A stretch of 63,398 bases of DNA, the filler included, from Trichodelitschia bisporula (lineage: Eukaryota): assembly GCA_010356995.1 (NCBI GenBank). It is 6 parts of 4 records of this genome, joined end to end, with 100 filler letters (N's around TTAATTAATTAA, not from the genome) between each part and the next. Parts side by side here need not be neighbours in the genome. Positions count along the whole stretch, not along the records: positions 60,253 to 63,398 come from ML996717.1; 5 more parts are not named here. One strand, 5' to 3'. The notes below the pieces were generated by a model. The model was given only the letters and a program-made list of their open reading frames with translations. It had not been told where the DNA came from and made no database searches. This document shows, one piece after another, positions 1 to 63,398 of this stretch; the first letter of the stretch is position 1, and each line of letters opens with the position of its first letter. The translations under genes were made by a program, and so were the position numbers.

Positions 1-3000
1 AGATGCTAGGAGCGGCGGCAAACTGTTCGACACTGATCGAGCTAGGTAAAAGACTCGAGCTGCTCTCCTCGCTCGCGCTGCCGGAAACGCTGGCAAGGAA
101 ACCGGCATCGTTGAAACTCGCGCTGGGGCTGACCGAGATGCTGGAAGCGGCGGCAGCCTGTTCGACGCTGATCGAACTAGGCAAGAGATTCAAGCTGCTC
201 TCCTCACTCACACTGCCCGAAACGCTCGCAGAGACTTCGTTGATATTCGCACTAGGGCTGGCTGAGATGCTCGGAGCAGCGGCTGAGAGTTCAACGCTGA
301 TGGAACTAGGCAATAGACTCGAGCTGCTCTCTTCGCTCGCGCTGCCCGAAATACTGGCAATAACAAAGCCTTCGGCGTTGAAACTAGGGCTCGCTGAGTT
401 GCTCGGGGCAGCTGCAGAGGGCTCACCACTGAAGGAGCTCGGAAATAGACTTGAGCTGCTCTCCTCACTCGCGCTTTGGGAGACGGCAAAGCCGGCCGCA
501 TTGACGCTGGGGCTGGCGGAGATGGCAAAGCCGGCCGCATCGGAGCTGAGGCTGGGGCTAGCTGCGATGCTGGAGGCGAAGGCAAGGCTACTGCTGCTCT
601 CCCCGATATTGAACGCGAAATCCAAGCCAACGGGGCTCGACGTGGCACTTGGGGAGGGCGCCGCATTGAAAAAGCCAGCACCAGAGCTGGTACGGCTGCT
701 CGAGATGAAGGAACTGTTTGGGACGGTCGAGAAGGAGCTGCTGCGGACGCTTGACGTGACGGAACTGGAGTGGGTGCTAGAGGCAACCGAGCTGGATACG
801 ATTGAGCTGGAGCGTGTGCTGGAGGCGACCGAGCTCGAGCGGATGCTAGACGTGACCGAGCTGGACGCGACAGAGCTGGAGCGTACGCTGGAGGCGATCG
901 AACTTAAGGCGGCCGAGCTAGAGCGGATGCTGGAGGCAACTGAGCTAGAGGCAACTAAGCTAGAGCGAATGCTAGAGACGACCGAACTGGAGGCAACTGA
1001 GCTCGAGCGGATGCTCGACGCGACCGAGCTGGACGCGACAGAGCTGGAGCGTACACTGGAGGCGACCGAGTTAGACGCGACCGAGCTGGAGCGGATGCTG
1101 GAGGCAGCCGAGCTGGATCGTACACTGGAAGTGACCGAGCTGGAGCGTACGCTGCTGAGCAAGCTCGATGATTGCACCGAGCTCGAGGGCTTTGCGCTAC
1201 TGAGTACGCTAGATGACAGAACAGAGCTCGATACGCGAATGGTGGACGACTGCACTGAGCTGGAGCGGATGCTGCTCGCGAAGCTCGATGATGGAACCGA
1301 GCTTGAGCGTACACTGCTAGAAAGGCTCGAAGACTTCACGGAGCTGGATACGGCTGCGCTGCTTGAAGGCAGGACGGAGCTTGAAGGGCGCGCACTGCTC
1401 GAGAGGCTTGAAGATAGAACCGAGCTGGACGGGGGCACGCTGCTCGAGAAGCTTGAAGATAGAGCCGAGCTGGATGGACGCGCACTGCTCGAGAAGCTTG
1501 ACGACAGNNNNNNNNNNNNNNNNNNNNNNNNNNNNNNNNNNNNNNNNNNNNNNNNNNNNNNNNNNNNNNNNNNNNNNNNNNNNNNNNNNNNNNNNNNNNN
1601 NNNNNNNNNNNNNNNNNNNNNNNNNNNNNNNNNNNNNNNNNNNNNNNNNNNNNNNNNNNNNNNNNNNNNNNNNNNNNNNNNNNNNNNNNNNNNNNNNNNN
1701 NNNNNNNNNNNNNNNNNNNNNNNNNNNNNNNNNNNNNNNNNNNNNNNNNNNNNNNNNNNNNNNNNNNNNNNNNNNNNNNNNNNNNNNNNNNNNNNNNNNN
1801 NNNNNNNNNNNNNNNNNNNNNNNNNNNNNNNNNNNNNNNNNNNNNNNNNNNNNNNNNNNNNNNNNNNNNNNNNNNNNNNNNNNNNNNNNNNNNNNNNNNN
1901 NNNNNNNNNNNNNNNNNNNNNNNNNNNNNNNNNNNNNNNNNNNNNNNNNNNNNNNNNNNNNNNNNNNNNNNNNNNNNNNNNNNNNNNNNNNNNNNNNNNN
2001 NNNNNNNNNNNNNNNNNNNNNNNNNNNNNNNNNNNNNNNNNNNNNNNNNNNNNNNNNNNNNNNNNNNNNNNNNNNNNNNNNNNNNNNNNNNNNNNNNNNN
2101 NNNNNNNNNNNNNNNNNNNNNNNNNNNNNNNNNNNNNNNNNNNNNNNNNNNNNNNNNNNNNNNNNNNNNNNNNNNNNNNNNNNNNNNNNNNNNNNNNNNN
2201 NNNNNNNNNNNNNNNNNNNNNNNNNNNNNNNNNNNNNNNNNNNNNNNNNNNNNNNNNNNNNNNNNNNNNNNNNNNNNNNNNNNNNNNNNNNNNNNNNNNN
2301 NNNNNNNNNNNNNNNNNNNNNNNNNNNNNNNNNNNNNNNNNNNNNNNNNNNNNNNNNNNNNNNNNNNNNNNNNNNNNNNNNNNNNNNNNNNNNNNNNNNN
2401 NNNNNNNNNNNNNNNNNNNNNNNNNNNNNNNNNNNNNNNNNNNNNNNNNNNNNNNNNNNNNNNNNNNNNNNNNNNNNNNNNNNCCGAGCTTGAGGGGCGC
2501 GCACTGCTCGAGAGGCTTGACGACAGAGCCGAGCTGGAGACTTGAACACTGGACGACCGGAGCGAGCTGGAGACCTGAACACTGGACGACTGGAGAGAGC
2601 TGGAGACCTGAGCACTGGACGACAGGATCGAACTGGACCCCCGCGCGCTACTGGAAATGGTGGAAGATTGTACCGAGCTTGACCGTATGCTACTCGCAAC
2701 GCTAGAAGACAGGACCGAGCTTGATTGTATGCTACTCGCAACGCTAGAGGACAGAACCGAGCTTGACCGTGAGATGCTCGGAGCGCTCGAGGACTGGGCG
2801 GAACTGGACGCGAGCGGGCTGCTCAGGATGCTTGATGAGCGAGCCGAGCTGGACAAGGCTATGGTCGAAGACTGGACTGAGCTCGAGACGTGTATGCTGC
2901 TGGAAAACGTCGATGACTGGACCGAGCTGGACCGTACGCTGCTCGCGAAGCTGGAAGACTGGACTGAGCTGGAGGGGCGTATGCTGCTGGAGAAGCTTGA

Positions 3001-3540
3001 CGAGGGAGCCGAACTGGAGGGCGAACTGCTAGCGACGCTCGACGACCGGACGGAGCTGGAAACGATGATGCTGCTCGGCTGACTGGACGACGGGGCAGAG
3101 CTGGAGCGCGAGCTGCTGAGAAGGCTGGACGACAGGGCCGAGCTCGAGAGCCGGATGCTGCTAGATAAGCTGGACGACAGAGCCGAGCTCGACAGCTGGA
3201 TGCTGCTAGAGAAGCCGGACGACGAAGCCGAGCTCGACCGGGCACTGCTAGACGGCAGGGCCGAGCTGGAAAAGCGTGTGCTGCTGGGGAAGCTGGACGA
3301 AGGTGCCTGAGACGAAAGAGGGGACGCGCTGCTGAATCTTGGGACCACGGTGTTGACCACTGTGGGGTTTACGGTGTTGACGGTATTAACGACGGTGTTG
3401 ACAAAAACGACGGTATTAACAAGAGGCGTAAGGGTTGAGCTGGTGGTGCTCAGGAGGGCGAGGCGGGAGCTGCTGGCCGCCGCCTGCGCCGCGACGACTT
3501 GGTTGACGAGGTTCGTCAGGGCAGAAATGAGCGCGCCCAT
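1..3540 (-). CDS. Very Ser-rich, mucin/adhesin-like repetitive protein; interrupted by an N gap (1508-2483) and running off the left edge of the window
   Basis: Minus ORF from ATG 3540 (MGALISALTNLVNQVVAAQAAASSSR...) becomes SSS(V/A)xSS repeats. The minus strand of 1-1507 continues the same pattern (SSVRSSSVASSS; SGSASEESSSSLLPSSISVE repeats). An upstream exon is possible (CACGTAG acceptor-like site just 5' of the ATG). Confidence 0.7.
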
Positions 3541-6500
3541 CGCGAAAGAGAGATTGGGGTAAGACCGCTACGTGAAAGACAGACTGAAGACGAAGCTTGA
3601 AGGAGAAATCGACTTGTCGCCGTGCGCTTGGGAGCGGTGCCATAATTACAGTTCAGAGGTCGGCTAGCACGTAATGGCATGTTGACTCCCTCTTCCGCCG
3701 AAGGCGTGCAGTGGTGGCTATGATGCCTTCGGTTGCTTGCCATGCAAGAGTGTTGATGATGAGCGAATGAAAATACAGCAGCTTGCTTGGAGGCGTATTG
3801 GTGGTGGGTTAAACATCACGACTTTGCACCGAAGGGGCGTGGACGACGACCGTACCTGCGCTAGCGGGGTACCGTAGTACTGTTCGGCAGGAGTTCGACC
3901 CCTGCATCCGATCTGGTGGTCTGGATTCTCCTCGTGGCCAGGCCTCGACTGCCAGGCCTGGACTTTCGGCCTTGCCCGGCCATGCCTAAAAAGGGGCTAA
4001 AGCTTCGCGTGTGCGTGTAGAAGCGCGAGGCGTTACTAGATTCGGCCTGGGGCGGGCGCCACTGGCATGTTCAGCCGCTAGGGCTGAACAAGGCCAGCTG
4101 GGAACACGGGGCATACCGTACATACCTCCGTAAGCGATCGAAGTTGCGATACTGCGTCGAAATCGCGAGCCGCGCTGTTGTCCGCGTCAGATCCCGAAAT
4201 AAAAATGCCAGAAGGCTTCAAGAATTGATGAAGCAGGTCCAAATCCAAGTACGCGTCGAGCCGGCCACTGTGTTCGTCCTTGTCGAGATCAATGGCCAGT
4301 TCCTGCTTGAACACGAACTGAGAAGTACAACAGGAGCACAGGGGTTAAGGGAACACCGGAGAAAGGTAGATAGCGATAATGAAATTTCTAAATGCCGTTG
4401 ACGAAGACCCGCGTTTGCGGGTACACGCGCCGTGCAAAGGGAAGAATGGCGCTTCGACAGGCGCTCTTTGAAAGTGCTTGGCTGAAGCCTTGCAGGTGGC
4501 GTCCAGGGCGAGGGCGTGCCGGATGCTCTGGAATCAGCTGAATTCAACCACGCCGCAAACGCCAGTTACTAAGCCTAGAATGGTCATTTCGATCGATGAA
4601 ACGCCTGATGTCGCAAACATAAGCCGGCCTAAAGCCGAATGAACCGCATCTCTTCGAGCTTGATGATGTAAAGCCGCTTTGTCAAGGCATGGCCGAACGG
4701 CATGACGTCGGCACCTGGTGCCAACAAAAGGTAGGCAAAGCGACCGGACACATCGCCTGGCGTTGGCTTCGAAGTAACAAACGAAGCGCGGGTGGGGATA
4801 TGTTCGAGAGGTGGGAAGAATTCCGATGGCAGAGCACCCCGCTAGCGATTCGGGACTGCGGTGTTGGAAACATGCCTCAATAACCAATTGACTATGCTTC
4901 AAGATGTTGTGGTCGGACCAGCAAGCTTTCAGTGACATGGGTCGGACTTCGCTAAGGATTGAGAACGCATGCCAATGGAGAAGGAGGGCTCATGGGACAC
5001 CAAGACGCAAAATACGACGCGAGAGGCTCGGGCCGGACCGTAGGAGGCCCCCATCCGTTGCAGACAGCGTGAACAAATCGAAGCATCCATAAGTGTACCG
5101 ATCTCGTGTGCCCGCGCGCGACAATCTCCGTACCATCGCTCTCTTGTTCTCCATGCCGTTGCCCTCTTGTATTCCGTCCCGCTTGCTTTGTAGCATCTAG
5201 TGGATGATGCTCATGCCACGGCGAGGATAAATCTCCGGCAAACATCTCCAATCGGGAACAAGTGTGGAGACGGTGCCGAGGAGACAGTCCCCTCTACGGT
5301 CGAAGGGCTTCATAGAGGGATCTACGGTCCGTAGTGAGGTTTGAAGCGTTAGGATAGCGACTGGGAGCAAGCTTTGCACCCTGGCGTGCCTGGCTCGCTG
5401 CTGGTCAGCAGCAATGGTGTCGGTGATGCGCTCTCAAGCTGAACGGTAGGTCGGGCTTTCATTTCGCACGCTAGCTGCGTGGAAGGTGAGCCGACGGAAT
5501 AGTAACGGTGCACATCGTGAAAAGAGAAGGATTAACTGTGGCAAGAGGCTAGCGGTCGTCATAGAGGACTAGAAAGTTGGTGAAGTGGAGAGATGCGCAG
5601 TCGAGAGAAGCGTGGAATGCTAAGAAGCTCAAGTAATGTTGGTGTTCTTCAGCCAAGCACTGTACCGAAGCCCGTGCGGGCGGGTCTTCTCCCGACGCGC
5701 GGGGCACCGGGCGCCGAGTACCCAGGACTCAAAAACGTTGACGATGGCCGACGTCTTGAAGCTTAGCAAGCCAGCCGATGCATGGTCCAACTGCATTTTT
5801 GACGACCCAATCCTGGAGGAAGGCCTCTGTCGTTGGTTTATGAGTGCGTAGGCGAGGCCTTCTATCGAGTTCACAGGTGTCCAGGCCAACATGTTCAAGG
5901 ACTTCCGTGAGATTGACACGGAACCTGCAACTCCTCAGCATGCGGAGACATTCCCCTCCGGCCTGGATCTATCAGAGGGGTAAGCGGGAATAGGTGGCCA
6001 GCATATGCGCGCATGCAGCCCAGCCGATCAGAAGCTGATAACAGATGAGTTGAATTTTTTAGGAGCCGTCCCCTTGATGCAAGCAGCATCAAGCATTCCT
6101 TTCGTTTTTGTTGAAGTAGTTACTGCGCCATTCAGCCTTGCCCCTGACGTCCTTAACCTCGCAAGAGATGGCCAGTCGCAGTGGACCATTGCCGTAGCCT
6201 TGCCGCTGATCCCGCTTTTCCCAGCGTCGGAGCCTCGAGCTCTACATGCACGAAATAGGGACAAGATATGAGGCCATGAGCAGGCAACACATTGCTGGGC
6301 TACTACAACGGCGGCGAGAATGTTTGCTTAAAGCCGTTCTTCGCGACAGACCTGGATAACTCCAGTGTGAAGAGATATATCAGTCTTCACTTCCCGGCCA
6401 TAAAAAAACATCCAGGACGTCCAGTGAAGAGTGAAAGGCTTTGGATCCCATCGGGCATAGCTTCGAACAAGATACTAGCCCCGGCGAGTTGAAGGGGACA

Positions 6501-6712
6501 TTACTGTCAAGCTAGCTCAAAGGACGAACGGGCAATGAAAGTAGACACCGGGAAGAGGGTGGATTGGACGAGGCGAGAATGCTGGGACGATCGGCACGGA
6601 TCGTAGACCGCACACCACCTCGTCGACAAAGAAATATGTTCAGCAAAGCGTACGCACTGTAAAGGCCAAAGTGAGTATTCATCCCACGCAGCTTGGGACC
6701 CATGTTCACACA

Positions 6713-7552
6713 TCAAGCCTTAACCCACTCATCAAACCACCGGATCGCCTGCAAAAACGCCCCCTCCTTTGCAAACCGCTTCTTCTTGTCCGTCACCTCT
6801 CCCCTAACCGCAAACCCATGCTCAACACCACTATACAGCGTCACCTGATACGGCACCGCCTTCCCCTTAAGCACATCCTCCGCCTCGTGCCTCTTAGCCG
6901 CCGGAAACGCACTATCCGTTTCTATACTGTCAGCGCCGCTTCCAATCGAGGAGTCACATACCAGCCGCCGCGACACTCACAGCCCCAGAAACACTCTCCC
7001 ACTCCCCTTTCTCCACCCCACTTGGATGCGCCAGGAAACCCGCATCGACCCCGCGGCCCTTCGCCAAAAACCTCACCACATACCGCCCACCAAAGCAATA
7101 CCCAACCGCCCCAATCTGCTTTACGCCCATATCACGTAGGCCTTTCACTGCCGCCTCAATCACTCCATCCGTGGCCTGCGGTGTATGCCGCGCGCTCCAC
7201 GCCGTCTGGTTAAACCCCGGCGCCGGAACCGCGGTCCTTGGGTCGCCGAGCAGGATATCGGGCATGGCGACGAGATACCCGGCCCGGGCCATGGAGTCGG
7301 CGACGAGACGCGAGGCCGGGACGTCGATGCCGAAGATGTCGGGTAGGAAGAGGATGGCGTGCGTGGATGCGTTGTTCGGTGCGGGCGACATGTAGGTACG
7401 GACTGGAGGTTAGCGGGGTGAGGATGCGGAGAGGGGCACGTACCGCCGCCGAGGGTGCGGACCGAGCCTGATGGCTCGCCGGAGTTGATGAGTCCGGAGG
7501 GGCAGCTTGCTAGGGCCGCGAACGGAAGGGTGAGGGCCAGGAGGGCGCGCAT
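6713..7552 (-). CDS. Secreted dienelactone hydrolase family protein (alpha/beta hydrolase), 3 exons
   Basis: Signal-like MRALLALTLPFAALA; motifs PDIFG, GYCFGG (nucleophile Cys), AHP, ETD, HGFAVRG. Introns 7403-7443 (GTACGT..GCTAAC..CAG) and 6922-6961 (GTATGT..GCTGAC..TAG) restore one frame. Confidence 0.9.
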
Positions 7553-7610
7553 TTTGCCTGTTAAACTTGTTAAGCGATTGTGCTGTCAAACGATTGTGTA
7601 CGGGCTGGAC

Positions 7611-7699
7611 GAGCGACGTGATGAGCGACCGGCAGGAACGAGTGACGTGATGAGCGATCGGCAAGGAACGAGCGACGTAATGAGCGACCGACGGGAAGG
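7611..7699. repeat. Three imperfect ~29-30 bp tandem repeats in the hydrolase promoter region
   Basis: GAGCGACGTGATGAGCGACCGGCAGGAAC-like unit x3, just upstream of ATG 7552. Confidence 0.75.
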
Positions 7700-7897
7700 A
7701 GTAACCTTTGAACAAGCAATCGAGGGCAGGAAGAGTGCAGCATATATGGAAGTCGTCATAGTTTCATCTTAAGCGCGGCCGTTCAGACACAACCCCAGCG
7801 GGGAACGGGAAAATCAATCTAATAACAAAGCCGCTTATCAATTCTACATACATGTACCGCATCCCAAAAACCCGTCTACCGAGCGCCTGGTATCATA

Positions 7898-9739
7898 TCA
7901 CTTCCACTCTGCCATAAACCCTTCGTGGAAGCTCACCATCCGCTCCACCCAATCGGTGCCGGGCGCGAGGAATGTTGTCCGGAAGTGCAGCGTGCCCTCC
8001 TTTTGCCCAAAGCCGGAGCCGGGCACGACGCAGATGCCTGTCGCGTCGAGTAGGCGCAGACAGTAGAACTCATCTGGCGTGTGGTTTTCCGCAGCGGCGG
8101 CCTCGTGGGCGCGCGACGGTAGCGTAATGGTCGGGTACAGGTACATGGAGCCCTGCGGCTCCTGGCAGTGCACGCCCTCCATGCGCTTGAAGGCCTCGTA
8201 CAGCGCAAGCGCGCGCTTGTGCAGACCCTCGAAAATGGAGTCGTACTCCTGCTTGTACAGCGGGTAGCTCGGCTCGCCCTCGCGCGGTGGGTTCACCATG
8301 CACTCGACGATGCACTGTCCGACCACCGGCGGACATAGCTGGATACTGACGAACTTGTAGATCTGCGCAACGACCTCCGGGTCGAAACCGACGAGCTCGA
8401 AGTAGCCACCGCGATGACCGCACTCGCCGACCATGCCCTTGCTGATGCTGTGCAGCGACGCCAGCTCGACGGTGTCGTATATGCCCGGGTTCGCGGCCTG
8501 CAGCTCGCTCAGGCTCTTCTTGAAGCTGGTGAACTCGCCGACGAAGACGTTCGTCTGGTAGACTTCGTCCGCGATAACGACGAGCTTCTCCTCAGCGGCG
8601 AAGCGCAGCACATCCTGCACCTCGGCGGCCGTCAGCGTCCCGCCGGTCGGGTTGCCGGGATTGATGACGGCGATGGCACGGACGTCGGTGCCATCGGCAC
8701 GCGCCTTGGTCAGCGCGTCGCGGATGGAGTCCAGGTTCGTGCCCCACGCCTTCGCCTCGTCGAGGTAGTATGGCACACAGCGCGCGTTGAGGACGGCGAG
8801 GGTGGCGGTGTAGAGAGGATACTGCGGGATGGGAATGAGCACGCCGGTTTCGGGGGTGGCGCAAATGACGTGCAGCAGCGTGTTGACGCCGGACGAGGCT
8901 CCAGTTGAGAGGTAAATGGTGGAAGGGTCGGCGGGGTAGCCGTCGCGGCCTGGAGCAGTCAGTGACGTAAGAAAAGATACGAAAGGGTCAGCGCACGTTC
9001 GATGAACTTGGCCACGCTCGCGCGAATGCCCGGTGCGCCCATGCTCAAGCTGTACGCGCCGACGCTCTGCACCTCGCGCAACAGACGGCGCGCGCGCGCG
9101 AGTACGTCGGACTGATAGCCCAGCTGGTTAAGCAGCACATCCTCGTGCTCGAGCAGCGCGGGGTTCTCAAGTAGACTCGCGACCTGACGGAAGAAGGTTA
9201 TGGGCTTCTGATCGAGCTGCTGCGGGTTGCCGATGTTGGCGGCGATGACTGTGTCGAACGGCAGGTCCTTGCCGTGGCCGAGGGCGAGCGCCGAACGGTA
9301 CTCCTCCGCCTTGATAGGGATCTCGCCGCGCACGGCATACTTGGCCGCCTTGACGTGCGGGTTGATGTTGGCGAGGTTAAGGGCACGAGAGGCGTTGGAC
9401 GACATGGCGCGGATGGATGCCGGGGAAATGATTGTCGGGGGAGAAGTTGGGGATCCTAGGGAAGGCAAGGTGGATATCGATATCGGCGTGAAGGTGCGGG
9501 GTCGTACTCGTAGTGCAGCGGCTAGAATTAATATCAGCAAGCGCTCTTTCGATAACCCACCCGCGGTTGCTTTTTCACCCATCAATTGCCAGTCGCGCCG
9601 ACCCAATGAGGCAAAAGACGCAGTGCCACCTGCAGCAGAAGAGAAGAATCTTCATACCTCGCGACTTCAGGCTGCGCGCAGTTGCGTGCGGCGATCGCCA
9701 ACCGGGAGGTCTGCAGACACGACGGGGGATAGCCTGCAT
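7898..9739 (-). CDS. ALT1: Alanine aminotransferase (PLP-dependent, class I) with a putative N-terminal mitochondrial presequence, 3 exons
   Basis: Motifs YAVRGE, ANIGNPQQLDQKPITFFRQV, INPGNPTG, ADEVYQ, SLHSISKG (PLP Lys), GECGHRGGY, VPGSGFGQ. Introns 9522-9657 and 8950-8996; internal ATG at 9405 (MSSNAS). Confidence 0.93.
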
Positions 9740-10263
9740 GTTTGCTTTGGGTTTATCGCAAGTCGCAGGGGTGGGGGCGGGAATTGGGCGTGCGTGGGAG
9801 TGGTGGCCAGAGGTGGTGTGTAATCGGGTCGAAGAGTGGGATGGTGGGGAGTGGGGAGCAAGTGTAGTGGAGGAAGTGGAAACATTTTGACTATCTGTGG
9901 GCTCGGGGGAGAGGGAGAAGCGGACGAACGCACCTAAACCCTTTGATTTCGTGATGTTTGCGCTGTTTGTTTACAATGACGTACTCGATATGCTCGAGAT
10001 GCTCGAGATGTCGGCAATGCTGAAGATATTCAACAGTTGGGCTCAAGACACAGTTTCATAGTACTGCGTAGATACTTCCCAGCAGACCACAGCAGACCAC
10101 AGCAGACAAGCTCACAAAAGGCAGTTCCCGGCACACACTTGACGGCAAATCAAGCATTTAGTCTGTTCTACCGCGAGCCCGGCTTCATACGCTATCGACG
10201 GGACGCTTCCACCGAACCCACCGGCCGCATCCGACCTTCCCCGGATCTCCCCCTTCCTCCCAC

Positions 10264-11800
10264 TTATCCCCGCTCACTCCCCCGCAGTCGCACGGCCTGG
10301 CCGTACTTTTGCAGTTTCGTAATGAGATGATCCCCCTGCCGCACCACGTCGTTGTACTGCTTGTTCTTGTCGTCCGGCCGGTTCGTCTCGATGATCTCAT
10401 TGACGCGGTCGATGGTGCACGGAACGCGCGCCGTCGCGATGAAGTTGGACAGGTCCCTAGCCAATTAGCAAAGGCCCACAAGAGAAAATTGTAGAAAACT
10501 CACTTGTCGAGAAAGTCGACGCTAACCCCAAAGTCGGCAGCCATGCTCGCCAGGCCCACCACGCGGTAGCTCTGTAGCAGCTGCTGGTATCCCCGCAGGC
10601 GCATCTCCCGCACGAACCACCGCCGGTGCTCGAACAGGTAGCGGTCCTGCGTCAGGAATGAGTCCTCGACCAGCGCGAGCGCACCAAAGTACGACTTGTA
10701 GTTGCCGGTGTACAGACTGCGCACCAGATCCGCGAGCGGCTTGAAGTCGACTGCCACCTGGTCAGCCTCCGCTGCCGACGAGCCGAGCGCCGTCAGGTTG
10801 ACCACCACAGGCACGTCGGGCATCTCCTCATCGCCCGCCGACGGCCCCGCTGAGAGTTGGCCGCTCAGCGCCGACAGCTTGTCGTCGCCGTCGCCGAGTA
10901 TCGCCTTGATCTCCGGCGCGTCGACGACCTTGGACTTGAAGTCGACACGCTTCAACGACACCGAACCCGCCAGGACTGCGTACACCACCAGCGACGAGTA
11001 GTTGCACAGCTCGTAGCTCGTGAACGTGGACAGACTGTCCAACAGCAGCGGCGCGGCGGCCGCGTACGAGCGAACTGTCAGCAGGTGCAGGCCCTGGTAT
11101 GCCTTGAGCCGGTTGCGGCGGTCCCAGTCGCCGCCACTCTCGACGAGCGCACCTGCCCGCTCCACCGTCTTCTTGACGAGCACTTTGTCGCCGTAGAAGA
11201 GCCCGATGCGAATCATGGCGAGTACGAGGTCAATCTTGGTGCCGAGGATACCCGTCTTCTCGAAGATGGACTCGTACGCAGCCAGGGCGTTTTCCTGTGA
11301 GGTTAGCAATGTCAACGTCCCACGTCCAGCCTGCAACCCACCTTGTCGCCGATGCGTGCCCAAAACTCGGCGCGCTTGACGCGCGCCGCCTGAATCTCCG
11401 TCTCGCCGGCCTTTTCAACCGCATCGTCCTCCTCCTTCTGGATCGCTTCCAATTCTGCCTCGTTGTCCGCCTTCAGCTCTTCGTAGATGGATTGATCCCA
11501 CGGCAGCGCAAGGCTCGCCGATGGGGGCCGCGTGGCGAGCATGGCGGCGCTGCTAGACGGACGCCGCGTGCCACTGCTCTGCGGCTGCTCTTTGGTGCCC
11601 TCGCCGGCGCTGTTGAAAAGGCCGTCTATGGGGTCGGCGAGGTAGCGGTACAGCGGCGCCATCTTGTGCTCGCGGATGGCATCTTGCAGCGCCTTCTTCG
11701 ACGCCCGCTGCTGCGGACGTGGGCACGCAGGATTGGAAATGTGGAAGATGTGCTGAGCGAGCGAGAGGTCAGGGTACTTGGAGAACTGCGGGTCGGCCAT
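10264..11800 (-). CDS. RPN7: 26S proteasome lid subunit Rpn7 (PCI domain), 3 exons
   Basis: MAPLYRYL, GGDWDRRNRLKAY, LLLDSLSTFTSYEL, REMRLRGYQQLLQSYRVV, ETNRPDDKNKQY. Introns 11295-11341 and 10457-10503. Confidence 0.95.
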
Positions 11801-12289
11801 GGCAGGGAGCGAGACGGTATGGGGTACAGAAGATGGAGTGGTGTGCCGGACGGGAGACGGAGCCGCGTGCAGAAGGGAGATGGAGTTTGATGGAGTTGGA
11901 AAGTGTAAGGTGTAGTTCTAGTTTGGAGTCTCGAGGAGCTTGAGCTCTGGTGCTCGCTGTTTGCCTGCCGCGCACTGACGCCTTGGCGCTGCGGTTGTGA
12001 CTTCGGACAACTTCACAATGAACACCATGTATCGCAAGCACTCTACCACCACCACTCTCAGTATCGCCGTCACCACGTTTCTCACTTGCTTTTTCCATCT
12101 TATACATACCAGTAGTCGAGTCAGAGGTGGCTGTGAGGTCATCGTCAAGGAACGGTAACGACAGGCTGCACATTCCCAACCCAGAGACACCCGGGGATTC
12201 CGTGGGCCAGCTACAACAACCCAAGTGACTACACCGTCATCGGACATTTCGCCTTCTCGCTCTCTCTTAAACACGCGCATACACCTACA

Positions 12290-13648
12290 ATGGCCCCCGA
12301 AAAGCGCGCCCGCTCACCAACACCTCCCCCCCCCTCGCCGCCCCGCAAGCGCAAGCGCCCCACCGGAGCCGCACGCATCTCCGCCTCCCACGTCGAAGAG
12401 GCCCGCCGACGCGCTCAGGAGCGTGAGCAGGCCATTCAGCAGCAGACCGCAGCACCTACCGGCGTTGCCGACTTCGTCGCGCAGCACTACAATGCTGTGC
12501 CGCAGCGCGGCCGTGAATGGCGACACACTGAAAGCAAAATCCGCGGCCTGCGCAGCTACAACAACTGGGTCAAGTCGGTGCTCATCAGCAAGTGCTCTCC
12601 CCGCGCGGCAGGTGCGAAGGTGCTCGACATTGGGTGCGGCAAGGGCGGTGACTTGCAAAAGTGGGCTTCGCGCCGCATCGATCTGTACGTCGGCCTGGAC
12701 AGCGCCGAAGTGTCCATCAAGCAGGCCGGTGAGCGGCACCGCGAAATGCTCAAAAGCAGGAAGGGCTTCTTTCACGCTGAGTTCCTCGTCCGCGACTGCT
12801 TTGGCGAATCCTTACACGACGTGCCCATCATTGCCGACGTCGGCTTCGACCGCACGCTCGACGCGCGCTGGGGTGGCGGTGGCTTCGACGTCGTGTCGAT
12901 GATGTTCTGCATGCACTACGCCTTCGAGAGCGAGGAGAAGGCGCGCATCATGCTGAAGAACGTGGCAGGCGCACTGAAAAAGGGCGGCCGCTTCCTCGGC
13001 GTCGTGCCGAACTCTGATGTCCTCACGGACAAGGTCAAGGAACATCACGGAAAGCAAACGAAGAGCGAACCAGCAGCCAGGGTCATGTACGACGAGCCAG
13101 AGCCAGCACGCCCAGCATATGATTCGGATGATGACTGGGACCCAGAGAAGTCGCTAGACGCAAAGGACGAGGTCAAGCCGGATACCCCCACCGAAGGCGC
13201 AGCCAGCGCGAAGCCGGACGCGGCAGACAAGACCCCCGAAGCCACCAGCAACCCCGAATCGCCCACGGCCCCGCCCCCCGACGAGCCCATCAAATGGGGC
13301 AACTCCATCTACCGTGTTGAGTTCCCCGGCAAGACACCCGCCGACGGAATCTTCCGCCCGCCTTTTGGATGGAAGTATTTCTACTTCCTCGAGGAGGCCG
13401 TTGAGCAGGTACCCGAGTACGTAGTGCCTTGGGAAGCGTTCCGTGCGCTGGCCGAGGACTACAACCTCGAGTTGGAGTACCGCGTTCCTTTCACCGAGGT
13501 ATGGACCGCGGAGAAGGACGACCCGGAGTACGGGCCACTTAGCGAGCGCATGCGCGTGCGCAACCGCAATACCGGGGAGCTACAGGTATCGCCGGAGGAG
13601 ATGGAGGCCGCGAGCTTTTATCACGCGTTTTGTTTCCATAAGTCTTAA
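12290..13648 (+). CDS. ABD1: mRNA cap guanine-N7 methyltransferase
   Basis: HYNAVPQRGREWR, LRSYNNWVKSVLI, VLDIGCGKGGDLQKW (SAM motif), MFCMHYAFESEEKAR, VPEYVVPW. Intronless and divergent from RPN7. Confidence 0.95.
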   Translation: MAPEKRARSPTPPPPSPPRKRKRPTGAARISASHVEEARRRAQEREQAIQQQTAAPTGVADFVAQHYNAVPQRGREWRHTESKIRGLRSYNNWVKSVLISKCSPRAAGAKVLDIGCGKGGDLQKWASRRIDLYVGLDSAEVSIKQAGERHREMLKSRKGFFHAEFLVRDCFGESLHDVPIIADVGFDRTLDARWGGGGFDVVSMMFCMHYAFESEEKARIMLKNVAGALKKGGRFLGVVPNSDVLTDKVKEHHGKQTKSEPAARVMYDEPEPARPAYDSDDDWDPEKSLDAKDEVKPDTPTEGAASAKPDAADKTPEATSNPESPTAPPPDEPIKWGNSIYRVEFPGKTPADGIFRPPFGWKYFYFLEEAVEQVPEYVVPWEAFRALAEDYNLELEYRVPFTEVWTAEKDDPEYGPLSERMRVRNRNTGELQVSPEEMEAASFYHAFCFHKS

Positions 13649-13733
13649 TCTCTCGGAGGGTTTAGGAAGGCAATATATAGTTACAAATATGGTCTCATCG
13701 CGTTGAAAAAGTGAAAAGGTTTCGTACTTCGCT

Positions 13734-13789
13734 AACTACCCGGCACTCATCGAACTACCCGGTACTCATTAAACTACTTAGCACTCATC
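13734..13789. repeat. 19-bp tandem repeat x3 at the core/repeat boundary
   Basis: AACTACCCGGCACTCATCG / AACTACCCGGTACTCATTA / AACTACTTAGCACTCATC. Confidence 0.7.
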
Positions 13790-13853
13790 TCATTGTCGTG
13801 GGAGACCAATGCCGGGCCTTGACCTTATTGGCTCCTGCGATCTTCCCCCGCGA

Positions 13854-15015
13854 TGTCACGCCAGCCTTCCTGCACCCCGCCGTGCCTTAGGCAGACGGCA
13901 GCACGATCTGCTCAAGAGTCTGGCGGCTCGCTCTTCAGATAAATCTTTGTGGAAGTAACTTGTTCATGCCTGCACCATACCCATCGTGACTTCCACACTT
14001 TTGCACGCCCCTGACACGTTACTTCCACCAACTGCCTGTGGTTGGAACCCTGAAAGTCCCCCACGGTCAGTCTAAACATGCTTTCTTTCCTCGGCGGGTC
14101 CCAGGATCGTCGCCTTCAGTGACCTTTGCCGAGTCGCTGCCGCAGGCGATGGTCTGACCCCAACGCCGAACCAGTGACAGTGTCACTGCCTCCCTCTCAT
14201 TCGGATGGCTCTTGACGAGCCAACTACCCTGTACTCTTAGATCTCGATGGAGCTATCAGTAAGAATCCGCTAATTCGAGGCCCAGAACCCCGTCGAACCC
14301 CTTGCCAGCTCTCGCACGATGTCTAAGGCTAAGGGCAAAGAGCCGATGAAGACTGCTGCTGCTCCCGGCAGGTCAGCACAGTCACCTATCTCGGATACCC
14401 TTCTCCAAAACCCCCTTGCCAGGCCGTCGGACGGCGAAGAACATGGGCCCCCGGAGAGTGAAGGAGATACCCCAGCCGGAGCCACTCCCGACCGGGTAAG
14501 AATCATCTGGGACGAAAACGACCCTCATTGGAGTCTGGTGGGCGTTGACAATTTGGTCCTGGAATGGAGCAGTGTCGAAGAACTCAGCGACCTGGTTGTG
14601 GGGCACGGGCAAGAATGGCTTCGAGCCATGGAGGGACTCCGTCGCAATGCAGCCGCCGACGCGGAACATGTCCGTGCCGCGCAGGAGGCGTCGACACGTG
14701 CCCTTGCCGACCTCCAGTCAGCCCAACAGTCGCTGGCGCAACTTCAGGCCGAACAGCAAATCATTCTCGAAAACTCGGTTCGCGAGAACGCCTTGCATGC
14801 GGAGCGCGTGGTACAACGTGCTCAAGCCACCGAAGCTCTTGCCACAGCCAACTCGGAACTTCAAATGGCTCAAGCAAAAGCTCGTCTGCAGTTCGGCTCT
14901 CTTCTTGGAAGCGACGCTTCCACCCGGCCCGGCCCCTTCCTCAGGCCTGACGCCTCGACTCCGTCCAGTGCGGGCCCGGACCAGACTGCCGCCATTCAGT
15001 CCGGCTCTCTAGCAC
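13854..15015 (+). mobile_element. 5' part of a Ty3/Gypsy-like LTR retrotransposon (candidate LTR 13854-14179, gag ORF from 14319), truncated at a solo LTR
   Basis: TGTCAC...GTGACA inverted termini. ORF MSKAKGKEPMKTAAAPG is near-identical to the copy at 56270, which continues into a retrotransposon-gag-like motif. Confidence 0.65.
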
Positions 15016-15189
15016 TGTTAGAAAGCGGTGGCTGTGTTCAGCCTTACCCAGTTTCAGCCACAGGGCTCGAGTATGAGCAGACTCGGGATCCCCACCTCTT
15101 TGACAATCAAGCAACTTGTTCATGGACAGACCTTCGGTCTAACTTGTGATGCTGTGATGTCTCCATTAGTCTCACACCTCCTTTTAACA
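15016..15189 (+). mobile_element. Solo LTR family A (174 bp), no TSD
   Basis: TGTT...AACA termini; homologous to 16265-16438, 58289-58462, 15547-15720 and 24683-24856. Flanks AGCAC / CCTGC differ. Confidence 0.85.
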
Positions 15190-15546
15190 CCTGCATATTG
15201 CAGCTCTCGGACAGTTGGACAGCTGAGCGCTGCACGCCTCAAGCTCACCGGAGGTCTCACGCAGCAGTCAGCTGCAATGTTGAACGGTGGCCGGCTGTTG
15301 ATGGTGCCCCCAATCACCCGGATTTTGAGAAATCCGGTGATTCCATTAGGACTTTTATCCGTTCACGGCCTTGGCAGACCATGCCTGAGTTGGCCAGGAG
15401 TTTGAGTTGAGATTTTTGAGTTCATGCGATTTTGTGCGCAGTGGAAGCAGCGGTTAAGCTGCTGTGCATGTTATCTCAACGGTCTTTGTTTATTTTACAG
15501 GAATACTTAGCTGATTGTGTAGAATAAGCATTCCGGGCCCATAACC

Positions 15547-15720
15547 TATTAAAAGGAGGTGTGAGACTAATGGAGACATCACAGCATCACAAGTTAGACC
15601 GAAGGTCTGTCCATGAACAAGTTGCTTAATTGTCAAAGAGGTGGGGATCCCGAGCCTACTTATACTCGAGTCCTGTGGCTGAAACTGGGTAAGGCTGAAC
15701 ACAGCCACTGCTTCCCAACA
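15547..15720 (-). mobile_element. Solo LTR family A, inverted
   Basis: Reverse complement of LTR-A. One terminus reads TATT instead of TGTT (RIP-type change). Confidence 0.85.
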
Positions 15721-15900
15721 GGAAGAGTGGGAAAGGAAGGTGAGAAGGAAGATCCACATGGACCTGGCAGCACTGCTGGTAATGGAAGAGAGTTAAGCGA
15801 GCAGGAGCAATGCTTTAAGGGAGGGGGGTTCATGTCGTGGGAGTAGGCCAAGGCCCCCATTCCTTCTCTTAAGCAACGGCCATGTTGGAGCCTCAGGCTT
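15721..15900 (+). mobile_element. Possible 3' end of a Gypsy-like element (PPT plus start of an LTR)
   Basis: Purine tract AAGGGAGGGGGG at 15817, then TGTCGTGGGAG at 15833; the same 11-mer occurs at 13794. Confidence 0.4.
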
Positions 15901-16074
15901 CAACCAGGCCGTCAGCCAATGCCGGGAGCCCAGTGCCGGGTAAACGTTTACCCGGTACCGGCACTCCAACAAACGTAAGGGGCTCGCCCTCACCAGTTTC
16001 TTCCCTCTTCATAGCAATCAACTTGGTTATGTCTCGCCCCATTGCCGTGAGTTCTTCATGCCGTGCGGTCCCCT

Positions 16075-16264
16075 GACACGGGACCTTGATCGCAAATATC
16101 AGGAACTGAGGCTGGCCGACTGCAAAGACGTCACCGATTTCGCGCAGCGCCTCGGTCACGCATACCACGAGCTCGTTGCCCTTGACGCTTCCGTCGAACT
16201 GAGCGAGCACTTCCTTGTCAACAAGTTTCTCAACGGCCTCGGCGAAGATTACGACAACTTCATC
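16075..16264 (+). mobile_element. Ty1/Copia gag (UBN2-type) fragment
   Basis: YQELRLADCKDVTDFAQRLGHAYHELVALDASVELSEHFLVNKFLNGLGEDYDNFI resembles Copia gag; it ends exactly at an LTR-A. Confidence 0.7.
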
Positions 16265-16438
16265 TGTTGGAAAGCGTTGGCTGTGTTCAGCCTTACCCAG
16301 TTTCAGCCACAGGGCTCGAGTATAAGTAGACTCGGGATCCCCACCTCTTTGACAATCAAGCAACTTGTTCATGGACAGACCTTTGGTCCAACTTATGATG
16401 CTGTGATGTTTCCATTGATCACACATCCCCTCTTAACA
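16265..16438 (+). mobile_element. LTR family A copy
   Basis: TGTTGG...TTAACA. The right flank CGTAC matches the 58289 copy; the left flank is different. Confidence 0.88.
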
Positions 16439-17430
16439 CGTACCTGCAGCGCCTCGGCGAGCATCGGCGGGTCGCCCTCGTCGCCCGGGCCCTGGATGAA
16501 GTACGCGGGGTCATCGCGCACCGCGACGTCAGCCTTTTCGCGCGGGTTGATGCTCAGCTCCAGCACGTCGTGGCGTGGGCGTTTGCGCGCCTCTTCCACC
16601 ACCCGCGCGTCGGACGTCGGGGAATTCCTGGTACTCATCGCGGCCATGCTGACGCGGATCGTGGAGTTGTCCCCGGCGGCGGCAGTATTGAGCGTGCGGG
16701 TCTGCATTTGCTTTGGGGCTTGACATGTATTGTTGGCTCATCGTCTGACTGGACAGGTGGCTGGGCGGTCTGGTGAAGAGTGGGCTGGACATTTTGGACC
16801 ACGGTTAGCTGGACCTGGGTAGCTTGAACCTGAACGACTGGCCCGATCTGAACGGTCGGCTGAACCACGGGGGGCTGGACCGTGACTGCTGGCCGAACCT
16901 GAGCAGGCTGGACCGAACGGTTGGCCGAGCCTGAACAGGCTGCTGGACCTGGATGACAGGCCAGACCGGCTTCTGAGCCGTCACTTGGATGCTGCCTAGT
17001 ATGTCCGGCGCAGGCGTCATCTGGGGCTTCGGCTCCACCTGAATCGTCTCGCCCTGGGGCGGACCTTTGCCATGTGGCATAGACACACGCCGCACCGGCG
17101 GCATCACGACATGGGCCGTCTTCCGCGACTTCTCGGCCACAGCGGGATAGTGGTGCGCAACATGGGCCTTGTCGGAGACCAGCCTTGTCGAACAGGCTCA
17201 ACCGGAGCGGCTCGCGGGCGCTGACCCGTCGGCTCGACAACGCCGGCAGCCCCGCAGAACTGTACTCGGTGAGGGCGCCGGGATGCAGCAGCTGGCGTAG
17301 CTTGCGGAGTGACTGCTCGAGCAGCTGGGATGTACGGTGCGGGTTCTGCGCCTCAGTGTCTACGTCGAGCGGTTGGTGGGCGCGGCGCCGCTCGAGATCG
17401 CTAGGGTACACGACGGGCGGCACGGCGGGA
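16439..17430 (-). pseudogene. SCC2: N-terminal fragment of a cohesin loader Scc2/Mis4-like gene, frameshifted; duplicate of 58463-59331
   Basis: LSINPREKADVAVRDDPAYF...PPMLAEALQVR. In the other copy this segment is contiguous with clearer Scc2 sequence. Confidence 0.55.
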
Positions 17431-17770
17431 CCGGCTAGCTACTCGCCTTCCCGCTAGCAGCCAGTGTGTGCAGTCCAGCGGGTTCCACGATGAGCTCTGA
17501 CGCAGCAGCAGCGGGGGCTAGGAACGCCCGGGGGCAGGTGGGGGAGGTTAATGGGTGTTGTGGGGGAGGTTAATGGGTGTTATGGGGGCGGTGGCGGTCT
17601 TCAACGACGGCACCGCCTCCCGTCCTGTGCTGTCAGTCAAATTCTACGCCGCGCCCGCCTCCCGTCCTGTGCTGCCAGTCAAATTCTACGCCGCGCCCGC
17701 CTCCCAACCCTTCTGTGCTTATGGATCCACACGGTTGGGAGATGGTTTGAGCGGCGGCGCACTCCATTCC

Positions 17771-18279
17771 TCTGTGCAGGGTCTCGGATGACATACACAG
17801 GATTATCCCCCTAGCATCCTAGCATAGCTTCACGTCTTTATCAATGGAGGCTAATGAGAGGACATGCTGTACGTGACCGTCTCCCTTTTCCGCCTTGGAC
17901 CAGGTTGAGCTAGGGCCTGGCCCCGTCTTCGTCAACGCTCTGCACGACGAAAAGAAGCTGGGAGTGGCAAACTTTGAACACAGCCACCACATTCCATCAT
18001 AACTTCTCTGCGTTGTGAAGGAATGGTTAATTCCAGATCCTTCCAGATCCACAATGTATTGAAGCTATTACATCACTGATGGCGATATTTTCATTCGCCA
18101 TTGCCACTATTTGTAATTGGAGCATTCGATTTCAAAGCTGTCCCATTCCAATACGTAATTCATTGCCACTTTCGCTCTAAAAAAAAGGTATAAAAAGACA
18201 ATGGCCTCAACGGAGGTGGGTGGGGAGGAGGTTAAGAGACACTTCAGCAAATGAATTCCATACACAGCACTCGACCAGA
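17771..18279 (-). repeat. Duplicated segment: last codons and 3' flank of a WD40-type NLR (copy of 59460-59966)
   Basis: Near-identical to 59460-59966; minus strand ends GRVLCMEFIC-stop. Confidence 0.85.
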
Positions 18280-18379
18280 NNNNNNNNNNNNNNNNNNNNN
18301 NNNNNNNNNNNNNNNNNNNNNNNTTAATTAATTAANNNNNNNNNNNNNNNNNNNNNNNNNNNNNNNNNNNNNNNNNNNN
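18280..18379. other. Artificial contig spacer (44 N + TTAATTAATTAA + 44 N); also at 47464-47563, 56006-56105, 57221-57320 and 60153-60252
   Basis: Identical 12-nt all-frame stop linker centred in 100-nt gaps. Confidence 0.95.
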
Positions 18380-18553
18380 GTACGACAGTGCCCTGAAAAA
18401 CGCCTCCTACGTGATTCGCTACCTCGTGCAGCGCGCGCTCGCGTCGACCAAGTCCGACGACCAGCCGTACCACAACCTGCTCGACATCTTCATCGAGGAC
18501 TTGATCAACGTGCTCGGGTCGCCCGACTGGCCCGCCGCGGAGCTGTTGCTGCG
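18380..18553 (+). pseudogene. SCC2: Internal Scc2/Mis4 fragment
   Basis: ALKNASYVIRYLVQRALASTKSDDQPYHNLLDIFIEDLINVLGSPDWPAAELLLR matches the conserved fungal Scc2 D-x-PYR-x-LLD...EDL...L...DWPAAELLL segment; cut by LTR-B. Confidence 0.75.
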
Positions 18554-18694
18554 TGTTGAATTTATGGCGGCAACCTGGGGTGGCTGGAGTGGAGCCAGGA
18601 GACGGGGGTTGCCTCCTGGCGAGGTATATAGTCAGCTCACTTCCCACTGCTAGTCGATCAAGCAACTCAGTCAAGTTCACACTTCATTTTAACA
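18554..18694 (+). mobile_element. Solo LTR family B (~140 bp), no TSD
   Basis: TGTTGAA...TTTAACA; homologous to the Copia 3' LTR at 61572-61711. Confidence 0.85.
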
Positions 18695-19237
18695 CCCAAG
18701 TCGTACTGAATCACTCCGCCACAATCCTTGGACGGCTGGCAAACAACAACGTCCCCAAGCCGGATGTCGTCTTTTGCGCTCGGCACACCGCCTCCGATGC
18801 CGACCAAGACGCCGAATGGAACCGAAGTGAAAGTTGACTTCATTTGAGCAACCGCCGAGGCCGCCGAGTTTGTGCCCGTCAGCCCCAAGACCATGATGAC
18901 CGTATTGTGTTCGCCAACGCGGCGGAGCGTGTAGCTACTGGGATCGGACGCGTCCCGGGGGAGAGGTTTGGTGCTCTTGGTCGAGCATCTCCTGGGCTGC
19001 TGCAAGTTCAATGTCAAGCGCGCAAATACACCCGATTGTGCAGTCTTCGTGACGAAGTTGGCGGGTTGGCTTTCTGTTGGTGGTTCTCTGGAGGGCAAGG
19101 GGTAAGGTTGAGGTCTGGCTGACATTGCTCGCGGGCGCAGGTGTGGTGGTCTCACCAGCAACAGGTGAGGAGGGTCGTGAAAGACTGGAAGAGGCATGGA
19201 AGCGGCCCTGTGTCCGGATCCGCTTTGCAGGTGGCAT
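18695..19237 (-). pseudogene. Truncated, frameshifted PNP_UDP-domain NLR 5' fragment (paralogue of the gene at 47564-48636)
   Basis: MPPAKRIRTQG...TIGCICALDIELAAAQEMLD, frameshift near 18965, then GEHNTVI...GVLVGIGGGVPS..DIRLGDVVV..VIQYDLG ending at LTR-B. Confidence 0.85.
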
Positions 19238-19724
19238 CTTGGAAGTAATGATGCTAGTCAAGAAATTGCGGACTTGTAAAAATGCAGGAGTGGAACTGGA
19301 GGTTAAAGGCGAGGCTTTGGGGCTTCGAGCTGAGCTCAACTGCGGGGCAGAATGCCAAGAATGAGGCTGTGAGCTGTCGGGCGCGGAGGGGGAGGACGAG
19401 ATTGGAGGAGACAGCTACATGCCACGGAGCATCAAATTCTCCTACCAACTGATCATTTCATAGACGAAGACTTCGCTGGAGGACATACCCGCTTGTTCAT
19501 CCATGTTGCACCGCCCACGTTGCGGAAGCCCGCCGTATGCCACTGCTAAAACAAGTGCGAACTTGAGCGAATTGCTTAATTGACGGGCAGCGGGAATGGA
19601 CTGACGATATACCTCTGTTTCCTGTCCCCGCCACCACAGGTCGCCTCTATCAATTTAACAGTTTGACCATCGCCGTTGGCAGCGCCCACATGCTCGGCGC
19701 TTGTCCTCCATTCCCCTATACGCA

Positions 19725-19840
19725 CTTCCACATGCACTTCCACACGCCCTTCCTCACACTCCCACACGCCCTTCCACACGCACTTCCACACGCCCTTCCA
19801 CACACACGTACCTCCCATGCACACGCTCCCTCCATACACG
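19725..19840. repeat. Low-complexity ~14-bp CA-rich tandem repeat
   Basis: Repeated CTTCCACACGC(A/C)C-like units. Confidence 0.7.
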
Positions 19841-20032
19841 CGCTGCTCGGGGTCCGTAAACAATCTGACATACTCGGGTCTATTCACCCGGCCTGGGTGC
19901 TCGCTCAGGACCACCCCGGTCCTGACCGTCCAATTAACCATCTTGAATCGCTCATGAAGGGAATCACACTCCAGCCTCGCCTCGATCAACAGTGTAGCAA
20001 ACAGGCCACGCCTGCTCTAACCCAGGAGCCAA

Positions 20033-22053
20033 TCATGACAGCAGCGCAAATTCTGAAACAACGTCCTTGAGCATGTTGTCAAGAACGACGCACGTGAAAA
20101 ATCCGGGATCGAAGACCACGAAATAAGAGGTTTGGACACGTCGCTAAACGAAAATTAGCGATCCGGACAAATGACAGAAGGAAGGTTGAACTTACGGAAG
20201 GACTTTGCTGGCCGAGAACTTCGGAAATCGACCACGATGCAGTACTTAAAACTGAAAGAGGTGTAACGGCCTTCCCCGACAAACCGGTCGTAATGCTCCT
20301 GCAGTTGGATCCCGTCCCGCAGCAATTCAATGCCCCAATGGACCTCAGGGATCACAAAGTCGATTCGCTGCCCGCCCAATTCCTTGCTGGAAAACTCCGG
20401 GGTGGGAATGACGCGTGCTCTGGTGACCTTGTATATCGTGCGGTAGAGTTCGGCACCATAGGCTGCTTCTGGAGTCTTGGATTCTCGTCGCAGAGCATTC
20501 CCACAAAACGACTTCAGGCCAGTCAAGACACACTCCCGTACGCTCTCGAATGGGAAAGGGCGGGTGAGTTGTGGAACAACGGTCATCGCGGCAAACCTGG
20601 CTAAGGTTAGCTATAATTCGTGCAAAACAGTATAATGGACATACCAGCGATGAACTTCGGTCGGATAAGTATAGACCATGGAACTGCCGTCTTTCACAAC
20701 GGCGTGCAGGTAGCCCTTGACATAGCACTTGCGAAGTGCTTCAGAATTTACGTCCTGTAGCTGAGCGAACCCTTCTATCGCAGCCTTGATGAGAACTTTG
20801 CGGGCATCGGGGTCCTGAAACGTGTCATGAGGAAATCCGCGGTATGCAGCACAGCATCGGATGACGTCTACGAGGCCATCCCTATTGAACAAGAAATGCT
20901 CAAGGGAAGCAGACTGAATTTCCTTTCCATTTCTGACGATAATTTTGCAATCCAGGACCATTGAAGGCTGAAGTCAGCAACACCCAACCGTACAGATTGC
21001 TAAGCAAAAGGATGAGACCCACATGGGATTCCAAGAAATTCTCAATCAGGGCAGTCGCAAGGCCAATGTGACCCTCAGAAAACTTGAACAGCATGTCTAG
21101 GGCCTCATTCGAGATTGATGCGGATATCGCCGTAGTCTTCTTCATCCCCCAGCTCATGAACTCTTCTTGCGAGAAAAACATGCCCACGGAGACAAAAGCT
21201 GACGGACGTAGCCCGACAATGCAATTCTCGGGAAGTGTCAATGGAGTCAATGCACTCTCGTCATTGCCAAGGTCCGCCGAACTGCCATAGCAACAGGCGA
21301 AGACAAACTTGATACTTTGTGGTCTTTTTTGAATTTCTCCAAGACACCCTTGATAGCCTCGTTCCAAAAGATTGCATCAGCGTAACTCGTCTGCCCTTCA
21401 TCGAAAAGAATGTAGGCTGGTGTGCAAAGGACGTCTGTGTGAGCATCCGGCATTAGTTCCTTCAGCTGATCAAACCAGGGTTTCGTTGCCCCTTTAGGGT
21501 AACGGGAAAGAAGATGGACCTGATTGCCTTGGAGACGAAGGTAGTGATAGAGGAGGTCCATGACGCTGGTCTTTCCGGACGCAGGGGTGCCTCGAAGCTG
21601 AACGACACCGGTGCGTTCAAGACGCGCGACAACAGTCTCCAGGAGAGTTGTTCGTGGCTCCAGGCAAAGGTATTGTGCGACTTCATTGTAGGTCAGGATA
21701 TCGAGTGGAACGGTATTTCGCTCGCTCGCACCTCTCGCGATTGTGGCAAAGGATTCGTCTTGGGGCACTTCATTCTGGTTAGGTAGGCCGGGGAAGGATG
21801 AGTTGCTGTCCTCACCAACGTCAAACCCCGAAGAGGGCAGTGCAGCAGCTGTAGTCGGCAGACTGGGCGTGTCGTGGAATGAGAATGCATGATAGCAAAC
21901 TGTGCAGGTTGGATCACCGCCTGCGCCCGCCGGCGCCGAAGCCTGCATGCAAAGGCACCCCATCATTCCTTGCCTGAAGCGGCATGGTCCACGGCACACC
22001 ATGATGGGTGGGCTGGAAGGGCGTGAAAATGGAGGGCGCCGGAATATTTTCAT
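20033..22053 (-). pseudogene. Cys/His header + P-loop NTPase + C-terminal PD-(D/E)XK-like domain (Crinkler/CR-effector-like), with two +1 frameshifts
   Basis: Walker A RGTPASGKTS, Walker B ILFDEGQ, C-terminal PEAAYGAELYR..PEF..RIDFVI..WGIELLRDG..LQEHYDRF..CIVVDFR. Introns 20968-21022, 20597-20644 and ~20143-20195. Frameshifts near 21328 (A6 run) and ~20125. Confidence 0.7.
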
Positions 22054-24010
22054 GATGGATGATAGCGTCCCTAAATCTGGAGTTCTTGATCGCGACTGAC
22101 GTGGGTGTAGGCAGTACTGATGGTGTGAGTTGCTAGGCCTACGTGTTAAGGTAAGGAGGTTCGGTTGCTTGAGAGATAGCTTCTGGCCTTTGTTTATTCC
22201 CCAAGCACATGGAACATCCTTCAATGAATAACACACACGTGGATCCTTGGACACACGCAAAAAAAAGCCCTATATCGACGCACGAATCGGATCCAAAGCT
22301 TCCAGTCAACCGATCATCACTTTGCCTTGATTTGATACCACACGGAAGCAAGGCTATGATGGTTAGAAGGGTTTTCGGCCGACGGGCTCTCTGTACAGTA
22401 AGTGACGATCAGCCACGTTCCGACGTAGCCACGCATATAAATCAAGCCACCGAATCCACTCACTCGGTAGGTATCGGCCCGACCTTTAATCCGAGAGCCA
22501 GTACACTCCGCAGTCATGTCTTTCTCTGTCTCCCAGATGCCTCTGCCTCCCGGCGTAACGTTCGCTGACATCAACGTATCGCTCGATGATGTGGGCGAGC
22601 ACCGGCGTTCGCACGCCCGCGCATTCGCACGCCCGCGCATCGGCGTCAGTCGATAATACTCCGGACACCGCTCCGGGCCCCTTCTGATGGCCCCATCAGT
22701 ATAGCGTCGGACGGCGTACGGCCGGGGGACCTCCGTTCTTCCACAGCCTCGCCCTCGCCCTCCCCAGAAAGACCCCCAGCTACCCCCATCGCGAGCTCAT
22801 TGACCGCGAGTCCTCGGCGCTCAGCACTGCCGCCAACACTACTGAGCTCGACCGCGTTCATCGGTAAGCAGGCCTTCCCGCCCCTTTGCATGAACCGCGG
22901 TCAGGTAGCAGCACAAAGCCTCCCATCGAGAACGGCTTCACTCTCAACGCCAAAGCGGCCGCGAAGTATACACTGATGGAGCCCCTCCCGGCGCTGAACA
23001 TCCGCAACCGCAAGCGCAGCCTGGATGTGAGATCACGGCTGTGACGGCGACAGGCACTGGCTGTGTATGATCTGCCATGGCCGCAGCACCCATGACAGCA
23101 GCATCCGTGAGATCACCTCGTTCAGCCTCGGCGGCACAAGTCACATCACCCGCCACCCAGCCAAGTCCCACCGGATCACACCCTCAGGGTCCCCGCGGCT
23201 CACTACTGGCCAGGAGATTCTTCGACTGGAGCTCGTCCCGAATGACTGCATCCCATAGACGCCAGTCTGCTGTCGACTTGAGCGTGAATAATAACACGTG
23301 ACCTCTCGCTGACCATAGTGGCGGTGGCGGTGGCGGTGCACGACCTCCGAAGATCGTGGAACCAACTCGACTCTACCTAAACAACTAATCTTCCGGTAGT
23401 CTCGCGCTCACCGGGCTCATAACCTGTTGTAACTTTAGGGTCTTGGAATACTGCGATGAGTTGGTCAAATTCCTGCAACCTAACTATCTGCTGATATATA
23501 TACATAAAGAGTGGCGAATATGCTTGCCGCAAACAGAAAGAACTAGAATACACTCGAACTCCGTGATTGCCAATCTGATCCTTCTGGCCCCTTCCAACGG
23601 TCTGAGATTTCGCGCAGCCATTTGTTCCATCCGACTGATGATTCGAGCTTTGCGACGGTTCCTAACGACGAGAGAGCAGAGATGGCACCAAGGGTCTTGG
23701 GGTCGGCCATAATGCTCGTCCGGGGAACGTCGTTTCCACAGCAAGGTCTGCTTCAAGTGGAAGGCAGGGACAAGAGAAGAGGTGGGAAAAGATCCTTTCC
23801 TTTCGTTCAAAGGAAAAAGGAGGAAGGTTAGGGCCGCTTGGAAGTGAGAGGTAAAGAGGATAGAGTCAGAACTGTTGCAGGACCAAAATTGGAGGTTGAA
23901 GATGATGGTTGCGTGCCTTGAACAGATGATCAACGTCACCTCATATGTCGAGGCAGTGGAGCATCGAACGACGACAGGTCTTCCCACATATTGCTGGCTA
24001 CAAGTTTCGA

Positions 24011-24682
24011 GCAGATGATCGTCGCTCGCCTCAGCCTTTCCCAAGGAAATTGAGCACCTGCATATTGCAGCTCTCGGATAGCTGGACAGCTGCACGCCGC
24101 GAGCTAACCGCAGGTCTCAAAGCAGATGTCTGCTCATCTCGGCCTTTCCCGAGGAATGGAGCACTTTCGTGATGCAGCTTTCGGACAGCTGAACAGCTGC
24201 ACGCCTCGAGCTGACCGGAGGTCTCACACAGCAGATGTCTGCTCTTCTCGGCCTTTCCCGAGGAAGTGGAGCACCTCACGTTTGCAGCTCTTGGACAGCT
24301 GGACAGCTGCACGCCCCGAGCTGACCGGAGGTCTCACGCAGCAGTCAGCCGCAATGTTGAACGGTGGCCGGCTGTTGATGGTGCCCCCAATCACCCGGAT
24401 TTTGAGAAATCCGGCGATTCCATTAAGACTGATTCATTGGTGAATGACGGAGCTCAAGTGCGGGGTACTTTGTTTTCTTTTGCTTAGCTTTTATACGTTC
24501 ACAGCCTTGGCAGACCATGCCTGAGTTGGCCAGGAGTTTGAGTTGAGATTTTTGAGTTCATGCGATTTTGTGCGCAGTGGAAGCAGCGGTTAAGCTGCTA
24601 TGCATGTTATCTCAACGGTCTTTATTCATTTTGTAGGAATACTTAGCTGATTGTGTAGAATAAGCATTCCGGGCTCATAACC
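24011..24682 (+). repeat. Three ~110-bp imperfect tandem units plus flank; a shortened version occurs at 15190-15546
   Basis: GCAGATG...CCTTTCCC.AGGAA..GAGCAC...GGACAGCTGCACGCC.CGAGCT.ACCG.AGGTCTCA units start at 24011, 24122 and 24231. Confidence 0.8.
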
Positions 24683-25056
24683 TGTTGAAAGGAGGTGTGA
24701 GATTAATGGAAACATCACAGCATCACCAGTTAGACCGAAGGTCTGTTCATGAACAAGTTGCTTAATTGTCAAAGAGGTTGGGGTCTAGAGTCTACTTATA
24801 CTCGAGCCCTGTGGCTGAAACTGGGTAAGGCTGAGCACAGCCACCGCTTTCCAACAGTTTGTTGAAAGGTGATGCGTGATCAACAGAAACGTCACTGCAT
24901 CACAAGTTGGACCGAAGGTCTGTCCATGAACAAGTTGCTTTATTGTCAAAGAGGTGGGTGTTGAAAGGGGATGAGTGATCAATGGAAACATCACAGCATC
25001 AAAAGTTGGACCGAAGGTCTGTCCATGAACAAGTTGCTTAATTGTCAAAGAGGTGG
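24683..25056 (-). mobile_element. One full (24683-24856) and two partial (24860-24958, 24959-25056) LTR-A copies in tandem
   Basis: Each copy begins TGTTGAAAGG on the plus strand; both partial copies stop at the same AAAGAGGTGG motif. Confidence 0.85.
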
Positions 25057-25593
25057 ACCCACCTCCGGTGAACCCTTAGGCGGTATGCCGAATTCCGGGT
25101 AACCCCTAAGCGCATCGCCGAATCCCGGGTAACGTCCTTACTCCCGGGTAACTAGCTCGGTGCCGGGTAACTTAAAAGCGGGAATATATCGCTCGAGTAT
25201 TCCTTATTAATAGTTCCGCTAATAGCTTCATTAATATCTAGCGCATGGTAAAGGCCGCATTTCTCGATGTATCCAATAGTAGAACTCCTATCCTTACTAT
25301 AGGCGGAGTCGCGGCAAATCCGGACTACGGTGCCGACAGCTTCGACCTTAACAACGTTAAGAAGCACAACTAGATCAAAGGCGACTACAGCCTGTAGCGC
25401 GACGACTTTAGAAGTAGCGCGAGTTGATGTAGACAGCATAGAACGCACCGTCTTCTTCACCTGTAATGGTGAGATGTAGGCGACGGCGACCTATTCCTAG
25501 CAGGTTAATTTGCCTAATAATCCCTTAAGGGTTACGATATACACTACAGGCATCAGAGGATAAGGCGTCGCGTTAAGTCTCCGGTATAGCTAT

Positions 25594-26012
25594 CAAGCAC
25601 CGGCACTGCATCAAGTACTGGCACCGCGATTAAACGCCGGTACCGCGTTCAAGCACCGGTACCGCGGCCAAGCATCAGCGCCGCGATTAAGAACCGATAC
25701 CACTTGAAGCATCGGGACCGCGTTGAAGCACCGATATCGCGTTGAAGCACCGGCACTGGATCAAGCGCCAGCACTAGATTAAGCACTGGTACCGCGATCA
25801 AGCACCGGTACTGGAATAAGTACCGGCACTGGATTAAGCACCGGCCCTAGATCAAGCACCGGCACTACGTTTAAGCACCGGCACGACGCCTAAGCACCGG
25901 CACTGCATTCGAGCACCGGTACTGCGTTCAAGCACCGGCACCGCGATCAAGCACCGGCACTGGATTAAGCACCGGCACCGTGATTAAGCACCGGCACGGC
26001 GTTCAAGCACCG
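25594..26012. repeat. Minisatellite of ~22 degenerate 19-bp units
   Basis: Consensus approximately (T/C)AAGCACCGGCAC(T/C)G(G/C)(A/G)T. Confidence 0.85.
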
Positions 26013-26043
26013 CGACATGCTAAGCATCAAAATTTGGATTACA

Positions 26044-27493
26044 CTACCACGCAACCAGCAACCCCGTGATGCCCATAATCTCGTCCAGGTTGCCATCCTT
26101 GTCCTTCATCCTACTGCTATTAGTCCTGCCTTGACCTCGTCACATGTAACTCACCCTGGGTGTTGCTTGAAATTGTAACGGGCGCGGATCCACGTCCGAT
26201 CGCCGACCTTCAGCTGGACGCCGTTCGGATACTTGCAGCGGCTCTGCCCTTGAATGTGGGGAATGTCGCTGTTGCCGTGCTCGCCGCCGCCGTGGCCGCC
26301 CATGCCGCCAGTGTTGTTGCTGTAGATCGGCTCGCTGGCGCAGATGACCTTGTCGTTAAGGAAGATGTCGATACCGACGCCGCCGTCGTGCATGTGGCCA
26401 CCGGTGGCGAGAATCGTACCCTCAACGTTGGAAGTCCATGGTGTACTCGACTCCTCCATGACATCCGCCTTGGGCCGCATCTCCGCCGTGATGTTCGACA
26501 CGCCCCACGGGTTGGTACCTGTAGAGCACGTGCCGGCGGTCGACGAGGAAATTGAAGCCCAGATGAAGCGCGACTTGCGGTGGTTCGGCGCCTCGGCGGC
26601 GGGCAGCCACTCAAAGTCCATTGTCAGCCACACCCACTTCTCGCGGTCCTGCATGTTCATCAGCTGCGTCGACAGGATGAGCTTGTCTTGGGCGCCGAGG
26701 TGGTACGCCGACAAGATGGTGCTTTCGTTGCCGAGCGAGTACGGGATGAGCGACTTTTCGTTGCCGCCCATGAACAGCTCGTCAATCGGGTACGTGCTAT
26801 TGCAGAGTGGCGTAACGGTGGGGCCGGTAGCGAAGATAAGCGCATGGTGGAACCAGGCCTGTTGGTCAGCCAGAGCCTTCAGTGTTGAGAGTTCTACTCA
26901 CCCCGTCGGCGTTTTCAGCCGGCTTGCCATCAGCGTACTCCATGCTGCCAGTCACCGAGAGCAGGCGGCAGTCGCCCTCGCACGGCCTCTTTCCGCCAAT
27001 CTGGAAAGTATGCGCCATGCCGCGCACCAGCAGCAGATCCGAGTCGAGGTTGCGCTCGCTGATCGGCGGGATGCGGTACGGCCCGTAGCGCACCTTTGTC
27101 CGCTTTGCGCCGGGAAAGGCATCGCCGGGCGAATGCTGCAGATCGGGTACGGTCGCAGTAGGTGCGCCGGTGGCGGTCGGCATGAAGGACGAAAGCAGCG
27201 CGCCGGCGGTCTGCAGCGTGGTAACGACATTCGTCAGCGAGAGTGTCGCCAAACCCGGAAACTGGCGCTTGCTCAAGGCCTTCTGGACGGAGCGCTCGGC
27301 ATGCGCACGCAGTACCGCATAGGCTGACCATTAGCGACGCGTGTACATCAGTGGCAAACTTACTACTCGGTGGTAGCAGCCGCGGGTTGTCCAGGAAGGT
27401 TGTGACAATCTCCTCGTCCGAGAAGGTATGCACACCGACGCGCTGCGGGGCAGCGGCCGCAAGAGCAGCAAGCGAGAGCAGCACGAACTTCAT
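26044..27493 (-). CDS. Secreted protein with a PHM/DBH-like copper monooxygenase ligand pattern (paralogue 1), 4 exons
   Basis: Signal MKFVLLSLAALAAA; Kex2-like SKR; RYGPY; PCEGDC; after splicing AWFHHA; GGHMHDGG; ICASEPIY; YNFKQHPG-MKDKDGNLDEIMGI-stop. Three canonical GT..CTRAY..AG introns. Confidence 0.8.
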
Positions 27494-29795
27494 GATTGAC
27501 GACGAGCGCAAAGGTGGGTGGGCGAATAATATCAATCTTATGTTTCCCACGCGGCGCCCCCCACTCATCAACCTGGCGCACCCCGCAGGGACCGCGGCGG
27601 CGAAAGCTCAACTCGGGCTGGAGCAAGTGATAGGCGCGTCTGTTTGAGAGCGGTTTAATTACCGGCGCGAGACCGAGTGGCGCACGGCGGAGGCCACATC
27701 GCAGGAAATGCAATGCCCCGCATGATGTGCGCCGGGAAGACCTTCAGACCCGTGGGGAAGGCTTCCAGAATCGCCGGGGCGCGCAATCTGCGGCATAGCG
27801 ATCGCACATAAATTAGGGCAGGGTTGAGAAAATGGGCGGTCGCGTGAGTCCCCACTCTGTGCACCACAGGCTGTCGATTGCGAAATGAATGCGACCGAGT
27901 GCTAGACGAGATGGATAGTCAAGCGGTCATGGTATTGAGGTTGGGCGATAGGGGTCACGTGCCGCTTCCACGGGACGGGCGGGGTGAAGGGGATGCTCGT
28001 CCCATCTGAAATATCCAGCTCCAGGTTCGACTCTGCCCTGGCTTGGCTGAAGTGAAGAGGCCTGAGATTGAGGTCGGAGATGAAGTGCCGACAAGACCGC
28101 CGAGTCGAGCCGGCGATCCCAGTGGCCGGGGCGGTGCAGGTTGTTGACCAGACGAGGGTACTGAGCATTCTATCGCTACATCGGCGCGCCTGACAGAGGG
28201 AAAGGTTAATGTGCGCATTGATTGTGCTGAGGCCAACTGTGTCCGAGTCACCATGGAATCCTCGAGTGGGATCCAAACGGCCAGTGGTGGTTTGGGCTGA
28301 GGACGGACCGGCCGGAATCACGCAAATACCGCCCACTCGGCTTGCGGCTCCCTAGCGCTACTTATCTTGCATGCAGACCGTGAATAGCAATGCCAGATTT
28401 CATTGGAGCACCTCCAAGCTCGATGGCCTAACGGTACACTCGCACCAGATTGTAGACGCTGGACGTTTAACCACCTGGGACGTTGGCCGCAGCCAGAATC
28501 GGTAGAAGGGCCGAAGTGACAGGCGAACACCCCAAGAATTGCCCTTGGTGAAAACCGGTCACTTAGAGTTCCGGTTCACTCTGTCGCTTCCCGACCCGCG
28601 TTCCGGCTGACGGCAATATCCGGGCTTCATTCGGCCGTTAAACAAGATGCAGTTTGGTAACCGGTACCATATGCAAGGTCTGGGGCATCTCCCGTCCCAA
28701 TAGGCTCTGCGGGATTGATGTCTGAGAGTAGACGTAGGTATATCGAGGTGCGACCATAGCATATGGTAGCAGGCAAACTCCATATGGCGTCGTCGGAGGT
28801 CAGATCTTCGCTTACTTGATAGCTTGATCAGCATGGAAGATGAGAAGCGATTTCGGCAGTTCAGCGTCGTTGCATACCACTGTACGTCAGCCTGCGCTTC
28901 ATATTGTATGTCGGCGCTTGGCCCTTGGGGTTATGACTACTCATTGGATACGGTTGTGAGGCAATCAGAGAGACGACTTGTGCCCTGGGGGTGTGGGCAT
29001 CGACAAACTAGCCTGCGGTTACCATGGTCGCGTCACGTCTGCCATAGTACGGGGAGTACAGCCCGTGAGCTCTAGTATCTTTCATGCCAGCATGAAGCAG
29101 CGGCGAAGCGGTAGTTGGCACCTAACACCTCTGTGTCGATGCGCTGCCTCGGCGCGAGTTTAGACACATGGTGGACATGCACGATGCTGTAGGGACACTT
29201 GTAACACCAAGTCGCGCTGTTTGATGGATGAAATCAAGAGAGAAGAGTATGTGCATTGAATAGTATCTATAGTCGAACCGGCGATGCCAGAGAAGAGAGA
29301 CCTTGCGCTTGATCGTTGTACATTATTGTATGGTGGTTTTCCTCTGTATTTTGTCCTCCGCGCGTTTCTCCGCTGCGGTGCAGTCACGTGATACGGCGGA
29401 TTGTGCCCCGCTTCATTTCGCTTTCTCTTCCACATCTCGCACACCTCCCACCTTGCCACCTCACTTCGCGTCGCGATCGCATATCGTGTACCGCATTTCC
29501 TTCTCTACCACATTCCAATCCCTTGTTTGACATCTTCATCTCTCACTATATCATCACGGCCGCCCCTCCAACTCCGTGTCCACCTCCCTCCGGCGCTTCG
29601 CCTCTCTGCCTCTCCACTTCTCGTCTACTGTACACCTTCACATCGTCTGCCCTCCCTCTTCAGTATCCGCCTCTCCGTTCCTTCATCCATGTCCCTTGCC
29701 ATGGATCGAACTCTGCAGTATCTGTATCTTGATTCTATAGACGCACTCGTCTATTCTACAGCTGAAGCTAACATCCATGCTACAGCGACGCGACC

Positions 29796-31746
29796 CTACC
29801 CGCTCGTCCCCTTCTTCGGATTCAGCAAGGCGTTCAGCGTCTCCATCAACCCTCCCCCACCCAGCTGCGCCAGTGTCTGCTGCAATGCTGGCTTGCCATC
29901 ACCCTGCCACAGCGCCGGAAAGGTCGACGGCTCCTTGTACCCCGTATAGTTGTTCACATTGTCGCCCACCGGCGCGGCGTTGCTCGCTCGGATCGTCTCC
30001 GCCTTGCACAGTCGCGCGCCGCGTGCCTCCATGCGGTCGGCGTTGATACCTGGCGTGACATAAAACAGCATGCCGGGATCCCATTTGTCCTTGATCTGTG
30101 ACAGCCGGTCGTAGTGCTCGCCCCAAAACGCCTTCTTCCAGTCCGGGTTGCCGTACCATGCCTATACTGTTAGCTCCGTCAGTGAGTGCCAGCAAAACTT
30201 ACCTCGTTCAGGTACGCCCCTGTGTTCGGTGCGAGCTCCCGTAGCGAGTCAACGTTGGGAATCGTCGCGCCGTCGCCCACACCCGTCGCGACGATGTGCA
30301 CCAGCGCCTTGCGGAACGCCGGGTTTACGCTCGTGTCCTTACCGCCCGTTCGCACCTTGTTGCCTGTCGTGAAGTGCACGCGCAGTTGGCCGTCGAGCAG
30401 CTTGATTGGCATCGCCCGCTCAAGCGCTGTGGCGAGGCGCTTCTCATCCGCCAGATGCTCCGCACCGAGCAGCCGGGAGTCCATGGCGGTGCGGCCGGGG
30501 CTCACCAACATCATTTCGCCGGGGCCGTGCCGGCGACGCAGTGTCGGACTTTTCGGTACCGTCATGGCCGCTTTCGGTGCCGTGGTAGCCGCCTTCGGTG
30601 GCGCCGTCGCTGCCTTTGGTGCCGGGCTCCCACCAAAGAACCCCTGGATGAGATCAGCGGCCCCCCGGAGGTTCGGTAGTCCCATCGTCTGCAAGGACTT
30701 TGCATCAAATCCCGGCATCGCCTTCATCTTGGCCAGCATTGGTGCGAGCACACCTGGCATGCGCAGTGCGTTGAAGCTCGTGGCCACCAGCGTTGCCTGC
30801 AGGGCGTTCGGGTAGATGAAAAAGTAGCCCTGGATGCCGGCGGCGTAGAGGCGCTCTGCCTGTGCTGTAAAGTAGGCAGCTGGCGCATACACGCTCTTCG
30901 TGTCATCGTACGCCGTCGTGTTGAGCCAGAACTTGAACGGGACAGCGCTCGGCAGCGGAAACACGCGGAACGTCGCCTCCACCACCACGCCAAAAGTGCC
31001 GCCGCCGCCGCCGCGTAGTGCCCAGAAGAGGTCCGGGTTGGACACGGCGTTGGCTACTGTCAGATTCCCGTCCGCCGTCACCACCTTGTACTCGAGCACG
31101 TTGTCCGCCGCGAGCCCCAGGTCTGACGACAGCGGCGAATGCCCTCCCCCCTGCGACCAACCGCCGGCAACGGACACCTCGCCGTGTGCAGCAATGAGCG
31201 CAAACAGCCCGCTCCCCACGGCCGCCGTCGTGATTTCTGTCGCCGTGACGCCGGCGCCGATGGTGATCGCCGTATCCTGGCCTGCCTTTGGCTTGATGAC
31301 GTTGGTGACGGTCTTGACATCGACCGGTTCAGCGCCTTTTACTGTCGGCGTGAACGACTCCAACAGGCGGATGCCCTTCATGCCGGTGACTGACAGAAGG
31401 ATACCAGACGGCGCGTCTTGCCTAGGATGGTCAGCGTCCAGTTCTCCTGCCTCATTCTCCCCACGCACCGTCCCATAAAGTCGTGCCCGCTGTTGATTAT
31501 ACTAAGGCGTACATTATGCTTCGCCGCGAACCGCACCGCGCGCTGCACATGCTCGACGCGCGACGCCTCGTAGATGAAGTTGGGATGCTTCTTCACACCG
31601 CTCTCAATAGGCTCCGTCCCCTTCAATTCCGCCTTCCATACGTCGGGCGCCGGCCAGTCGGCGTCGGTCGCCAGCACGCGGCACCCGGCTGGCGCCTTCT
31701 GCGCGCGCGCAACGCCGAGAGTCAGCAGCAACAGTAGATAGCGCAT
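29796..31746 (-). CDS. Secreted FAD-linked oxidoreductase, berberine-bridge-enzyme/VAO family, 3 exons
   Basis: Signal [24 protein letters not shown] (covalent-FAD His); [33 protein letters not shown] tail [41 protein letters not shown]. Confidence 0.9.
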
Positions 31747-32961
31747 GGTTGAGGTTTGCATCTGCGATTCCCGGGCTTAAAGGTTTCATTTCGCGCGCCA
31801 GCGCCGGGGAGTCGCACGTACGTGGGCTGTCCCTATCCGCCTCGTCTATCCCATCCGCCTGTTCCTACCCCGCAGTGCATCCCAGAAGCAGCGAATACGA
31901 ACAGCCCAATTTCCCAACCTGCTTGGACTTTGAGGTTAAGCAACGGCCGGGATGTGCGCCTAGGGCTGGCCATGGTCTTGGGCAATCAAGGCGCGACTCT
32001 CCGTGGCGCGTGCTCGATATGGAAAGGCAAAATCCGCAAGTCGGCAGACTCCATCGGCGGGCGGTTTTTGTCTTATGGTGGCGACATGTACCTGGTTCAC
32101 GAATTGCTTCTGGAGTACGTGTCGTGGGGCGCTTTTGAGTAAATTTTTTGCCCCTCTTCCATCACCCATATTCGAACTTCCAGCGCCGCAAGGCTGGAGT
32201 CTGTCCCGGATCGCCCCCACACCATGGCCTGTAGGGTTTGCCCTAGCCGTATGCGACTCCCGACAAATGCTCCGAAAAGGTCGTGAGGCCTTTGCTTTGT
32301 TGCATGGACCGCATGCGGGGGCACCACATTTTGACCTTGGCCGCCTCCGGCCATGTTCACTCGCGCTGAGCTTGCGAGACTTTGTTGGGCTTCGCCTTCG
32401 TGGCGCAACTTGCGCATTGCTTCTCACACTCTATCCATATTGGTGTCCGCTGCTCTATGTGGGGAAACGGGGATTTGTACCTCCATCTGGAAGGGCCTGC
32501 ATGTCTTGCAGTCGCGTAGGCGCTGTGGCCGGCAAATCCGAATCCTAGTTCGCCGTCGCCCGGCCGCAATCTTCGTTGCATTCTCCGACCTGGTCTGTCT
32601 CTGAAGTCTGTTGGTTGCTGAGTTCGCTGGCACTTTGCATCCGCTCTCTGGCGCTTTTTGAATGTGACTGCATTTTAAACACACCTGCCAGGCTCGCCCA
32701 GTCTCACGGTCGGCAAAACGCTCCGGCGCACACCGGACGGGATCGAAACAATGAAACGGAAGAGACCGGGCGCCTGAGCATCGCTTTCGCAGATATCGGC
32801 GCGCCATTGAATCGCACCAACAGTACCAAACGTCGATGATGCCATGCTCCATCCTGCCAATGCCCCCCATGCTTCAGCCGCCTAATGCTCAAAAGAATCC
32901 AAGGCCGGAAACGCCCAATATGCTCAATAACGCTCACAATGCCCATACAACTCCGTTATCC

Positions 32962-34151
32962 TCAGCGTGCCAATCCGATGTCCTGACTCCGTTGCGTCTC
33001 CATCTCCTGCCCGTTTCCGTGGCTGCTCGGTGTCCTCCCCCGCCACTCCTCGTCGTTTGCCTGCTCCACCCAGTATTTTGTCTGCACGATCTCCGATAGT
33101 GGCGTCTCATCGCCACCGGCGGCGCCCGAGTTGCGGCGCTTTGTCGAGAAGCGCACGCCTATCGCCCGAAGCCAGTTCGACATGGTGAACTTGAGGCACG
33201 GTATGCACGCAGCAGTTATAGCAACGGTGGCCTCGATATGGCTGTAACATTAGCGGAGGCTCAGAGACGAGGAGGGCGACTCACGTCAGGCCAGTGACGG
33301 TGATAGGTTCCAAATGGCGTCTAACGACTTGACGTCCACCCTCGCAAACAGTATCGCCTTCATAATTCCACAAGCGCTCGCAAAGAGCCCCATGGCCATC
33401 AGTATTCCCATCACGACTCGTTCGCGCAGCGGGCGGTTCAGCTGTCGGATGATGACGATTGGGAGCAGGGCGCAGATGAAATCAGTCGCGATATGCAGGC
33501 TTATAGGTATCAGTACACCCTCTCTTCTCCTCAAAAACATAGCTGAGACTGCCAGAATGTCGTCTATCAGCGTCGAAGACGCCAAGCAATGGCTCGTATT
33601 TTGCAGGCCAACCGAGTACCAATTCGTCGCGCTCAGTGAGCACATGACTGCATGCGATACAGTTCCGATAACTGCCGTGATGAGCAATAGAGCGAGCAGT
33701 GCGTACATCGTGGGCCTCCACCATACGCCGCATTCGAGGCGCAGCAGCAGCAGCAGAACAATGCTCGCCTTCGTGGCTGCCATCGTCCACAAGCACAGTA
33801 TGTTACCAATGGTGGACAAGCGAATAGCCTGGAAAATGATGTCCACTGGGATCGCGGTGATATGCTTTAGGCGGGTTCGAAATATTATCACCATAGCCAA
33901 GGTATAAGCTGTAATGGAGAACACCTAGCTGATCAGCGGAGACCAGAGATGCCAATTCGGACCACGTACTATGGCCGCGATGATGAAGTGATCATCGTAC
34001 TTCAATCCGCCCGCCCTCAAGCGCGTCCATATTCGCAGGGCACCACTGCCAACATGAGGATGGTGATGGTGACGGTCGTGGACACCAGGCGCGACGCGTT
34101 CTGATCGAGCTTCAGGAGCTGGTTGATCTGTTCAACCATACCCTCGTCCAT
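32962..34151 (-). pseudogene. PTH11-like (fungal rhodopsin-domain) integral membrane protein with apparent frameshifts
   Basis: LRIWTR..LKYDDHFI, TKASIVLLLLLRL, ATDFICALLPI..IRQLNRPLRER..LMAMGLFA, HIEATVAITAACIPCLK. Single-base losses near 34041 and 33287 and a damaged internal splice donor. Confidence 0.8.
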
Positions 34152-36049
34152 GTTGAGGGGATGCCGACGCGACGTGCGCGCGCAGACGTCGGGCTCGTAG
34201 CGGTCGGTGGTGACAACAGTTTGAACGTAGGACAGCCGGGGAATTGGAACCGGGGCGCAAGAAACCGTTCATGGGGGGGACGCTTAGGTTTTTACCTGCA
34301 TACTTGGGGTGTGCTTGGGGTTCGGGCCCGAATGATGAAGGTAAGCGTCGGCGCTGCTGGCGTAAGGCGCTGGATGGTGGCGCCCCATGAAGAACCGTTG
34401 CAAAAGAGGAATATAATCACGTTTTGACGACGATGAGGCATCAGCGCTTGGCACTGGTGTCGTATCGTAGATGGCACAGGAGCTAGCTCCTATCATTGTC
34501 GCTTGCTGTGACATACCACGGTAAATGCTGTCCATTGTACGGATTATGTACCTTTGCGGCGGGGAGGTAAATAAAACGGCGGAGAGCTTACCGTAAGGGG
34601 TTATGTGCTAAGCTTTTAGCCTCGTCCTGCTCGTCACTGCAGAATTCTCTCCTGACCTTTTTCCGACGATGAGCAGATACGAGCCACGATTCATCGCACC
34701 GATATCCACCGCACTGCATGAAAAATGATAATTCGCAGAGCATCGGCGTCACTGGCGATCTCAATGCCACAGCGGGGGTGCGGCTGAAGGTTCGACTGGA
34801 TGCTAACCTCGAGTAGATCTACCGTGGTAAGGAGCTTCGTGAGAACCATTAGCTCGCTTATGGCGATAGAAATGCGGGGGACCATGCAAAATGTACCACG
34901 ATGGGAATGGCTCGTTGCCGGTGGCGTTCAGTGGCGCGTGGAGTGGACAGATCAAAAAGCAGCGAAGAACCTTAAAAAAAGGTACCATGATTCTGCAGAC
35001 CCAGTGAAGTGCAAAATCTTACATCTTGCCTTCGGATCGTGAGAGCAACTGCGACTATAATTGTGACTGCATTCGTGAGTGTAGTATCCATGTTTTCGTC
35101 CAGCTTTCCCCAATCCACTGGCAATATTCAATGACCTGACTCTCCGTGCATCAAGAACCTTCATCAGTCTCCGCCGTAAGCCAATCTGATCGACAACGCC
35201 CATCGTCCTAGCGTGTTAGAGTATGTGACGCGAGTAATGGGCTGCCGAATGATGTCCGCGCATGCAAAAGTTGACTTACTCCAGATGAGCGACACAGCTG
35301 TTCAAGGGACTGCTAGTTCTACTAGATGTTGTTGTCTTCAGTACAAAATGGTGAGATCGGCATCCAGCTTTCAAAAGAAGAGCAAGGCGCAGTCTTGCGT
35401 GAATGCTGAAGCGACAGCCGGATACCAATTCGGGTGCGATCACAAGTTCCGCTGGCCTTTGAAAATATCGACATGTCCCGAAGCCTCACCATCCTCCCCG
35501 AATTGGCCACTCGGCACACGGGTACTTACTGCTCGAAAGTAAGGCCAGTTTTCTATCACTGTCCCGCCATCAACTTTGAACAACACAGGGTGACGTCTGA
35601 CAGTTGCAGCGTCGTCAGTCCCAGTTCCACTAGTTCTCATACCCCGCAGCCGCGGCCAACAGTTCCATAGCTTACAACGAACCAGAAGTCCCGACTCCGG
35701 TGTCAATACCAGCATCACAGCTCCCCCGCAACCGCTTGATCGACCCCATGTTTCCCCCTTCCGGTTCCCTCAACCGATCTCCTTAACAGAACGCAGTCCC
35801 CGGATCCGCACAGCCTTCCCGTGGTACCCGAGCCCTATGGCCACCACAATAGCCTTGCACCAACCCCATCTATCCCCACGGTCACTTATATTACTTTCGG
35901 GCGAGCAACCGCTCATCCTCATGCCGTCGCCCAAATACCTCTTTTGTCATGCTCCGCGTTAGCGACAAATCCAATCAAGCGATGAATATAAACCACCTCA
36001 AGCTGCCCGTGTTCCGCCGTCACCAAGCCGCTTCCTCAAACCACCCAGC

Positions 36050-37494
36050 ATGAAGTCCCTCCTTCTAACCCTCCCGCTCGCGCACGCCGCCGTCGTGACG
36101 CACCTCCTCCGTAGGTCACCCGCCGTCCCCGCAGCGCCGCTCTAACCGTCAAGAACCCCGGCAGTTCGATCTGTTCGGCCTGCAGGCGGGCATGGCCGGG
36201 CCCGTAAAGCCGGCCATCCTGAAGACTAAAAGCACGCCCCTCATTGACTCCGGCGCCGTGCGCGAGAAGCTGCTCTGGGGCCCTTTCCCGCTTCAACCAG
36301 CAAATGTACCCCCCCCATATCCCGCCGACTCTGACCTCGCTAACCGCCCCTCCCTCAGGGCTCTCACCCCGCGGGCACCACCCTCAAGCTCGACCCGGCT
36401 TCCGATGTCATTTCGACTAAAATCTCCGGCCTGTGCACTGACTGCATGGTTCTCTTTGCCAAAGCCGACCTCGCTACCAAGACGGGCGAGAAGGCGGACA
36501 TCGGCCAGGGCGTCTACTCGCACCACGTCATCATCACCGACATCGGGCACCCGATGGTCATGATGCCCGTGACGGTGCGCTGCCCCGGCGGCGGCATGGG
36601 CGGGTTCAACTTCGGCGGGATGATGGCCGGGTCGAAGGGCGGGGACGCTGCGGCTAAGGGCGGCAGCGGAATGGCGGGGATGAGCCATGGTGGGCATGCC
36701 CCGGTGGTGCAGCGGCGACAGGCGAGCGACAGTCCGCTTAGTGGGCTGCTGGGTGCGCTCGGCAAGCTGGGTAGCACGCTTTCGACGCTTGCGCCGCCCA
36801 TTTCGGTGTTTGTGGGCCAGGGGGACGAGGGCTCGGGCTTGACGTTCCAGACGAAGGGCAGCACGCTGAAGAGCGGGTTCTATCTCAGTGCGAAGGACCA
36901 GTTGAACATGATGGCTGAGGTGATCAACTACAAGAATGTGGGGCAGGATGTGTACATCACGCTTGAGTATGAGTATATTCCTAACCTACCGACGCGGCCG
37001 AAGGAGTATCTGGATGTGGGTATGGGTGCCATCAACGTCGATCCTTGTGGCAAGGTTGCGCTGCGTAGGTCACCCCGGTATCCCATTCCGCTGGATGATG
37101 CTGACCATCAGACCCCCCCGCCGACAAGCCCGTCAAGTACACTTCCCTCCCCTGGGACGTGGTCGGCGACGGATACCTGCTCGACATCCGGCCGCATCTG
37201 CACGACGGCGGCGTGAACATGACCTTCTCGGTCAACGGCAAGGTGGCGTGCTCATCGCAGGCCGTCTACGGTGGTACCGACGGCGGCGCTGTCATCAACG
37301 GCGAGAAGTGGGAGACCATCACGGCGTACACGCCGTGCGGAGACCACGTTGCCATCAAGAAGGGCGACAAGCTCACGATGGAGGCGTGGTACGATTTGAC
37401 TGCTCATAGGCTGCGTCCCCAATCCACCGATCATGCCGAAAGTGCGGAGGGCATGGCGCTGGCGAACTTCATCTACGCGAAGCAGGTTGCTTAA
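36050..37494 (+). CDS. Secreted protein with a PHM/DBH-like copper monooxygenase ligand pattern (paralogue 2), 4 exons
   Basis: TATAAA at ~35987; signal MKSLLLTLPLAHA; WGPFPL; LCTDCMVL; GVYSHHV; RPHLHDGG; ACSSQAVY; GDKL..WYDLTAH; C-terminal EGMAL. Introns at ~36112-36153, 36306-36358 and 37065-37111 keep one frame. Confidence 0.82.
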
Positions 37495-37659
37495 GCGGTG
37501 CGTCAGTCACAACAGCAATAGAGGAGGCGATGACCGTCAAGAGACTCCCATGTAAATAACTATTATGGAAGCGAAGGAAGTAACCAATCGACTCGGAAGC
37601 CGTACTAGTGAAGAGAAGCGCCATTTTCAAACCACCTACTTCGCCGACAAGCCCGAAAT

Positions 37660-38111
37660 TTACTCGCCCTTGTACGTCTTCATGCAAACTTCGAAGTTGA
37701 TGCCCGCGACTGGGTCCTTCACAAAGGCAGCGTAATATCCAGGAGTATAGTTGCGCGGGCCCGGCGCTCCATTGTCCGTTGCGCCCTCCTTGAGGGCCAC
37801 CTCGTAAAAGGTCTTGATCTCCTCGACAGCTTGCTCCATTAGCATGATATACCGGGTTAGAGGGACTATCTGAACTCACTCTCGGCCGTAAAGGCAATGT
37901 GTTGCTTCTTCAGGCTCGTCGTCACCGCTGCCTCGTCGTCCTGGCTGATCGCAATCCAAAAATAGGGCCTCGTAACGCCGAGCCCGACGACCTGCGGCAC
38001 GGGGCGGATGATTTCCTTGAGGCCAAGATGCCCGACCGACTTGAGAAGGAAGGCAATGAGGGGCTCAAAGGCCGGAGCGGGGACAACGATGCTGAAGTGG
38101 TCGAGGGACAT
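37660..38111 (-). CDS. Glyoxalase/bleomycin-resistance (VOC) family protein, 2 exons
   Basis: MSLDHFSIVV, HIAFTAE-intron, ALKEGATDNGAPGPR..YTPGYYAAFVKDP..GINFE. Confidence 0.9.
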
Positions 38112-38794
38112 TGTTGCTGGTGAATTGGGGAGGTAAATTGAAGTGAGCTAAACGCTGGAGAATGTACAGCAAGTGCAGGTGAGAGGAGGCACAAGCTGGT
38201 GATGAGATGAGATAGAACTGGATTGTTAGCAGTCTACAGCGTCAGAGCTTCCTCCTCTTATACACGTCATCCCCACGCCGATCCTCCGCGAGGCCCCCCA
38301 CGAGCGTCTCCGTAATGATCAGCTAAGTGATATGCGACATGATGGTGGCAGGCAACAGTGAGGGGCTGCAGGGCCATTGACGAATGGACGCGTACGCGGT
38401 CGGCAGGATTAATGAACGACACGGAATCAGGTGATGGCGCGGTTCAATTCGTCTCCGCAGCCAATTGAAGCTCCAGGCAAGAGCGCCAAAAACACGCCGC
38501 GGCAGCAAAAGCTGCAGCAGAATGGAGATGGAGGACGCCCAGAATGTACGGCGCCGGTCAAAAACATACAAAGTGTGCCGACGTAAATACCGAATGCAGC
38601 CTGCTGGGCTTAATGAGCGACGCGATATCAGCTGACAACGCAGTGCAATCCGTCTCCACAGCCAATGAAGCCCCAAGCCAGAGAGCCACAGAAAAGATTC
38701 CTACAGTAGTGCGAGACGCGGCGCAATGCGCTTATGGTACAAGCGAGACGGACACAGGTCAAAAGCCCAGCAAGGGGAGGTCAACAAAAACATT

Positions 38795-38907
38795 GGGCTC
38801 AACCGCGAGTCGAACGCGGGACCTCTCGCAAACTCCCGAGGATGGAGACCCAGTTGAACTGGGGGGTGGCGGCCCGAAGCGAGAATCATACCTCTAGACC
38901 ATTGAGC
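38795..38907 (-). tRNA. tRNA-Pro(CGG) with a 42-nt intron (38831-38872)
   Basis: GGCTCAATGGTCTAGAGGTATGATTCTCGCTT-CGG-G [intron] TGCGAGAGGTCCCGCGTTCGACTCGCGGTTGAGCCC, followed by a T5 terminator. Confidence 0.93.
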
Positions 38908-39299
38908 CAATTGATGATGAGGGTGCGCGTAACAAAGTATAGATAGCAACAAATGCAAGCGGATTACCTTTGCCAACTCCTTCATCATCGCCTCCACCCT
39001 GGCCTCTCGTGCCAGGCGGGCGAACTCGTCCGTATGTTCTCGACTCCTAAATCGTTTGACGGAGGTAAAGATGCGACAAATGTTAGGGAATGAAGGCCAG
39101 TGTCAGCTCTTCCTGCAGTTGGTGGGTTTTCAACGGGCGTACGCTCCAATATGGGGCGTGGACAAAGGTGTCCTTGATATCATGACGGCAAGCTGTGCAC
39201 CACTCGATGACGCGCACAGCGATATCAAGCGAAGTAAAATCAAAAGTACCAAAGGGAGAAATTGAAGGACGCTAACGATCCGGTCACCGAGACCAAACC

Positions 39300-40300
39300 T
39301 TGAGCACCATCTGCTCCCCAGGGATGCCGTCCCTCACGAGTCTACTCTTCGCACTCGTTTCCGCTGTACCAACTCCCACGACGGACCGTACCACTGAGCC
39401 AAAGACGCGGTCGAACACGGGGCGCACGAAGGGCGCACGACGAAATGATGGTTGCAGCGCCAACTTCGATGATATATCCGATGTCAGCGCAAACCATGTA
39501 AAAGGACAAGTCGTTGATGTGGACCACGGACACAGCATAGGTGCCCAGTGCACCGGCGCTAATTGTGCTAGATCGTCACTCAAGGCGACACCGCATCAAA
39601 TCCACTCACATCAGACCGAGCGCAAATAGCGATACCACGCCAACTTTGTCGACGAGCGGAATCTGAAGCTGCCATCCCATGGACATGGGCAGCAGGAAGA
39701 TCATCGCATCGATACCGACGTCTAGGATGCCGATGGTTTCAAACCCCGCGACCAAAACAATGCACTTTGCCTTCGGATTCTCCGGATCCCAGAATCCGGA
39801 TATGGGTCGACAGACCAGCATCGACGTCCCGAGGACCCCGGCCATCCGCAGCACGATAAGCATCATACTCGTACGCCACGAGCTGGTGGCAGCCCTCGAG
39901 GAAGGAATCACAAACGAGCGTTCCGCAGATGCTGCACTTGACGAGGCCGATGGCAACGTGTAGAGTAAATGCATTGGGAGGGAGAACTCCATGAGGAACT
40001 GGCAGCGCTACGGCTCGAGGCTGGCGGCGTGATGCCCGATAGTGCCGAGAAGCACCACTATAACTGTTAGTCTCGGGACTGCAGCGCCGCAAGCACTCAC
40101 TTTAGGAGAGCACGACGACGACGCCGTAAAAGTACAGCAGCGGCCCCAGCACCATCCAGTCCTCGGCCTACAGGGCCATACGGTACGCCGCATGCGACGT
40201 GACTAGAGCCGGGACCCGGTTCACAGCGGCGCGAGCACGCCCAATACGACTCCGCATGTGATGACGGTGGACGTCGGCGCGGTCTCGGTAACTGTGCTAG
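39300..40300 (-). pseudogene. Decayed PTH11-like membrane protein gene (boundaries approximate)
   Basis: Fragments in different frames: EDWMVLGPLLYF, AIGLVKCSIC, CRPISGFWDPENPKAKC..ILDVGIDAMIFLLPMSMGWQLQIPLVDKVGVVSLFALGL. Confidence 0.7.
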
Positions 40301-41338
40301 CCGAATGGCGAGGCGGCCATGAGGTCGGGTGAGCAAGACGGCGGCGGAAAGGGGCGTGGAGAAGAGCTCAATGTCATGATGAACCTAAAAGTAAAGTGCC
40401 GCCTCCCGCCCCGAATAGCAATGCCGCGATACAAGATCGAGAGGGATGGCCAAGATAATTGCGGAGGCAACGCCTGGTCGGTGAAAGCTCGCTACATATA
40501 CATGCTTCTACGATCTCGTTTCCCCGCGATTGCCACGCGCCTCCTCGTTTCCGACTCCACGGACGTCCACTGCGCTAGGCCCGCCACCGTCGTGCAAGGT
40601 ACCGGTGGTGTAAGCGGGAAGCATCCCGCCTTCCGTGCCGCCCCTCGTTGTTGAGCAACCTCCGGAACGGGAGACCGAGATACCGGGTATTGGGACAAGA
40701 GCGCGTCTGGGGGCTGCGAAATGAAGCATTAGCAGAGGAACGGCGGTGGATGGAGTCCGTAGATATCATCTCTCAATCCCGTCGCGCCCTTCTCTTCGCG
40801 ACAGTTTTTTGTCCTCTTTCACGTCCGTCATCCCCACCTCTCTACATCTGCTTTTGGCGAATGGTAGCAGATCGCCCTCCTCCCAGGCCGTGACATCTCT
40901 CTTTCAGGCTACTGCTACCCGCTTCGCATTCTTGACGGCAGGAAGCCCCGCCTCGCCGTGCCGATCGATGTGATGAGGAGTATCGGGGCATATCCCGTAA
41001 GTTAACCCTGCGGGCACGTGGAGAATGTCGATTCGCTTCCAAAAAGAGTCATATGCGGCTGTAACAATGGTATTGCGATAGTTGACTGCCGGGGAGCGGA
41101 GTTGACGTCGGGATGCACAGATACGTAGTACAGAGTATCGACGAGAGGGCGGGAAATCCCGGCACCTTGAGCTTGGATCTTCAACCCGCATTCGCAAACC
41201 GTTGATTCTCCGCCGTCCAGCCCACAGTTCGACAGCGCCTCTGCCACAGCCGTTGGTATCGAGGTTGTCGCTGCCTCTCAACCATCAAAAGAAATTCTTC
41301 TATTTCATATAAATTACTTTACACTTTACCATCAAAAT

Positions 41339-41410
41339 GGCCGTATGGCGTAATGGCAACGCGTCTGACTACGAATCAGGAGATTGCAGGTTCGACCCCT
41401 GCTTCGGTCA
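41339..41410 (+). tRNA. tRNA-Arg(ACG)
   Basis: GGCCGTATGGCGTAATGGCAACGCGTCTGACT-ACG-AATCAGGAGATTGCAGGTTCGACCCCTGCTTCGGTCA; T6 tract downstream. Confidence 0.95.
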
Positions 41411-43762
41411 ATGACGAGAGTTATTTTTTATCCTCGGTTTAACGTCTGGTCTCTCTTTTTCGTGTCAAAAGCTAGTTTCTCTGAGCGTGGGTCGACGGTG
41501 TGGCATAAGGAGCGCGGCATTGCATGCAGCGGAGCTAGCTCCGGCCGAATCTTGTTGGTGTAGACCCACAGCATCTGGGCGTTCTCGCGCCTCCATCACG
41601 CCGTTGACAAGAGTAGGCAACAAGGCTTTAGCGTCATCTTTTGCAGCATGTTATCGAGCATTCCGCGGACGACTAGACACAGGAACGAGGAACACTCGGT
41701 TAGAGGGATGGGGAGATCGGCTCCGCTTCCACATTGACCTCGTCGGAAATGTAAGAACTATCCCATCTATGCAGGAGCCACTTGGTCTGCCATTGGCCTT
41801 AGGTGCGTGGCAATCACAGTGTACGGAATGTCCGGATCGATCTGTACCACCCAGTGGCTCTCCTGCCAAACTTCTTATCCTTCTCCGGCTCCGATGCGCC
41901 TTTAAAGCCGCCGCGATGGCAACCTTCTTCATGGTGCTTTCTCTCGGCATCCATGCGAATACACAGGCCCCGGTTCGTGATTTCAACCGTCCCCGGTACC
42001 GAGGACGACCGCACGACGGCCGCCGTATGGGCTAAGAAGCGTGGAGGTGAGGCCTGGAGATTGATCGGCTTAACGCGGTGCTCGAACTTCGGAAGCTACC
42101 ATGCGAGAATTGACTGCCCTACAGTCCTTTCGTTTCCCCCAACCGCCGAACGAAGGTTGGTCAGGCTTGCTATACAATGGCGGCGTATTGACGCTGGATC
42201 TGCTCCTGAGGGCAGTAGGCGATATCCTCCATGCGGGTTGTCTGACGGTGGGGGGTCCATCACATACGGTATCTGCTGACTGTCGGCATCCACACTCCTT
42301 GGTGAGGGAGGACTCGTTGATGCCTATAATCTTGAGATAGTGGCGGTAGGCTCACCTTTGTGTCTACCCTCTTTCACTCGGTACGGGACAGGAGACTTTC
42401 CTCAGCGGCTTTAGGACTGTTGATACAGAGGTTTGAAGGAATCGATATCAGCAGCCAACCCGCGATGCGGCTCGGGCCAGAAGACTAGAGAAGCCGCTTA
42501 CCACCGGGGGTTTTAAAAGAGTCGAGACTTGAACCTGGCGATACGTCTAAGTATTCCCTCGAAGTTCCCATCCCGCAGCCATAAAGCGCCCCTAAGCGTT
42601 GCGGCGAAGCCACCATCTCCGGAGATCTTGAATCGAAACAAGCTGCGAGTAATAACGGTCGGTTTCAGTCTCCGCTCTAATTGAATGCATCTGTAGCCTT
42701 CCCCCCGGAGATCTCAAGTTCTCATGCAAGAGCAACTTATATTTTGCTAACCTTGGGGCTCATTCGGCACAGAGCCGAAGCGATCACCCTCCCGTGCACG
42801 CCCAGAGAGATGCGAACGTACCAATGAGCAACATTAACCCTAACCCTACCACATAGGAATATAGTCCTGACATCTAAAGAAGTGATCCCCCCAATGCACA
42901 CCAGTATGCAAAGCCTCCTCCTAGTTCACGATGCTCAGATCCCATTCCTATCCATCAAAACCGCACCACGTCGCCGCCCAAAATTCCCCTTAAGTCCCCA
43001 TTGCGCCCCATCCCCTCTCGCAACTTCAAAATCCCTCAGCCCTCACCGCAATACCCAAAAGAAAATACCTCCGCCAATTTCCCCGACGCTAACCACCCTA
43101 TACCCCGCCCCGCCCCGGCCCGCACTCGCCCGCCCGTGCACCAAATTACCCCGCACCCGCCCCTAGCCCCGCACTTCCTCAGCCTTGCTGCCATCCGCCC
43201 CCAAAACGCATCCATCCTCCTCCCCTCTCCCCTCAGACTCATACCACACCTCCTCCCCCCAAAAGCCCCATCTCGCGCTCTTCTCACGTTCCTCCCACAC
43301 TCTTCGCCCCCACCATCTCCCCCGGTACTCGTTTACGTAGTCCCCCCGCCGGGCTGCACCGCATATGCACGCCCCGCCACATGCGCGCGCCACGGTACGC
43401 CCCGCATCGCTGGGTCAGGTGGCGGAGGAGCGGGGTATGCGATATGCGGGGCAGATGAGAAAGTCCTCAGTGAGGGGTAGGCAAGCCGAAGGGCAAAAGC
43501 CGGGGAGAGGAAATGGGGCGCGCGGGGCCGGATTAACAAAACAAGATGCTGGAGGAGGCTGAAGACAAAAGTCGAGTTCAGTTGCGATGATGTTCTCGCG
43601 CCAGTTTTATGTACTCCATGGACCAGTATCACACCAGCCCTTCCGCTAAAACGGAGCACTCCAAAAAGCCCCATCCCAACTCCCCATCCCATCCCATCCC
43701 ATTCTCCCATCCCATCCCATTCTCCCATCCCCCCAAACTCCTCCCCAAAAAAAAACCCCCAT

Positions 43763-44341
43763 CTACCGTCTCCAAACCCCAAACCCCGCAAACCTCACAC
43801 TCCCCTGCCCACGCCTCCACCCCCTCACCCCCTCCAACGCCTCCCGCTGCCTCTCCAACCTCGCACTCCGTCGCTCCAACACCGCCCTCTCCTCCCTCAA
43901 CCCTTCCATCCCGCCTCCCACCCCCCCTCCAATATACCCTCCCCCCCTCGCTTCACGCTTGCGTAACAGCGCCCACGCCCTCGCCAGCTCCGCCTCCAGC
44001 GCATCCAGCGCAGCCACCAGCGCCGCTGTCTCGGCGCACGTTTCGCAGTCGTCGGGGAGGAAGAAGGGGAGTTCGGCTACCCGCGGGGGCGGAGAGGTCG
44101 GGCCGTAGTGTGGCGAGGTCGGCCCGCGGGGTGACGAGGGCGAGTAAGGGCTTGTAGGCGGCGAGGAAGGCGGGGAATCGGACGCGGAGGAAGACAAGGC
44201 AGGATAAGACTCCCAGATCTGGCTGAAGCGCGGACACAAATCCGGCAGCAGCGCGGTGGGGAGGTAGAATGTTGGACTCGCCGGCGACGGGGGCGGGGAG
44301 GCGTGCGAGCAGGCGTGGCGGAAGGTTATGCGGGGTGGCAT
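43763..44341 (-). CDS. Hypothetical protein with Ser-Pro heptad-like stretch, CxxC and a coiled-coil-like C terminus
   Basis: 192-codon ORF MPPRITFRHACSH...PTSPYSPSSP.GPTSPHYGPTSP...DCETC...; no recognised family. Confidence 0.4.
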   Translation of the reverse strand: MPPRITFRHACSHASPPPSPASPTFYLPTALLPDLCPRFSQIWESYPALSSSASDSPPSSPPTSPYSPSSPRGPTSPHYGPTSPPPRVAELPFFLPDDCETCAETAALVAALDALEAELARAWALLRKREARGGGYIGGGVGGGMEGLREERAVLERRSARLERQREALEGVRGWRRGQGSVRFAGFGVWRR

Positions 44342-45712
44342 TTTGCCTCGTAGGGGAGTCCTGTGCCCAAAGCGTTGCTCCGCCGAAGGGTGATAGCCCA
44401 AGGTAGATAGCAAAAGCGATGCCGTTCAGGAAGACAGGAGGTGAGTTCAGCGGCCCAACGAGGCAGACGTGAAGTTGCGCGCTCCGCCTCCTCCCCCACC
44501 GGGCCCGCGGGCCCTCGCGGGTTTAACATCCTTCCCCGCCCGACGCCCCGTTGCCCGTCTCCGCCCCGCTGGCTTGCGCGCTGCGGGCGACGTGCTCGGC
44601 ACTGCAGCGTGACAGCGGGGATGACCCAGCGCGGGGTCAGTCGAACCTGTAACGCGGGGAAACAAGCGCGTCGTACGAGGACGAGGTGCGGGGACGTAGC
44701 ACGGCGGTGTGCTAACCGAACGCCGTGTGACGTTGCACAATGGGGGGGTGAAGCCCAGTGCCCGGCTGAGGGTAGATTGTTGAAGTATCACGTGGAGGCC
44801 GCGGACCGTCCTTGGTGCCCACGATTCGGCGCGCCGTCCGGCGGCGGTCGTCGCACTTGACGCCCGGTTTGGGAACCTGATAATGCGCGCGCTTAGGGCC
44901 ATGAGCTACCCGAAAAGTCGAGGCGTCTCCCCCGCCTGTACGAGTACGTACTTCACTGAAAATAGTGTATCAGTAACACTAAAGCTAGTATTTCGTCGAG
45001 TTGCCTTAGAGCTTGCAATGGGTTAGGATCGAGTTAACTAACCATTTTTTTACGCCCTTGGGTTTGCCTGTTTCTCCTCCGACGCAGTCAAAAGCTACTC
45101 ATGTACGAGTACATTTTGGTGGGGGGGGGGGAGGGGCCACGACTTCTTTCGGGTATCCTTTGGGCGTTGGGCTGGCGCGCGGCGGTGATGGACGGGTGAT
45201 GCCGGGATGTGTCAGCCTGATGGCGGGGACGGGGAAAAAGCAACACGGGAGTTTTCCGAAAAGAGAGTTTCCGAGGGGGGAGGAAGTGTGAACATTCTGA
45301 GTGCGGGGTCTACCAAGAGGAACGGAAAGGAGCGAGTCCGGAAGAGAAAGTGCCAGAAGCGAAGATACGCGAAGAGCGCGATCGAGCGTCGGCGAGAACA
45401 CTCAGAAACGATCTCGTGAAGTTGCACTACCGCCCCCTCTCGGCAACCCACGACTTACCTTCCAAGTTCAGGTCAAGCTGGTAACGAGCAAAGGTCACGG
45501 CAAGCGAAACGTCACTGCACACTCACGCTCGCTGAGTTTCAAGTAGAGTAGATGGGTTACGAGCCTAACATCCAGAATCCTTCCAACGATCCGTCGGGCC
45601 CCCAGAGCGATGGCTTCAAGTAAAGGCCAAAGGCGGATTGCCCTCCCAGGACGAGAAACCTAAGCCCGGGTCGAAGCCAAAGACAGTGCTATTCCCCGGT
45701 ATGGCCTCCAAA

Positions 45713-45970
45713 ACATCCCGAGGGGCCACCATTTGGACCGATGGACCAAAGCGTAGACGTGACATCGGAAGCGCTCAGCAAATGGACATCCCGAGGCGCC
45801 ACCATTTGGACCGATGGACCAAAGCGTNNNNNNNNNNTTGGACCGATGGACCAAAGCGTAGACGTGACATCGGAAGCGCTCAGCAAATGGACATCCCGAG
45901 GCGCCACCATTTGGACCGATGGACCAAAGCGTGGACGTGACATCGGAAGCGCTTAGCAAATGGACATCCG
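45713..45970. repeat. 73-bp tandem repeat, collapsed around a 10-N gap
   Basis: ACATCCCGAGG starts at 45713, 45786 and 45891, with a partial unit at 45964. Confidence 0.9.
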
Positions 45971-46492
45971 TCTCAACGCTCAAGACCGCTTTATCTCCGG
46001 AAAGGCGAAAGTAAAGCTCCCCCACAAAGCCAAAGTGGTGCTAGTTTGTTTCCATTGGATAAACGAGCGTTCGCACGGTCGCCGATCCGATCTTCCGTGG
46101 AAGGGCAATCGACTGGTCGAATTTCGGAAGGTCGAATCCGCCGTCACATCAAGCATTAAGCTTTGCGTGATTCAAGCGCCAGTGGATCATAGCAACGGGG
46201 TCGCGGCGGCTGCGGCGCAGTGCCACAGTCCGTTTGACAGCACTCACATTCCGGCACGGTGAGTGGCGGAGCCCAGGACAGCCGCATATGCGCACCGAGT
46301 GCGAAAGCACAGGCCGCCTCGCCAGTCGCGGACACCACCGTCTGAATGCGACGAACGAGAAAACGCGGGCGAGCCGTTTCACCGCCCGATCCAAGCCTGG
46401 GCATCCAGACTGCGCCTCCGCGCCTTCTCACGATCGGACATGTGTCCGCGGATCCCCGACCACGGCTCCATAGGGACACAGCAGCATGGCTC

Positions 46493-47052
46493 GCACACCC
46501 GTCAGGCACAAAGTCACGCACACCCATCAGGCACAAAGTCACGCACACCCGACGGGCCTGTCATCTCGCATATCGTCCCCGGGAGCGTTCCGATCGGGCC
46601 ACACTCTGCACCATTGAAGGGTATTCCCGGTGGCATTATTGCGCCTGAGCAGCTAAACAGCACGATTGCCAGGTCATGTTTACGGCCGACAGCACAAGTG
46701 CCGGGTGTGTACCTAGCGATGGAAGGTTTAGGAGGGGGAAGGCAGGGGGGGCTGCCATGCGATGGCGATGCGAGCGCGGCAAAGGCGAGGGCGAAAGATT
46801 GGCGATAGCTTGAGCGAGGCTTGAGACGCACGGGACGACGTACGCTCCTATATCGCTGGTGGGCTAAGGCAATATAAACACTCTCGGCGGGGGATTGAGT
46901 GGTGGAAAAAGCGAGAAGAAGACAAGGCGAGATGAGACTGGCCCGTCGGATGCTAATTAGCGGTGGACCCAGCGCGTGTCGGATGTGTCTCTGAGGGGTA
47001 TGCGTTGTGGGGTATGCGTTGTGGGGTATGCGTTGTGGGGGATGCGTTGTGG
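46493..47052. repeat. Short tandem repeats: 25-bp unit x2.3 (46493-46551) and 14-bp GGGGTATGCGTTGT x4 (46995-47052)
   Basis: Direct reading of the sequence. Confidence 0.75.
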
Positions 47053-47563
47053 GCGGGAGTGTGAGAGGGTGAGAGTATGCATTGCGTGTATAGTTAGGGA
47101 GATAGAAAGAAAAGCAGAGAGATAGCAAGGGAGAGAGGAGAAGAGGAGAGGAGGTGAGTCGAGACGATTTGATGAATACAATTGATGAAGAGTGTTGATT
47201 GAACAATAGTGGGAGAGAAAGAGACGAGCCACGGTTTCGCCCATATTGTCGGGTAAACAATGACCCGGGCCTGGTTACTCACTCTCAGCCCACGATAGAC
47301 GACTTGCATACTGTTCACTCTGTACACCCCACTGTAGCATATCGCCTTTGCCGCTTATTGATGGCCTCCATCTCGCCATCCTACATCGTCTCATCTTGTC
47401 TCCCACCACCGCTGACCAATTGGTCACCCAAATTTCTCGTCCAATTCGCTTTCAATTCCCACTNNNNNNNNNNNNNNNNNNNNNNNNNNNNNNNNNNNNN
47501 NNNNNNNTTAATTAATTAANNNNNNNNNNNNNNNNNNNNNNNNNNNNNNNNNNNNNNNNNNNN

Positions 47564-48636
47564 GGAAGCAACAACAAAAGCTCTTTAGCGTACGCTGCCG
47601 CCGTCCCCGCCGCGAATGGCTGCCAGCTCTTATTCTTGTGAGAGTCCGAGTAGTCGCAGATTCCCCGCACAGGCAGGCATGGAAAACTGTTCATCACCCC
47701 GGCGGCTTCCATTTCGAAGCACAGGACGCCTCCGAGTTCCTTGCTGACTTTGTCGCGTTCCTTGGCATCGCGCATGACTTGATTCCCCGAGGCGATCGTA
47801 CCGTAGTGAACCATGACATGTTCGCCACGTGTCTGGCGCCGCACGCTATGTTCTTCCTTACAATTCTTGCAGTTTTCCTCTCCCTCCTCATGGTTGTACA
47901 CAGGGTCGTATAGGACATCGGGCCCAGCCTTGTCGCGAGCGAAAAGGGACTGGTTGCTGAGGTTTGCAAGATAATCTAGGAAAACAACTCTTCCTTTCAG
48001 ATGGCTGGCCTTCAGACTCACCACCGCGTTCAGCAAGGCCATTGGGGGCGCGTTCAGAAATCCAGTTCGTTCAACTCCGTCCGGCCTGGTCTTGCCCAAG
48101 TCGTACTGGATCACTCCGCCACAATCCTTGGACGGCTGGCATACAACAACGTCCCCAAGCCGGATGTCGGCTTTTGCGCTCGGCACACCGCCTCCAATGC
48201 CGACCAAGACGCCGAATTGAACCGAAGGGAAGGTTGACTGCATTCGAGCAACCGCCGAGGCCGCCGAGTTTGTGCCCGTGAGCCCCAAGGCCACGATCAC
48301 CGTATTGTGTTCGCCAATGCGGCCGAGCGTGTAGCTATTGGTATCTGATGCGTTCCGGGGGAGACGTTTGTGCTCCTCATCGAGCATTTCCTGGGCTGCT
48401 GCAAGTTCAATGTCAAGCGCGCAAATCCATCCTATCGTATAGTCTTCGTGACGAAGTTGGCGGACTGGCTCTCTATTAGTGGCTCTCTGGGGGGCAAGTG
48501 GTAAAGATGAGGTCTGGCTGACACTGCTCGCGGGGGCAGGCGCGGGAGTGTTGCCGGCAACAGGTAAGGAGGGTTGCGAAAGGCTGGAAGAGGCACGAAA
48601 GTGGCCCTGTGTCCGGATCCGCTTTGCAGGTGGCAT
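47564..48636 (-). CDS. PNP_UDP-domain protein, N-terminal part of a fungal NLR; 3' end lost in the assembly gap
   Basis: YTIGWICALDIELAAA, LVGIGGGVPS, HYGTIASGNQVMRDA, LCFEMEAAG, RGICDYSDSHKNKSWQPFAA; open frame up to the gap. Confidence 0.88.
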
Positions 48637-49283
48637 CTTGGAAATAATGATTCTAGTCAAAAAATTGCGGACTTGTGAAAATGCAGGAGCGGAACTCGAG
48701 GTTAAGGGCGAGACTTTGGGGCTTCCGGCTGAACTCAACTGCGGGGCAGAATGCCAAGAATGAGGCTGTGAACTGTCGGGCGCGGAGGGGGAGGACAAGA
48801 TTGGAGGAGACACAACCACATGCCACTGGGCATCAAGTTCTCCTACCAACTGATCAGTTCACAGACGAAGATTTCGCTGGAGGACATGTCCGGTTGTTCA
48901 TCCATGTGCACCGCCCACGATGCTTGCGTCGTCTATGCCCGCGTCGTAGGTGCTGTACGGGATATCGAGACTGACCAGGGCTCTAGCATAAACAGGCTCG
49001 GGAGGATGCCGGAGTGGCGGTCGTGCAACGATACAAGGCTGACTGCGATGCTATGAACATACACGTCAAAAAGCCTTTAGTAAAGCGTTTTGCTGCACAG
49101 ACATTCCGCAATTTTCGGGGCCTGATACTACTATCACGACCCAAGCCCGCCAACGTAGCCGTCTTACCTGGTCAATTTTTGAGATCCCATCGGCCACCGT
49201 TCATTAGACAGTGAATAAATGGTGCCCCTCCGGACAGCAACAAGCCGACGTTCTTAGTTTACAGCAGCGCAGAGCTGCCTCCT

Positions 49284-50393
49284 TCACTTTCCCAATACCT
49301 TCCGTGTCACACTGCGCGGTAAGCAGCTAGAAAGGTCAGCAGGACGTAAAAGGAAAAGATAATGCCTTACTACACCGGATCCACTTCCTCCAGCCCGGGA
49401 AACTTCAAAATGCTGAGTCCCGCAAGCCCAAATACCGTGTGAAAAACATCCACCATGTCGCCTGGCCGATCAGATATGCCCCCGTGCTCAGGGTCCTGGC
49501 ACCGGAGAATGAAGCTCTCTAATGCCTTACCGTCAATCCAGTGTACCCGGTTCAGCATCGCCAGACTGCTGAGCACCCACCAGCTGTAGCACACATCCTC
49601 CTTCTTCTCCGGCCGTCCGTTCAATCCGCCCTTACTCTCGCCCACGGACACCTGCCGCTCGCTCAACCACCCAGCCAAGTGCTCCGTATCGACTGTATCA
49701 AGGCGGTCCGCAATCGACAGCGCCGCAAGGTAGGTGAATATCTGGCCGGAATGCGATTCTGCACCAGGCGAATTGCCATATCCACCGTCGGGATTGGCGC
49801 AGGACTCGATATATGTGACCGCACGGGGAACATCGACGAGATCCAACCGACCAAGGAGCGACAGCGCATTCAACGCTCCGTACAGGAAGCGCGTGTCAGG
49901 CTCTCCATACTGATCGCCGAAGAACGTCCCCGTAGCCGGATCCTGCAGCCCGCAATAACTGCTCCGTCAGCCCAGTCCACATCTATCCAGCAAACTCACA
50001 CTTAGCAATTTTCTCCTTCCCCCCCGGCACTCTCGCCTCAAGCTCCTCAAATCCATCCACCAGCGCCAAAATCTGCACTCCGCTCACAGTATACAGCATA
50101 TGCGCATCATGTCCTGGAGCAGCACCCATCCCGCCCGACTCATGCAGACAGCTGAGCACGAAGTCGAGCACCTCGGCGCGGGGCAAGGCGTCCGGCTTCC
50201 CGAGCAGGTGCAGCGCGGTCAAGCCCCAGTATAATCCGTTTAGTCGTAGATGTTCTGTCAACCAGTACTCAAATTCGTCGTGCCGCTTGTCTAGCGTTTG
50301 AGTGTAGCGCACGTGGGCGCTGGTGTGAAGTTGCTGTGGGGAGGGTGCCGAGGAGAGGGCGCCGCCGCGGCCGGGGCCGGCGACGAGGGACAT
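49284..50393 (-). CDS. BET2: Rab geranylgeranyltransferase (type II) beta subunit, 3 exons
   Basis: [77 protein letters not shown]. There is a frame conflict at the first intron (see findings). Confidence 0.93.
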
Positions 50394-51100
50394 CGTGGGT
50401 GTGACTGTAGGTCTTCAAGGCTTAGCAAGGCTAGTTCTGACACTGCCAGCCGGCACGTGTGCTGCAATGAAGCTATCTGGGCTTTCTGGGGGGTGGAGCA
50501 GAGGTTGACGTGGGGTCACTTTGAAGGTTGCCTGGTCTCGTCGAGCGAAGCTCGCGGTAAGCGAGGAGGGTGGTAGGGTGCGGGAAGCGGAGATATGTCG
50601 GATGATCCTCAAAGGGTTTACTCTGCTTGATCGGTATGAAAAATATCAGCTCTAATGATCCCTCAGCCTTATGGCTTTGTACGTAGTAGATGAGAGTGAA
50701 CTTTAACTTGAGTTGGCAGGGTTAAGATAAACCCCGCGCCAAGCCGTAAATATATACTGCGGGGTGGGGCAAGAGCTTCAGCCACCCTTGTCACTGTACA
50801 GTAGCTCTGGACGAGAGAGGCGGCACTTGTGCTGGATCTTGAGGCCAACCTCAGGGAGTTACTGGGAGTAGATAGCCCCTAATCCATCCAAGGTCTGTGC
50901 CTTTAAGTTAGAGGCTTTCGGCCACGGTTGCCTCGCAGGGAGCTGGGTGATGGTGGTGATGTTACACTGAGGACAAAAAATGGACTGATGTTGAATAGGA
51001 TATGGCTTTCACCGAGCTTGGTCTCAGTCTCGAGGGCATTCTGGTGGGAATTTCGCCGGTGTTGCACTCGTGAAATCAAGCACCATACGCACAAAGCTAT

Positions 51101-51831
51101 CTATGCCTCCTCTTCCTCGTTGACAATCAGGTCCCAATGCTTGACCTCAAAGGTCTCCAAAATGCGGTCGCGCATCTGTATCGCCGCCCCAAGAAGTGGG
51201 CCTGGCTTGCGCGCCTCGAGGTCAACATCTTCACGGGCATACTCGTCTGCCATGTGTGGGACATTAATCGAAATGACAATGTCGGTCTTCTGCGCCGCGA
51301 GCAGCATGAGCACCAGGAAGATGCCCGTGAAGTCGGCCTGCGGAGAGCGGGAGGGCGCGGCACTTGGGTGTTGGGTGGCAAACATAGTGAACGCTGGGAT
51401 CGACCTACGGAGTGAGGTTAGGTAGAGAATGGGGCACAGACGAGGTAGTTAACGCGTAAAGAAGAGCTGTACTCATATTAGCGGGGCATACATACGGCAT
51501 TTCGCCAGCGCCGCTGGGGCAAAATCCGCCCAGATGCGCGTCTCGTCGGCGCTGCTGGTGACGATATCAGCGAAATGAAAACACAGAGCGGCTTCGTCCG
51601 AGCTGTCGTTCGGCTGGATGATGCGCTCAGTTATGTCGAAGATGATGCTCGTGAGGCCGGTGGTGTGGAGGTAGACTTCTTGGTTATCGGGAACCTGGCG
51701 GATGGTGCTGTGGGGTTAGATGGGCGCAGAGTGGAAGCTTCCCGTGAATCTCACCTAACGTCCGCGAAGTCGGGGGGAAGGTCGGCTGTGAGGGCGCCGC
51801 CGAAGAGTGGGACGGTGGTGAAGGTGGTCAT
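51101..51831 (-). CDS. MOG1: Ran guanine-nucleotide release factor Mog1, 3 exons
   Basis: LFGGALTADLPPDFADVS-TIRQVPDNQEVYL, SIIFDITER, QKTDIVISINVPH, FEVKHWDL. Confidence 0.9.
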
Positions 51832-53181
51832 TGTGAATGTTTTGATGGCTTTGCCGAAGTGAGGTGAGATTCGAGGTTCATAGCAGGCAGGGTATTTAAG
51901 TCTGGGGGAAAGTTCTAGTTCTAGGCAGACATAGACAGACTCAATGCTCAAAGCTATGACTATTTCAACGCCTCATGAAGGATGCAGCTCGAGACGAAAT
52001 TATTGGACAACTGAAGCAACTTTGGAAAGTGAGCATTTCACATTCTCTAGTCATCGATTTGGTCCTGCAGAGACCTGTCTTTGTGTTGAACACACCGTTG
52101 ATTGGATTGGATTTTCACCTATACACACCCACGCGGCGGCAGCACCGTACTGATGTTTACTAGTCCTAACAGCCAGAGGGGTGGGCGGGACGACCCGAAG
52201 ACCGAGTTTAGACATTTATCTGTCGCTTGATGTCGTCGCGTTGTTGTCGCTTGATGTCAGTGAGGAAGCGGCTTCTGCAGACCATTTTTCTTGTTCCCTC
52301 GTAGGCGCTTCTCCCCCGATACGAGGCCACAAAAGCTGGTGCAGCCTACTCCGCATGGACGGAAGGTGCAGCACAGCCAAGCACCTCACGCAAGAAAATC
52401 GCCTTACTGTTTCGTACCATGGTAGTTTAAGCACGAACCACACGACTCTTCGAGCTCCGCCGGCATCTGCCTTCGGGAGGGGTGCAGTAATGTACAAATC
52501 CGCAGTGGTCAACCGACATGATGGGAAAACTTTTGAGAGCAGGGCTCGTCGACACCCGGGTACAGCGGAGCGGACAATGCTTTTGCCAGCTGGCCACCTG
52601 CCCTTCCATTCATACTGTGGTAAATTTAAGCCTTGATTATTGGTGGACGTGTCGCCATGCAGTATGCATGTAGACTGCAGAGGTGCGTTGGCATGTTTCA
52701 GTAGAGTAGGCCTGCGCCTTCGAAGAAGAGGAGTTGAGGCTGTGCCTCGTGAGATGGAGGCGTGAGGCTCTGCCTTTGAAGGGGAGGGGTGGCTCTCATT
52801 CCCTTTCTGTTCATTCTCCGCTCAGCCAACTTCAAAACGCACGCTTCACGCTTCACGCTTCACGCATCATTCGGGCCTTTCTTCTTGGCTGTTTGTACAA
52901 CATCTCCCGCTATTATCGGATCAGAAAGCCACATCATCGGTACGAATGCATTTCTCTAATCACTGCCTCCTCTGATTCGCGATAGTCCAAAACCAACTAG
53001 GCTAGGCAAAGCCAGGAGCCTCCTCGTTAACAAATTTATTAAGAGCCGTCGGCCCACTATCACCGTTCTTCACAATATCGCTTCGCCGTCTCCGTCGAAA
53101 GTGCGCAGCCCTGTGGGTGGCGTGAAGGAGGGGACAAGGAGCAAAAGACTCATCATTCGGGAGGGAGTCTCGCCTCCCCGC

Positions 53182-56005
53182 ATGGAAAGACAGCAACTAG
53201 ACAAGAAGGTAGGTTCTCAGTTTGCATGGCCCACCTCGTGGTCTACAGATATCGAATGCAAACCCACTGACAATGTGGAGCTCTCTCATGCTGACACGGC
53301 TGCTGTTCGGAGCCTACTGCGCAAATTGAAGCATTCGGAATACACAATAGGATGGATATGCGCACTCCCTATCGAACTCGCGGCTGCCCGAGAGATGCTG
53401 GATGAGGAGCACCAGGATCTCCCTCAGAGTCCACCAGATGACAATATCTACCGACTTGGCCGCATTGGCGAACACAATACTGTCATTGTGGGCTTTCCGG
53501 CCGGATTCACGGGCTCCTCACAGGCGGCCCGGGTGGCCAGTCAAATGCAGACGACTTTCAAGTCGATTCGGTTTGGCCTTATGGTGGGCATTGGAGGTGG
53601 TGTGCCGAGCCGCAGACATGATATTCGACTCGGAGATGTTGTCGTGAGTCAACCATCGAATGGCCATGGCGGAATAATCCAGTACGACTTTGGCAAAACA
53701 AGACCGGACGGGTTTGAGCGGACTGGCTTCTTGAATTCACCTCCAACCGCTTTACTGAGTGCTGTAGCGAGTCTGAAGGCCAATCGCGACTTGGAAAAAA
53801 AATTCCTACGCCACCTTTTGAAACCGACCCGTCCACCTTGGTTTGCACAGAATGCCGGACCAGACGTTTTATATTGCGCTAACTACAACCATGACCGACC
53901 TGGTACTGATGACTGTCGGGAGTGCAAAACGGAGCATGTCGAACAGCGACAGCCACGTGAACATTTCATCGTCCATTACGGCACCATAGCATCCGGAAAT
54001 CAAGTCATGCGAGATGCTACGACAAGAGACAACGTCAGCAAGGACCTTGGAGGTGTACTCTGCTTTGAGATGGAGGCGGCAGGGCTTATGAACCATTTCC
54101 CGTGCCTTGTTGTGCGGGGCATTTGCGACTATGCGGACTCGCATAAGAATAAGAACTGGCAACTGTTTGCGGCAGGGCTAGCAGCTGCGTATGCAAAAGA
54201 GGTCCTTTTGTTGATGCCGGCAGCCGAAGTCGAGACAGGATCATCTGCGGTTGAGTTGATGAACCAAAATCTTAGTAAGTAGCCTTCACCCTTTCTTAAC
54301 TGGTAGAGGTCATAGGGAAGGTAGGGCTAACCGCAGTCGCTAGAATTCAATAAGGTTCTTGGAAACATACCCACGGCTGTAGAAGCGCCTTTCAATGCAC
54401 GCAAACGAGAACACGACACTGCCTGCCTCCCTGATACCCGTGTCGCACTTCTCAAGCAGATATATGAATGGGCTGATGGCATGGACTCCCCAAATATATT
54501 CTGGCTGAGCGGGTTGGCCGGTTATGGTAAGTCTACGGTTGCGCGAACAGTGGCCGCCAGATGTTTCAAGAAAGGCCTTAGCGCCAGTTTCTTCTTCACC
54601 AAAGGCGGCGGAGATGTTGGCCACGCCGGCATGTTTGTTACAAGCATCGCAGTGCAGCTTGCAAATAATGTGCCGGATCTAAAGCCGGTCATTTGCGATG
54701 CCATCGCCAACAACCGCAACATCGCAAGCCTGTCTCTACGCGAGCAGTGGGACCGTCTTGTTCTCGCTCCTATATCGCTGTTTGGAACCGATCAATCCTC
54801 TCCAACATTTCTCCTGGTTGTCGACGCTCTTGACGAGTGCACAGATGAGAGCGATGTGCGGATCATTCTTCAGCTTTTCGCCGAACTTCGAGGATCGCAC
54901 CAAACCAGGCTGCGAGTATTTTTGACGAGCCGACCCGAAGCTCATATCCGGGATGGGATTCAGCATATACCAGAAGTGGAACACTACGACTTTGAACTGC
55001 ATGGCATTCAACAGTCGGTTGTCGAACATGATATCCGCGTTTTCTTAGGGCACGAGCTTCGCCGTATTTCCTGCGAGTACTTTGATGGCACTGACTGGCC
55101 AAGCGCGCAGGACATCATTGGTCTTGCTCGGAACGCAAGTGGCCTATTCATCTGGGCTGCTACGGCATGTCGCTTTGTTAGGACGGGGAGACAATTTGCC
55201 ACCGACAGACTGGCTTCCCTCCTAAACCAATCCCCCACCGAGGGTAACACGCCGGAGAAGCAGCTCGACTACATCTATTCCACTGTCCTCAAGCAAAGCG
55301 TTCCTGAAGACTTTTCGGAAAAAGAGAAGGAAAAGCTGCGGTCTATGCTGAAACCTCTACTTGGAAGCATTGTAACCTTGTTCTCTCCACTTTCCATCCA
55401 GTCCTTGAGCAACTTGATGGAAACTTGCGGCAACGAAGTAAGCCAGACACTGCGCGATCTCCACGCCATTTTCGACATTCCAAAAGAGCCAAATCGCGCA
55501 CTCCGTTTACACCACCCTTCATTTCGGGACTTCCTTCTGGATAAAAAAAGAAGCGGAAGTGCCAAGTTCTGTGTTGACGAGAAGCAAGCACATCAGTCTC
55601 TTTCTGCGCACTGCATGCGACTTATGTCCAAATCCCTTAAGCAAGACTTGCTGGAAATTGGCCGTCCGGGTGCGCCTGCAACAGAAATCGCGAACGATCG
55701 ACTAGAGCGATGTCTCCCTGCTGAAGTACAATACGCATGCCTCTACTGGATCCAGCATACTCAGAAGGGTGGCTCCCAGCTTAGAGATGATGACCAAGTT
55801 CATCGGTTTCTAAAAGAGCATCTTCTTCATTGGCTTGAGGCGCTTGGATGGATGCAGAAGGTTTCCGAAGGGTTTCATGCCATCGTGTCTTTGGAGTCCA
55901 TGATATCGGTAAGCTGGACGTAAAGCAGAGTGGGGATACTTGGCTGATACTTGGTTTAGGCGCAGAGGTGTCCGCGACTATCGGAGTTTGTTCATGACAT
56001 GAAAC
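53182..56005 (+). CDS. HET-E-like NLR: PNP_UDP effector + NACHT, C-terminal sensor (probably WD40) lost in the gap; exact start uncertain
   Basis: Complete PNP domain; intron ~54275-54343; CLPDTRVALL; Walker A GLAGYGKST; Walker B LVVDALDEC; LTSRPE; GLFIWAATAC; HHPSFRDFL; QYACLYW; LHWLEAL; intron 55909-55959; FVHDMK. Confidence 0.92.
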
Positions 56006-56105
56006 NNNNNNNNNNNNNNNNNNNNNNNNNNNNNNNNNNNNNNNNNNNNTTAATTAATTAANNNNNNNNNNNNNNNNNNNNNNNNNNNNNNNNNNNNNNN
56101 NNNNN

Positions 56106-57220
56106 TGACCCCAACGCCGAGTCAGTGACAGTGTCACTGCCTGCCTCTCATTCGGATGGCTCTTGACGAGCCAACTACCCTGTTCTCTTAGATCTCGATG
56201 GAGCTATCAGTGAGAATCCGCTAATTCGAGGCCCAGAACCCCGTCGAGCCCCTTGCCAGCTCTCGCACGATGTCCAAGGCCAAGGACAAAGAGCCGATGA
56301 AGACGGCTGCTGCTCCCGGCAGGTCAGCACAGTCACCTACCTCGGATACCCCTCTCCCAACCCCCCTTGCCAGGCCGTCGGACGGCGAAGAACATCGGCC
56401 CCCGGAGAGTGAAGGAGATACCCCGGCCGGAGCCACTCCCGACCGGGTACGAATCATCTGGGACGAAAACGACCCTCATTGGAGTTTGGTGGGCGTTGAC
56501 AATTTGGTCCTGGAATGGAGAAGCGGCGAAGAACTCAGCGACCTGGTTGTGGGGCACGGACAAGAATGGCTTCGAGCTATGGAGGGGCTCCGTCGCAATG
56601 CAGCCGCCGACGCGGAACATGTCCGTGCCGCGCAGGAGGCGTCGACACGTGCCCTTGCCGACCTCCAGTCAGCCCAACAGTCGCTGGCGCAACTTGAGGC
56701 CGAACAGCAAATCATCCTCGAAAACTCGGTTCGCGAGAACGCCTTGCATGCGGAGCGCGCGGTACAACTTGCTCAAGCCACCGAAGCTCTTGCCACAGCC
56801 AACTCGGAACTTCAAATGGCTCAAGCAAAAGCTCGTCTGCAGTTCGGCTCTCTTCGTGGAAACGACGCTTCCACCCGGCCCGGCCCCTTCCTCAGGCCTG
56901 ACGCCTCGACTCCGTCCAGTGCGGAGTCGGACCAGACTCCCGCCATTCAGTCCGGCTCTCTAGCACCACCATCTGTCGACTTGATGCCTCAGGGCTCTGC
57001 AGCGTTACAGCGGGCTGAGAACTCGGATCCCCCCACCTTCAGCGGAGCCAACCGTGCCCAATACGCATCCTGGCGTGTTCAGATGACCTGGAGGATGCAG
57101 TACATCCCCACTGAGGCCCGCAAGATTGGCTTTCTTTGTCAAAAGCTCAACGGACTTGCCCTTGATCTCCTGCTCCCTTTCTTGAATCTCGGCACCCCGG
57201 AATGCTACACACACTCTTCC
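56106..57220 (+). mobile_element. Second copy of the Ty3/Gypsy-like 5' end (LTR end at 56130, gag ORF from 56270), bounded by gaps
   Basis: Near-identical to 14155-15015; extends into DPPTFSGANRAQYASWRVQM...RKIGFLCQKLNGLA, a gag-like motif. Confidence 0.75.
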
Positions 57221-57320
57221 NNNNNNNNNNNNNNNNNNNNNNNNNNNNNNNNNNNNNNNNNNNNTTAATTAATTAANNNNNNNNNNNNNNNNNNNNNNNN
57301 NNNNNNNNNNNNNNNNNNNN

Positions 57321-57462
57321 CAGCTTTCACTTCGGTTCAATTCGGCGTCTTGGTCGGCATCGGAGGCGGTGTGCCGAGCGCAAAAGCCGACATCCGGCTT
57401 GGGGACGTTGTTGTTTGCCAGCCGTCCAAGGATTGTAGCGGAGTGATTCAGTACGACTTGGG
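57321..57462 (+). pseudogene. PNP_UDP fragment cut by LTR-B
   Basis: FTSVQFGVLVGIGGGVPSAKADIRLGDVVVCQPSKDCSGVIQYDLG, then LTR; same junction as at 18694/18695. Confidence 0.85.
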
Positions 57463-57603
57463 TGTTAAAATGAAGTGTGAACTTGACTGAGTTGCTTGAT
57501 CGACTAGCATTGGGAAGTGAGCTGACTATATACCTCGCCAGGAGACAACTCCCGTCTCCTGGCTCCACTCCAGCCACCCCAGGTTGCCGCCACAAATTCA
57601 ACA
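57463..57603 (-). mobile_element. Solo LTR family B
   Basis: Reverse complement of 18554-18694. Confidence 0.85.
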
Positions 57604-59331
57604 CGCAGCAACAGCTCCGCGGCGGGCCAGTCGGGCGACCCGAGCACGTTGATCAAGTCCTCGATGAAGATGTCGAGCAGGTTGTGGTACGGCTGGTCGT
57701 CGGACTTGGTCGACGCGAGCGCGCGCTGCGCGAGGTAGCGAATCACGTAGGAGGCGTTTTTCAGGGCATTGTCGTGCGTGCGCGTTCTCAACGAAGAGCA
57801 GGCGCATCGCGAGGAACTCCATCTTGGTGGCCGCGCTCTCCGCGACGTTGACCTCAGATACGAGCATCTCGAGCCGGTGAAACACGGGCCCGCACATGTG
57901 CAGCAGCGCGGCCAGCGGTTTCTTCTGGGAGGCGAAGATTTTGAACGCGTCGGTGCTCATGCGCACCTCGACGACCGGCACGACGCTGTTGACGACGTGC
58001 TCCTGTGCGCGCATCATCCCCCCAGAGCACCACCTCCGAGTACAGCTGCTTGTCCTCGCGGCCGGCGGTCAGCACGCGCCGCAGGATCTTTGCCGCGTAG
58101 AGCCCCTTCTCCGCGTGATGCAGCCAGACGGCCCAGTCCGCGACGTCGTCGTTGACGACCAGGTTGATGCACTCGACCGAGGACACCGTATTGTCGCACA
58201 GCTTCTGCAGCCGCATCACGCTGTCGACAGCAACCCGGGAGAACGATCCGGTGGCGACAGCGGTGTGGACCGCGTTTTCGATGCGTACTGTTGGAAAGCG
58301 GTGGCTGTGCTCAGCCTTACCCAGTTTCAGCTACAGGGCTCGAGTATAAGTAGACTCGGGATCCCCACCTCTTTGACAATTAAGCAACTTGTTCATGGAC
58401 AGACCTTTGGTCCAACTTATGATGCTGTGATGTTTCCATTGATCACACATCCCCTCTTAACACGTACCTGCAGCGCCTCGGCGAGCATGGGCGGGTCGCC
58501 CTCGTCACCCGGGCCCTGGCTGAAGTACGCGGGGTCGTCGCGCTCCGCAGCGTCGGCCTTCTCACGCTGATCGATGCTCAGCTCCAGCACGTCGTGGCGT
58601 GGGCGTTTGCGCGCCTCTTCCACCACTCGCGCGTCAACGTCGGAGAATTCCTGGTACTCATCGCGGCCATGCTGACGCGGATCGTGGAGTTGTCCCTGGC
58701 GGGGGCGGCATTGAGCGTGCGGATCTGCATTTGCGGTGGGGCTTGACATATATTGTTGGCTCATCGTCTGACTGGACGGGTGGCTGGACGGTCTGGTGAA
58801 CAGTGGGCTGGACATTTTGGACCACGGTTAGCTGGACCTGGGTAGCTTGAACCTGAACGGCTGGCCCGATCTGAACGGTTGGCTGAACCACGGGGGGCTG
58901 GACCGTGACTGCTGGCCGAACCTGAGCAGGCTGGACCGAACGGTTGGCCGAGCTTGAACAGGCTGCTGGACCTGGATGACAGGCCGGACCGGCTTCCGAG
59001 CCGTCACTTGGATGCTGCCTAGTATGTCCGGCGCAGGCGTCATCTGGGGCTTCGGCTCCACCTGAATCGTCTCGCCCTGGGGCGGAGCTTTGCCATGTGG
59101 GCGTAGACACACGCCGCACCGGCGGCATCACGACATGGGCCGTCTTCCGCGGCTTCTCGGCCACAGCGGGATAGTGGTGCGCAACATGGGCCTTGTCGGA
59201 GACCAGCCTTGTCGAACAGGCTCAACCGGAGCGGCTCGCGGGCGCTGACCCGTCGGCTCGACAACGCCGGCAGCCCCGCAGAACTGTACTCGGTGAGGGC
59301 GCCGGGATGCAGCAGCTGGCGTAGCTTGCGG
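57604..59331 (-). pseudogene. SCC2: Internally deleted, frameshifted Scc2/Mis4 (NIPBL) cohesin-loader copy carrying a solo LTR-A
   Basis: SIDQREKADAA..DDPAYF..MLAEALQVR|IENAVHTAVATGSFSRVAVDSVMRLQKLCD..AAKILRRVLTAGREDKQLYSE..KMEFLAMRLLFVENA..STKSDDQPYHNLLDIFIEDLINVLGSPDWPAAELLLR. Confidence 0.78.
58289..58462 (+). mobile_element. Solo LTR family A with a 5-bp target-site duplication
   Basis: CGTAC-TGTTGG...TTAACA-CGTAC. Confidence 0.93.
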
Positions 59332-59412
59332 GTGGCACGGGTGAAGTTGGTGGCGCGGGTGGAGTTGGTGGCGCGGGTGGAGTTGGTGGCGCGGGTGGAG
59401 TTGGTGGCGCGG
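59331..59412. repeat. 18-bp tandem repeat x4
   Basis: GGTGGCGCGGGTGGAGTT units. Confidence 0.8.
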
Positions 59413-59931
59413 AGGAGATAGTGGCGCGGGTGGAGGTGGCGCTCTAGAATCAGGCTCTCTGTGCAGGGTCTCGGATGACATACACAGGATTATCCCCCTA
59501 GCATCCTAGCATAGCTTCACGTCTTTATCAATGGAGGCTAATGAGAGGACATGCTGTACGTGACCGTCTCCCTTTTCCGCCTTGGACCAGGTTGAGCTAG
59601 GGCCTGGCCCCGTCTTCGTCAACGCTCTGCACGACGAAAAGAAGCTGGGAGTGGCAAACTTTGAACACAGCCACCACATTCCATCATAACTTCTCTGCGT
59701 TGTGAAGGAATGGTTAATTCCAGATCCTTCCAGATGCACAATGTATTGAAGCTATTTAATCACTGATGGCGATATTTTCATTCGCCATTGATACTATTTG
59801 TAATTGGAGCATTCGATTTCAAAGCTGTCTTATTCCAATACGTAATTCATTGCCACTTTCGCTCTAAAAAAAAATGTATAAAAAGACAATGGCCTCAACG
59901 GAGGTGGGTGGGGAGGAGGTTAAGAGACACT

Positions 59932-60152
59932 TCAGCAAATGAATTCCATACACAGCACTCGACCAGACCGATACCCCAAGCCAATCTTATCCCCGTGAAT
60001 GGCGACGGCCGCCGGATAGCGATACTCGAGTGGAAGCCAAAGACGTTCTTCCGCGCCTATGGTTATCCATTCCCCGACAATTCTGAAACGTTGAGGATCC
60101 GGTCCGGAACCTGGCGACTGCTTGCCGTCCGGCGAGAAGGCCACGGCGTTGA
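59932..60152 (-). CDS. C-terminal tail of a NACHT-WD40 (HET-E/D-like) NLR; partial
   Basis: NAVAFSPDGKQ (WD40 unit), then EWITIGAEERLWLPLEYRYPAAVAIHGDKIGLGYRSGRVLCMEF, the typical tail of these proteins. Confidence 0.75.
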
Positions 60153-60252
60153 NNNNNNNNNNNNNNNNNNNNNNNNNNNNNNNNNNNNNNNNNNNNTTAA
60201 TTAATTAANNNNNNNNNNNNNNNNNNNNNNNNNNNNNNNNNNNNNNNNNNNN

Positions 60253-61711
60253 ACAGATCGCGTCTGCTCGCTGAACAAAGCGCTGTACGGTCTGAAGCAG
60301 TCCCCGCGAATCTGGTACAACACCCTGTCGGCCTTCCTGGCAGAGCTGGACTTCCAACCTCTCTCGTCCGACATGGGTGTGTTTTCAAAGGGAAACACGT
60401 ACATCGCCGTGTATGTTGACGACCTCCTCATCGCCGGACCTTCGGAGAACGAGGTACAACAGATCAAGGATGCCCTCAAAGCACGCTTCGAAATGGTGGA
60501 CCTGGGCCCCTGTGCGTTCTATCTCGGCATCTCAATCCGGCGAGACCGCCAGAACAGGGCCATCTTTCTCGGTCAGCGTGCCTACATTGAAAGGTCCTTC
60601 GCGACTTTGACATGCTGGACGGGAAGCCGACAGTCACTCCCATGGCAACCGACAAGATCGTTCCAGCACCCGATGACTTCCAGGCCCCTCAGAGCCTCAA
60701 GACCTGGTACGCCAAAGCGATCGGTTGCCTCATGTACGCCATGCTTGGTACCAGACCCGACATCGCATACGCTGTTTCCGTCTGTAGTCGCTTCCTCGCG
60801 AACCCTGGACCCCAGCACGAAACGGCGGTCAAGAGGATCTTTCGCTACCTTCGTGGCACCATGGACATGGAACTTGTGTACCGCGGCTCACTGGAAGCTC
60901 TGGCTGGTTACACCGACTCTGACTGGGCGGGGGATTCATCCACGAGGCGATCAACGGCCGGATACATCTTCAACCTCGGAAGTGGAGCAGTGAGCTGGTC
61001 ATCGAAGCGCCAGAGTGTTGTTGCACTGTCATCATGCGAAGCGGAATACATGGGGCAGACGCAAGCAACTAAAGAAGCTGTCTGGTTGCGCAACCTGCTA
61101 AAGGAACTTCTCAAACACGACGAGCCAGCAGCTACTGTCATCTTCGGAGACAACCAAGGCGCCATCTCGCTGGCAAAGAACCCTCAATTTCACGCCAGAT
61201 CGAAGCACATCGCCATTCAGCACCACTTTGTACGCGAGAAGCAGGCGGAGGGGGTCATCGACCTGCGGTACATCTCGACAAAGGAGCAGATCGCTGACGG
61301 ACTCACCAAGGCCTTGCCAAAGGATCCCTTTCTGGCTTTCAGGAAAGCTTTGGGGCTGGAGTGTCGCTTCGGACGGGAAAGCAATGGGTAAAGGCTTCTG
61401 GCACTCTTTTCCCTCGTTTTTCCCAAAGGGTTTTTTGAGGTTTTAATGAGGCCAGACACTGCCAACCCCTTCTTGTTTTTGTCCCTCTTGGAGTTTATTC
61501 CATCCCGGGACATGGGAGGCAGTGGGAGCTCACGGTTAGTGCACTTCCATCCACCTCAGTTTGAGTGGGAGTGTTGAATTTGTGGCGGCAACCTGGGGTG
61601 GCTGGAGTGGAGCCAGGAGACAGGGGTTGTCTCCTGGTGAGGTATATAGTCAGCTCACTTCCCACTGCTAGTCAATCAAGCAACTGGTCATGTTCACACT
61701 TCGTTTCAACA
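60253..61711 (+). mobile_element. 3' part of a Ty1/Copia retrotransposon: RT + RNase H, PPT, 3' LTR (family B, 61572-61711)
   Basis: KALYGLKQSPRIW, YVDDLL, TRPDIAYAVS, YTDSDWAGD..RRST.GY, SSCEAEY, DNQGAI, RSKHI, ADGLTKAL. One frameshift near 60590. TTGAGTGGGAG PPT abuts TGTTGAA...TTCAACA. Confidence 0.93.
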
Positions 61712-62550
61712 GTAAGAATGTGGGTGGTTCTTGTAGAAGATTATTAGCATGCAAATGCCAAACTGAAGTTACTTACGGTTTGGGATTTCGCTCATATCCT
61801 TTGTGAAAGACAAGGTTGATTTCCAGAACCAGCTTCTGTCTCATCCGTTCGGAATCGCGGACTAAGGAGAGCCTGACATGCTCATAACAAAGTACTTTGG
61901 GTGATCCCCCAAGATCTTCTCTGGCGTACTCCGGCTCAAGCAATGCCGCTGGCCTTGTTGCCGTAGCCATCGAAATCAGTATAACCAAGGCCACTTGGAC
62001 TCGTAATCTCTCGTTGGTATACTGCAGCCTGTCCCATTTCCAAAGGTGGTTGAGAAGGATGGTCATATCGGCAAAGCTTAGGACAGGCTTCGGCTGTCGT
62101 TCTCTACTGAGTCCATGCTCAGAGGCTAGATCCAAAGAGATGAACTATACAAAATTAGTTTCCCGTTTATCAAGATGAGTCTCTTACTGAATTGACACGC
62201 TTCCTGTCCTCAAGACTCCACACTCGGTGATGCGGTATTTGTCTTCGAGCGGTGTGCCACCGGTCATAGTAGGCGTTAATAGTTATCTCTTTTCGGATTC
62301 CCGTTTGCGTGTCCAAAGTCCATTTCAGAAACAACATAACCAGCTCAGGGTCAGCCTCCGCCATACACTTTTCAGGGTTACTGAAAAGTGCATCTCCATT
62401 AGGAATATCGGAGGCTCGTGCAGCTTCACAGAACTCTTTCCATTGATGGCGGGTTCGGCTCAGGTTGTGTTTTGACGATTTCGAGTATCTTGCCTCCACT
62501 CGGCGGCTTCTCAGCCTAGAGAGAAGGTGAGCGAAGTTTTGCGTCGACAT
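61712..62550 (-). pseudogene. DUF3435 tyrosine recombinase (Starship captain-like), N-terminal half, interrupted by the Copia element
   Basis: QWKEFC, LFLKW, KPVLSFAD..LL.HLWKWD...NERLRVQVALVILISMATATRPAALL, LCYEHVRLSLVR, LVLEINLVFHKG. Introns 62145-62187 and 61730-61776; exon 3 is cut after 18 nt by the LTR. Confidence 0.82.
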
Positions 62551-63398
62551 TTTGATCGAGGGCAGAAGGTTGACTTCCGAACCTGCAGTGGTCTTCGGAG
62601 ATATTTAAGTCAGAGCATTAACTAGTTTACCTCCTAGCCCTCCTAAGGACCATCTAACAACGCCCCTACCGAAGGCATCTAAGGACGCCTTATTCGTCGT
62701 CCTGGAAATTTGAGAAGTTGAAAAGAAGAATCGACAATTCCCTTACGTAGTCGCGCGCTTAATAATGGCAACTTTAATTGGACGATACTCGCCAAGCCTG
62801 ATGACAAAGGATATATGACGGCAGTGTAAATTCAGAGTTTACCAAATTGGGAACGCGACCATAGATACAGTCTCTGAACTACGGCCGCATTTTTGCGGCA
62901 AAATGCACACCGCCTTAACTAAGCTGCTGACTAATGTAGATACCGTACTACAGAGATGGAAAACGCGGCTAGGCGGCAGGGTGCGACTAGTCGCACACCC
63001 CCTTAGCCTTCGTGTACACCCCTTCCGCACCCCACCAATAAGACCGACGAGATCGTTCCCCGCGCGGCCGTGCGAGCCCTGAAGCGACAGGGTCGATGCA
63101 CCGCCGGGCACCCGATAATAAATTGCGAAAGTGGTACCAATCGATAGAGCTCGACGATGCGATCGTTTATCTGTCTTTCTTATTTTGATATCTCTTTATG
63201 CAGCCTCTGCATCGTGCTACAAAGGGCTTGGCCAATGTCACTGTCTGTCACGGGCAACGTCTGGGACATCAAATGTACTGATGCGTGTATGACTGAAAAT
63301 ACTGCTATGAAGAGGAAACGTGAAAGGTCTAGAACTGAAATGCAGGTGCGGGGTGGCAGTGGACCCTGGGCTTGGCACCGAGCGGCTGCATCACGTGG

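Follow-up and report, generated by a model that had tools for sequence, protein, structure and literature searches.

Gene Models and Expression

The window, the whole 63,398-nucleotide stretch of Trichodelitschia bisporula DNA that was analyzed, carries two four-exon genes on opposite strands with a gene for a flavin-dependent enzyme lying between them. The features at this level are as follows:

26044..27493, minus strand: gene 1, encoding P0001, four exons, 440 aa, stop codon at 26044-26046
27493-27364, 27323-26902, 26858-26155 and 26110-26044, minus strand: coding exons of gene 1, by manual splicing
29796..31776, minus strand: FAD-linked oxidase between genes 1 and 2, with FAD_binding_4 (E 1.2e-8) and BBE (E 5.5e-9) Pfam domains, secreted as read from its N-terminus
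36050..37494, plus strand: gene 2, encoding P0004, four exons, 433 aa, stop codon at 37492-37494
36050-36110, 36154-36305, 36359-37064 and 37112-37494, plus strand: coding exons of gene 2, by manual splicing

The introns obtained by manual splicing measured 40, 43, and 44 nt in gene 1, where each is bounded by GT and AG, and 43, 53, and 47 nt in gene 2. Both products had been deposited from T. bisporula as "hypothetical protein" (P0001, 440 aa; P0004, 433 aa), and database comparison found the large exons of both genes to be 100% identical to these entries. P0001 is the spliced product of gene 1 in every letter; P0004 is 100% identical across exon 3 of gene 2 and equals its spliced product in length. 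Among the joints listed for transcript contigs from two runs of one sample (X1, X2), five of the six introns were skipped at boundaries identical to the manual splice sites. These comprised all three introns of gene 2 and those at 27324-27363 and 26859-26901 of gene 1, no contig joint being among those listed for the gene 1 intron at 26111-26154. Both genes are transcribed and correctly spliced, and spliced transcript contigs were found for the neighboring FAD-linked oxidase as well. Aligned by blastp over 211 aa, the products of genes 1 and 2 are 25.6% identical (E 3.5e-17) and, judged by this similarity, they are true paralogs.

Motifs of the Two Proteins

An earlier, sequence-only reading of this DNA had described a common series of motifs in the two products resembling the copper ligands of PHM and DBH, and every one of them was present in the spliced protein sequences. 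Those with a bearing on metal binding map as follows:

27446..27493, minus strand: predicted signal peptide of gene 1, approximately residues 1-16, a hydrophobic N-terminus read from sequence
26844..26849, minus strand: CuH-type HH of gene 1, AWFHHA, H188-H189, by alignment with the bacterial PHM-type HH
26655..26666, minus strand: Q249-L-M-N252 of gene 1, putative equivalent of the third CuH His together with the conserved Asn
26388..26396, minus strand: CuM-type HxH of gene 1, GHMHDGG, H339-M-H341, by conservation and hhalign
26274..26309, minus strand: Gly/Met/His-rich loop of gene 1, GGMGGHGGGEHG, residues 368-379, read from sequence
26074..26076, minus strand: CuM-type Met of gene 1, DEIMGI, M431, by conservation, profile alignment, and end offset
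36521..36526, plus strand: HH of gene 2, VYSHHV, H126-H127, by alignment column mapping
36584..36697, plus strand: Gly/Met/His-rich insertion of gene 2 after C146, approximately residues 147-184, followed by QRRQ
36917..36928, plus strand: E258-V-I-N261 of gene 2, by alignment column mapping
37195..37203, plus strand: HxH of gene 2, PHLHDGG, H335-L-H337, from sequence and column mapping
37453..37455, plus strand: CuM-type Met of gene 2, AEGMAL, M421, by column mapping and end offset

In addition, the proteins possess a GPY (gene 1) or GPF (gene 2) motif, a cysteine motif (C158-x3-C162 in gene 1; C97-x2-C100 in gene 2), and, in both, C-x-S-x3-Y and GD...Y(N/D)...H. The HH of gene 1 had been thought invisible in the open reading frames. 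This held for the lists of ORFs that begin with a start codon, but in the stop-to-stop list the motif is visible, since the reading frame stays open across the intron.

Judged from their hydrophobic N-termini alone (MKFVLLSLAALAAAAP and MKSLLLTLPLAHAAVV), both proteins are apparently secreted. In gene 1, the signal peptide is followed by a helical region (helices within residues 26-89, pLDDT 55-87) that includes the dibasic pair K61-R62, a possible Kex2 site; a dibasic site at residues 60-64 was present in seven of its ten closest relatives. The Gly/Met/His-rich stretches differ in placement, occupying the C-domain in gene 1 and the N-domain in gene 2, and both were modeled with pLDDT values below 50 (residues 369-375 and 156-195, respectively). 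In many relatives, a loop rich in Gly, Met, and His likewise lies between Y363 and C392; in many others, such loops are absent or short. Among the 63 sequences, only P0005 shares with gene 2 the 99-residue insertion that lies between the HH and G-D/N-E motifs.

Conservation among Fungal and Bacterial Relatives

In an alignment of 63 fungal and 19 bacterial relatives, the HH, HxH, and Met residues proved nearly invariant, as had been proposed. Within the fungi, H188 was retained in 61 of 63 sequences, H189 in all 63, H339 in 62, H341 in 60, and M431 in 61; conservation at this level (60-63 of 63) places the listed motifs far beyond chance. Three pairs of Cys co-vary across the 63 sequences, and neither window protein has lost any of the HH, HxH, and Met residues, the six Cys, or the remaining invariant positions. 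Losses of ligands were rare and tended to co-occur: P0123 lacks H188, H341, and M431, P0094 lacks H188 and H341, and several are also missing from P0088. Each of the 19 actinobacterial relatives has both the HH and the Met, while conservation of HxH-D-G-G among them was built into the search pattern by which they were found. These Nod19-type proteins, 25-45% identical to the window proteins in the C-terminal domain, have all the invariant residues in common with the fungi, including GNE/GAE, [E/H/D]-x-M-N, GGH[ML]HDGG, C-x-S-x3-Y, and the Met. Their accessory domains are different, some of these proteins carrying a fused cupredoxin, SLH, or Calx-beta domain.

Position 249 of gene 1 behaves differently from the HH. 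His was found there in none of the 63 fungal relatives; the residues were instead Glu in 50, Asp in 7, Gln in 2, Arg in 2, Tyr in 1, and Lys in 1. The bacterial sequences have Glu (11), His (6), or Asp (2), with an actinobacterial subgroup combining His at 249 with lack of the CxxxC pair. A residue of metal-ligand type thus occupies this position in 59 of 63 fungal (E/D/Q) and 19 of 19 bacterial sequences, and N252 is conserved in 61 of 63 and 19 of 19, respectively.

Probable Placement within the SURNod19 Family

A link to SURNod19 (PF07712; curated cut-off, 25 bits), one of the profiles suggested for checking in the earlier reading, was recovered, this being the sole Pfam family to match both proteins, albeit at borderline scores. 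P0001 scored 24.8 bits at full length and 25.7 bits with its large exon alone, and P0004 scored 22.5 bits and, with its last exon alone, 25.5 bits; the precomputed Pfam table of the collection assigns PF07712.19 to P0001. Matches at E<=0.01 were obtained with 36 of the 63 fungal relatives, and all ten bacterial relatives scanned scored above the cut-off (26-46.5 bits). The matches are confined to the final third of the profile (positions approximately 257-365 of 377). By sequence, the window proteins probably form a divergent branch, in fungi, of the Pfam family SURNod19.

In the available parts of the literature, the function of Nod19 is called unknown in papers of 2014, 2022, and 2023, and no family member appears with a demonstrated metal or activity. 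The plant proteins (Nod19/MtN19) are described in the accessible text of PMC10326430 as having a signal peptide and a C-terminal hydrophobic helix, the latter not seen in the window proteins. Bean Nod19 is reported, in the portion available, to be targeted by miR398b, a microRNA of copper economy (PMC3882225). In the plant pathogen Venturia inaequalis, a "Nod19 family" of effector candidates with the PF07712 domain is expressed early in infection, according to the available part of that report (PMC9632046). On that description, the Venturia family and the window proteins share the domain, a dothideomycete origin, and secretion, which for the window proteins is predicted. P0163 of V. inaequalis shares 46% identity with the gene 2 product.

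Predicted Fold and Remote Homology to PHM and DBH

PHM and DBH are animal copper enzymes, the former amidating peptide hormones and the latter making noradrenaline. AlphaFold predicted both P0001 (pLDDT 86.1, pTM 0.84) and P0004 (pLDDT 81.5, pTM 0.81) with good confidence as two-domain beta-sandwich proteins, the fold expected from the motifs. Foldseek gave PHM (E 1.6e-8, prob 1.00) and DBH as best matches, and VIA-align ranked PHM and human DBH first (Z 15.3-17.3, compared to 8.1-9.2 with PNGase F). With P0001, Z was 17.3 for PHM (6ala_C; rmsd 3.3, 238 residues aligned), 17.2 for DBH (4zel_A), and 9.2 for PNGase F; the corresponding values for P0004 were 16.0, 15.3, and 8.1. The PHM and DBH alignments spanned 233-243 residues in both models. 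The PNGase F fold is common to both (Z 8-9.2), clearly under PHM/DBH.

PHM, the PAM catalytic core (PDB 1phm, 1opm, 1sdw, 6ala), has the HH, HxH, and Met in the same order as the window proteins at an identity of about 9-10%. In the structural alignments, M431 of P0001 lies as far from the end as M314 of PHM (440-431 = 323-314), as does M421 of P0004 (433-421 = 326-314). PHM requires H107/H108/H172 and H242/M314, and its closed conformers are known, as stated in the available part of one report (PMC12164859). In the window proteins, the third CuH His (H172) is exchanged for Gln (gene 1) or Glu (gene 2), the disulfide pattern, with three Cys pairs, is unlike that of PHM, and Gly/Met/His loops are added, along with the N-terminal helical region in gene 1. 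Compared to DBH, of which the catalytic core of PDB 4zel (chain A best) was matched, they lack the DOMON and dimerization domains, and the sequence differences are as for PHM. The models superpose more closely on closed mutant conformers of PHM (rmsd 3.3-4.0) than on its open form (rmsd 5-6.5); prediction itself may have produced this preference for the closed state of PHM/DBH as an artefact.

Among sequence methods, profile-profile comparison alone detected the relationship. Neither PF01082 nor PF03712 was matched at E<=10 by any of 69 relatives, both window proteins included, and a profile of 63 sequences found no PDB chain at E<=10. Against an alignment (A6) of six of seven bacterial PHM-type matches, four of the seven being over the Cu2_monoox_C cut-off, hhalign returned a probability of 68.6% (E 4.6e-5) over the span from HxH to GD. 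Relaxed settings gave one co-linear alignment of 266 columns (E 1e-4) that paired Cys with Cys, HH with HH, Q249 with H140, HxH with HxH, GD with GD, and DE(I)M with DEM. Probabilities ranged over 57-69%, and the pairing of Q249 with H140, a residue invariant in A6, falls in a stretch of low local confidence. The suspected replacement of the third CuH His is supported by the alignment, which assigns the position to Q249 (gene 1) and E258 (gene 2), the first residue of QLMN and EVIN rather than the conserved Asn. The window proteins are structural and remote relatives of PHM and DBH that stand outside the Pfam PHM/DBH family.

Proposed Function

Both proteins are somewhat more probably than otherwise extracellular copper redox enzymes, either oxygenases or oxidases (Z scores and conserved residues as above). 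The core of each is a remote homolog of the PHM/DBH catalytic core, with two predicted beta-sandwich domains. The C-terminal domain is proposed to bind one copper at the CuM-like His-x-His and Met, where O2 would be activated. A second copper would be bound in the N-terminal domain by the HH and by a carboxylate or amide residue, Glu258 (gene 2) or Gln249 (gene 1), substituting for the third CuH His. An external donor, whether a redox partner or a small reductant, would supply the electrons. Two observations touch on such a supply: 38% of the members of an Atlas cluster of structural neighbors have a cupredoxin domain, and in one relative, P0060, a Met-rich linker connects a Nod19-like domain with Ferric_reduct, FAD_binding_8, and NAD_binding_6 domains, this fusion being one predicted protein on one contig. 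With the third CuH His absent and Gln249 so rare, the N-domain site of gene 1 is perhaps weak or lost.

The main alternative, though unlikely, is that the proteins handle copper without being enzymes, their sites and Gly/Met/His loops capturing extracellular copper for reductases or transporters. Bim1 of Cryptococcus, an LPMO-like protein of copper uptake, offers an analogue. The disordered loops of both proteins, their counterparts between Y363 and C392 in many relatives, and the ferric/cupric-reductase-type module of P0060 all accord with such a role, as does the co-regulation of plant Nod19 with copper proteins through miR398b, as given in the available part of PMC3882225. The loops and the reductase fusion are as compatible with copper trafficking as with catalysis. 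The loops vary, however, in place and length, and the fusion, a single gene model, would equally suit electron supply to an enzyme. The retention of a full CuM-type triad plus HH from fungi to actinobacteria, and the electron-transfer (cupredoxin) domains of relatives, are better suited to redox catalysis than to simple binding.

It is improbable that one or both copies are degenerate, non-catalytic paralogs, pseudoenzymes or effector-like binders in which nothing but the scaffold is retained. Gene 1 would be the likelier of the two because of its Gln249, seen in just 2 of 63 relatives; P0123, P0094, and P0088 illustrate the loss of multiple ligands, and PMC9632046, in its accessible part, counts Venturia relatives among effector candidates. 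Against this, both proteins keep the invariant residues, and both genes are transcribed and properly spliced. Least probable is that the proteins are metal-free and act on, or bind, glycans or glycopeptides at the cell wall or on a host surface, in the manner of lectins or of amidases like PNGase F. The two-domain fold does extend to PNGase F and to glycan-active enzymes related to it (Z 7-9.2), and apparent secretion would suit this role, but the Z scores with PHM/DBH (13-17 vs. 7-9) are about double, the invariant residues form the His/His/Met pattern of copper sites, and the profile alignment points to PHM-type proteins.

Within the preferred reading, that of extracellular copper redox enzymes, a more specific model is offered tentatively and is considered doubtful. 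The fungal Nod19-like proteins would be extracellular copper oxygenases of a new class, in which His2-carboxylate and His2-Met sites, close to each other as in closed PHM/DBH, are coupled. They would be powered by a membrane reductase or by a neighboring flavo-oxidase, at the fungal surface or host interface. If this model of a coupled copper oxygenase were true, it would supply a biochemical role for all Nod19 proteins, whether from plants, fungi, or bacteria.

Gene Structures and Transcripts

The sequence-only reading had proposed that two genes of the window encode secreted proteins with a copper ligand set like that of PHM and DBH, in which an HH pair plus a third His bind CuH, and HxH plus Met bind CuM. 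Manual splicing across the short GT..AG introns of the window's fungal DNA gave the following structures:

27493-27364, 27323-26902, 26858-26155, 26110-26044, minus strand: exons of gene 1; product of 440 aa (P0001)
36050-36110, 36154-36305, 36359-37064, 37112-37494, plus strand: exons of gene 2; product of 433 aa (P0004)

Used as database queries, the large exons of the two genes retrieved P0001 and P0004, respectively, each with 100% identity over the query and with the length expected from splicing, and P0001 equalled the hand-spliced product of gene 1 without a mismatch; both are annotated as 'hypothetical protein' of Trichodelitschia bisporula. Contigs from two sequencing runs of one sample skipped five of the six introns at exactly the modelled borders with GT..AG ends, the sixth (26111-26154) being absent among the joints listed, and hence both genes were concluded to be transcribed and spliced as modelled. 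None of the listed runs is on record as RNA; these two had been tagged 'RNA?' as a guess, and the skipping of introns by their contigs is the sole ground for treating them as transcript assemblies. Contig depths, being unable to rank genes, were left aside. With 25.6% identity over 211 aa (E 3.5e-17), the two products are distant paralogues, and no third copy was detected in the window by tblastn.

The contig of gene 2 includes a spliced leader of approximately 730 nt before the gene (window 35126-36049, plus strand) with three extra GT..AG introns (35221-35284, 35350-35416, and 35539-35603), ten upstream ATGs and no ORF longer than 70 aa. Possible explanations are a long 5' UTR and the merging, during assembly, of a separate non-coding transcript with that of the gene. 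The contig of gene 1 extends more than 1.3 kb upstream of the ATG (window 27494-28815 and 28941 onward, minus strand) and omits 125 nt (28816-28940) with the non-canonical ends TT..AC; for this upstream part, a long leader, a further gene and a join made in assembly are all conceivable.

Motifs and Maturation

Every motif that had been proposed was recovered from both proteins, as read from the spliced sequences and the alignment, including the hydrophobic N-termini. In genes 1 and 2, respectively, these are GPY and GPF, C158-x3-C162 and C97-x2-C100, the HH pairs H188/H189 and H126/H127, QLMN and EVIN, the HxH motifs H339/H341 and H335/H337, and the C-terminal Met residues M431 and M421; C-x-S-x3-Y and GD...Y...H are present in both. 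Residue numbers hereafter are those of P0001. The Gly/Met/His-rich loops also exist in both proteins, their position differing: that of gene 1 comprises residues 368-379 of the C-terminal domain, and that of gene 2 lies within a 99-residue insertion of the N-terminal domain which, among 63 sequences, is common to P0005 of Microthyrium only. Both loops were modelled with pLDDT <50. KRQ or RRQ occurs within the loops of several relatives (QRRQ in gene 2, KKRQ in P0005), and since these sites sit inside the loops, the latter may be cut in maturation. A helical N-terminal region of gene 1 is followed at K61-R62 (window 27308-27313, minus strand) by SKRQ, a dibasic site of the Kex2 type, and seven of the ten closest relatives of gene 1 have a dibasic site at residues 60-64, which suggests that this helical region may be a cleaved propeptide.

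Family and Residue Conservation

An exhaustive HMMER search with P0001 returned 743 cluster representatives at a threshold of E<=0.001, of which 308 reached E<=1e-10. Ten representatives were looked up, and the six that were named were all from dothideomycete fungi and labelled only as hypothetical or uncharacterized proteins. The sole Pfam match was to the Nod19 family, SURNod19 (PF07712), with borderline scores confined to the final third of the profile: 24.8 bits for P0001 and 22.5 bits for P0004, the cut-off being 25, and 25.7 and 25.5 bits for single exons of genes 1 and 2, respectively. A match at E<=0.01 was obtained for 36 of 63 relatives. Judged from their sequences, the window proteins appear to form a divergent fungal lineage within the Nod19 family.

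Plant work on Nod19/MtN19 proteins dates from 1996 onward (reference list of PMC9632046). The function of Nod19 is still given as unknown in publications from 2014, 2022, and 2023 (PMC3882225, PMC9632046, PMC10326430). The first of these describes bean Nod19 as a target of miR398b (PMC3882225), and the second, which calls the function of the domain 'currently unknown,' counts a Nod19 family of the apple scab fungus, Venturia inaequalis, among early-expressed effector candidates (PMC9632046). Arabidopsis NOD19 is reported to have a signal peptide, a C-terminal helix and a function 'still elusive' (PMC10326430). No paper tying Nod19 to the PHM fold was found in the searchable open-access literature.

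Across 63 aligned relatives of near-full length, the proposed ligands H188, H189, H339, H341, and M431 are kept in 61, 63, 62, 60, and 61 sequences, respectively, as are N252 (61), Y363 (63), and C295 (63). Ligand losses are rare and co-occur, with P0123 lacking H188, H341, and M431, and P0094 lacking H188 and H341. The Cys pairs C158/C162, C203(204)/C295, and C357/C392 are each lost jointly.

Predicted Fold

Confident AlphaFold2 models, computed from the alignments of relatives, were obtained for both P0001 (pLDDT 86.1, pTM 0.84) and P0004 (pLDDT 81.5, pTM 0.81). In a Foldseek search of the PDB, the top match was PHM (E 1.6e-8, prob 1.00), closely followed by DBH, with PNGase F-type proteins further down at approximately 1e-5. 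With VIA-align, P0001 gave Z 17.3 for 6ala_C (rmsd 3.3, 238 aligned), 17.2 for 4zel_A, 14.4-15.1 for open PHM structures (rmsd 5.0-5.5), and 9.2 for PNGase F; the corresponding values for P0004 were 16.0, 15.3, 13.1-14.1, and 8.1. In both structural alignments, the offset of the C-terminal Met from the last aligned residue equals that of M314 of PHM (440-431 = 323-314; 433-421 = 326-314). The top-fitting entries are citrate complexes of the H108A and H107A mutants of PHM, plus one DBH chain. If 6ala and chain A of 4zel are the closed forms, as we take them to be, the domain arrangement of the models would resemble the closed state; this closed-like arrangement may be a prediction artefact. A 2025 review reports a closed structure for H108A PHM and, within the DBH dimer, a conformer that is likewise closed; it also presents the action of PHM and DBH through a closed, binuclear state as a matter of live debate (PMC12164859).

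Bridging to PHM and the Third CuH Ligand

None of 69 relatives, both window proteins among them, matched the PHM/DBH models of Pfam, Cu2_monooxygen and Cu2_monoox_C (PF01082/PF03712), at E<=10. Searches of the PDB by sequence gave only chance hits for P0001 (E>=0.65), and a 63-sequence profile gave nothing at E<=10. As sequence profiles alone failed to reach PHM, bridging bacterial sequences were collected. Scanning bacterial genomes with the pattern [TA]GGH[ML]HDGG identified 19 actinobacterial loci (L001-L019), which came via an alignment of the C-domain; an earlier scan with alignment A2 had given 20 pattern matches with none confirmed, and tblastn of plasmids with P0001 gave no match. The SURNod19 cut-off was exceeded by all ten bacterial proteins scanned (26-46.5 bits). 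The HxH-D-G-G of this set is conserved by construction, being the search pattern; outside the pattern, HH, E218, N252, Cys, Tyr, and Met are kept in 19 of 19. Two types were observed. One has CxxxC and GNE, and its residue 249 is Glu or Asp; in the other the Cys pair is missing, GAE/GME stands in place of GNE, and residue 249 is His (six) or Asp (one). The His-249 subgroup is without the CxxxC pair. Some of these proteins carry extra domains, SLH (L003) and Calx-beta (L013), and some have His-rich N-terminal stretches.

From 401 actinobacterial genomes, seven proteins with Cu2_monoox_C were obtained, four over the cut-off, and six of the seven formed an alignment of PHM-type proteins (A6) in which H65, H66, H140, H261, H263, and M341 are invariant. 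In several PHM-type proteins (L021-L026, Cu2_monoox_C matches), a CxxCH motif of the haem c type precedes the catalytic core. Comparison of the fungal alignment with A6 by hhalign gave a probability of 68.6% (E 4.6e-5) over the stretch from HxH to GD. A lower alignment threshold produced a single co-linear path through 266 columns (prob 57.5%, E 1e-4), which paired C162 with the Cys of DDYRC, HH with HH, D242 with the Asp of PGD, HxH with HxH, GD with GD, and DE(I)M431 with DEM341; it also paired Q249 with H140, within a stretch of low confidence. Global mode produced a meaningless alignment of 11 columns.

Position 249 is occupied by E (50), D (7), Q (2), R (2), Y (1), and K (1) in the 63 fungal sequences, and by E (11), H (6), and D (2) in the 19 bacterial ones, a composition that supports its pairing with the third CuH histidine. 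On this basis, Gln takes the place of this histidine in gene 1, and Glu in gene 2. N252, three residues further on, probably serves another role.

Genomic Context and Possible Electron Supply

Between genes 1 and 2 are a secreted FAD-linked oxidase (FAD_binding_4 + BBE) and a membrane protein with a 'fungal rhodopsin domain'; the remaining neighbors in the window are unrelated. The oxidase (window 29796-31776, minus strand) is transcribed. Oxidases of the FAD-linked BBE type are able to provide extracellular copper oxygenases with H2O2 or electrons (AA7/LPMO). The 8.5-kb spacing of the paralogues was not taken as a conserved pairing because the contigs given for their Microthyrium counterparts, P0002 and P0005, one apiece, differ in length. 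Also in the window, PNP_UDP_1 phosphorylase-type domains adjoin NACHT/NPHP3_N and a weak nSTAND3 NTPase match, an arrangement unrelated to the copper proteins:

47512-48858, minus strand; 52960-55923, plus strand; 21247-22269, minus strand: PNP_UDP_1/NTPase genes, typical of fungal NLR-like genes

A cupredoxin domain occurs in 38% of the members of one Atlas cluster of structural neighbors. In a public assembly, the relative P0060 (1018 aa) combines a complete Nod19-like domain, with all conserved residues, and a Met/Asp/Ser-rich linker followed by a ferric-reductase module (Ferric_reduct + FAD_binding_8 + NAD_binding_6). P0060 is a single predicted protein from one contig, and its cluster has no other member; it may represent a true fusion of the copper domain to a transmembrane NAD(P)H-dependent reductase, or else an artefact of gene-model merging. 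Attempts to confirm the fusion gave no usable match in the Atlas, and 17 pattern matches with none confirmed in a metagenome scan. Together, the cupredoxin share and the putative P0060 fusion point to electron supply in relatives. Among 102 ORFs at ten bacterial loci, SAM methyltransferases lie near four loci, and one PepSY_TM protein and one DUF5819 lie just downstream; nothing else recurred.

Interpretation and Significance

Sequence, splicing and conservation confirmed the observation of two apparently secreted proteins with a PHM/DBH-like copper ligand set, and the models and alignments support, as far as computation goes, their reading as divergent fungal proteins of the PHM/DBH fold. In common with PHM and DBH they have the predicted fold, a CuM-type triad and an HH pair; the third ligand is variant, and they fall outside the PHM/DBH families of Pfam. 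The link between Nod19 and the PHM/DBH copper monooxygenase fold is well supported. With regard to function, the balance tips slightly toward a putative extracellular copper redox enzyme to which an external donor would supply electrons; the main rival, copper capture or trafficking, is considered unlikely, at about one chance in five in our estimate.

For the Nod19 family, the link to the PHM/DBH fold and the conserved copper-type residues turn an 'unknown stress protein' into a testable hypothesis of an extracellular copper-dependent redox enzyme. Two features also bear on the closed-state debate about PHM and DBH as it is presented in the 2025 review (PMC12164859): the variant site of the N-domain, with Glu/Gln beside His-His, and the closed arrangement of the domains in the predicted models.

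Follow-up and report, generated by a model that had tools for sequence, protein, structure and literature searches.

SCC2, the gene of the Scc2/Mis4/NIPBL cohesin loader, is an essential core gene and normally single-copy. How, then, did pieces of Scc2-like sequence come to lie between LTRs and NLR fragments at the end of a scaffold of Trichodelitschia bisporula, whose gene were they, and do they bear on the native gene? The window, i.e., the whole stretch of DNA that was analysed (63,398 nucleotides), consists of several contigs with N-TTAATTAATTAA-N linkers between them. These contigs map to different scaffolds of the genome (G000): positions 1-18279 correspond to the end of scaffold C13, and the sequence from 18380 onward to the start of scaffold C24. 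Positions 57321-60152 are the last 2832 bases of scaffold C25, and the mosaic under study is one whole contig.

Composition of the mosaic

Block mapping bears out the order given in a preliminary description of this DNA, namely a PNP fragment, LTR-B, Scc2-like sequence with a solo LTR-A, and the 3' end of an NLR gene:

57321-57462, plus strand: N-terminal PNP_UDP_1 domain fragment of the NLR family, cut at LTR-B; 96% nucleotide identity to the PNP gene at 47564-48923
57463-57603, minus strand: LTR-B, a copia LTR (TG..CA); 93% identical to the LTR at 61571-61711 of an RVT_2 element
57604-57777, minus strand: Scc2 piece, residues 766-823 of the native exon-2 ORF; 81% nucleotide identity to native, 74% amino acid identity over 57 aa to P0009
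57776-58288, minus strand: Scc2 piece, residues 445-619, with a deletion of ~440 bp on its 3' side and one +1 frameshift; 74% nucleotide identity to native
58289-58462, plus strand: solo LTR-A (copia), inserted in Scc2, with the 5-bp target duplication CGTAC at 58284-58288 and 58463-58467
58463-59331, minus strand: Scc2 N-terminal piece, residues ~47-445 by comparison with native, its Q/P-rich linker much diverged
59332-59931, minus strand: 3' flank (truncated right arm) of an NLR-carrying, 5S-targeting element; 80-96% identical to more than 30 loci
59932-60152, minus strand: C-terminal end of a NACHT-WD40 NLR (translation), truncated at the WD40 repeats, where the contig ends; 82% nucleotide identity to L040 7575-7784

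The PNP gene at 47564-48923 matches PF01048 (E = 1.9e-10); the 46-aa PNP piece of the mosaic alone has no Pfam match. Both LTRs of the mosaic are LTRs of copia elements, and a two-LTR copy of LTR-A with RT/RNaseH-like internal sequence is found at L131. The flanks of LTR-B, TTGGG and CGCAG, do not match each other, which indicates a recombinant junction joining PNP to Scc2. At the other end, the NLR part belongs to a PNP-NACHT-WD40 family, and its counterpart L040 7575-7784 adjoins an ORF with a WD40 match (E = 2.2e-42). An Rfam scan of the window returned one tRNA only.

The assignment to Scc2 holds at the nucleotide as well as at the protein level. An intact SCC2 gene is located on scaffold C20 (G000:C20, ~655309-661170, minus strand), and its 3' exon matches Nipped-B_C (E = 1.8e-58) and Cohesin_HEAT. 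The mosaic pieces align to this gene with HSPs of 72-88% nucleotide identity, the window piece 57600-57779 is the one that matches the Scc2 homologue P0009 at 74% identity, and the Scc2 fragment is 45% identical to P0009 over 179 columns. The sequence is also frameshifted and internally deleted, as had been proposed: it carries the +1 frameshift, and the ~440-bp gap corresponds to native L036 positions 4668-5107.

Taken together, the pieces span residues ~9-823 of the 970-codon exon-2 frame, with 620-765 missing. They begin ~8 codons into exon 2, and no intron falls within the span. The half with Cohesin_HEAT and Nipped-B_C is absent from them; this 3' half is found at the native locus only, where it is single-copy, as are the neighbouring genes (DOHH-like and RPA12-like). 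The affinity of the native Scc2 itself is that of a Dothideomycete-like ascomycete near Venturiales.

Copies in the window and across the genome

A second copy with identical junctions had been reported at 16265-19237. This interval is really made of two contigs, the end of C13 and the start of C24, on either side of a linker, and its halves lie in opposite orientation relative to 57321-60152:

16265-18279, plus strand: separate copy at the end of scaffold C13, consisting of LTR-A, an Scc2 N piece from ~residue 9, spacer X and NLR flank
18280-18379, no strand: assembly linker between two unrelated contigs
18380-19523, minus strand: separate copy at the start of scaffold C24, inverted, consisting of the Scc2 766-823 piece, LTR-B, and the PNP 5' part with leader

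Three of the six junctions (PNP/LTR-B, LTR-B/Scc2 and LTR-A/Scc2) are indeed identical and two differ. Copia gag, not Scc2, lies left of LTR-A in the copy at 16265-18279, and at the Scc2/NLR junction, 59331 in the mosaic, the other copy includes an extra ~450 bp. The sixth junction, the internal deletion, is out of sight in the second copy, where the contig ends at 18380.

Besides the native gene, Scc2-like DNA was found at 15 places in G000, a number that is a lower bound. Twelve of them are scaffold ends (C25, C26, C24, C13, C12, C11, C16, C2) or scaffold starts (C24, C21, C2, C13), and three are internal to scaffolds (C20, C4, C24). The 12 aligned copies are 92.5-100% identical; those of C16 and C2 show no difference (100% identity) where they are aligned, and may go back to one recent duplication or to an assembly duplicate. 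The LTR-A/Scc2 junction is common to nine distinct loci. Scc2 is kept on the other side of the LTR in three of these, and in the remaining six the left flank begins at the LTR and is different in each. The LTR-B/Scc2 junction is common to four loci, with PNP beyond it in three. With junctions common to up to nine loci, the earlier view that the mosaic was copied after it had been assembled can be upheld, and serial duplication through repeats fits.

At the starts of C2 and C13 we find a short, insertion-free Scc2 allele without LTR-A which keeps 45 bp missing from the long copies, so that the LTR-A insertion and the 45-bp loss must be later than the capture. A Thr-rich gene is fused to this short allele, and its repeat copies have also diverged (dS ~0.65). 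Changes among the Scc2 copies are distributed 10/10/10 over the three codon positions and are GC>AT-biased.

In the block maps, no termini are common to the Scc2 copies; fixed ones (TC..CTRR with hairpin, or TIRs with TSD) would point to a Helitron or a Pack-MULE. Transduction by an LTR retroelement or TRIM capture does not agree with the arrangement, since LTR-A sits inside Scc2 with its own duplication and the flanks of the other LTRs are mismatched. A subtelomeric position of the copies was considered and rejected: a telomere scan of 29 stretches gave one short repeat, and the scaffold ends are better explained by breaks at WD40 repeats together with duplications. In most copies the NLR side falls into assembly gaps.

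Could the copies be a product of the assembly, i.e., one locus or two haplotypes? The position of 12 of the 15 places at scaffold ends or starts would be in line with this, as would the linker join that produced the window's second copy and the identity of C16 and C2 over their aligned part. Yet three copies are internal to scaffolds, copies differ by up to 7.5% and have distinct flanks, nine distinct LTR-A/Scc2 loci are too many for two haplotypes, and numerous variants and forms of the junctions occur in the contigs of a public DNA run, possibly the one from which the assembly was made. We therefore regard an artefact as scarcely credible. In two further sequencing runs, presumed to be RNA, 30/30 and 29/30 bins are covered, and none of the fetched copies by itself agrees with the main variants. 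For run X5 (organism B), 20/30 bins are covered by near-identical pieces, with a depth of mostly 2-10 across the Scc2 and NLR sequence; this coverage is likely carry-over.

Divergence from the native SCC2 gene

The preliminary description had considered capture of a host gene. If the pieces were dead copies of the host's present SCC2, their divergence should be even over codon positions and their GC3 should not exceed that of the native gene. The Scc2 copies have neither property. In the core of 222-224 codons, the three copies that hold the conserved core show 25-28 mismatches to native at position 1 or 2 and 98-103 at position 3; in one comparison, 99 of 224 third positions differ, vs 28 and 27 at the other two. 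The copies have a dS of 0.93-1.06 to native (bootstrap range 0.70-1.56) and a dN of 0.13-0.14, i.e., a dN/dS of 0.14-0.15, and four-fold sites have a transversion distance to native of 0.52-0.58, position 2 one of 0.047.

The direction of change points the same way. Third-position differences are AT>GC in 51-52 cases and GC>AT in 11-14 in the copies (p = 3e-7 to 3e-6), and the same direction is seen in two further Scc2 segments (17:4, p = 0.007, and 26:11, p = 0.02). GC3 amounts to 0.91-0.92 in the copies vs 0.74 in native, and exceeds the highest 224-codon GC3 window (0.871) among the 82 host ORFs sampled. The composition is thus outside the sampled host range, as expected for a xenologue. 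Since the changes among copies are even by position and lose GC, decay cannot explain the high GC3. Dead-copy null simulations, in which one lineage was under selection and the other dead, for two ancestors and seven time points, and assuming equal mutation rates in both lineages with a spectrum taken from the copies, matched the data in 0/4200 runs.

BET2 and MOG1 served as a control for host capture; what appear to be their native copies lie next to a housekeeping cluster on C4, and both genes have been duplicated together with a neighbouring NLR. The five BET2 copies show a dS of 0.07-0.16 and a GC3 lower than their source. Their dN/dS of 0.18-0.57 has intervals that overlap the value of Scc2. 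We therefore discarded dN/dS as sole evidence; what carries the argument is the transversion ratio together with the direction of GC change. In-frame indels were likewise dropped as a sign of selection, since lengths divisible by three are frequent, too, among the deletions that arose in dead copies (33 and 45 bp).

From the codon-position, transversion and GC evidence, the source was a selected SCC2 that had split from the native gene long before the piece died. The Scc2 pieces are, with high confidence, not a decayed copy of native SCC2 but derive from a separate selected source. Decay since their death is estimated at ~0.1 substitutions per site.

The NLR element and its relation to Scc2

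The window holds further parts of the NLR-carrying elements and of duplicated host genes:

49370-51830, minus strand: duplicated host genes BET2-like (Rab GGTase beta) and MOG1-like, upstream of the NLR at 52960-56005
52960-56005, plus strand: PNP-NACHT NLR, followed in G000 (C24, L052) by a 2.9-kb gap and then another Scc2 piece with LTR-A
61712-62870, minus strand: left end of the element family with a DUF3435 captain remnant (PF11917, E = 5e-12)

The DUF3435 remnant within the window is located at 61776-62144. The 3' flank of the NLR family is conserved for ~1 kb past the stop codon and terminates at the 3' part of a 5S rRNA gene, and 10 of the 18 NLR loci fetched have the 5' part of 5S at one end and the 3' part at the other. 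The element, ~8 kb in size and mostly captainless, splits 5S ~17-24 nt from the 5S start. An intact DUF3435 captain as first gene is not found in this family; the 12 DUF3435 matches in the genome are all partial, five of them with stops and the longest open frame being 186 aa, and DUF3435 remnants occur at some element left ends. Judged by these termini, the NLR family is one of captainless, 5S-splitting mini-Starships.

Where Scc2 is attached, the right arm stops short of the 5S junction, and next to it lie the remnants of a C2H2 zinc-finger gene and a spacer. The same arm of NLR, zinc finger and spacer occurs on C29 without Scc2. No 5S ends were seen at Scc2-bearing loci within the ~10-20 kb examined, where gaps hide some sides. 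As, in addition, all DUF3435 matches are partial, the Scc2 piece counts as attached to element debris and at most as putative cargo of the element. Because breakpoints fall at LTR starts and within NLR arms, we infer ectopic recombination as the copying route, and Scc2 probably spread by this process at LTRs and NLR arms.

Effect on the native gene

It had been suggested that such copies could expose the native gene to RIP or RNA silencing. A truncated, dominant-negative protein is a further way in which they might regulate or endanger native SCC2. The genome has three C5-methyltransferase loci and gene callers predict short proteins on two of the copies, both of which would suit this idea. 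In Neurospora test constructs, RIP can recognise homology that is interspersed and has an identity as low as 36% (PMC4858203), and low identity alone can therefore not exclude it. The sequences themselves, however, argue against it. The composite RIP index is negative in 9/9 stretches (among them native SCC2, copies, LTR-A, copia and NLR), neither an excess of CpA>TpA nor a raised TpA/ApT is found, and C>T changes among copies favour CpG (31/224) over CpA (4/131). Exact matches to native reach no further than 19 bp in this copy and 28 bp in one other. Of 14 sequences, only one has a 21-mer in common with native, and at 80% identity no stretch exceeds 205 bp. Moreover, the frames are broken and the changes neutral. 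An influence on native SCC2 thus appears highly improbable; as far as can be read from its sequence, the mosaic is non-coding and gives no sign of an effect on the native gene.

Origin of the Scc2 pieces

In a tree of 19 of 120 homologues, the Scc2 pieces are sister to native SCC2 with support 100/100. No closer donor was found. Protein searches with native residues 430-830 gave best database matches only 55-56% identical to native, a HMMER search with the fragment returned nothing nearer than native apart from two close matches that are gene calls matching these copies, and loci of a metagenome scan reach only 47%. The sister position and the lack of a donor leave both a transfer and a lost paralogue, and the tree fits the two equally well.

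A simple account, capture of native SCC2 followed by neutral decay, would have to attribute the pattern to faster synonymous change in the native gene or to GC-biased gene conversion among copies. It can draw on the sister relation, on the long fragment branch (0.17 vs 0.03), on polarised amino-acid changes, of which 22-26 fall to the fragment and 8-11 to native, and on a position 1 that also leans to GC (13:5). But native silent sites would need a roughly six-fold faster change, GC at position 2 is unchanged (0.358 vs 0.354), 33 third-position C/G swaps are not conversion bias, present changes among copies lose GC, and none of the dead-copy simulations fits. This account is largely refuted, and we consider it very unlikely. 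An ancient SCC2 duplicate within the lineage, long functional (possibly as element cargo or from an old hybridisation) and then dead and amplified, would leave the same selection signature and also explain the sister position. That essential genes such as BET2 and MOG1 are duplicated beside NLRs in the same genome, the window BET2 copy having open frames and a dN/dS of 0.18, speaks for it, as do the diverged repeat copies (dS ~0.65) of the Thr-rich gene fused to the short allele. Against it stand the GC3 beyond the sampled host range and the fact that the SCC2 3' half and its two neighbours occur only once, the latter arguing against a relic of a whole-genome or large segmental duplication. 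A paralogue is a possible but less probable source.

Transfer from a related, unsampled fungus has, in our judgement, an even chance of being the source of the Scc2 pieces, and the same balanced judgement applies to a foreign rather than in-lineage source overall. We accordingly hold, at about equal belief and doubt, that the mosaic is functionless, neutrally decaying repeat debris whose Scc2 part stems from the separately evolving, GC3-rich SCC2 of a related fungus. A more speculative and rather improbable variant is that mini-Starships of a 5S-targeting lineage had a functional cohesin-loader gene on board, either their own or acquired from another fungal species, for long enough that it reached dS ~0.9 under selection, and that the same family still picks up host BET2 and MOG1.

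If the debris did arise from the SCC2 of a related fungus, its history might run as follows. An SCC2 diverged from native under purifying selection to dS ~0.9, which the statistics show; its ownership by another species would be a presumption. The exon-2 half then became linked to the right arm of an NLR element, captainless and 5S-targeting, where it lay behind a C2H2 zinc-finger gene and spacer; the junction to the NLR arm is observed, and delivery by the element would be the putative step. The Scc2 piece died and gained deletions of 45 bp and ~440 bp, LTR-A and LTR-B, all of which are observed. Finally, ectopic recombination, with the abundant LTRs and NLR arms as partners, would have been the main route of its spread to ~15 places; here the breakpoints at LTR ends are observed and recombination is the presumed mechanism.

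The Scc2 pieces can thus be read as the fossil record of a second, selected SCC2 that is gone from the present genome. A foreign origin would mean that an essential core gene passed from one fungal species to another within NLR/Starship debris, while the Starship transfers described in the literature consulted concern accessory cargo. If it was a paralogue, the normally single-copy cohesin loader was long kept in two versions. Were the mini-Starship variant true, small NLR elements would be vehicles for core-gene traffic between species, and Scc2 might be a selfish aid to the segregation of the element or of accessory DNA. The codon-position and GC3 test is transferable to other captured fragments in this genome, where it could gauge the foreign share.

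Comparison with known systems

A literature search yielded no paper joining Starship, cohesin and cargo, and a duplicated fungal Scc2 was not among the matches listed. The pieces are clearly homologous to the N-terminal half of Scc2/Mis4/NIPBL and sister to the native gene; they differ from it by lacking the Cohesin_HEAT/Nipped-B_C half, exon 1 and an intact frame. The NLR elements resemble Starships that target 5S rDNA. Voyager inserts 20 bp into 5S (PMC9156397), and other 5S-rDNA-targeting Starships as well as degraded 'Derelict' regions are known (PMC9156397, PMC11162782). Common to both are the split 5S, the NLR carried and the DUF3435 remnants at some left ends, whereas the present elements are ~8 kb and mostly captainless, and the Scc2 copies have lost the 5S-side end. 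In Podospora, TE-associated WD40 NLRs with high internal conservation are found, for which exchange between loci by ectopic conversion is proposed (PMC13449251). NACHT-WD40 genes are tied to transposons there as here; the present case differs in having no RIP signature and in NLRs placed in elements with defined 5S ends.

The capture of gene fragments by Pack-MULEs and Helitrons, as described in PMC11162782, likewise produces multi-copy, non-coding fragments of ordinary genes. The Scc2 piece differs in that the block maps show no fixed termini around it but ends at LTRs and NLR arms, and in that it does not derive from the allele of the host itself. Horizontal transfer by Starships from fungus to fungus (10.1101/2025.01.08.631984) offers a route for the DNA of a relative into such repeat islands; in the cases described there, donors are sequenced and the cargo is accessory, in contrast to an essential core gene and a donor that was not found here. 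The general kind of the mosaic, gene fragments in transposon- and NLR-rich islands, is already known. What is unusual is a fragment of an essential gene that does not come from the host allele.

Elements splitting 5S rRNA genes

The PNP-NACHT-WD40 (NLR) elements that target 5S rRNA genes are approximately 8 kb long, split the genes in question and mostly lack the captain, i.e., the DUF3435 gene of Starship-type elements. This description is drawn from fetched stretches L087, L088, L090, L092, L093, L096, L097, L099, L101 and L103. Their left ends fall into at least two types, and more than 30 NLR 3' ends occur genome-wide. Some 5S-targeting elements carry a C2H2 zinc-finger gene in the right arm, with a weak TFIIIA-like finger match (E 0.002):

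L050 3570-5075; also scaffold positions C11:913k, C23:6k, C29:12k and the C13 start: C2H2 zinc-finger gene

Gene copies in repeats

At six places, the arm upstream of a PNP-NACHT NLR contains BET2-like (Rab GGTase beta) and MOG1-like genes:

window 49370-51830, minus strand: BET2-like and MOG1-like genes
C4:1421k, C4:1561k, C4:5k, C29:37k, C15:7k: the other places

The window copy may be functional, since its frames are open and its dN/dS relative to what appears to be the native copy is 0.18. The short Scc2 allele, which lacks LTR-A, is joined to a portion of a gene for a Thr-rich repeat protein; between the repeat copies of that gene and the one on C22, dS is about 0.65 and dN 0.13-0.2.

L077 1-760, L076 290-915, L131 5200-7000, L132 7200-8496, L130 959-2833: short Scc2 allele/Thr-rich gene

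Other features

A copia element with LTR-B sits within an element's left arm, adjoining a DUF3435 remnant. LTR-A occurs in tandem as one full and two partial copies (24683-25056). Part of an ORF with a weak, below-cut-off STAND NTPase (nSTAND3) match is repeated at C20 between two LTR-A copies. Degenerate tandem repeats were also observed; in those at 1-2705, both strands have a long open frame.

window 60253-61711 and 61712-62870: copia element with LTR-B and neighbouring left arm/DUF3435 remnant
window 21250-22269, minus strand: nSTAND3-like ORF
window 1-2705, 24010-24344, 25569-26012: tandem repeats
window 41339-41410, plus strand: tRNA gene (Rfam RF00005)

Three C5 DNA methyltransferase loci were found (C10:91k, C5:964k, C5:1274k); at one of them the match is interrupted by either an in-frame stop or an intron. 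Change in the repeats is CpG-biased and not RIP-type.

Follow-up and report, generated by a model that had tools for sequence, protein, structure and literature searches.

Starships have been defined as regions that are bounded by target-site duplications and carry a DUF3435 gene, the captain, at the 5′ end, and regions in which a DUF3435 gene is co-located with DUF3723, ferric reductase, patatin-like, or NLR genes have been described as Starship-like (PMC9156397). The captains have been called necessary and sufficient for transposition, a statement cited with HhpA, the captain of the Starship Hephaestus, and Starships are expected to occur at low copy number. DUF3435 repeats were first annotated as Cryptons (PMC9156397), and CryptonF, a group of compact fungal DNA transposons that encode a tyrosine recombinase (YR), was the outgroup of a Starship YR tree from which sequences lacking more than one active-site residue were left out (PMC11162782). 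The authors of that survey cautioned that many predicted YRs may be pseudogenes and that those assigned to no element may be solo captains or parts of elements not yet found (PMC11162782). Their supplement covers one assembly of Trichodelitschia bisporula, for which table S3 lists eight tyr loci, including scaffold31:6829-7627(-), named tribis1_534970. Table S4 labels tribis1_534970 as fam01, the same label as Phoenix_Mpha_mp053-Captain, Table 1 gives family 1 as Phoenix, and table S8 gives this genome a tyrCount of 3 and an elementCount of 0 (PMC11162782). The gene studied here is therefore already catalogued as a Starship recombinase, and its fam01/Phoenix assignment is the label given in table S4. 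The rows for tribis1_534970 in the supplement do not mention a Copia insertion. Our literature search found no paper with both Trichodelitschia and Starship in the main text, and none that paired the term solo captain with Starship.

We examined this locus in a 63,398-nt stretch of T. bisporula DNA, referred to below as the window. It is very probable, in our judgment, that the locus is a decayed remnant of a Starship-type recombinase gene broken by a Copia element. The locus holds the promoter-proximal 249 codons of a Starship-type (DUF3435) recombinase, catalogued as Phoenix family. A Ty1/Copia LTR retrotransposon has integrated into exon 3, so that the YCxRR box, the GH motif, and the tyrosine nucleophile are cut off from the N-terminal region and the first catalytic Arg. 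This copy is one of at least eight decayed family copies scattered over the genome, several of them near scaffold ends, and at least one other copy is uninterrupted at the insertion site. The locus is probably a derelict remnant of a formerly mobile element with a captain, which now serves as a landing pad for another transposon. The features of the locus are given in Table 1.

Table 1. Features of the recombinase remnant and the adjoining Copia element, in window coordinates. The LTR and both introns were delimited by reading the sequence.
Feature	Coordinates	Strand	Remarks
Ty1/Copia pol, 3′ part	60253-61391	+	Second half of the reverse transcriptase and RNase H region
Copia 3′ untranslated stretch	61392-61571	+	Ends in a purine-rich tract (GAGTGGGAG) before the LTR; without match to the other LTR copies
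Copia 3′ LTR	61572-61711	+	140 bp, TGTTG...CAACA
Predicted 5-bp target-site duplication	61712-61716		GTAAG; adjoins the LTR end, right-hand copy only
Exon 3 remnant	61712-61729	-	18 nt; with 2 nt from exon 2 encodes PTTHIL
Intron 2	61730-61776	-	47 nt, GTAAGT...GCTAAT...CAAG; frame restored across it
Exon 2	61777-62144	-	End of the N-terminal region and first ~80 DUF3435 positions, including TATRP (Pfam, alignment A2)
Intron 1	62145-62187	-	43 nt, GTAAGA...ACTAAT...TATAG, phase 0
Exon 1	62188-62550	-	121 codons; ATG at 62550-62548; N-terminal region ahead of DUF3435; residues 1-121 of P0151
Upstream region, seemingly repeated with the gene	62551-62877	-	Taken to hold the promoter and 5′ UTR; may include the 5′ edge of the repeat unit
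Flank without recognizable gene	62878-63398		No Pfam match (3 ORFs, E ≤ 0.1), no Rfam match

The initial annotation had described a spliced minus-strand gene with DUF3435-like motifs, and this description held. The gene occupies 61712-62550 and consists of three exons that together give 749 nt of spliced sequence, or 249 codons without a stop, ending in ..KGYERNPKPTTHIL. This corresponds to the front 40% of a captain gene, 249 of roughly 600 to 750 codons. A search with the DUF3435 model, which the annotation had proposed as a check, gave a match above the Pfam threshold: PF11917 matched the 123-aa frame at 61773-62144 (-) with an E value of 5.1e-12 and 45.9 bits, compared to a cutoff of 25.8, and residues 26 to 118 of the frame aligned with positions 3 to 81 of the 418-position profile. 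All of the motifs named in the annotation were present (KPVLSFAD, WKWDRLQYTNERLRVQVAL, TATRP, LCYEHVRL, and HKG). The two introns each have the fungal GTAAG donor, a CTAAT-like branch site, and an AG acceptor, and intron 1 was confirmed by the annotated protein P0151 (..KRVNS|FISLDL..). This 215-aa protein of Trichodelitschia bisporula, annotated as "hypothetical protein, partial" on a record of 8451 bp, is identical to exons 1 and 2 letter for letter. Together with the DUF3435 match, the listing of tribis1_534970 as a fam01 Starship YR in the supplement of PMC11162782 bears out the identification as a Starship-type tyrosine-recombinase gene. Reading through exon 3 into the LTR (61673-61729, -) adds 13 residues before a stop, for a total of 262 aa; if transcribed and spliced, the remnant would thus yield at most a 262-residue truncated N-terminal protein. 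The gene carries no signature of RIP (TpA/ApT 0.76; (CpA+TpG)/(ApC+GpT) 1.2), and short stretches upstream of it are borderline.

When the exon 2 frame was compared with 1.84 billion representative proteins, 193 relatives were found at E ≤ 0.001. DUF3435 was present in 14 of the 14 longer relatives that were scanned, which were mostly 595 to 967 residues long, and the domain started at residue 35 to 270, usually at about 114 to 161. This fits the N-terminal region of about 147 residues seen here and supports the identity of the gene. Searches against longer proteins were less productive: the exon 1 frame gave 176 candidates with none at E ≤ 0.001, and the exon 2 frame gave just three distant matches at 37 to 43% identity. 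When 27 long DUF3435 relatives were compared by tblastn, 5 matched exon 1 with their N-termini (E of 3e-5 to 5e-4, or jointly with exon 2). In alignment A2, which contains the gene and eight relatives, the invariant positions included L133, D147, L152, W156, E166, R167, Q171, T182, R185, P186, and Y208. One of these, R185 of P0151 (in TATRP), is the first catalytic Arg and the sole catalytic residue that survives. The LTxYCxRR, MGH, and Y motifs occur in the full-length relatives only, past the break, and the match of the A2 profile to the tyrosine recombinase XerA (5hxy_A; E = 0.0027, covering profile positions 318 to 376) also lies beyond the break.

The missing half of the catalytic domain was sought in the window by tblastn with the 27 relatives of at least 430 residues. 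Matches were obtained with 24 of the 27, all of them within 61671-62556 (-), and the other 3 gave none; nothing outside that interval was matched by any of the long relatives. This means that the catalytic half does not lie in the window. Of the six residues that make up the canonical active site, the tyrosine nucleophile among them, the first Arg is the only one present, and YCxRR, GH, and Y are absent from the window. Judged by its residues, what is left would be unable to cut or join DNA, and the locus is the remnant of a captain-family member and not a working member; the view in the initial annotation that the gene was killed agrees with this.

The element that borders exon 3 has the characteristics of Ty1/Copia, an RVT_2 reverse transcriptase, an RNase H region, and an LTR with TG..CA ends. 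Its identity follows from the RVT_2 match (PF07727) at 60253-60590, which has an E value of 5.6e-29 and covers profile positions 111 to 222 of 244. The piece starts at a spacer inside pol, such that the 3′ 1.46 kb of Copia is present and the 5′ half lies outside the window. Because the contig starts inside pol, a full Copia and a misjoined LTR flank look alike here. The Copia copy is itself defective, as its pol shifts frame at 60589-60590; the frame is broken near 60590 with a switch between the ORFs 60205-60993 and 60591-61391. In most contigs, 60589 is followed by an additional A (depth 1043 of 1221 in X1 and 4135 of 4504 in X2), and the window lacks it.

The LTR is 93% identical to 18553-18694 (+) and 57463-57604 (-), and both matches end exactly at 61711; elsewhere in the window, nothing else matched the piece 60253-63398. 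The claim that exon 3 is cut precisely by the 3′ LTR of a Copia element was therefore confirmed, with LTR similarity ending at 61711 and the RVT_2 match lying leftwards. Exon 3 is broken off after 18 nt, where the terminal CA of the LTR directly adjoins it. Its final six residues, PTTHIL, line up with PTTYIF in P0031, a full-length relative, which indicates that the reading frame runs up to the LTR. A left-hand partner of the predicted duplication, the junction GTAAG+TGTTG, was not found within the window, where the other two LTR copies have different flanks. Two contigs of X1 match rightwards from 61712 and continue leftwards with non-LTR sequence (...CTCG|GTAAG). Translated by hand in the frame of the gene, their left side reads ..TETVELIFDP, which fits the F/L-x-E...L...C/D-P pattern of the relatives at this place and is how exon 3 would be expected to continue. 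The organism thus has a version of the site without the insertion, most simply as another copy of the gene. Contigs diverging leftwards at 61572 numbered 12 in X2 and 1 in X3. The LTR is also the most repeated part of the stretch, with a summed depth of about 110,000 compared to 1,200 to 9,000 beside it. The copies at 18553-18694 and 57463-57604 share one flank (cccaagtcg...), which occurs without the LTR at 48095-48236.

The gene belongs to a family of at least eight gene models on seven records of this genome (P0151, P0153, P0154, P0152, P0155, P0001, P0002, and P0156), compared here as protein models and not as DNA. The seven other models are 79 to 91% identical to P0151. Three of the eight have exons 1 and 2, five begin at a Met within exon 2, and a frameshift near the end of exon 2 is found in three of the paralogue models. 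This count of decayed paralogues speaks against one captain that heads one element. Seven of the eight models are among the S3 loci of PMC11162782, whose eighth locus (522931), of 1616 bp, is a different fam01 gene. When S3 positions were combined with record lengths, five of these seven lay within about 16 kb of a record end, at 1 bp, 0.8 kb, 3.7 kb, 7.3 kb, and 15.5 kb. The S3 locus 534205:534208 spans 1584 bp, well past the position of Copia in the gene studied here, which means that the Copia insertion is not common to all copies. Several variant contigs were found per site of the gene region in X1 and X2, with 2 to 10 of them carrying another letter, and transitions accounted for 80 of 110 changed places. 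Run X3, from organism B (a small share), covers parts of the region at 93 to 100% identity and a depth of 2 to 7.

Upstream of the gene, variant contigs with 14 to 17 differences cover 62687-62830, variants or indels in multiple contigs extend up to 62852, and from 62873 onward all contigs are exact matches. The summed depth in X1 and X2 drops 4- to 7-fold at about 62878, where contig depth is not a measure of copy number. These observations weakly hint at an edge of the repeat family some 300 to 330 bp upstream of the ATG. On that side, the window breaks off 848 bp from the ATG. No Rfam family was found in 55000-63398, and thus there is no 5S rDNA or tRNA target nearby, and Pfam gave no match at E < 0.01 for three ORFs in 62819-63396, the frame at 56225-57220, and 59935-60150; two chance-level matches (E of 0.015 and 0.043) fell at 56225-57220. 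A single TTTACA, the published target site of the Starship Phoenix, occurs at 62830-62825 (-), 275 bp upstream of the ATG. We rejected it as an element boundary, as one occurrence of a 6-mer is no more than chance would give and the repeat apparently extends beyond it.

Five identical 100-nt spacers (N44-TTAATTAATTAA-N44) interrupt the window at 18280-18379, 47464-47563, 56006-56105, 57221-57320, and 60153-60252. Because these artificial spacers join separate pieces, lying side by side across a spacer does not establish neighborhood in the genome. Ordinary runs of N occur at 1508-2483 (976 N) and 45828-45837 (10 N), the latter flanked by a perfect 95-nt duplication (45733-45932) that is probably a gap-closing assembly artifact. 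At 1-1160 and 2858-3250, at the left end of the window, very long open frames contain long tandem repeats whose periods are about 132, 42, and 87 nt. The two small pieces to the left of the locus, 56106-57220 and 57321-60152, are 96 to 98% copies of 14155-18836 and have no Pfam-recognizable gene; they may represent either repeats that were duplicated or one region that was assembled in alternative ways. The copying, from 42 kb to the left, is part direct and part inverted (56106-59967 with 14155-18279, and 57321-57775 with 18382-18836). Beyond them, at 52960-55920 (+), lies an NLR-type gene in which an N-terminal frame resembling a phosphorylase (PNP_UDP_1) precedes one that carries NPHP3_N/NACHT and winged-helix domains. 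Its piece also carries a housekeeping prenyltransferase beta gene, RPN7 and an mRNA cap methyltransferase gene lie further left, and three spacers separate it from the captain gene. DUF3723, ferric reductase, and patatin matched none of 111 ORFs of the window at E ≤ 1e-4 (Pfam; 110 of the 111 N-free frames of at least 130 aa, plus 60253-60590). If base 6829 of the S3 locus corresponds to 61776, taken as the last sense codon of the exon 2 frame, base 8451 of the record would be 63398, the last base of the window, and about 5.3 kb of the 8451-bp record would precede 60253. The last three pieces sum to 7093 bp, leaving 1358 bp of the record for gaps, and the neighboring pieces may therefore be scaffold-mates; either way, the missing half of the gene is not in them.

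The initial annotation had placed the gene at the head of a Starship, now immobile, with a 5′ boundary within or beyond 62600-63398 and cargo to the left that possibly included the NLR. We regard this as improbable. The gene does belong to a captain family and is oriented leftwards, as expected of a captain located at a 5′ end (PMC9156397); in addition, there is a possible repeat edge upstream of the ATG, an NLR with PNP_UDP_1 and NACHT domains is at hand, and by the arithmetic above part of the same record would continue to the left. However, the last three spacers part the gene from everything leftwards, the adjoining pieces repeat a distant part of the window without any Starship accessory gene, the NLR shares its piece with a housekeeping gene, none of the ORFs matched an accessory family, the survey's element count for this genome is 0 (PMC11162782), and the gene exists in at least eight copies. 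A surrounding Starship with boundaries and cargo is thus unsupported, and the proposed leftward cargo found no backing. The same copy number invites a different explanation, in which the eight copies are remnants of a compact, multicopy, captain-only element that behaved like an ordinary DNA transposon. The eight fragments at 79 to 91% identity on seven records, the closeness of five of the seven S3-listed copies to a record end, and the variant contigs that span the gene and about 300 bp upstream and then stop are consistent with it, as are the low copy number expected of Starships and the survey authors' having left the solo status of unassigned YRs undecided (PMC11162782). On the other hand, the copies were compared as protein models, and the same picture at the protein level would arise if a large element had inserted repeatedly, or had been copied by segmental duplication, and then decayed. 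A burst of a small Phoenix-family captain-only element, with the Copia-hit copy as one casualty of the decay that followed, is therefore a tentative suggestion that we hold to be rather unlikely, with a better claim than a Starship with its cargo.

A further explanation concerns the break itself, namely, that the assembly joined the LTR to exon 3 as a chimera, whereas the organism has an intact gene. In its favor, the LTR is present in a great many copies, the contig starts inside Copia, the assembly is fragmented at repeats, and contigs with an uninterrupted site exist. Yet the break coincides with the terminal CA of the LTR, and the LTR end and the exon have no sequence in common, which is what a true insertion gives and argues against a chimera, and the uninterrupted contigs can derive from other paralogues, one of which spans 1584 bp according to table S3. 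We consider a chimera very improbable, the least likely of the explanations weighed here, and return to a true Copia insertion into a decaying recombinase gene as the preferred reading. On that reading, the locus is an ordinary remnant of one transposable element within another, a dead copy of an already catalogued gene family.

Comparison with the known systems places the locus as follows. With the Phoenix family, whose type element is Phoenix of Macrophomina phaseolina, it shares the DUF3435 gene, the fam01 label, and an N-terminal region of about 147 residues as in the full-length relatives. Unlike Phoenix captains, the gene is multicopy and decayed, it retains the first catalytic residue only, and no bounded element, direct repeats, or cargo was shown. 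HhpA belongs to the same superfamily, and it is intact and active, whereas the remnant lacks the part that aligns with catalytic box II and the tyrosine region of XerA. The locus fits the description of derelict or degraded Starships and unassigned solo YRs, with the difference that the inactivating event is visible here, a Copia LTR in exon 3 and not RIP. The Copia element has the order of domains shared by Ty1/Copia elements (RVT_2, RNase H region, purine tract, and TG..CA LTR), but compared to a typical member it is reduced to its 3′ part, with a frameshifted pol, a short LTR, and a predicted 5-bp duplication visible on one side. As for Cryptons, DUF3435 captains form a clade of their own (PMC9156397), which would set the fragment apart from them.

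The locus matters little beyond annotation, where it offers a detailed view of one catalogued Starship YR as a dead remnant killed by a nested retrotransposon. In this, it lends weight to the warning of the survey authors that pseudogenes are numerous among predicted captains (PMC11162782). The mildly unusual point is the copy number, as there are at least eight related fragments in one genome, several of them at scaffold ends. This raises the question of whether captain genes spread without cargo. If true, a captain-only burst would run against the expectation that Starship recombinases ride on low-copy giant elements.
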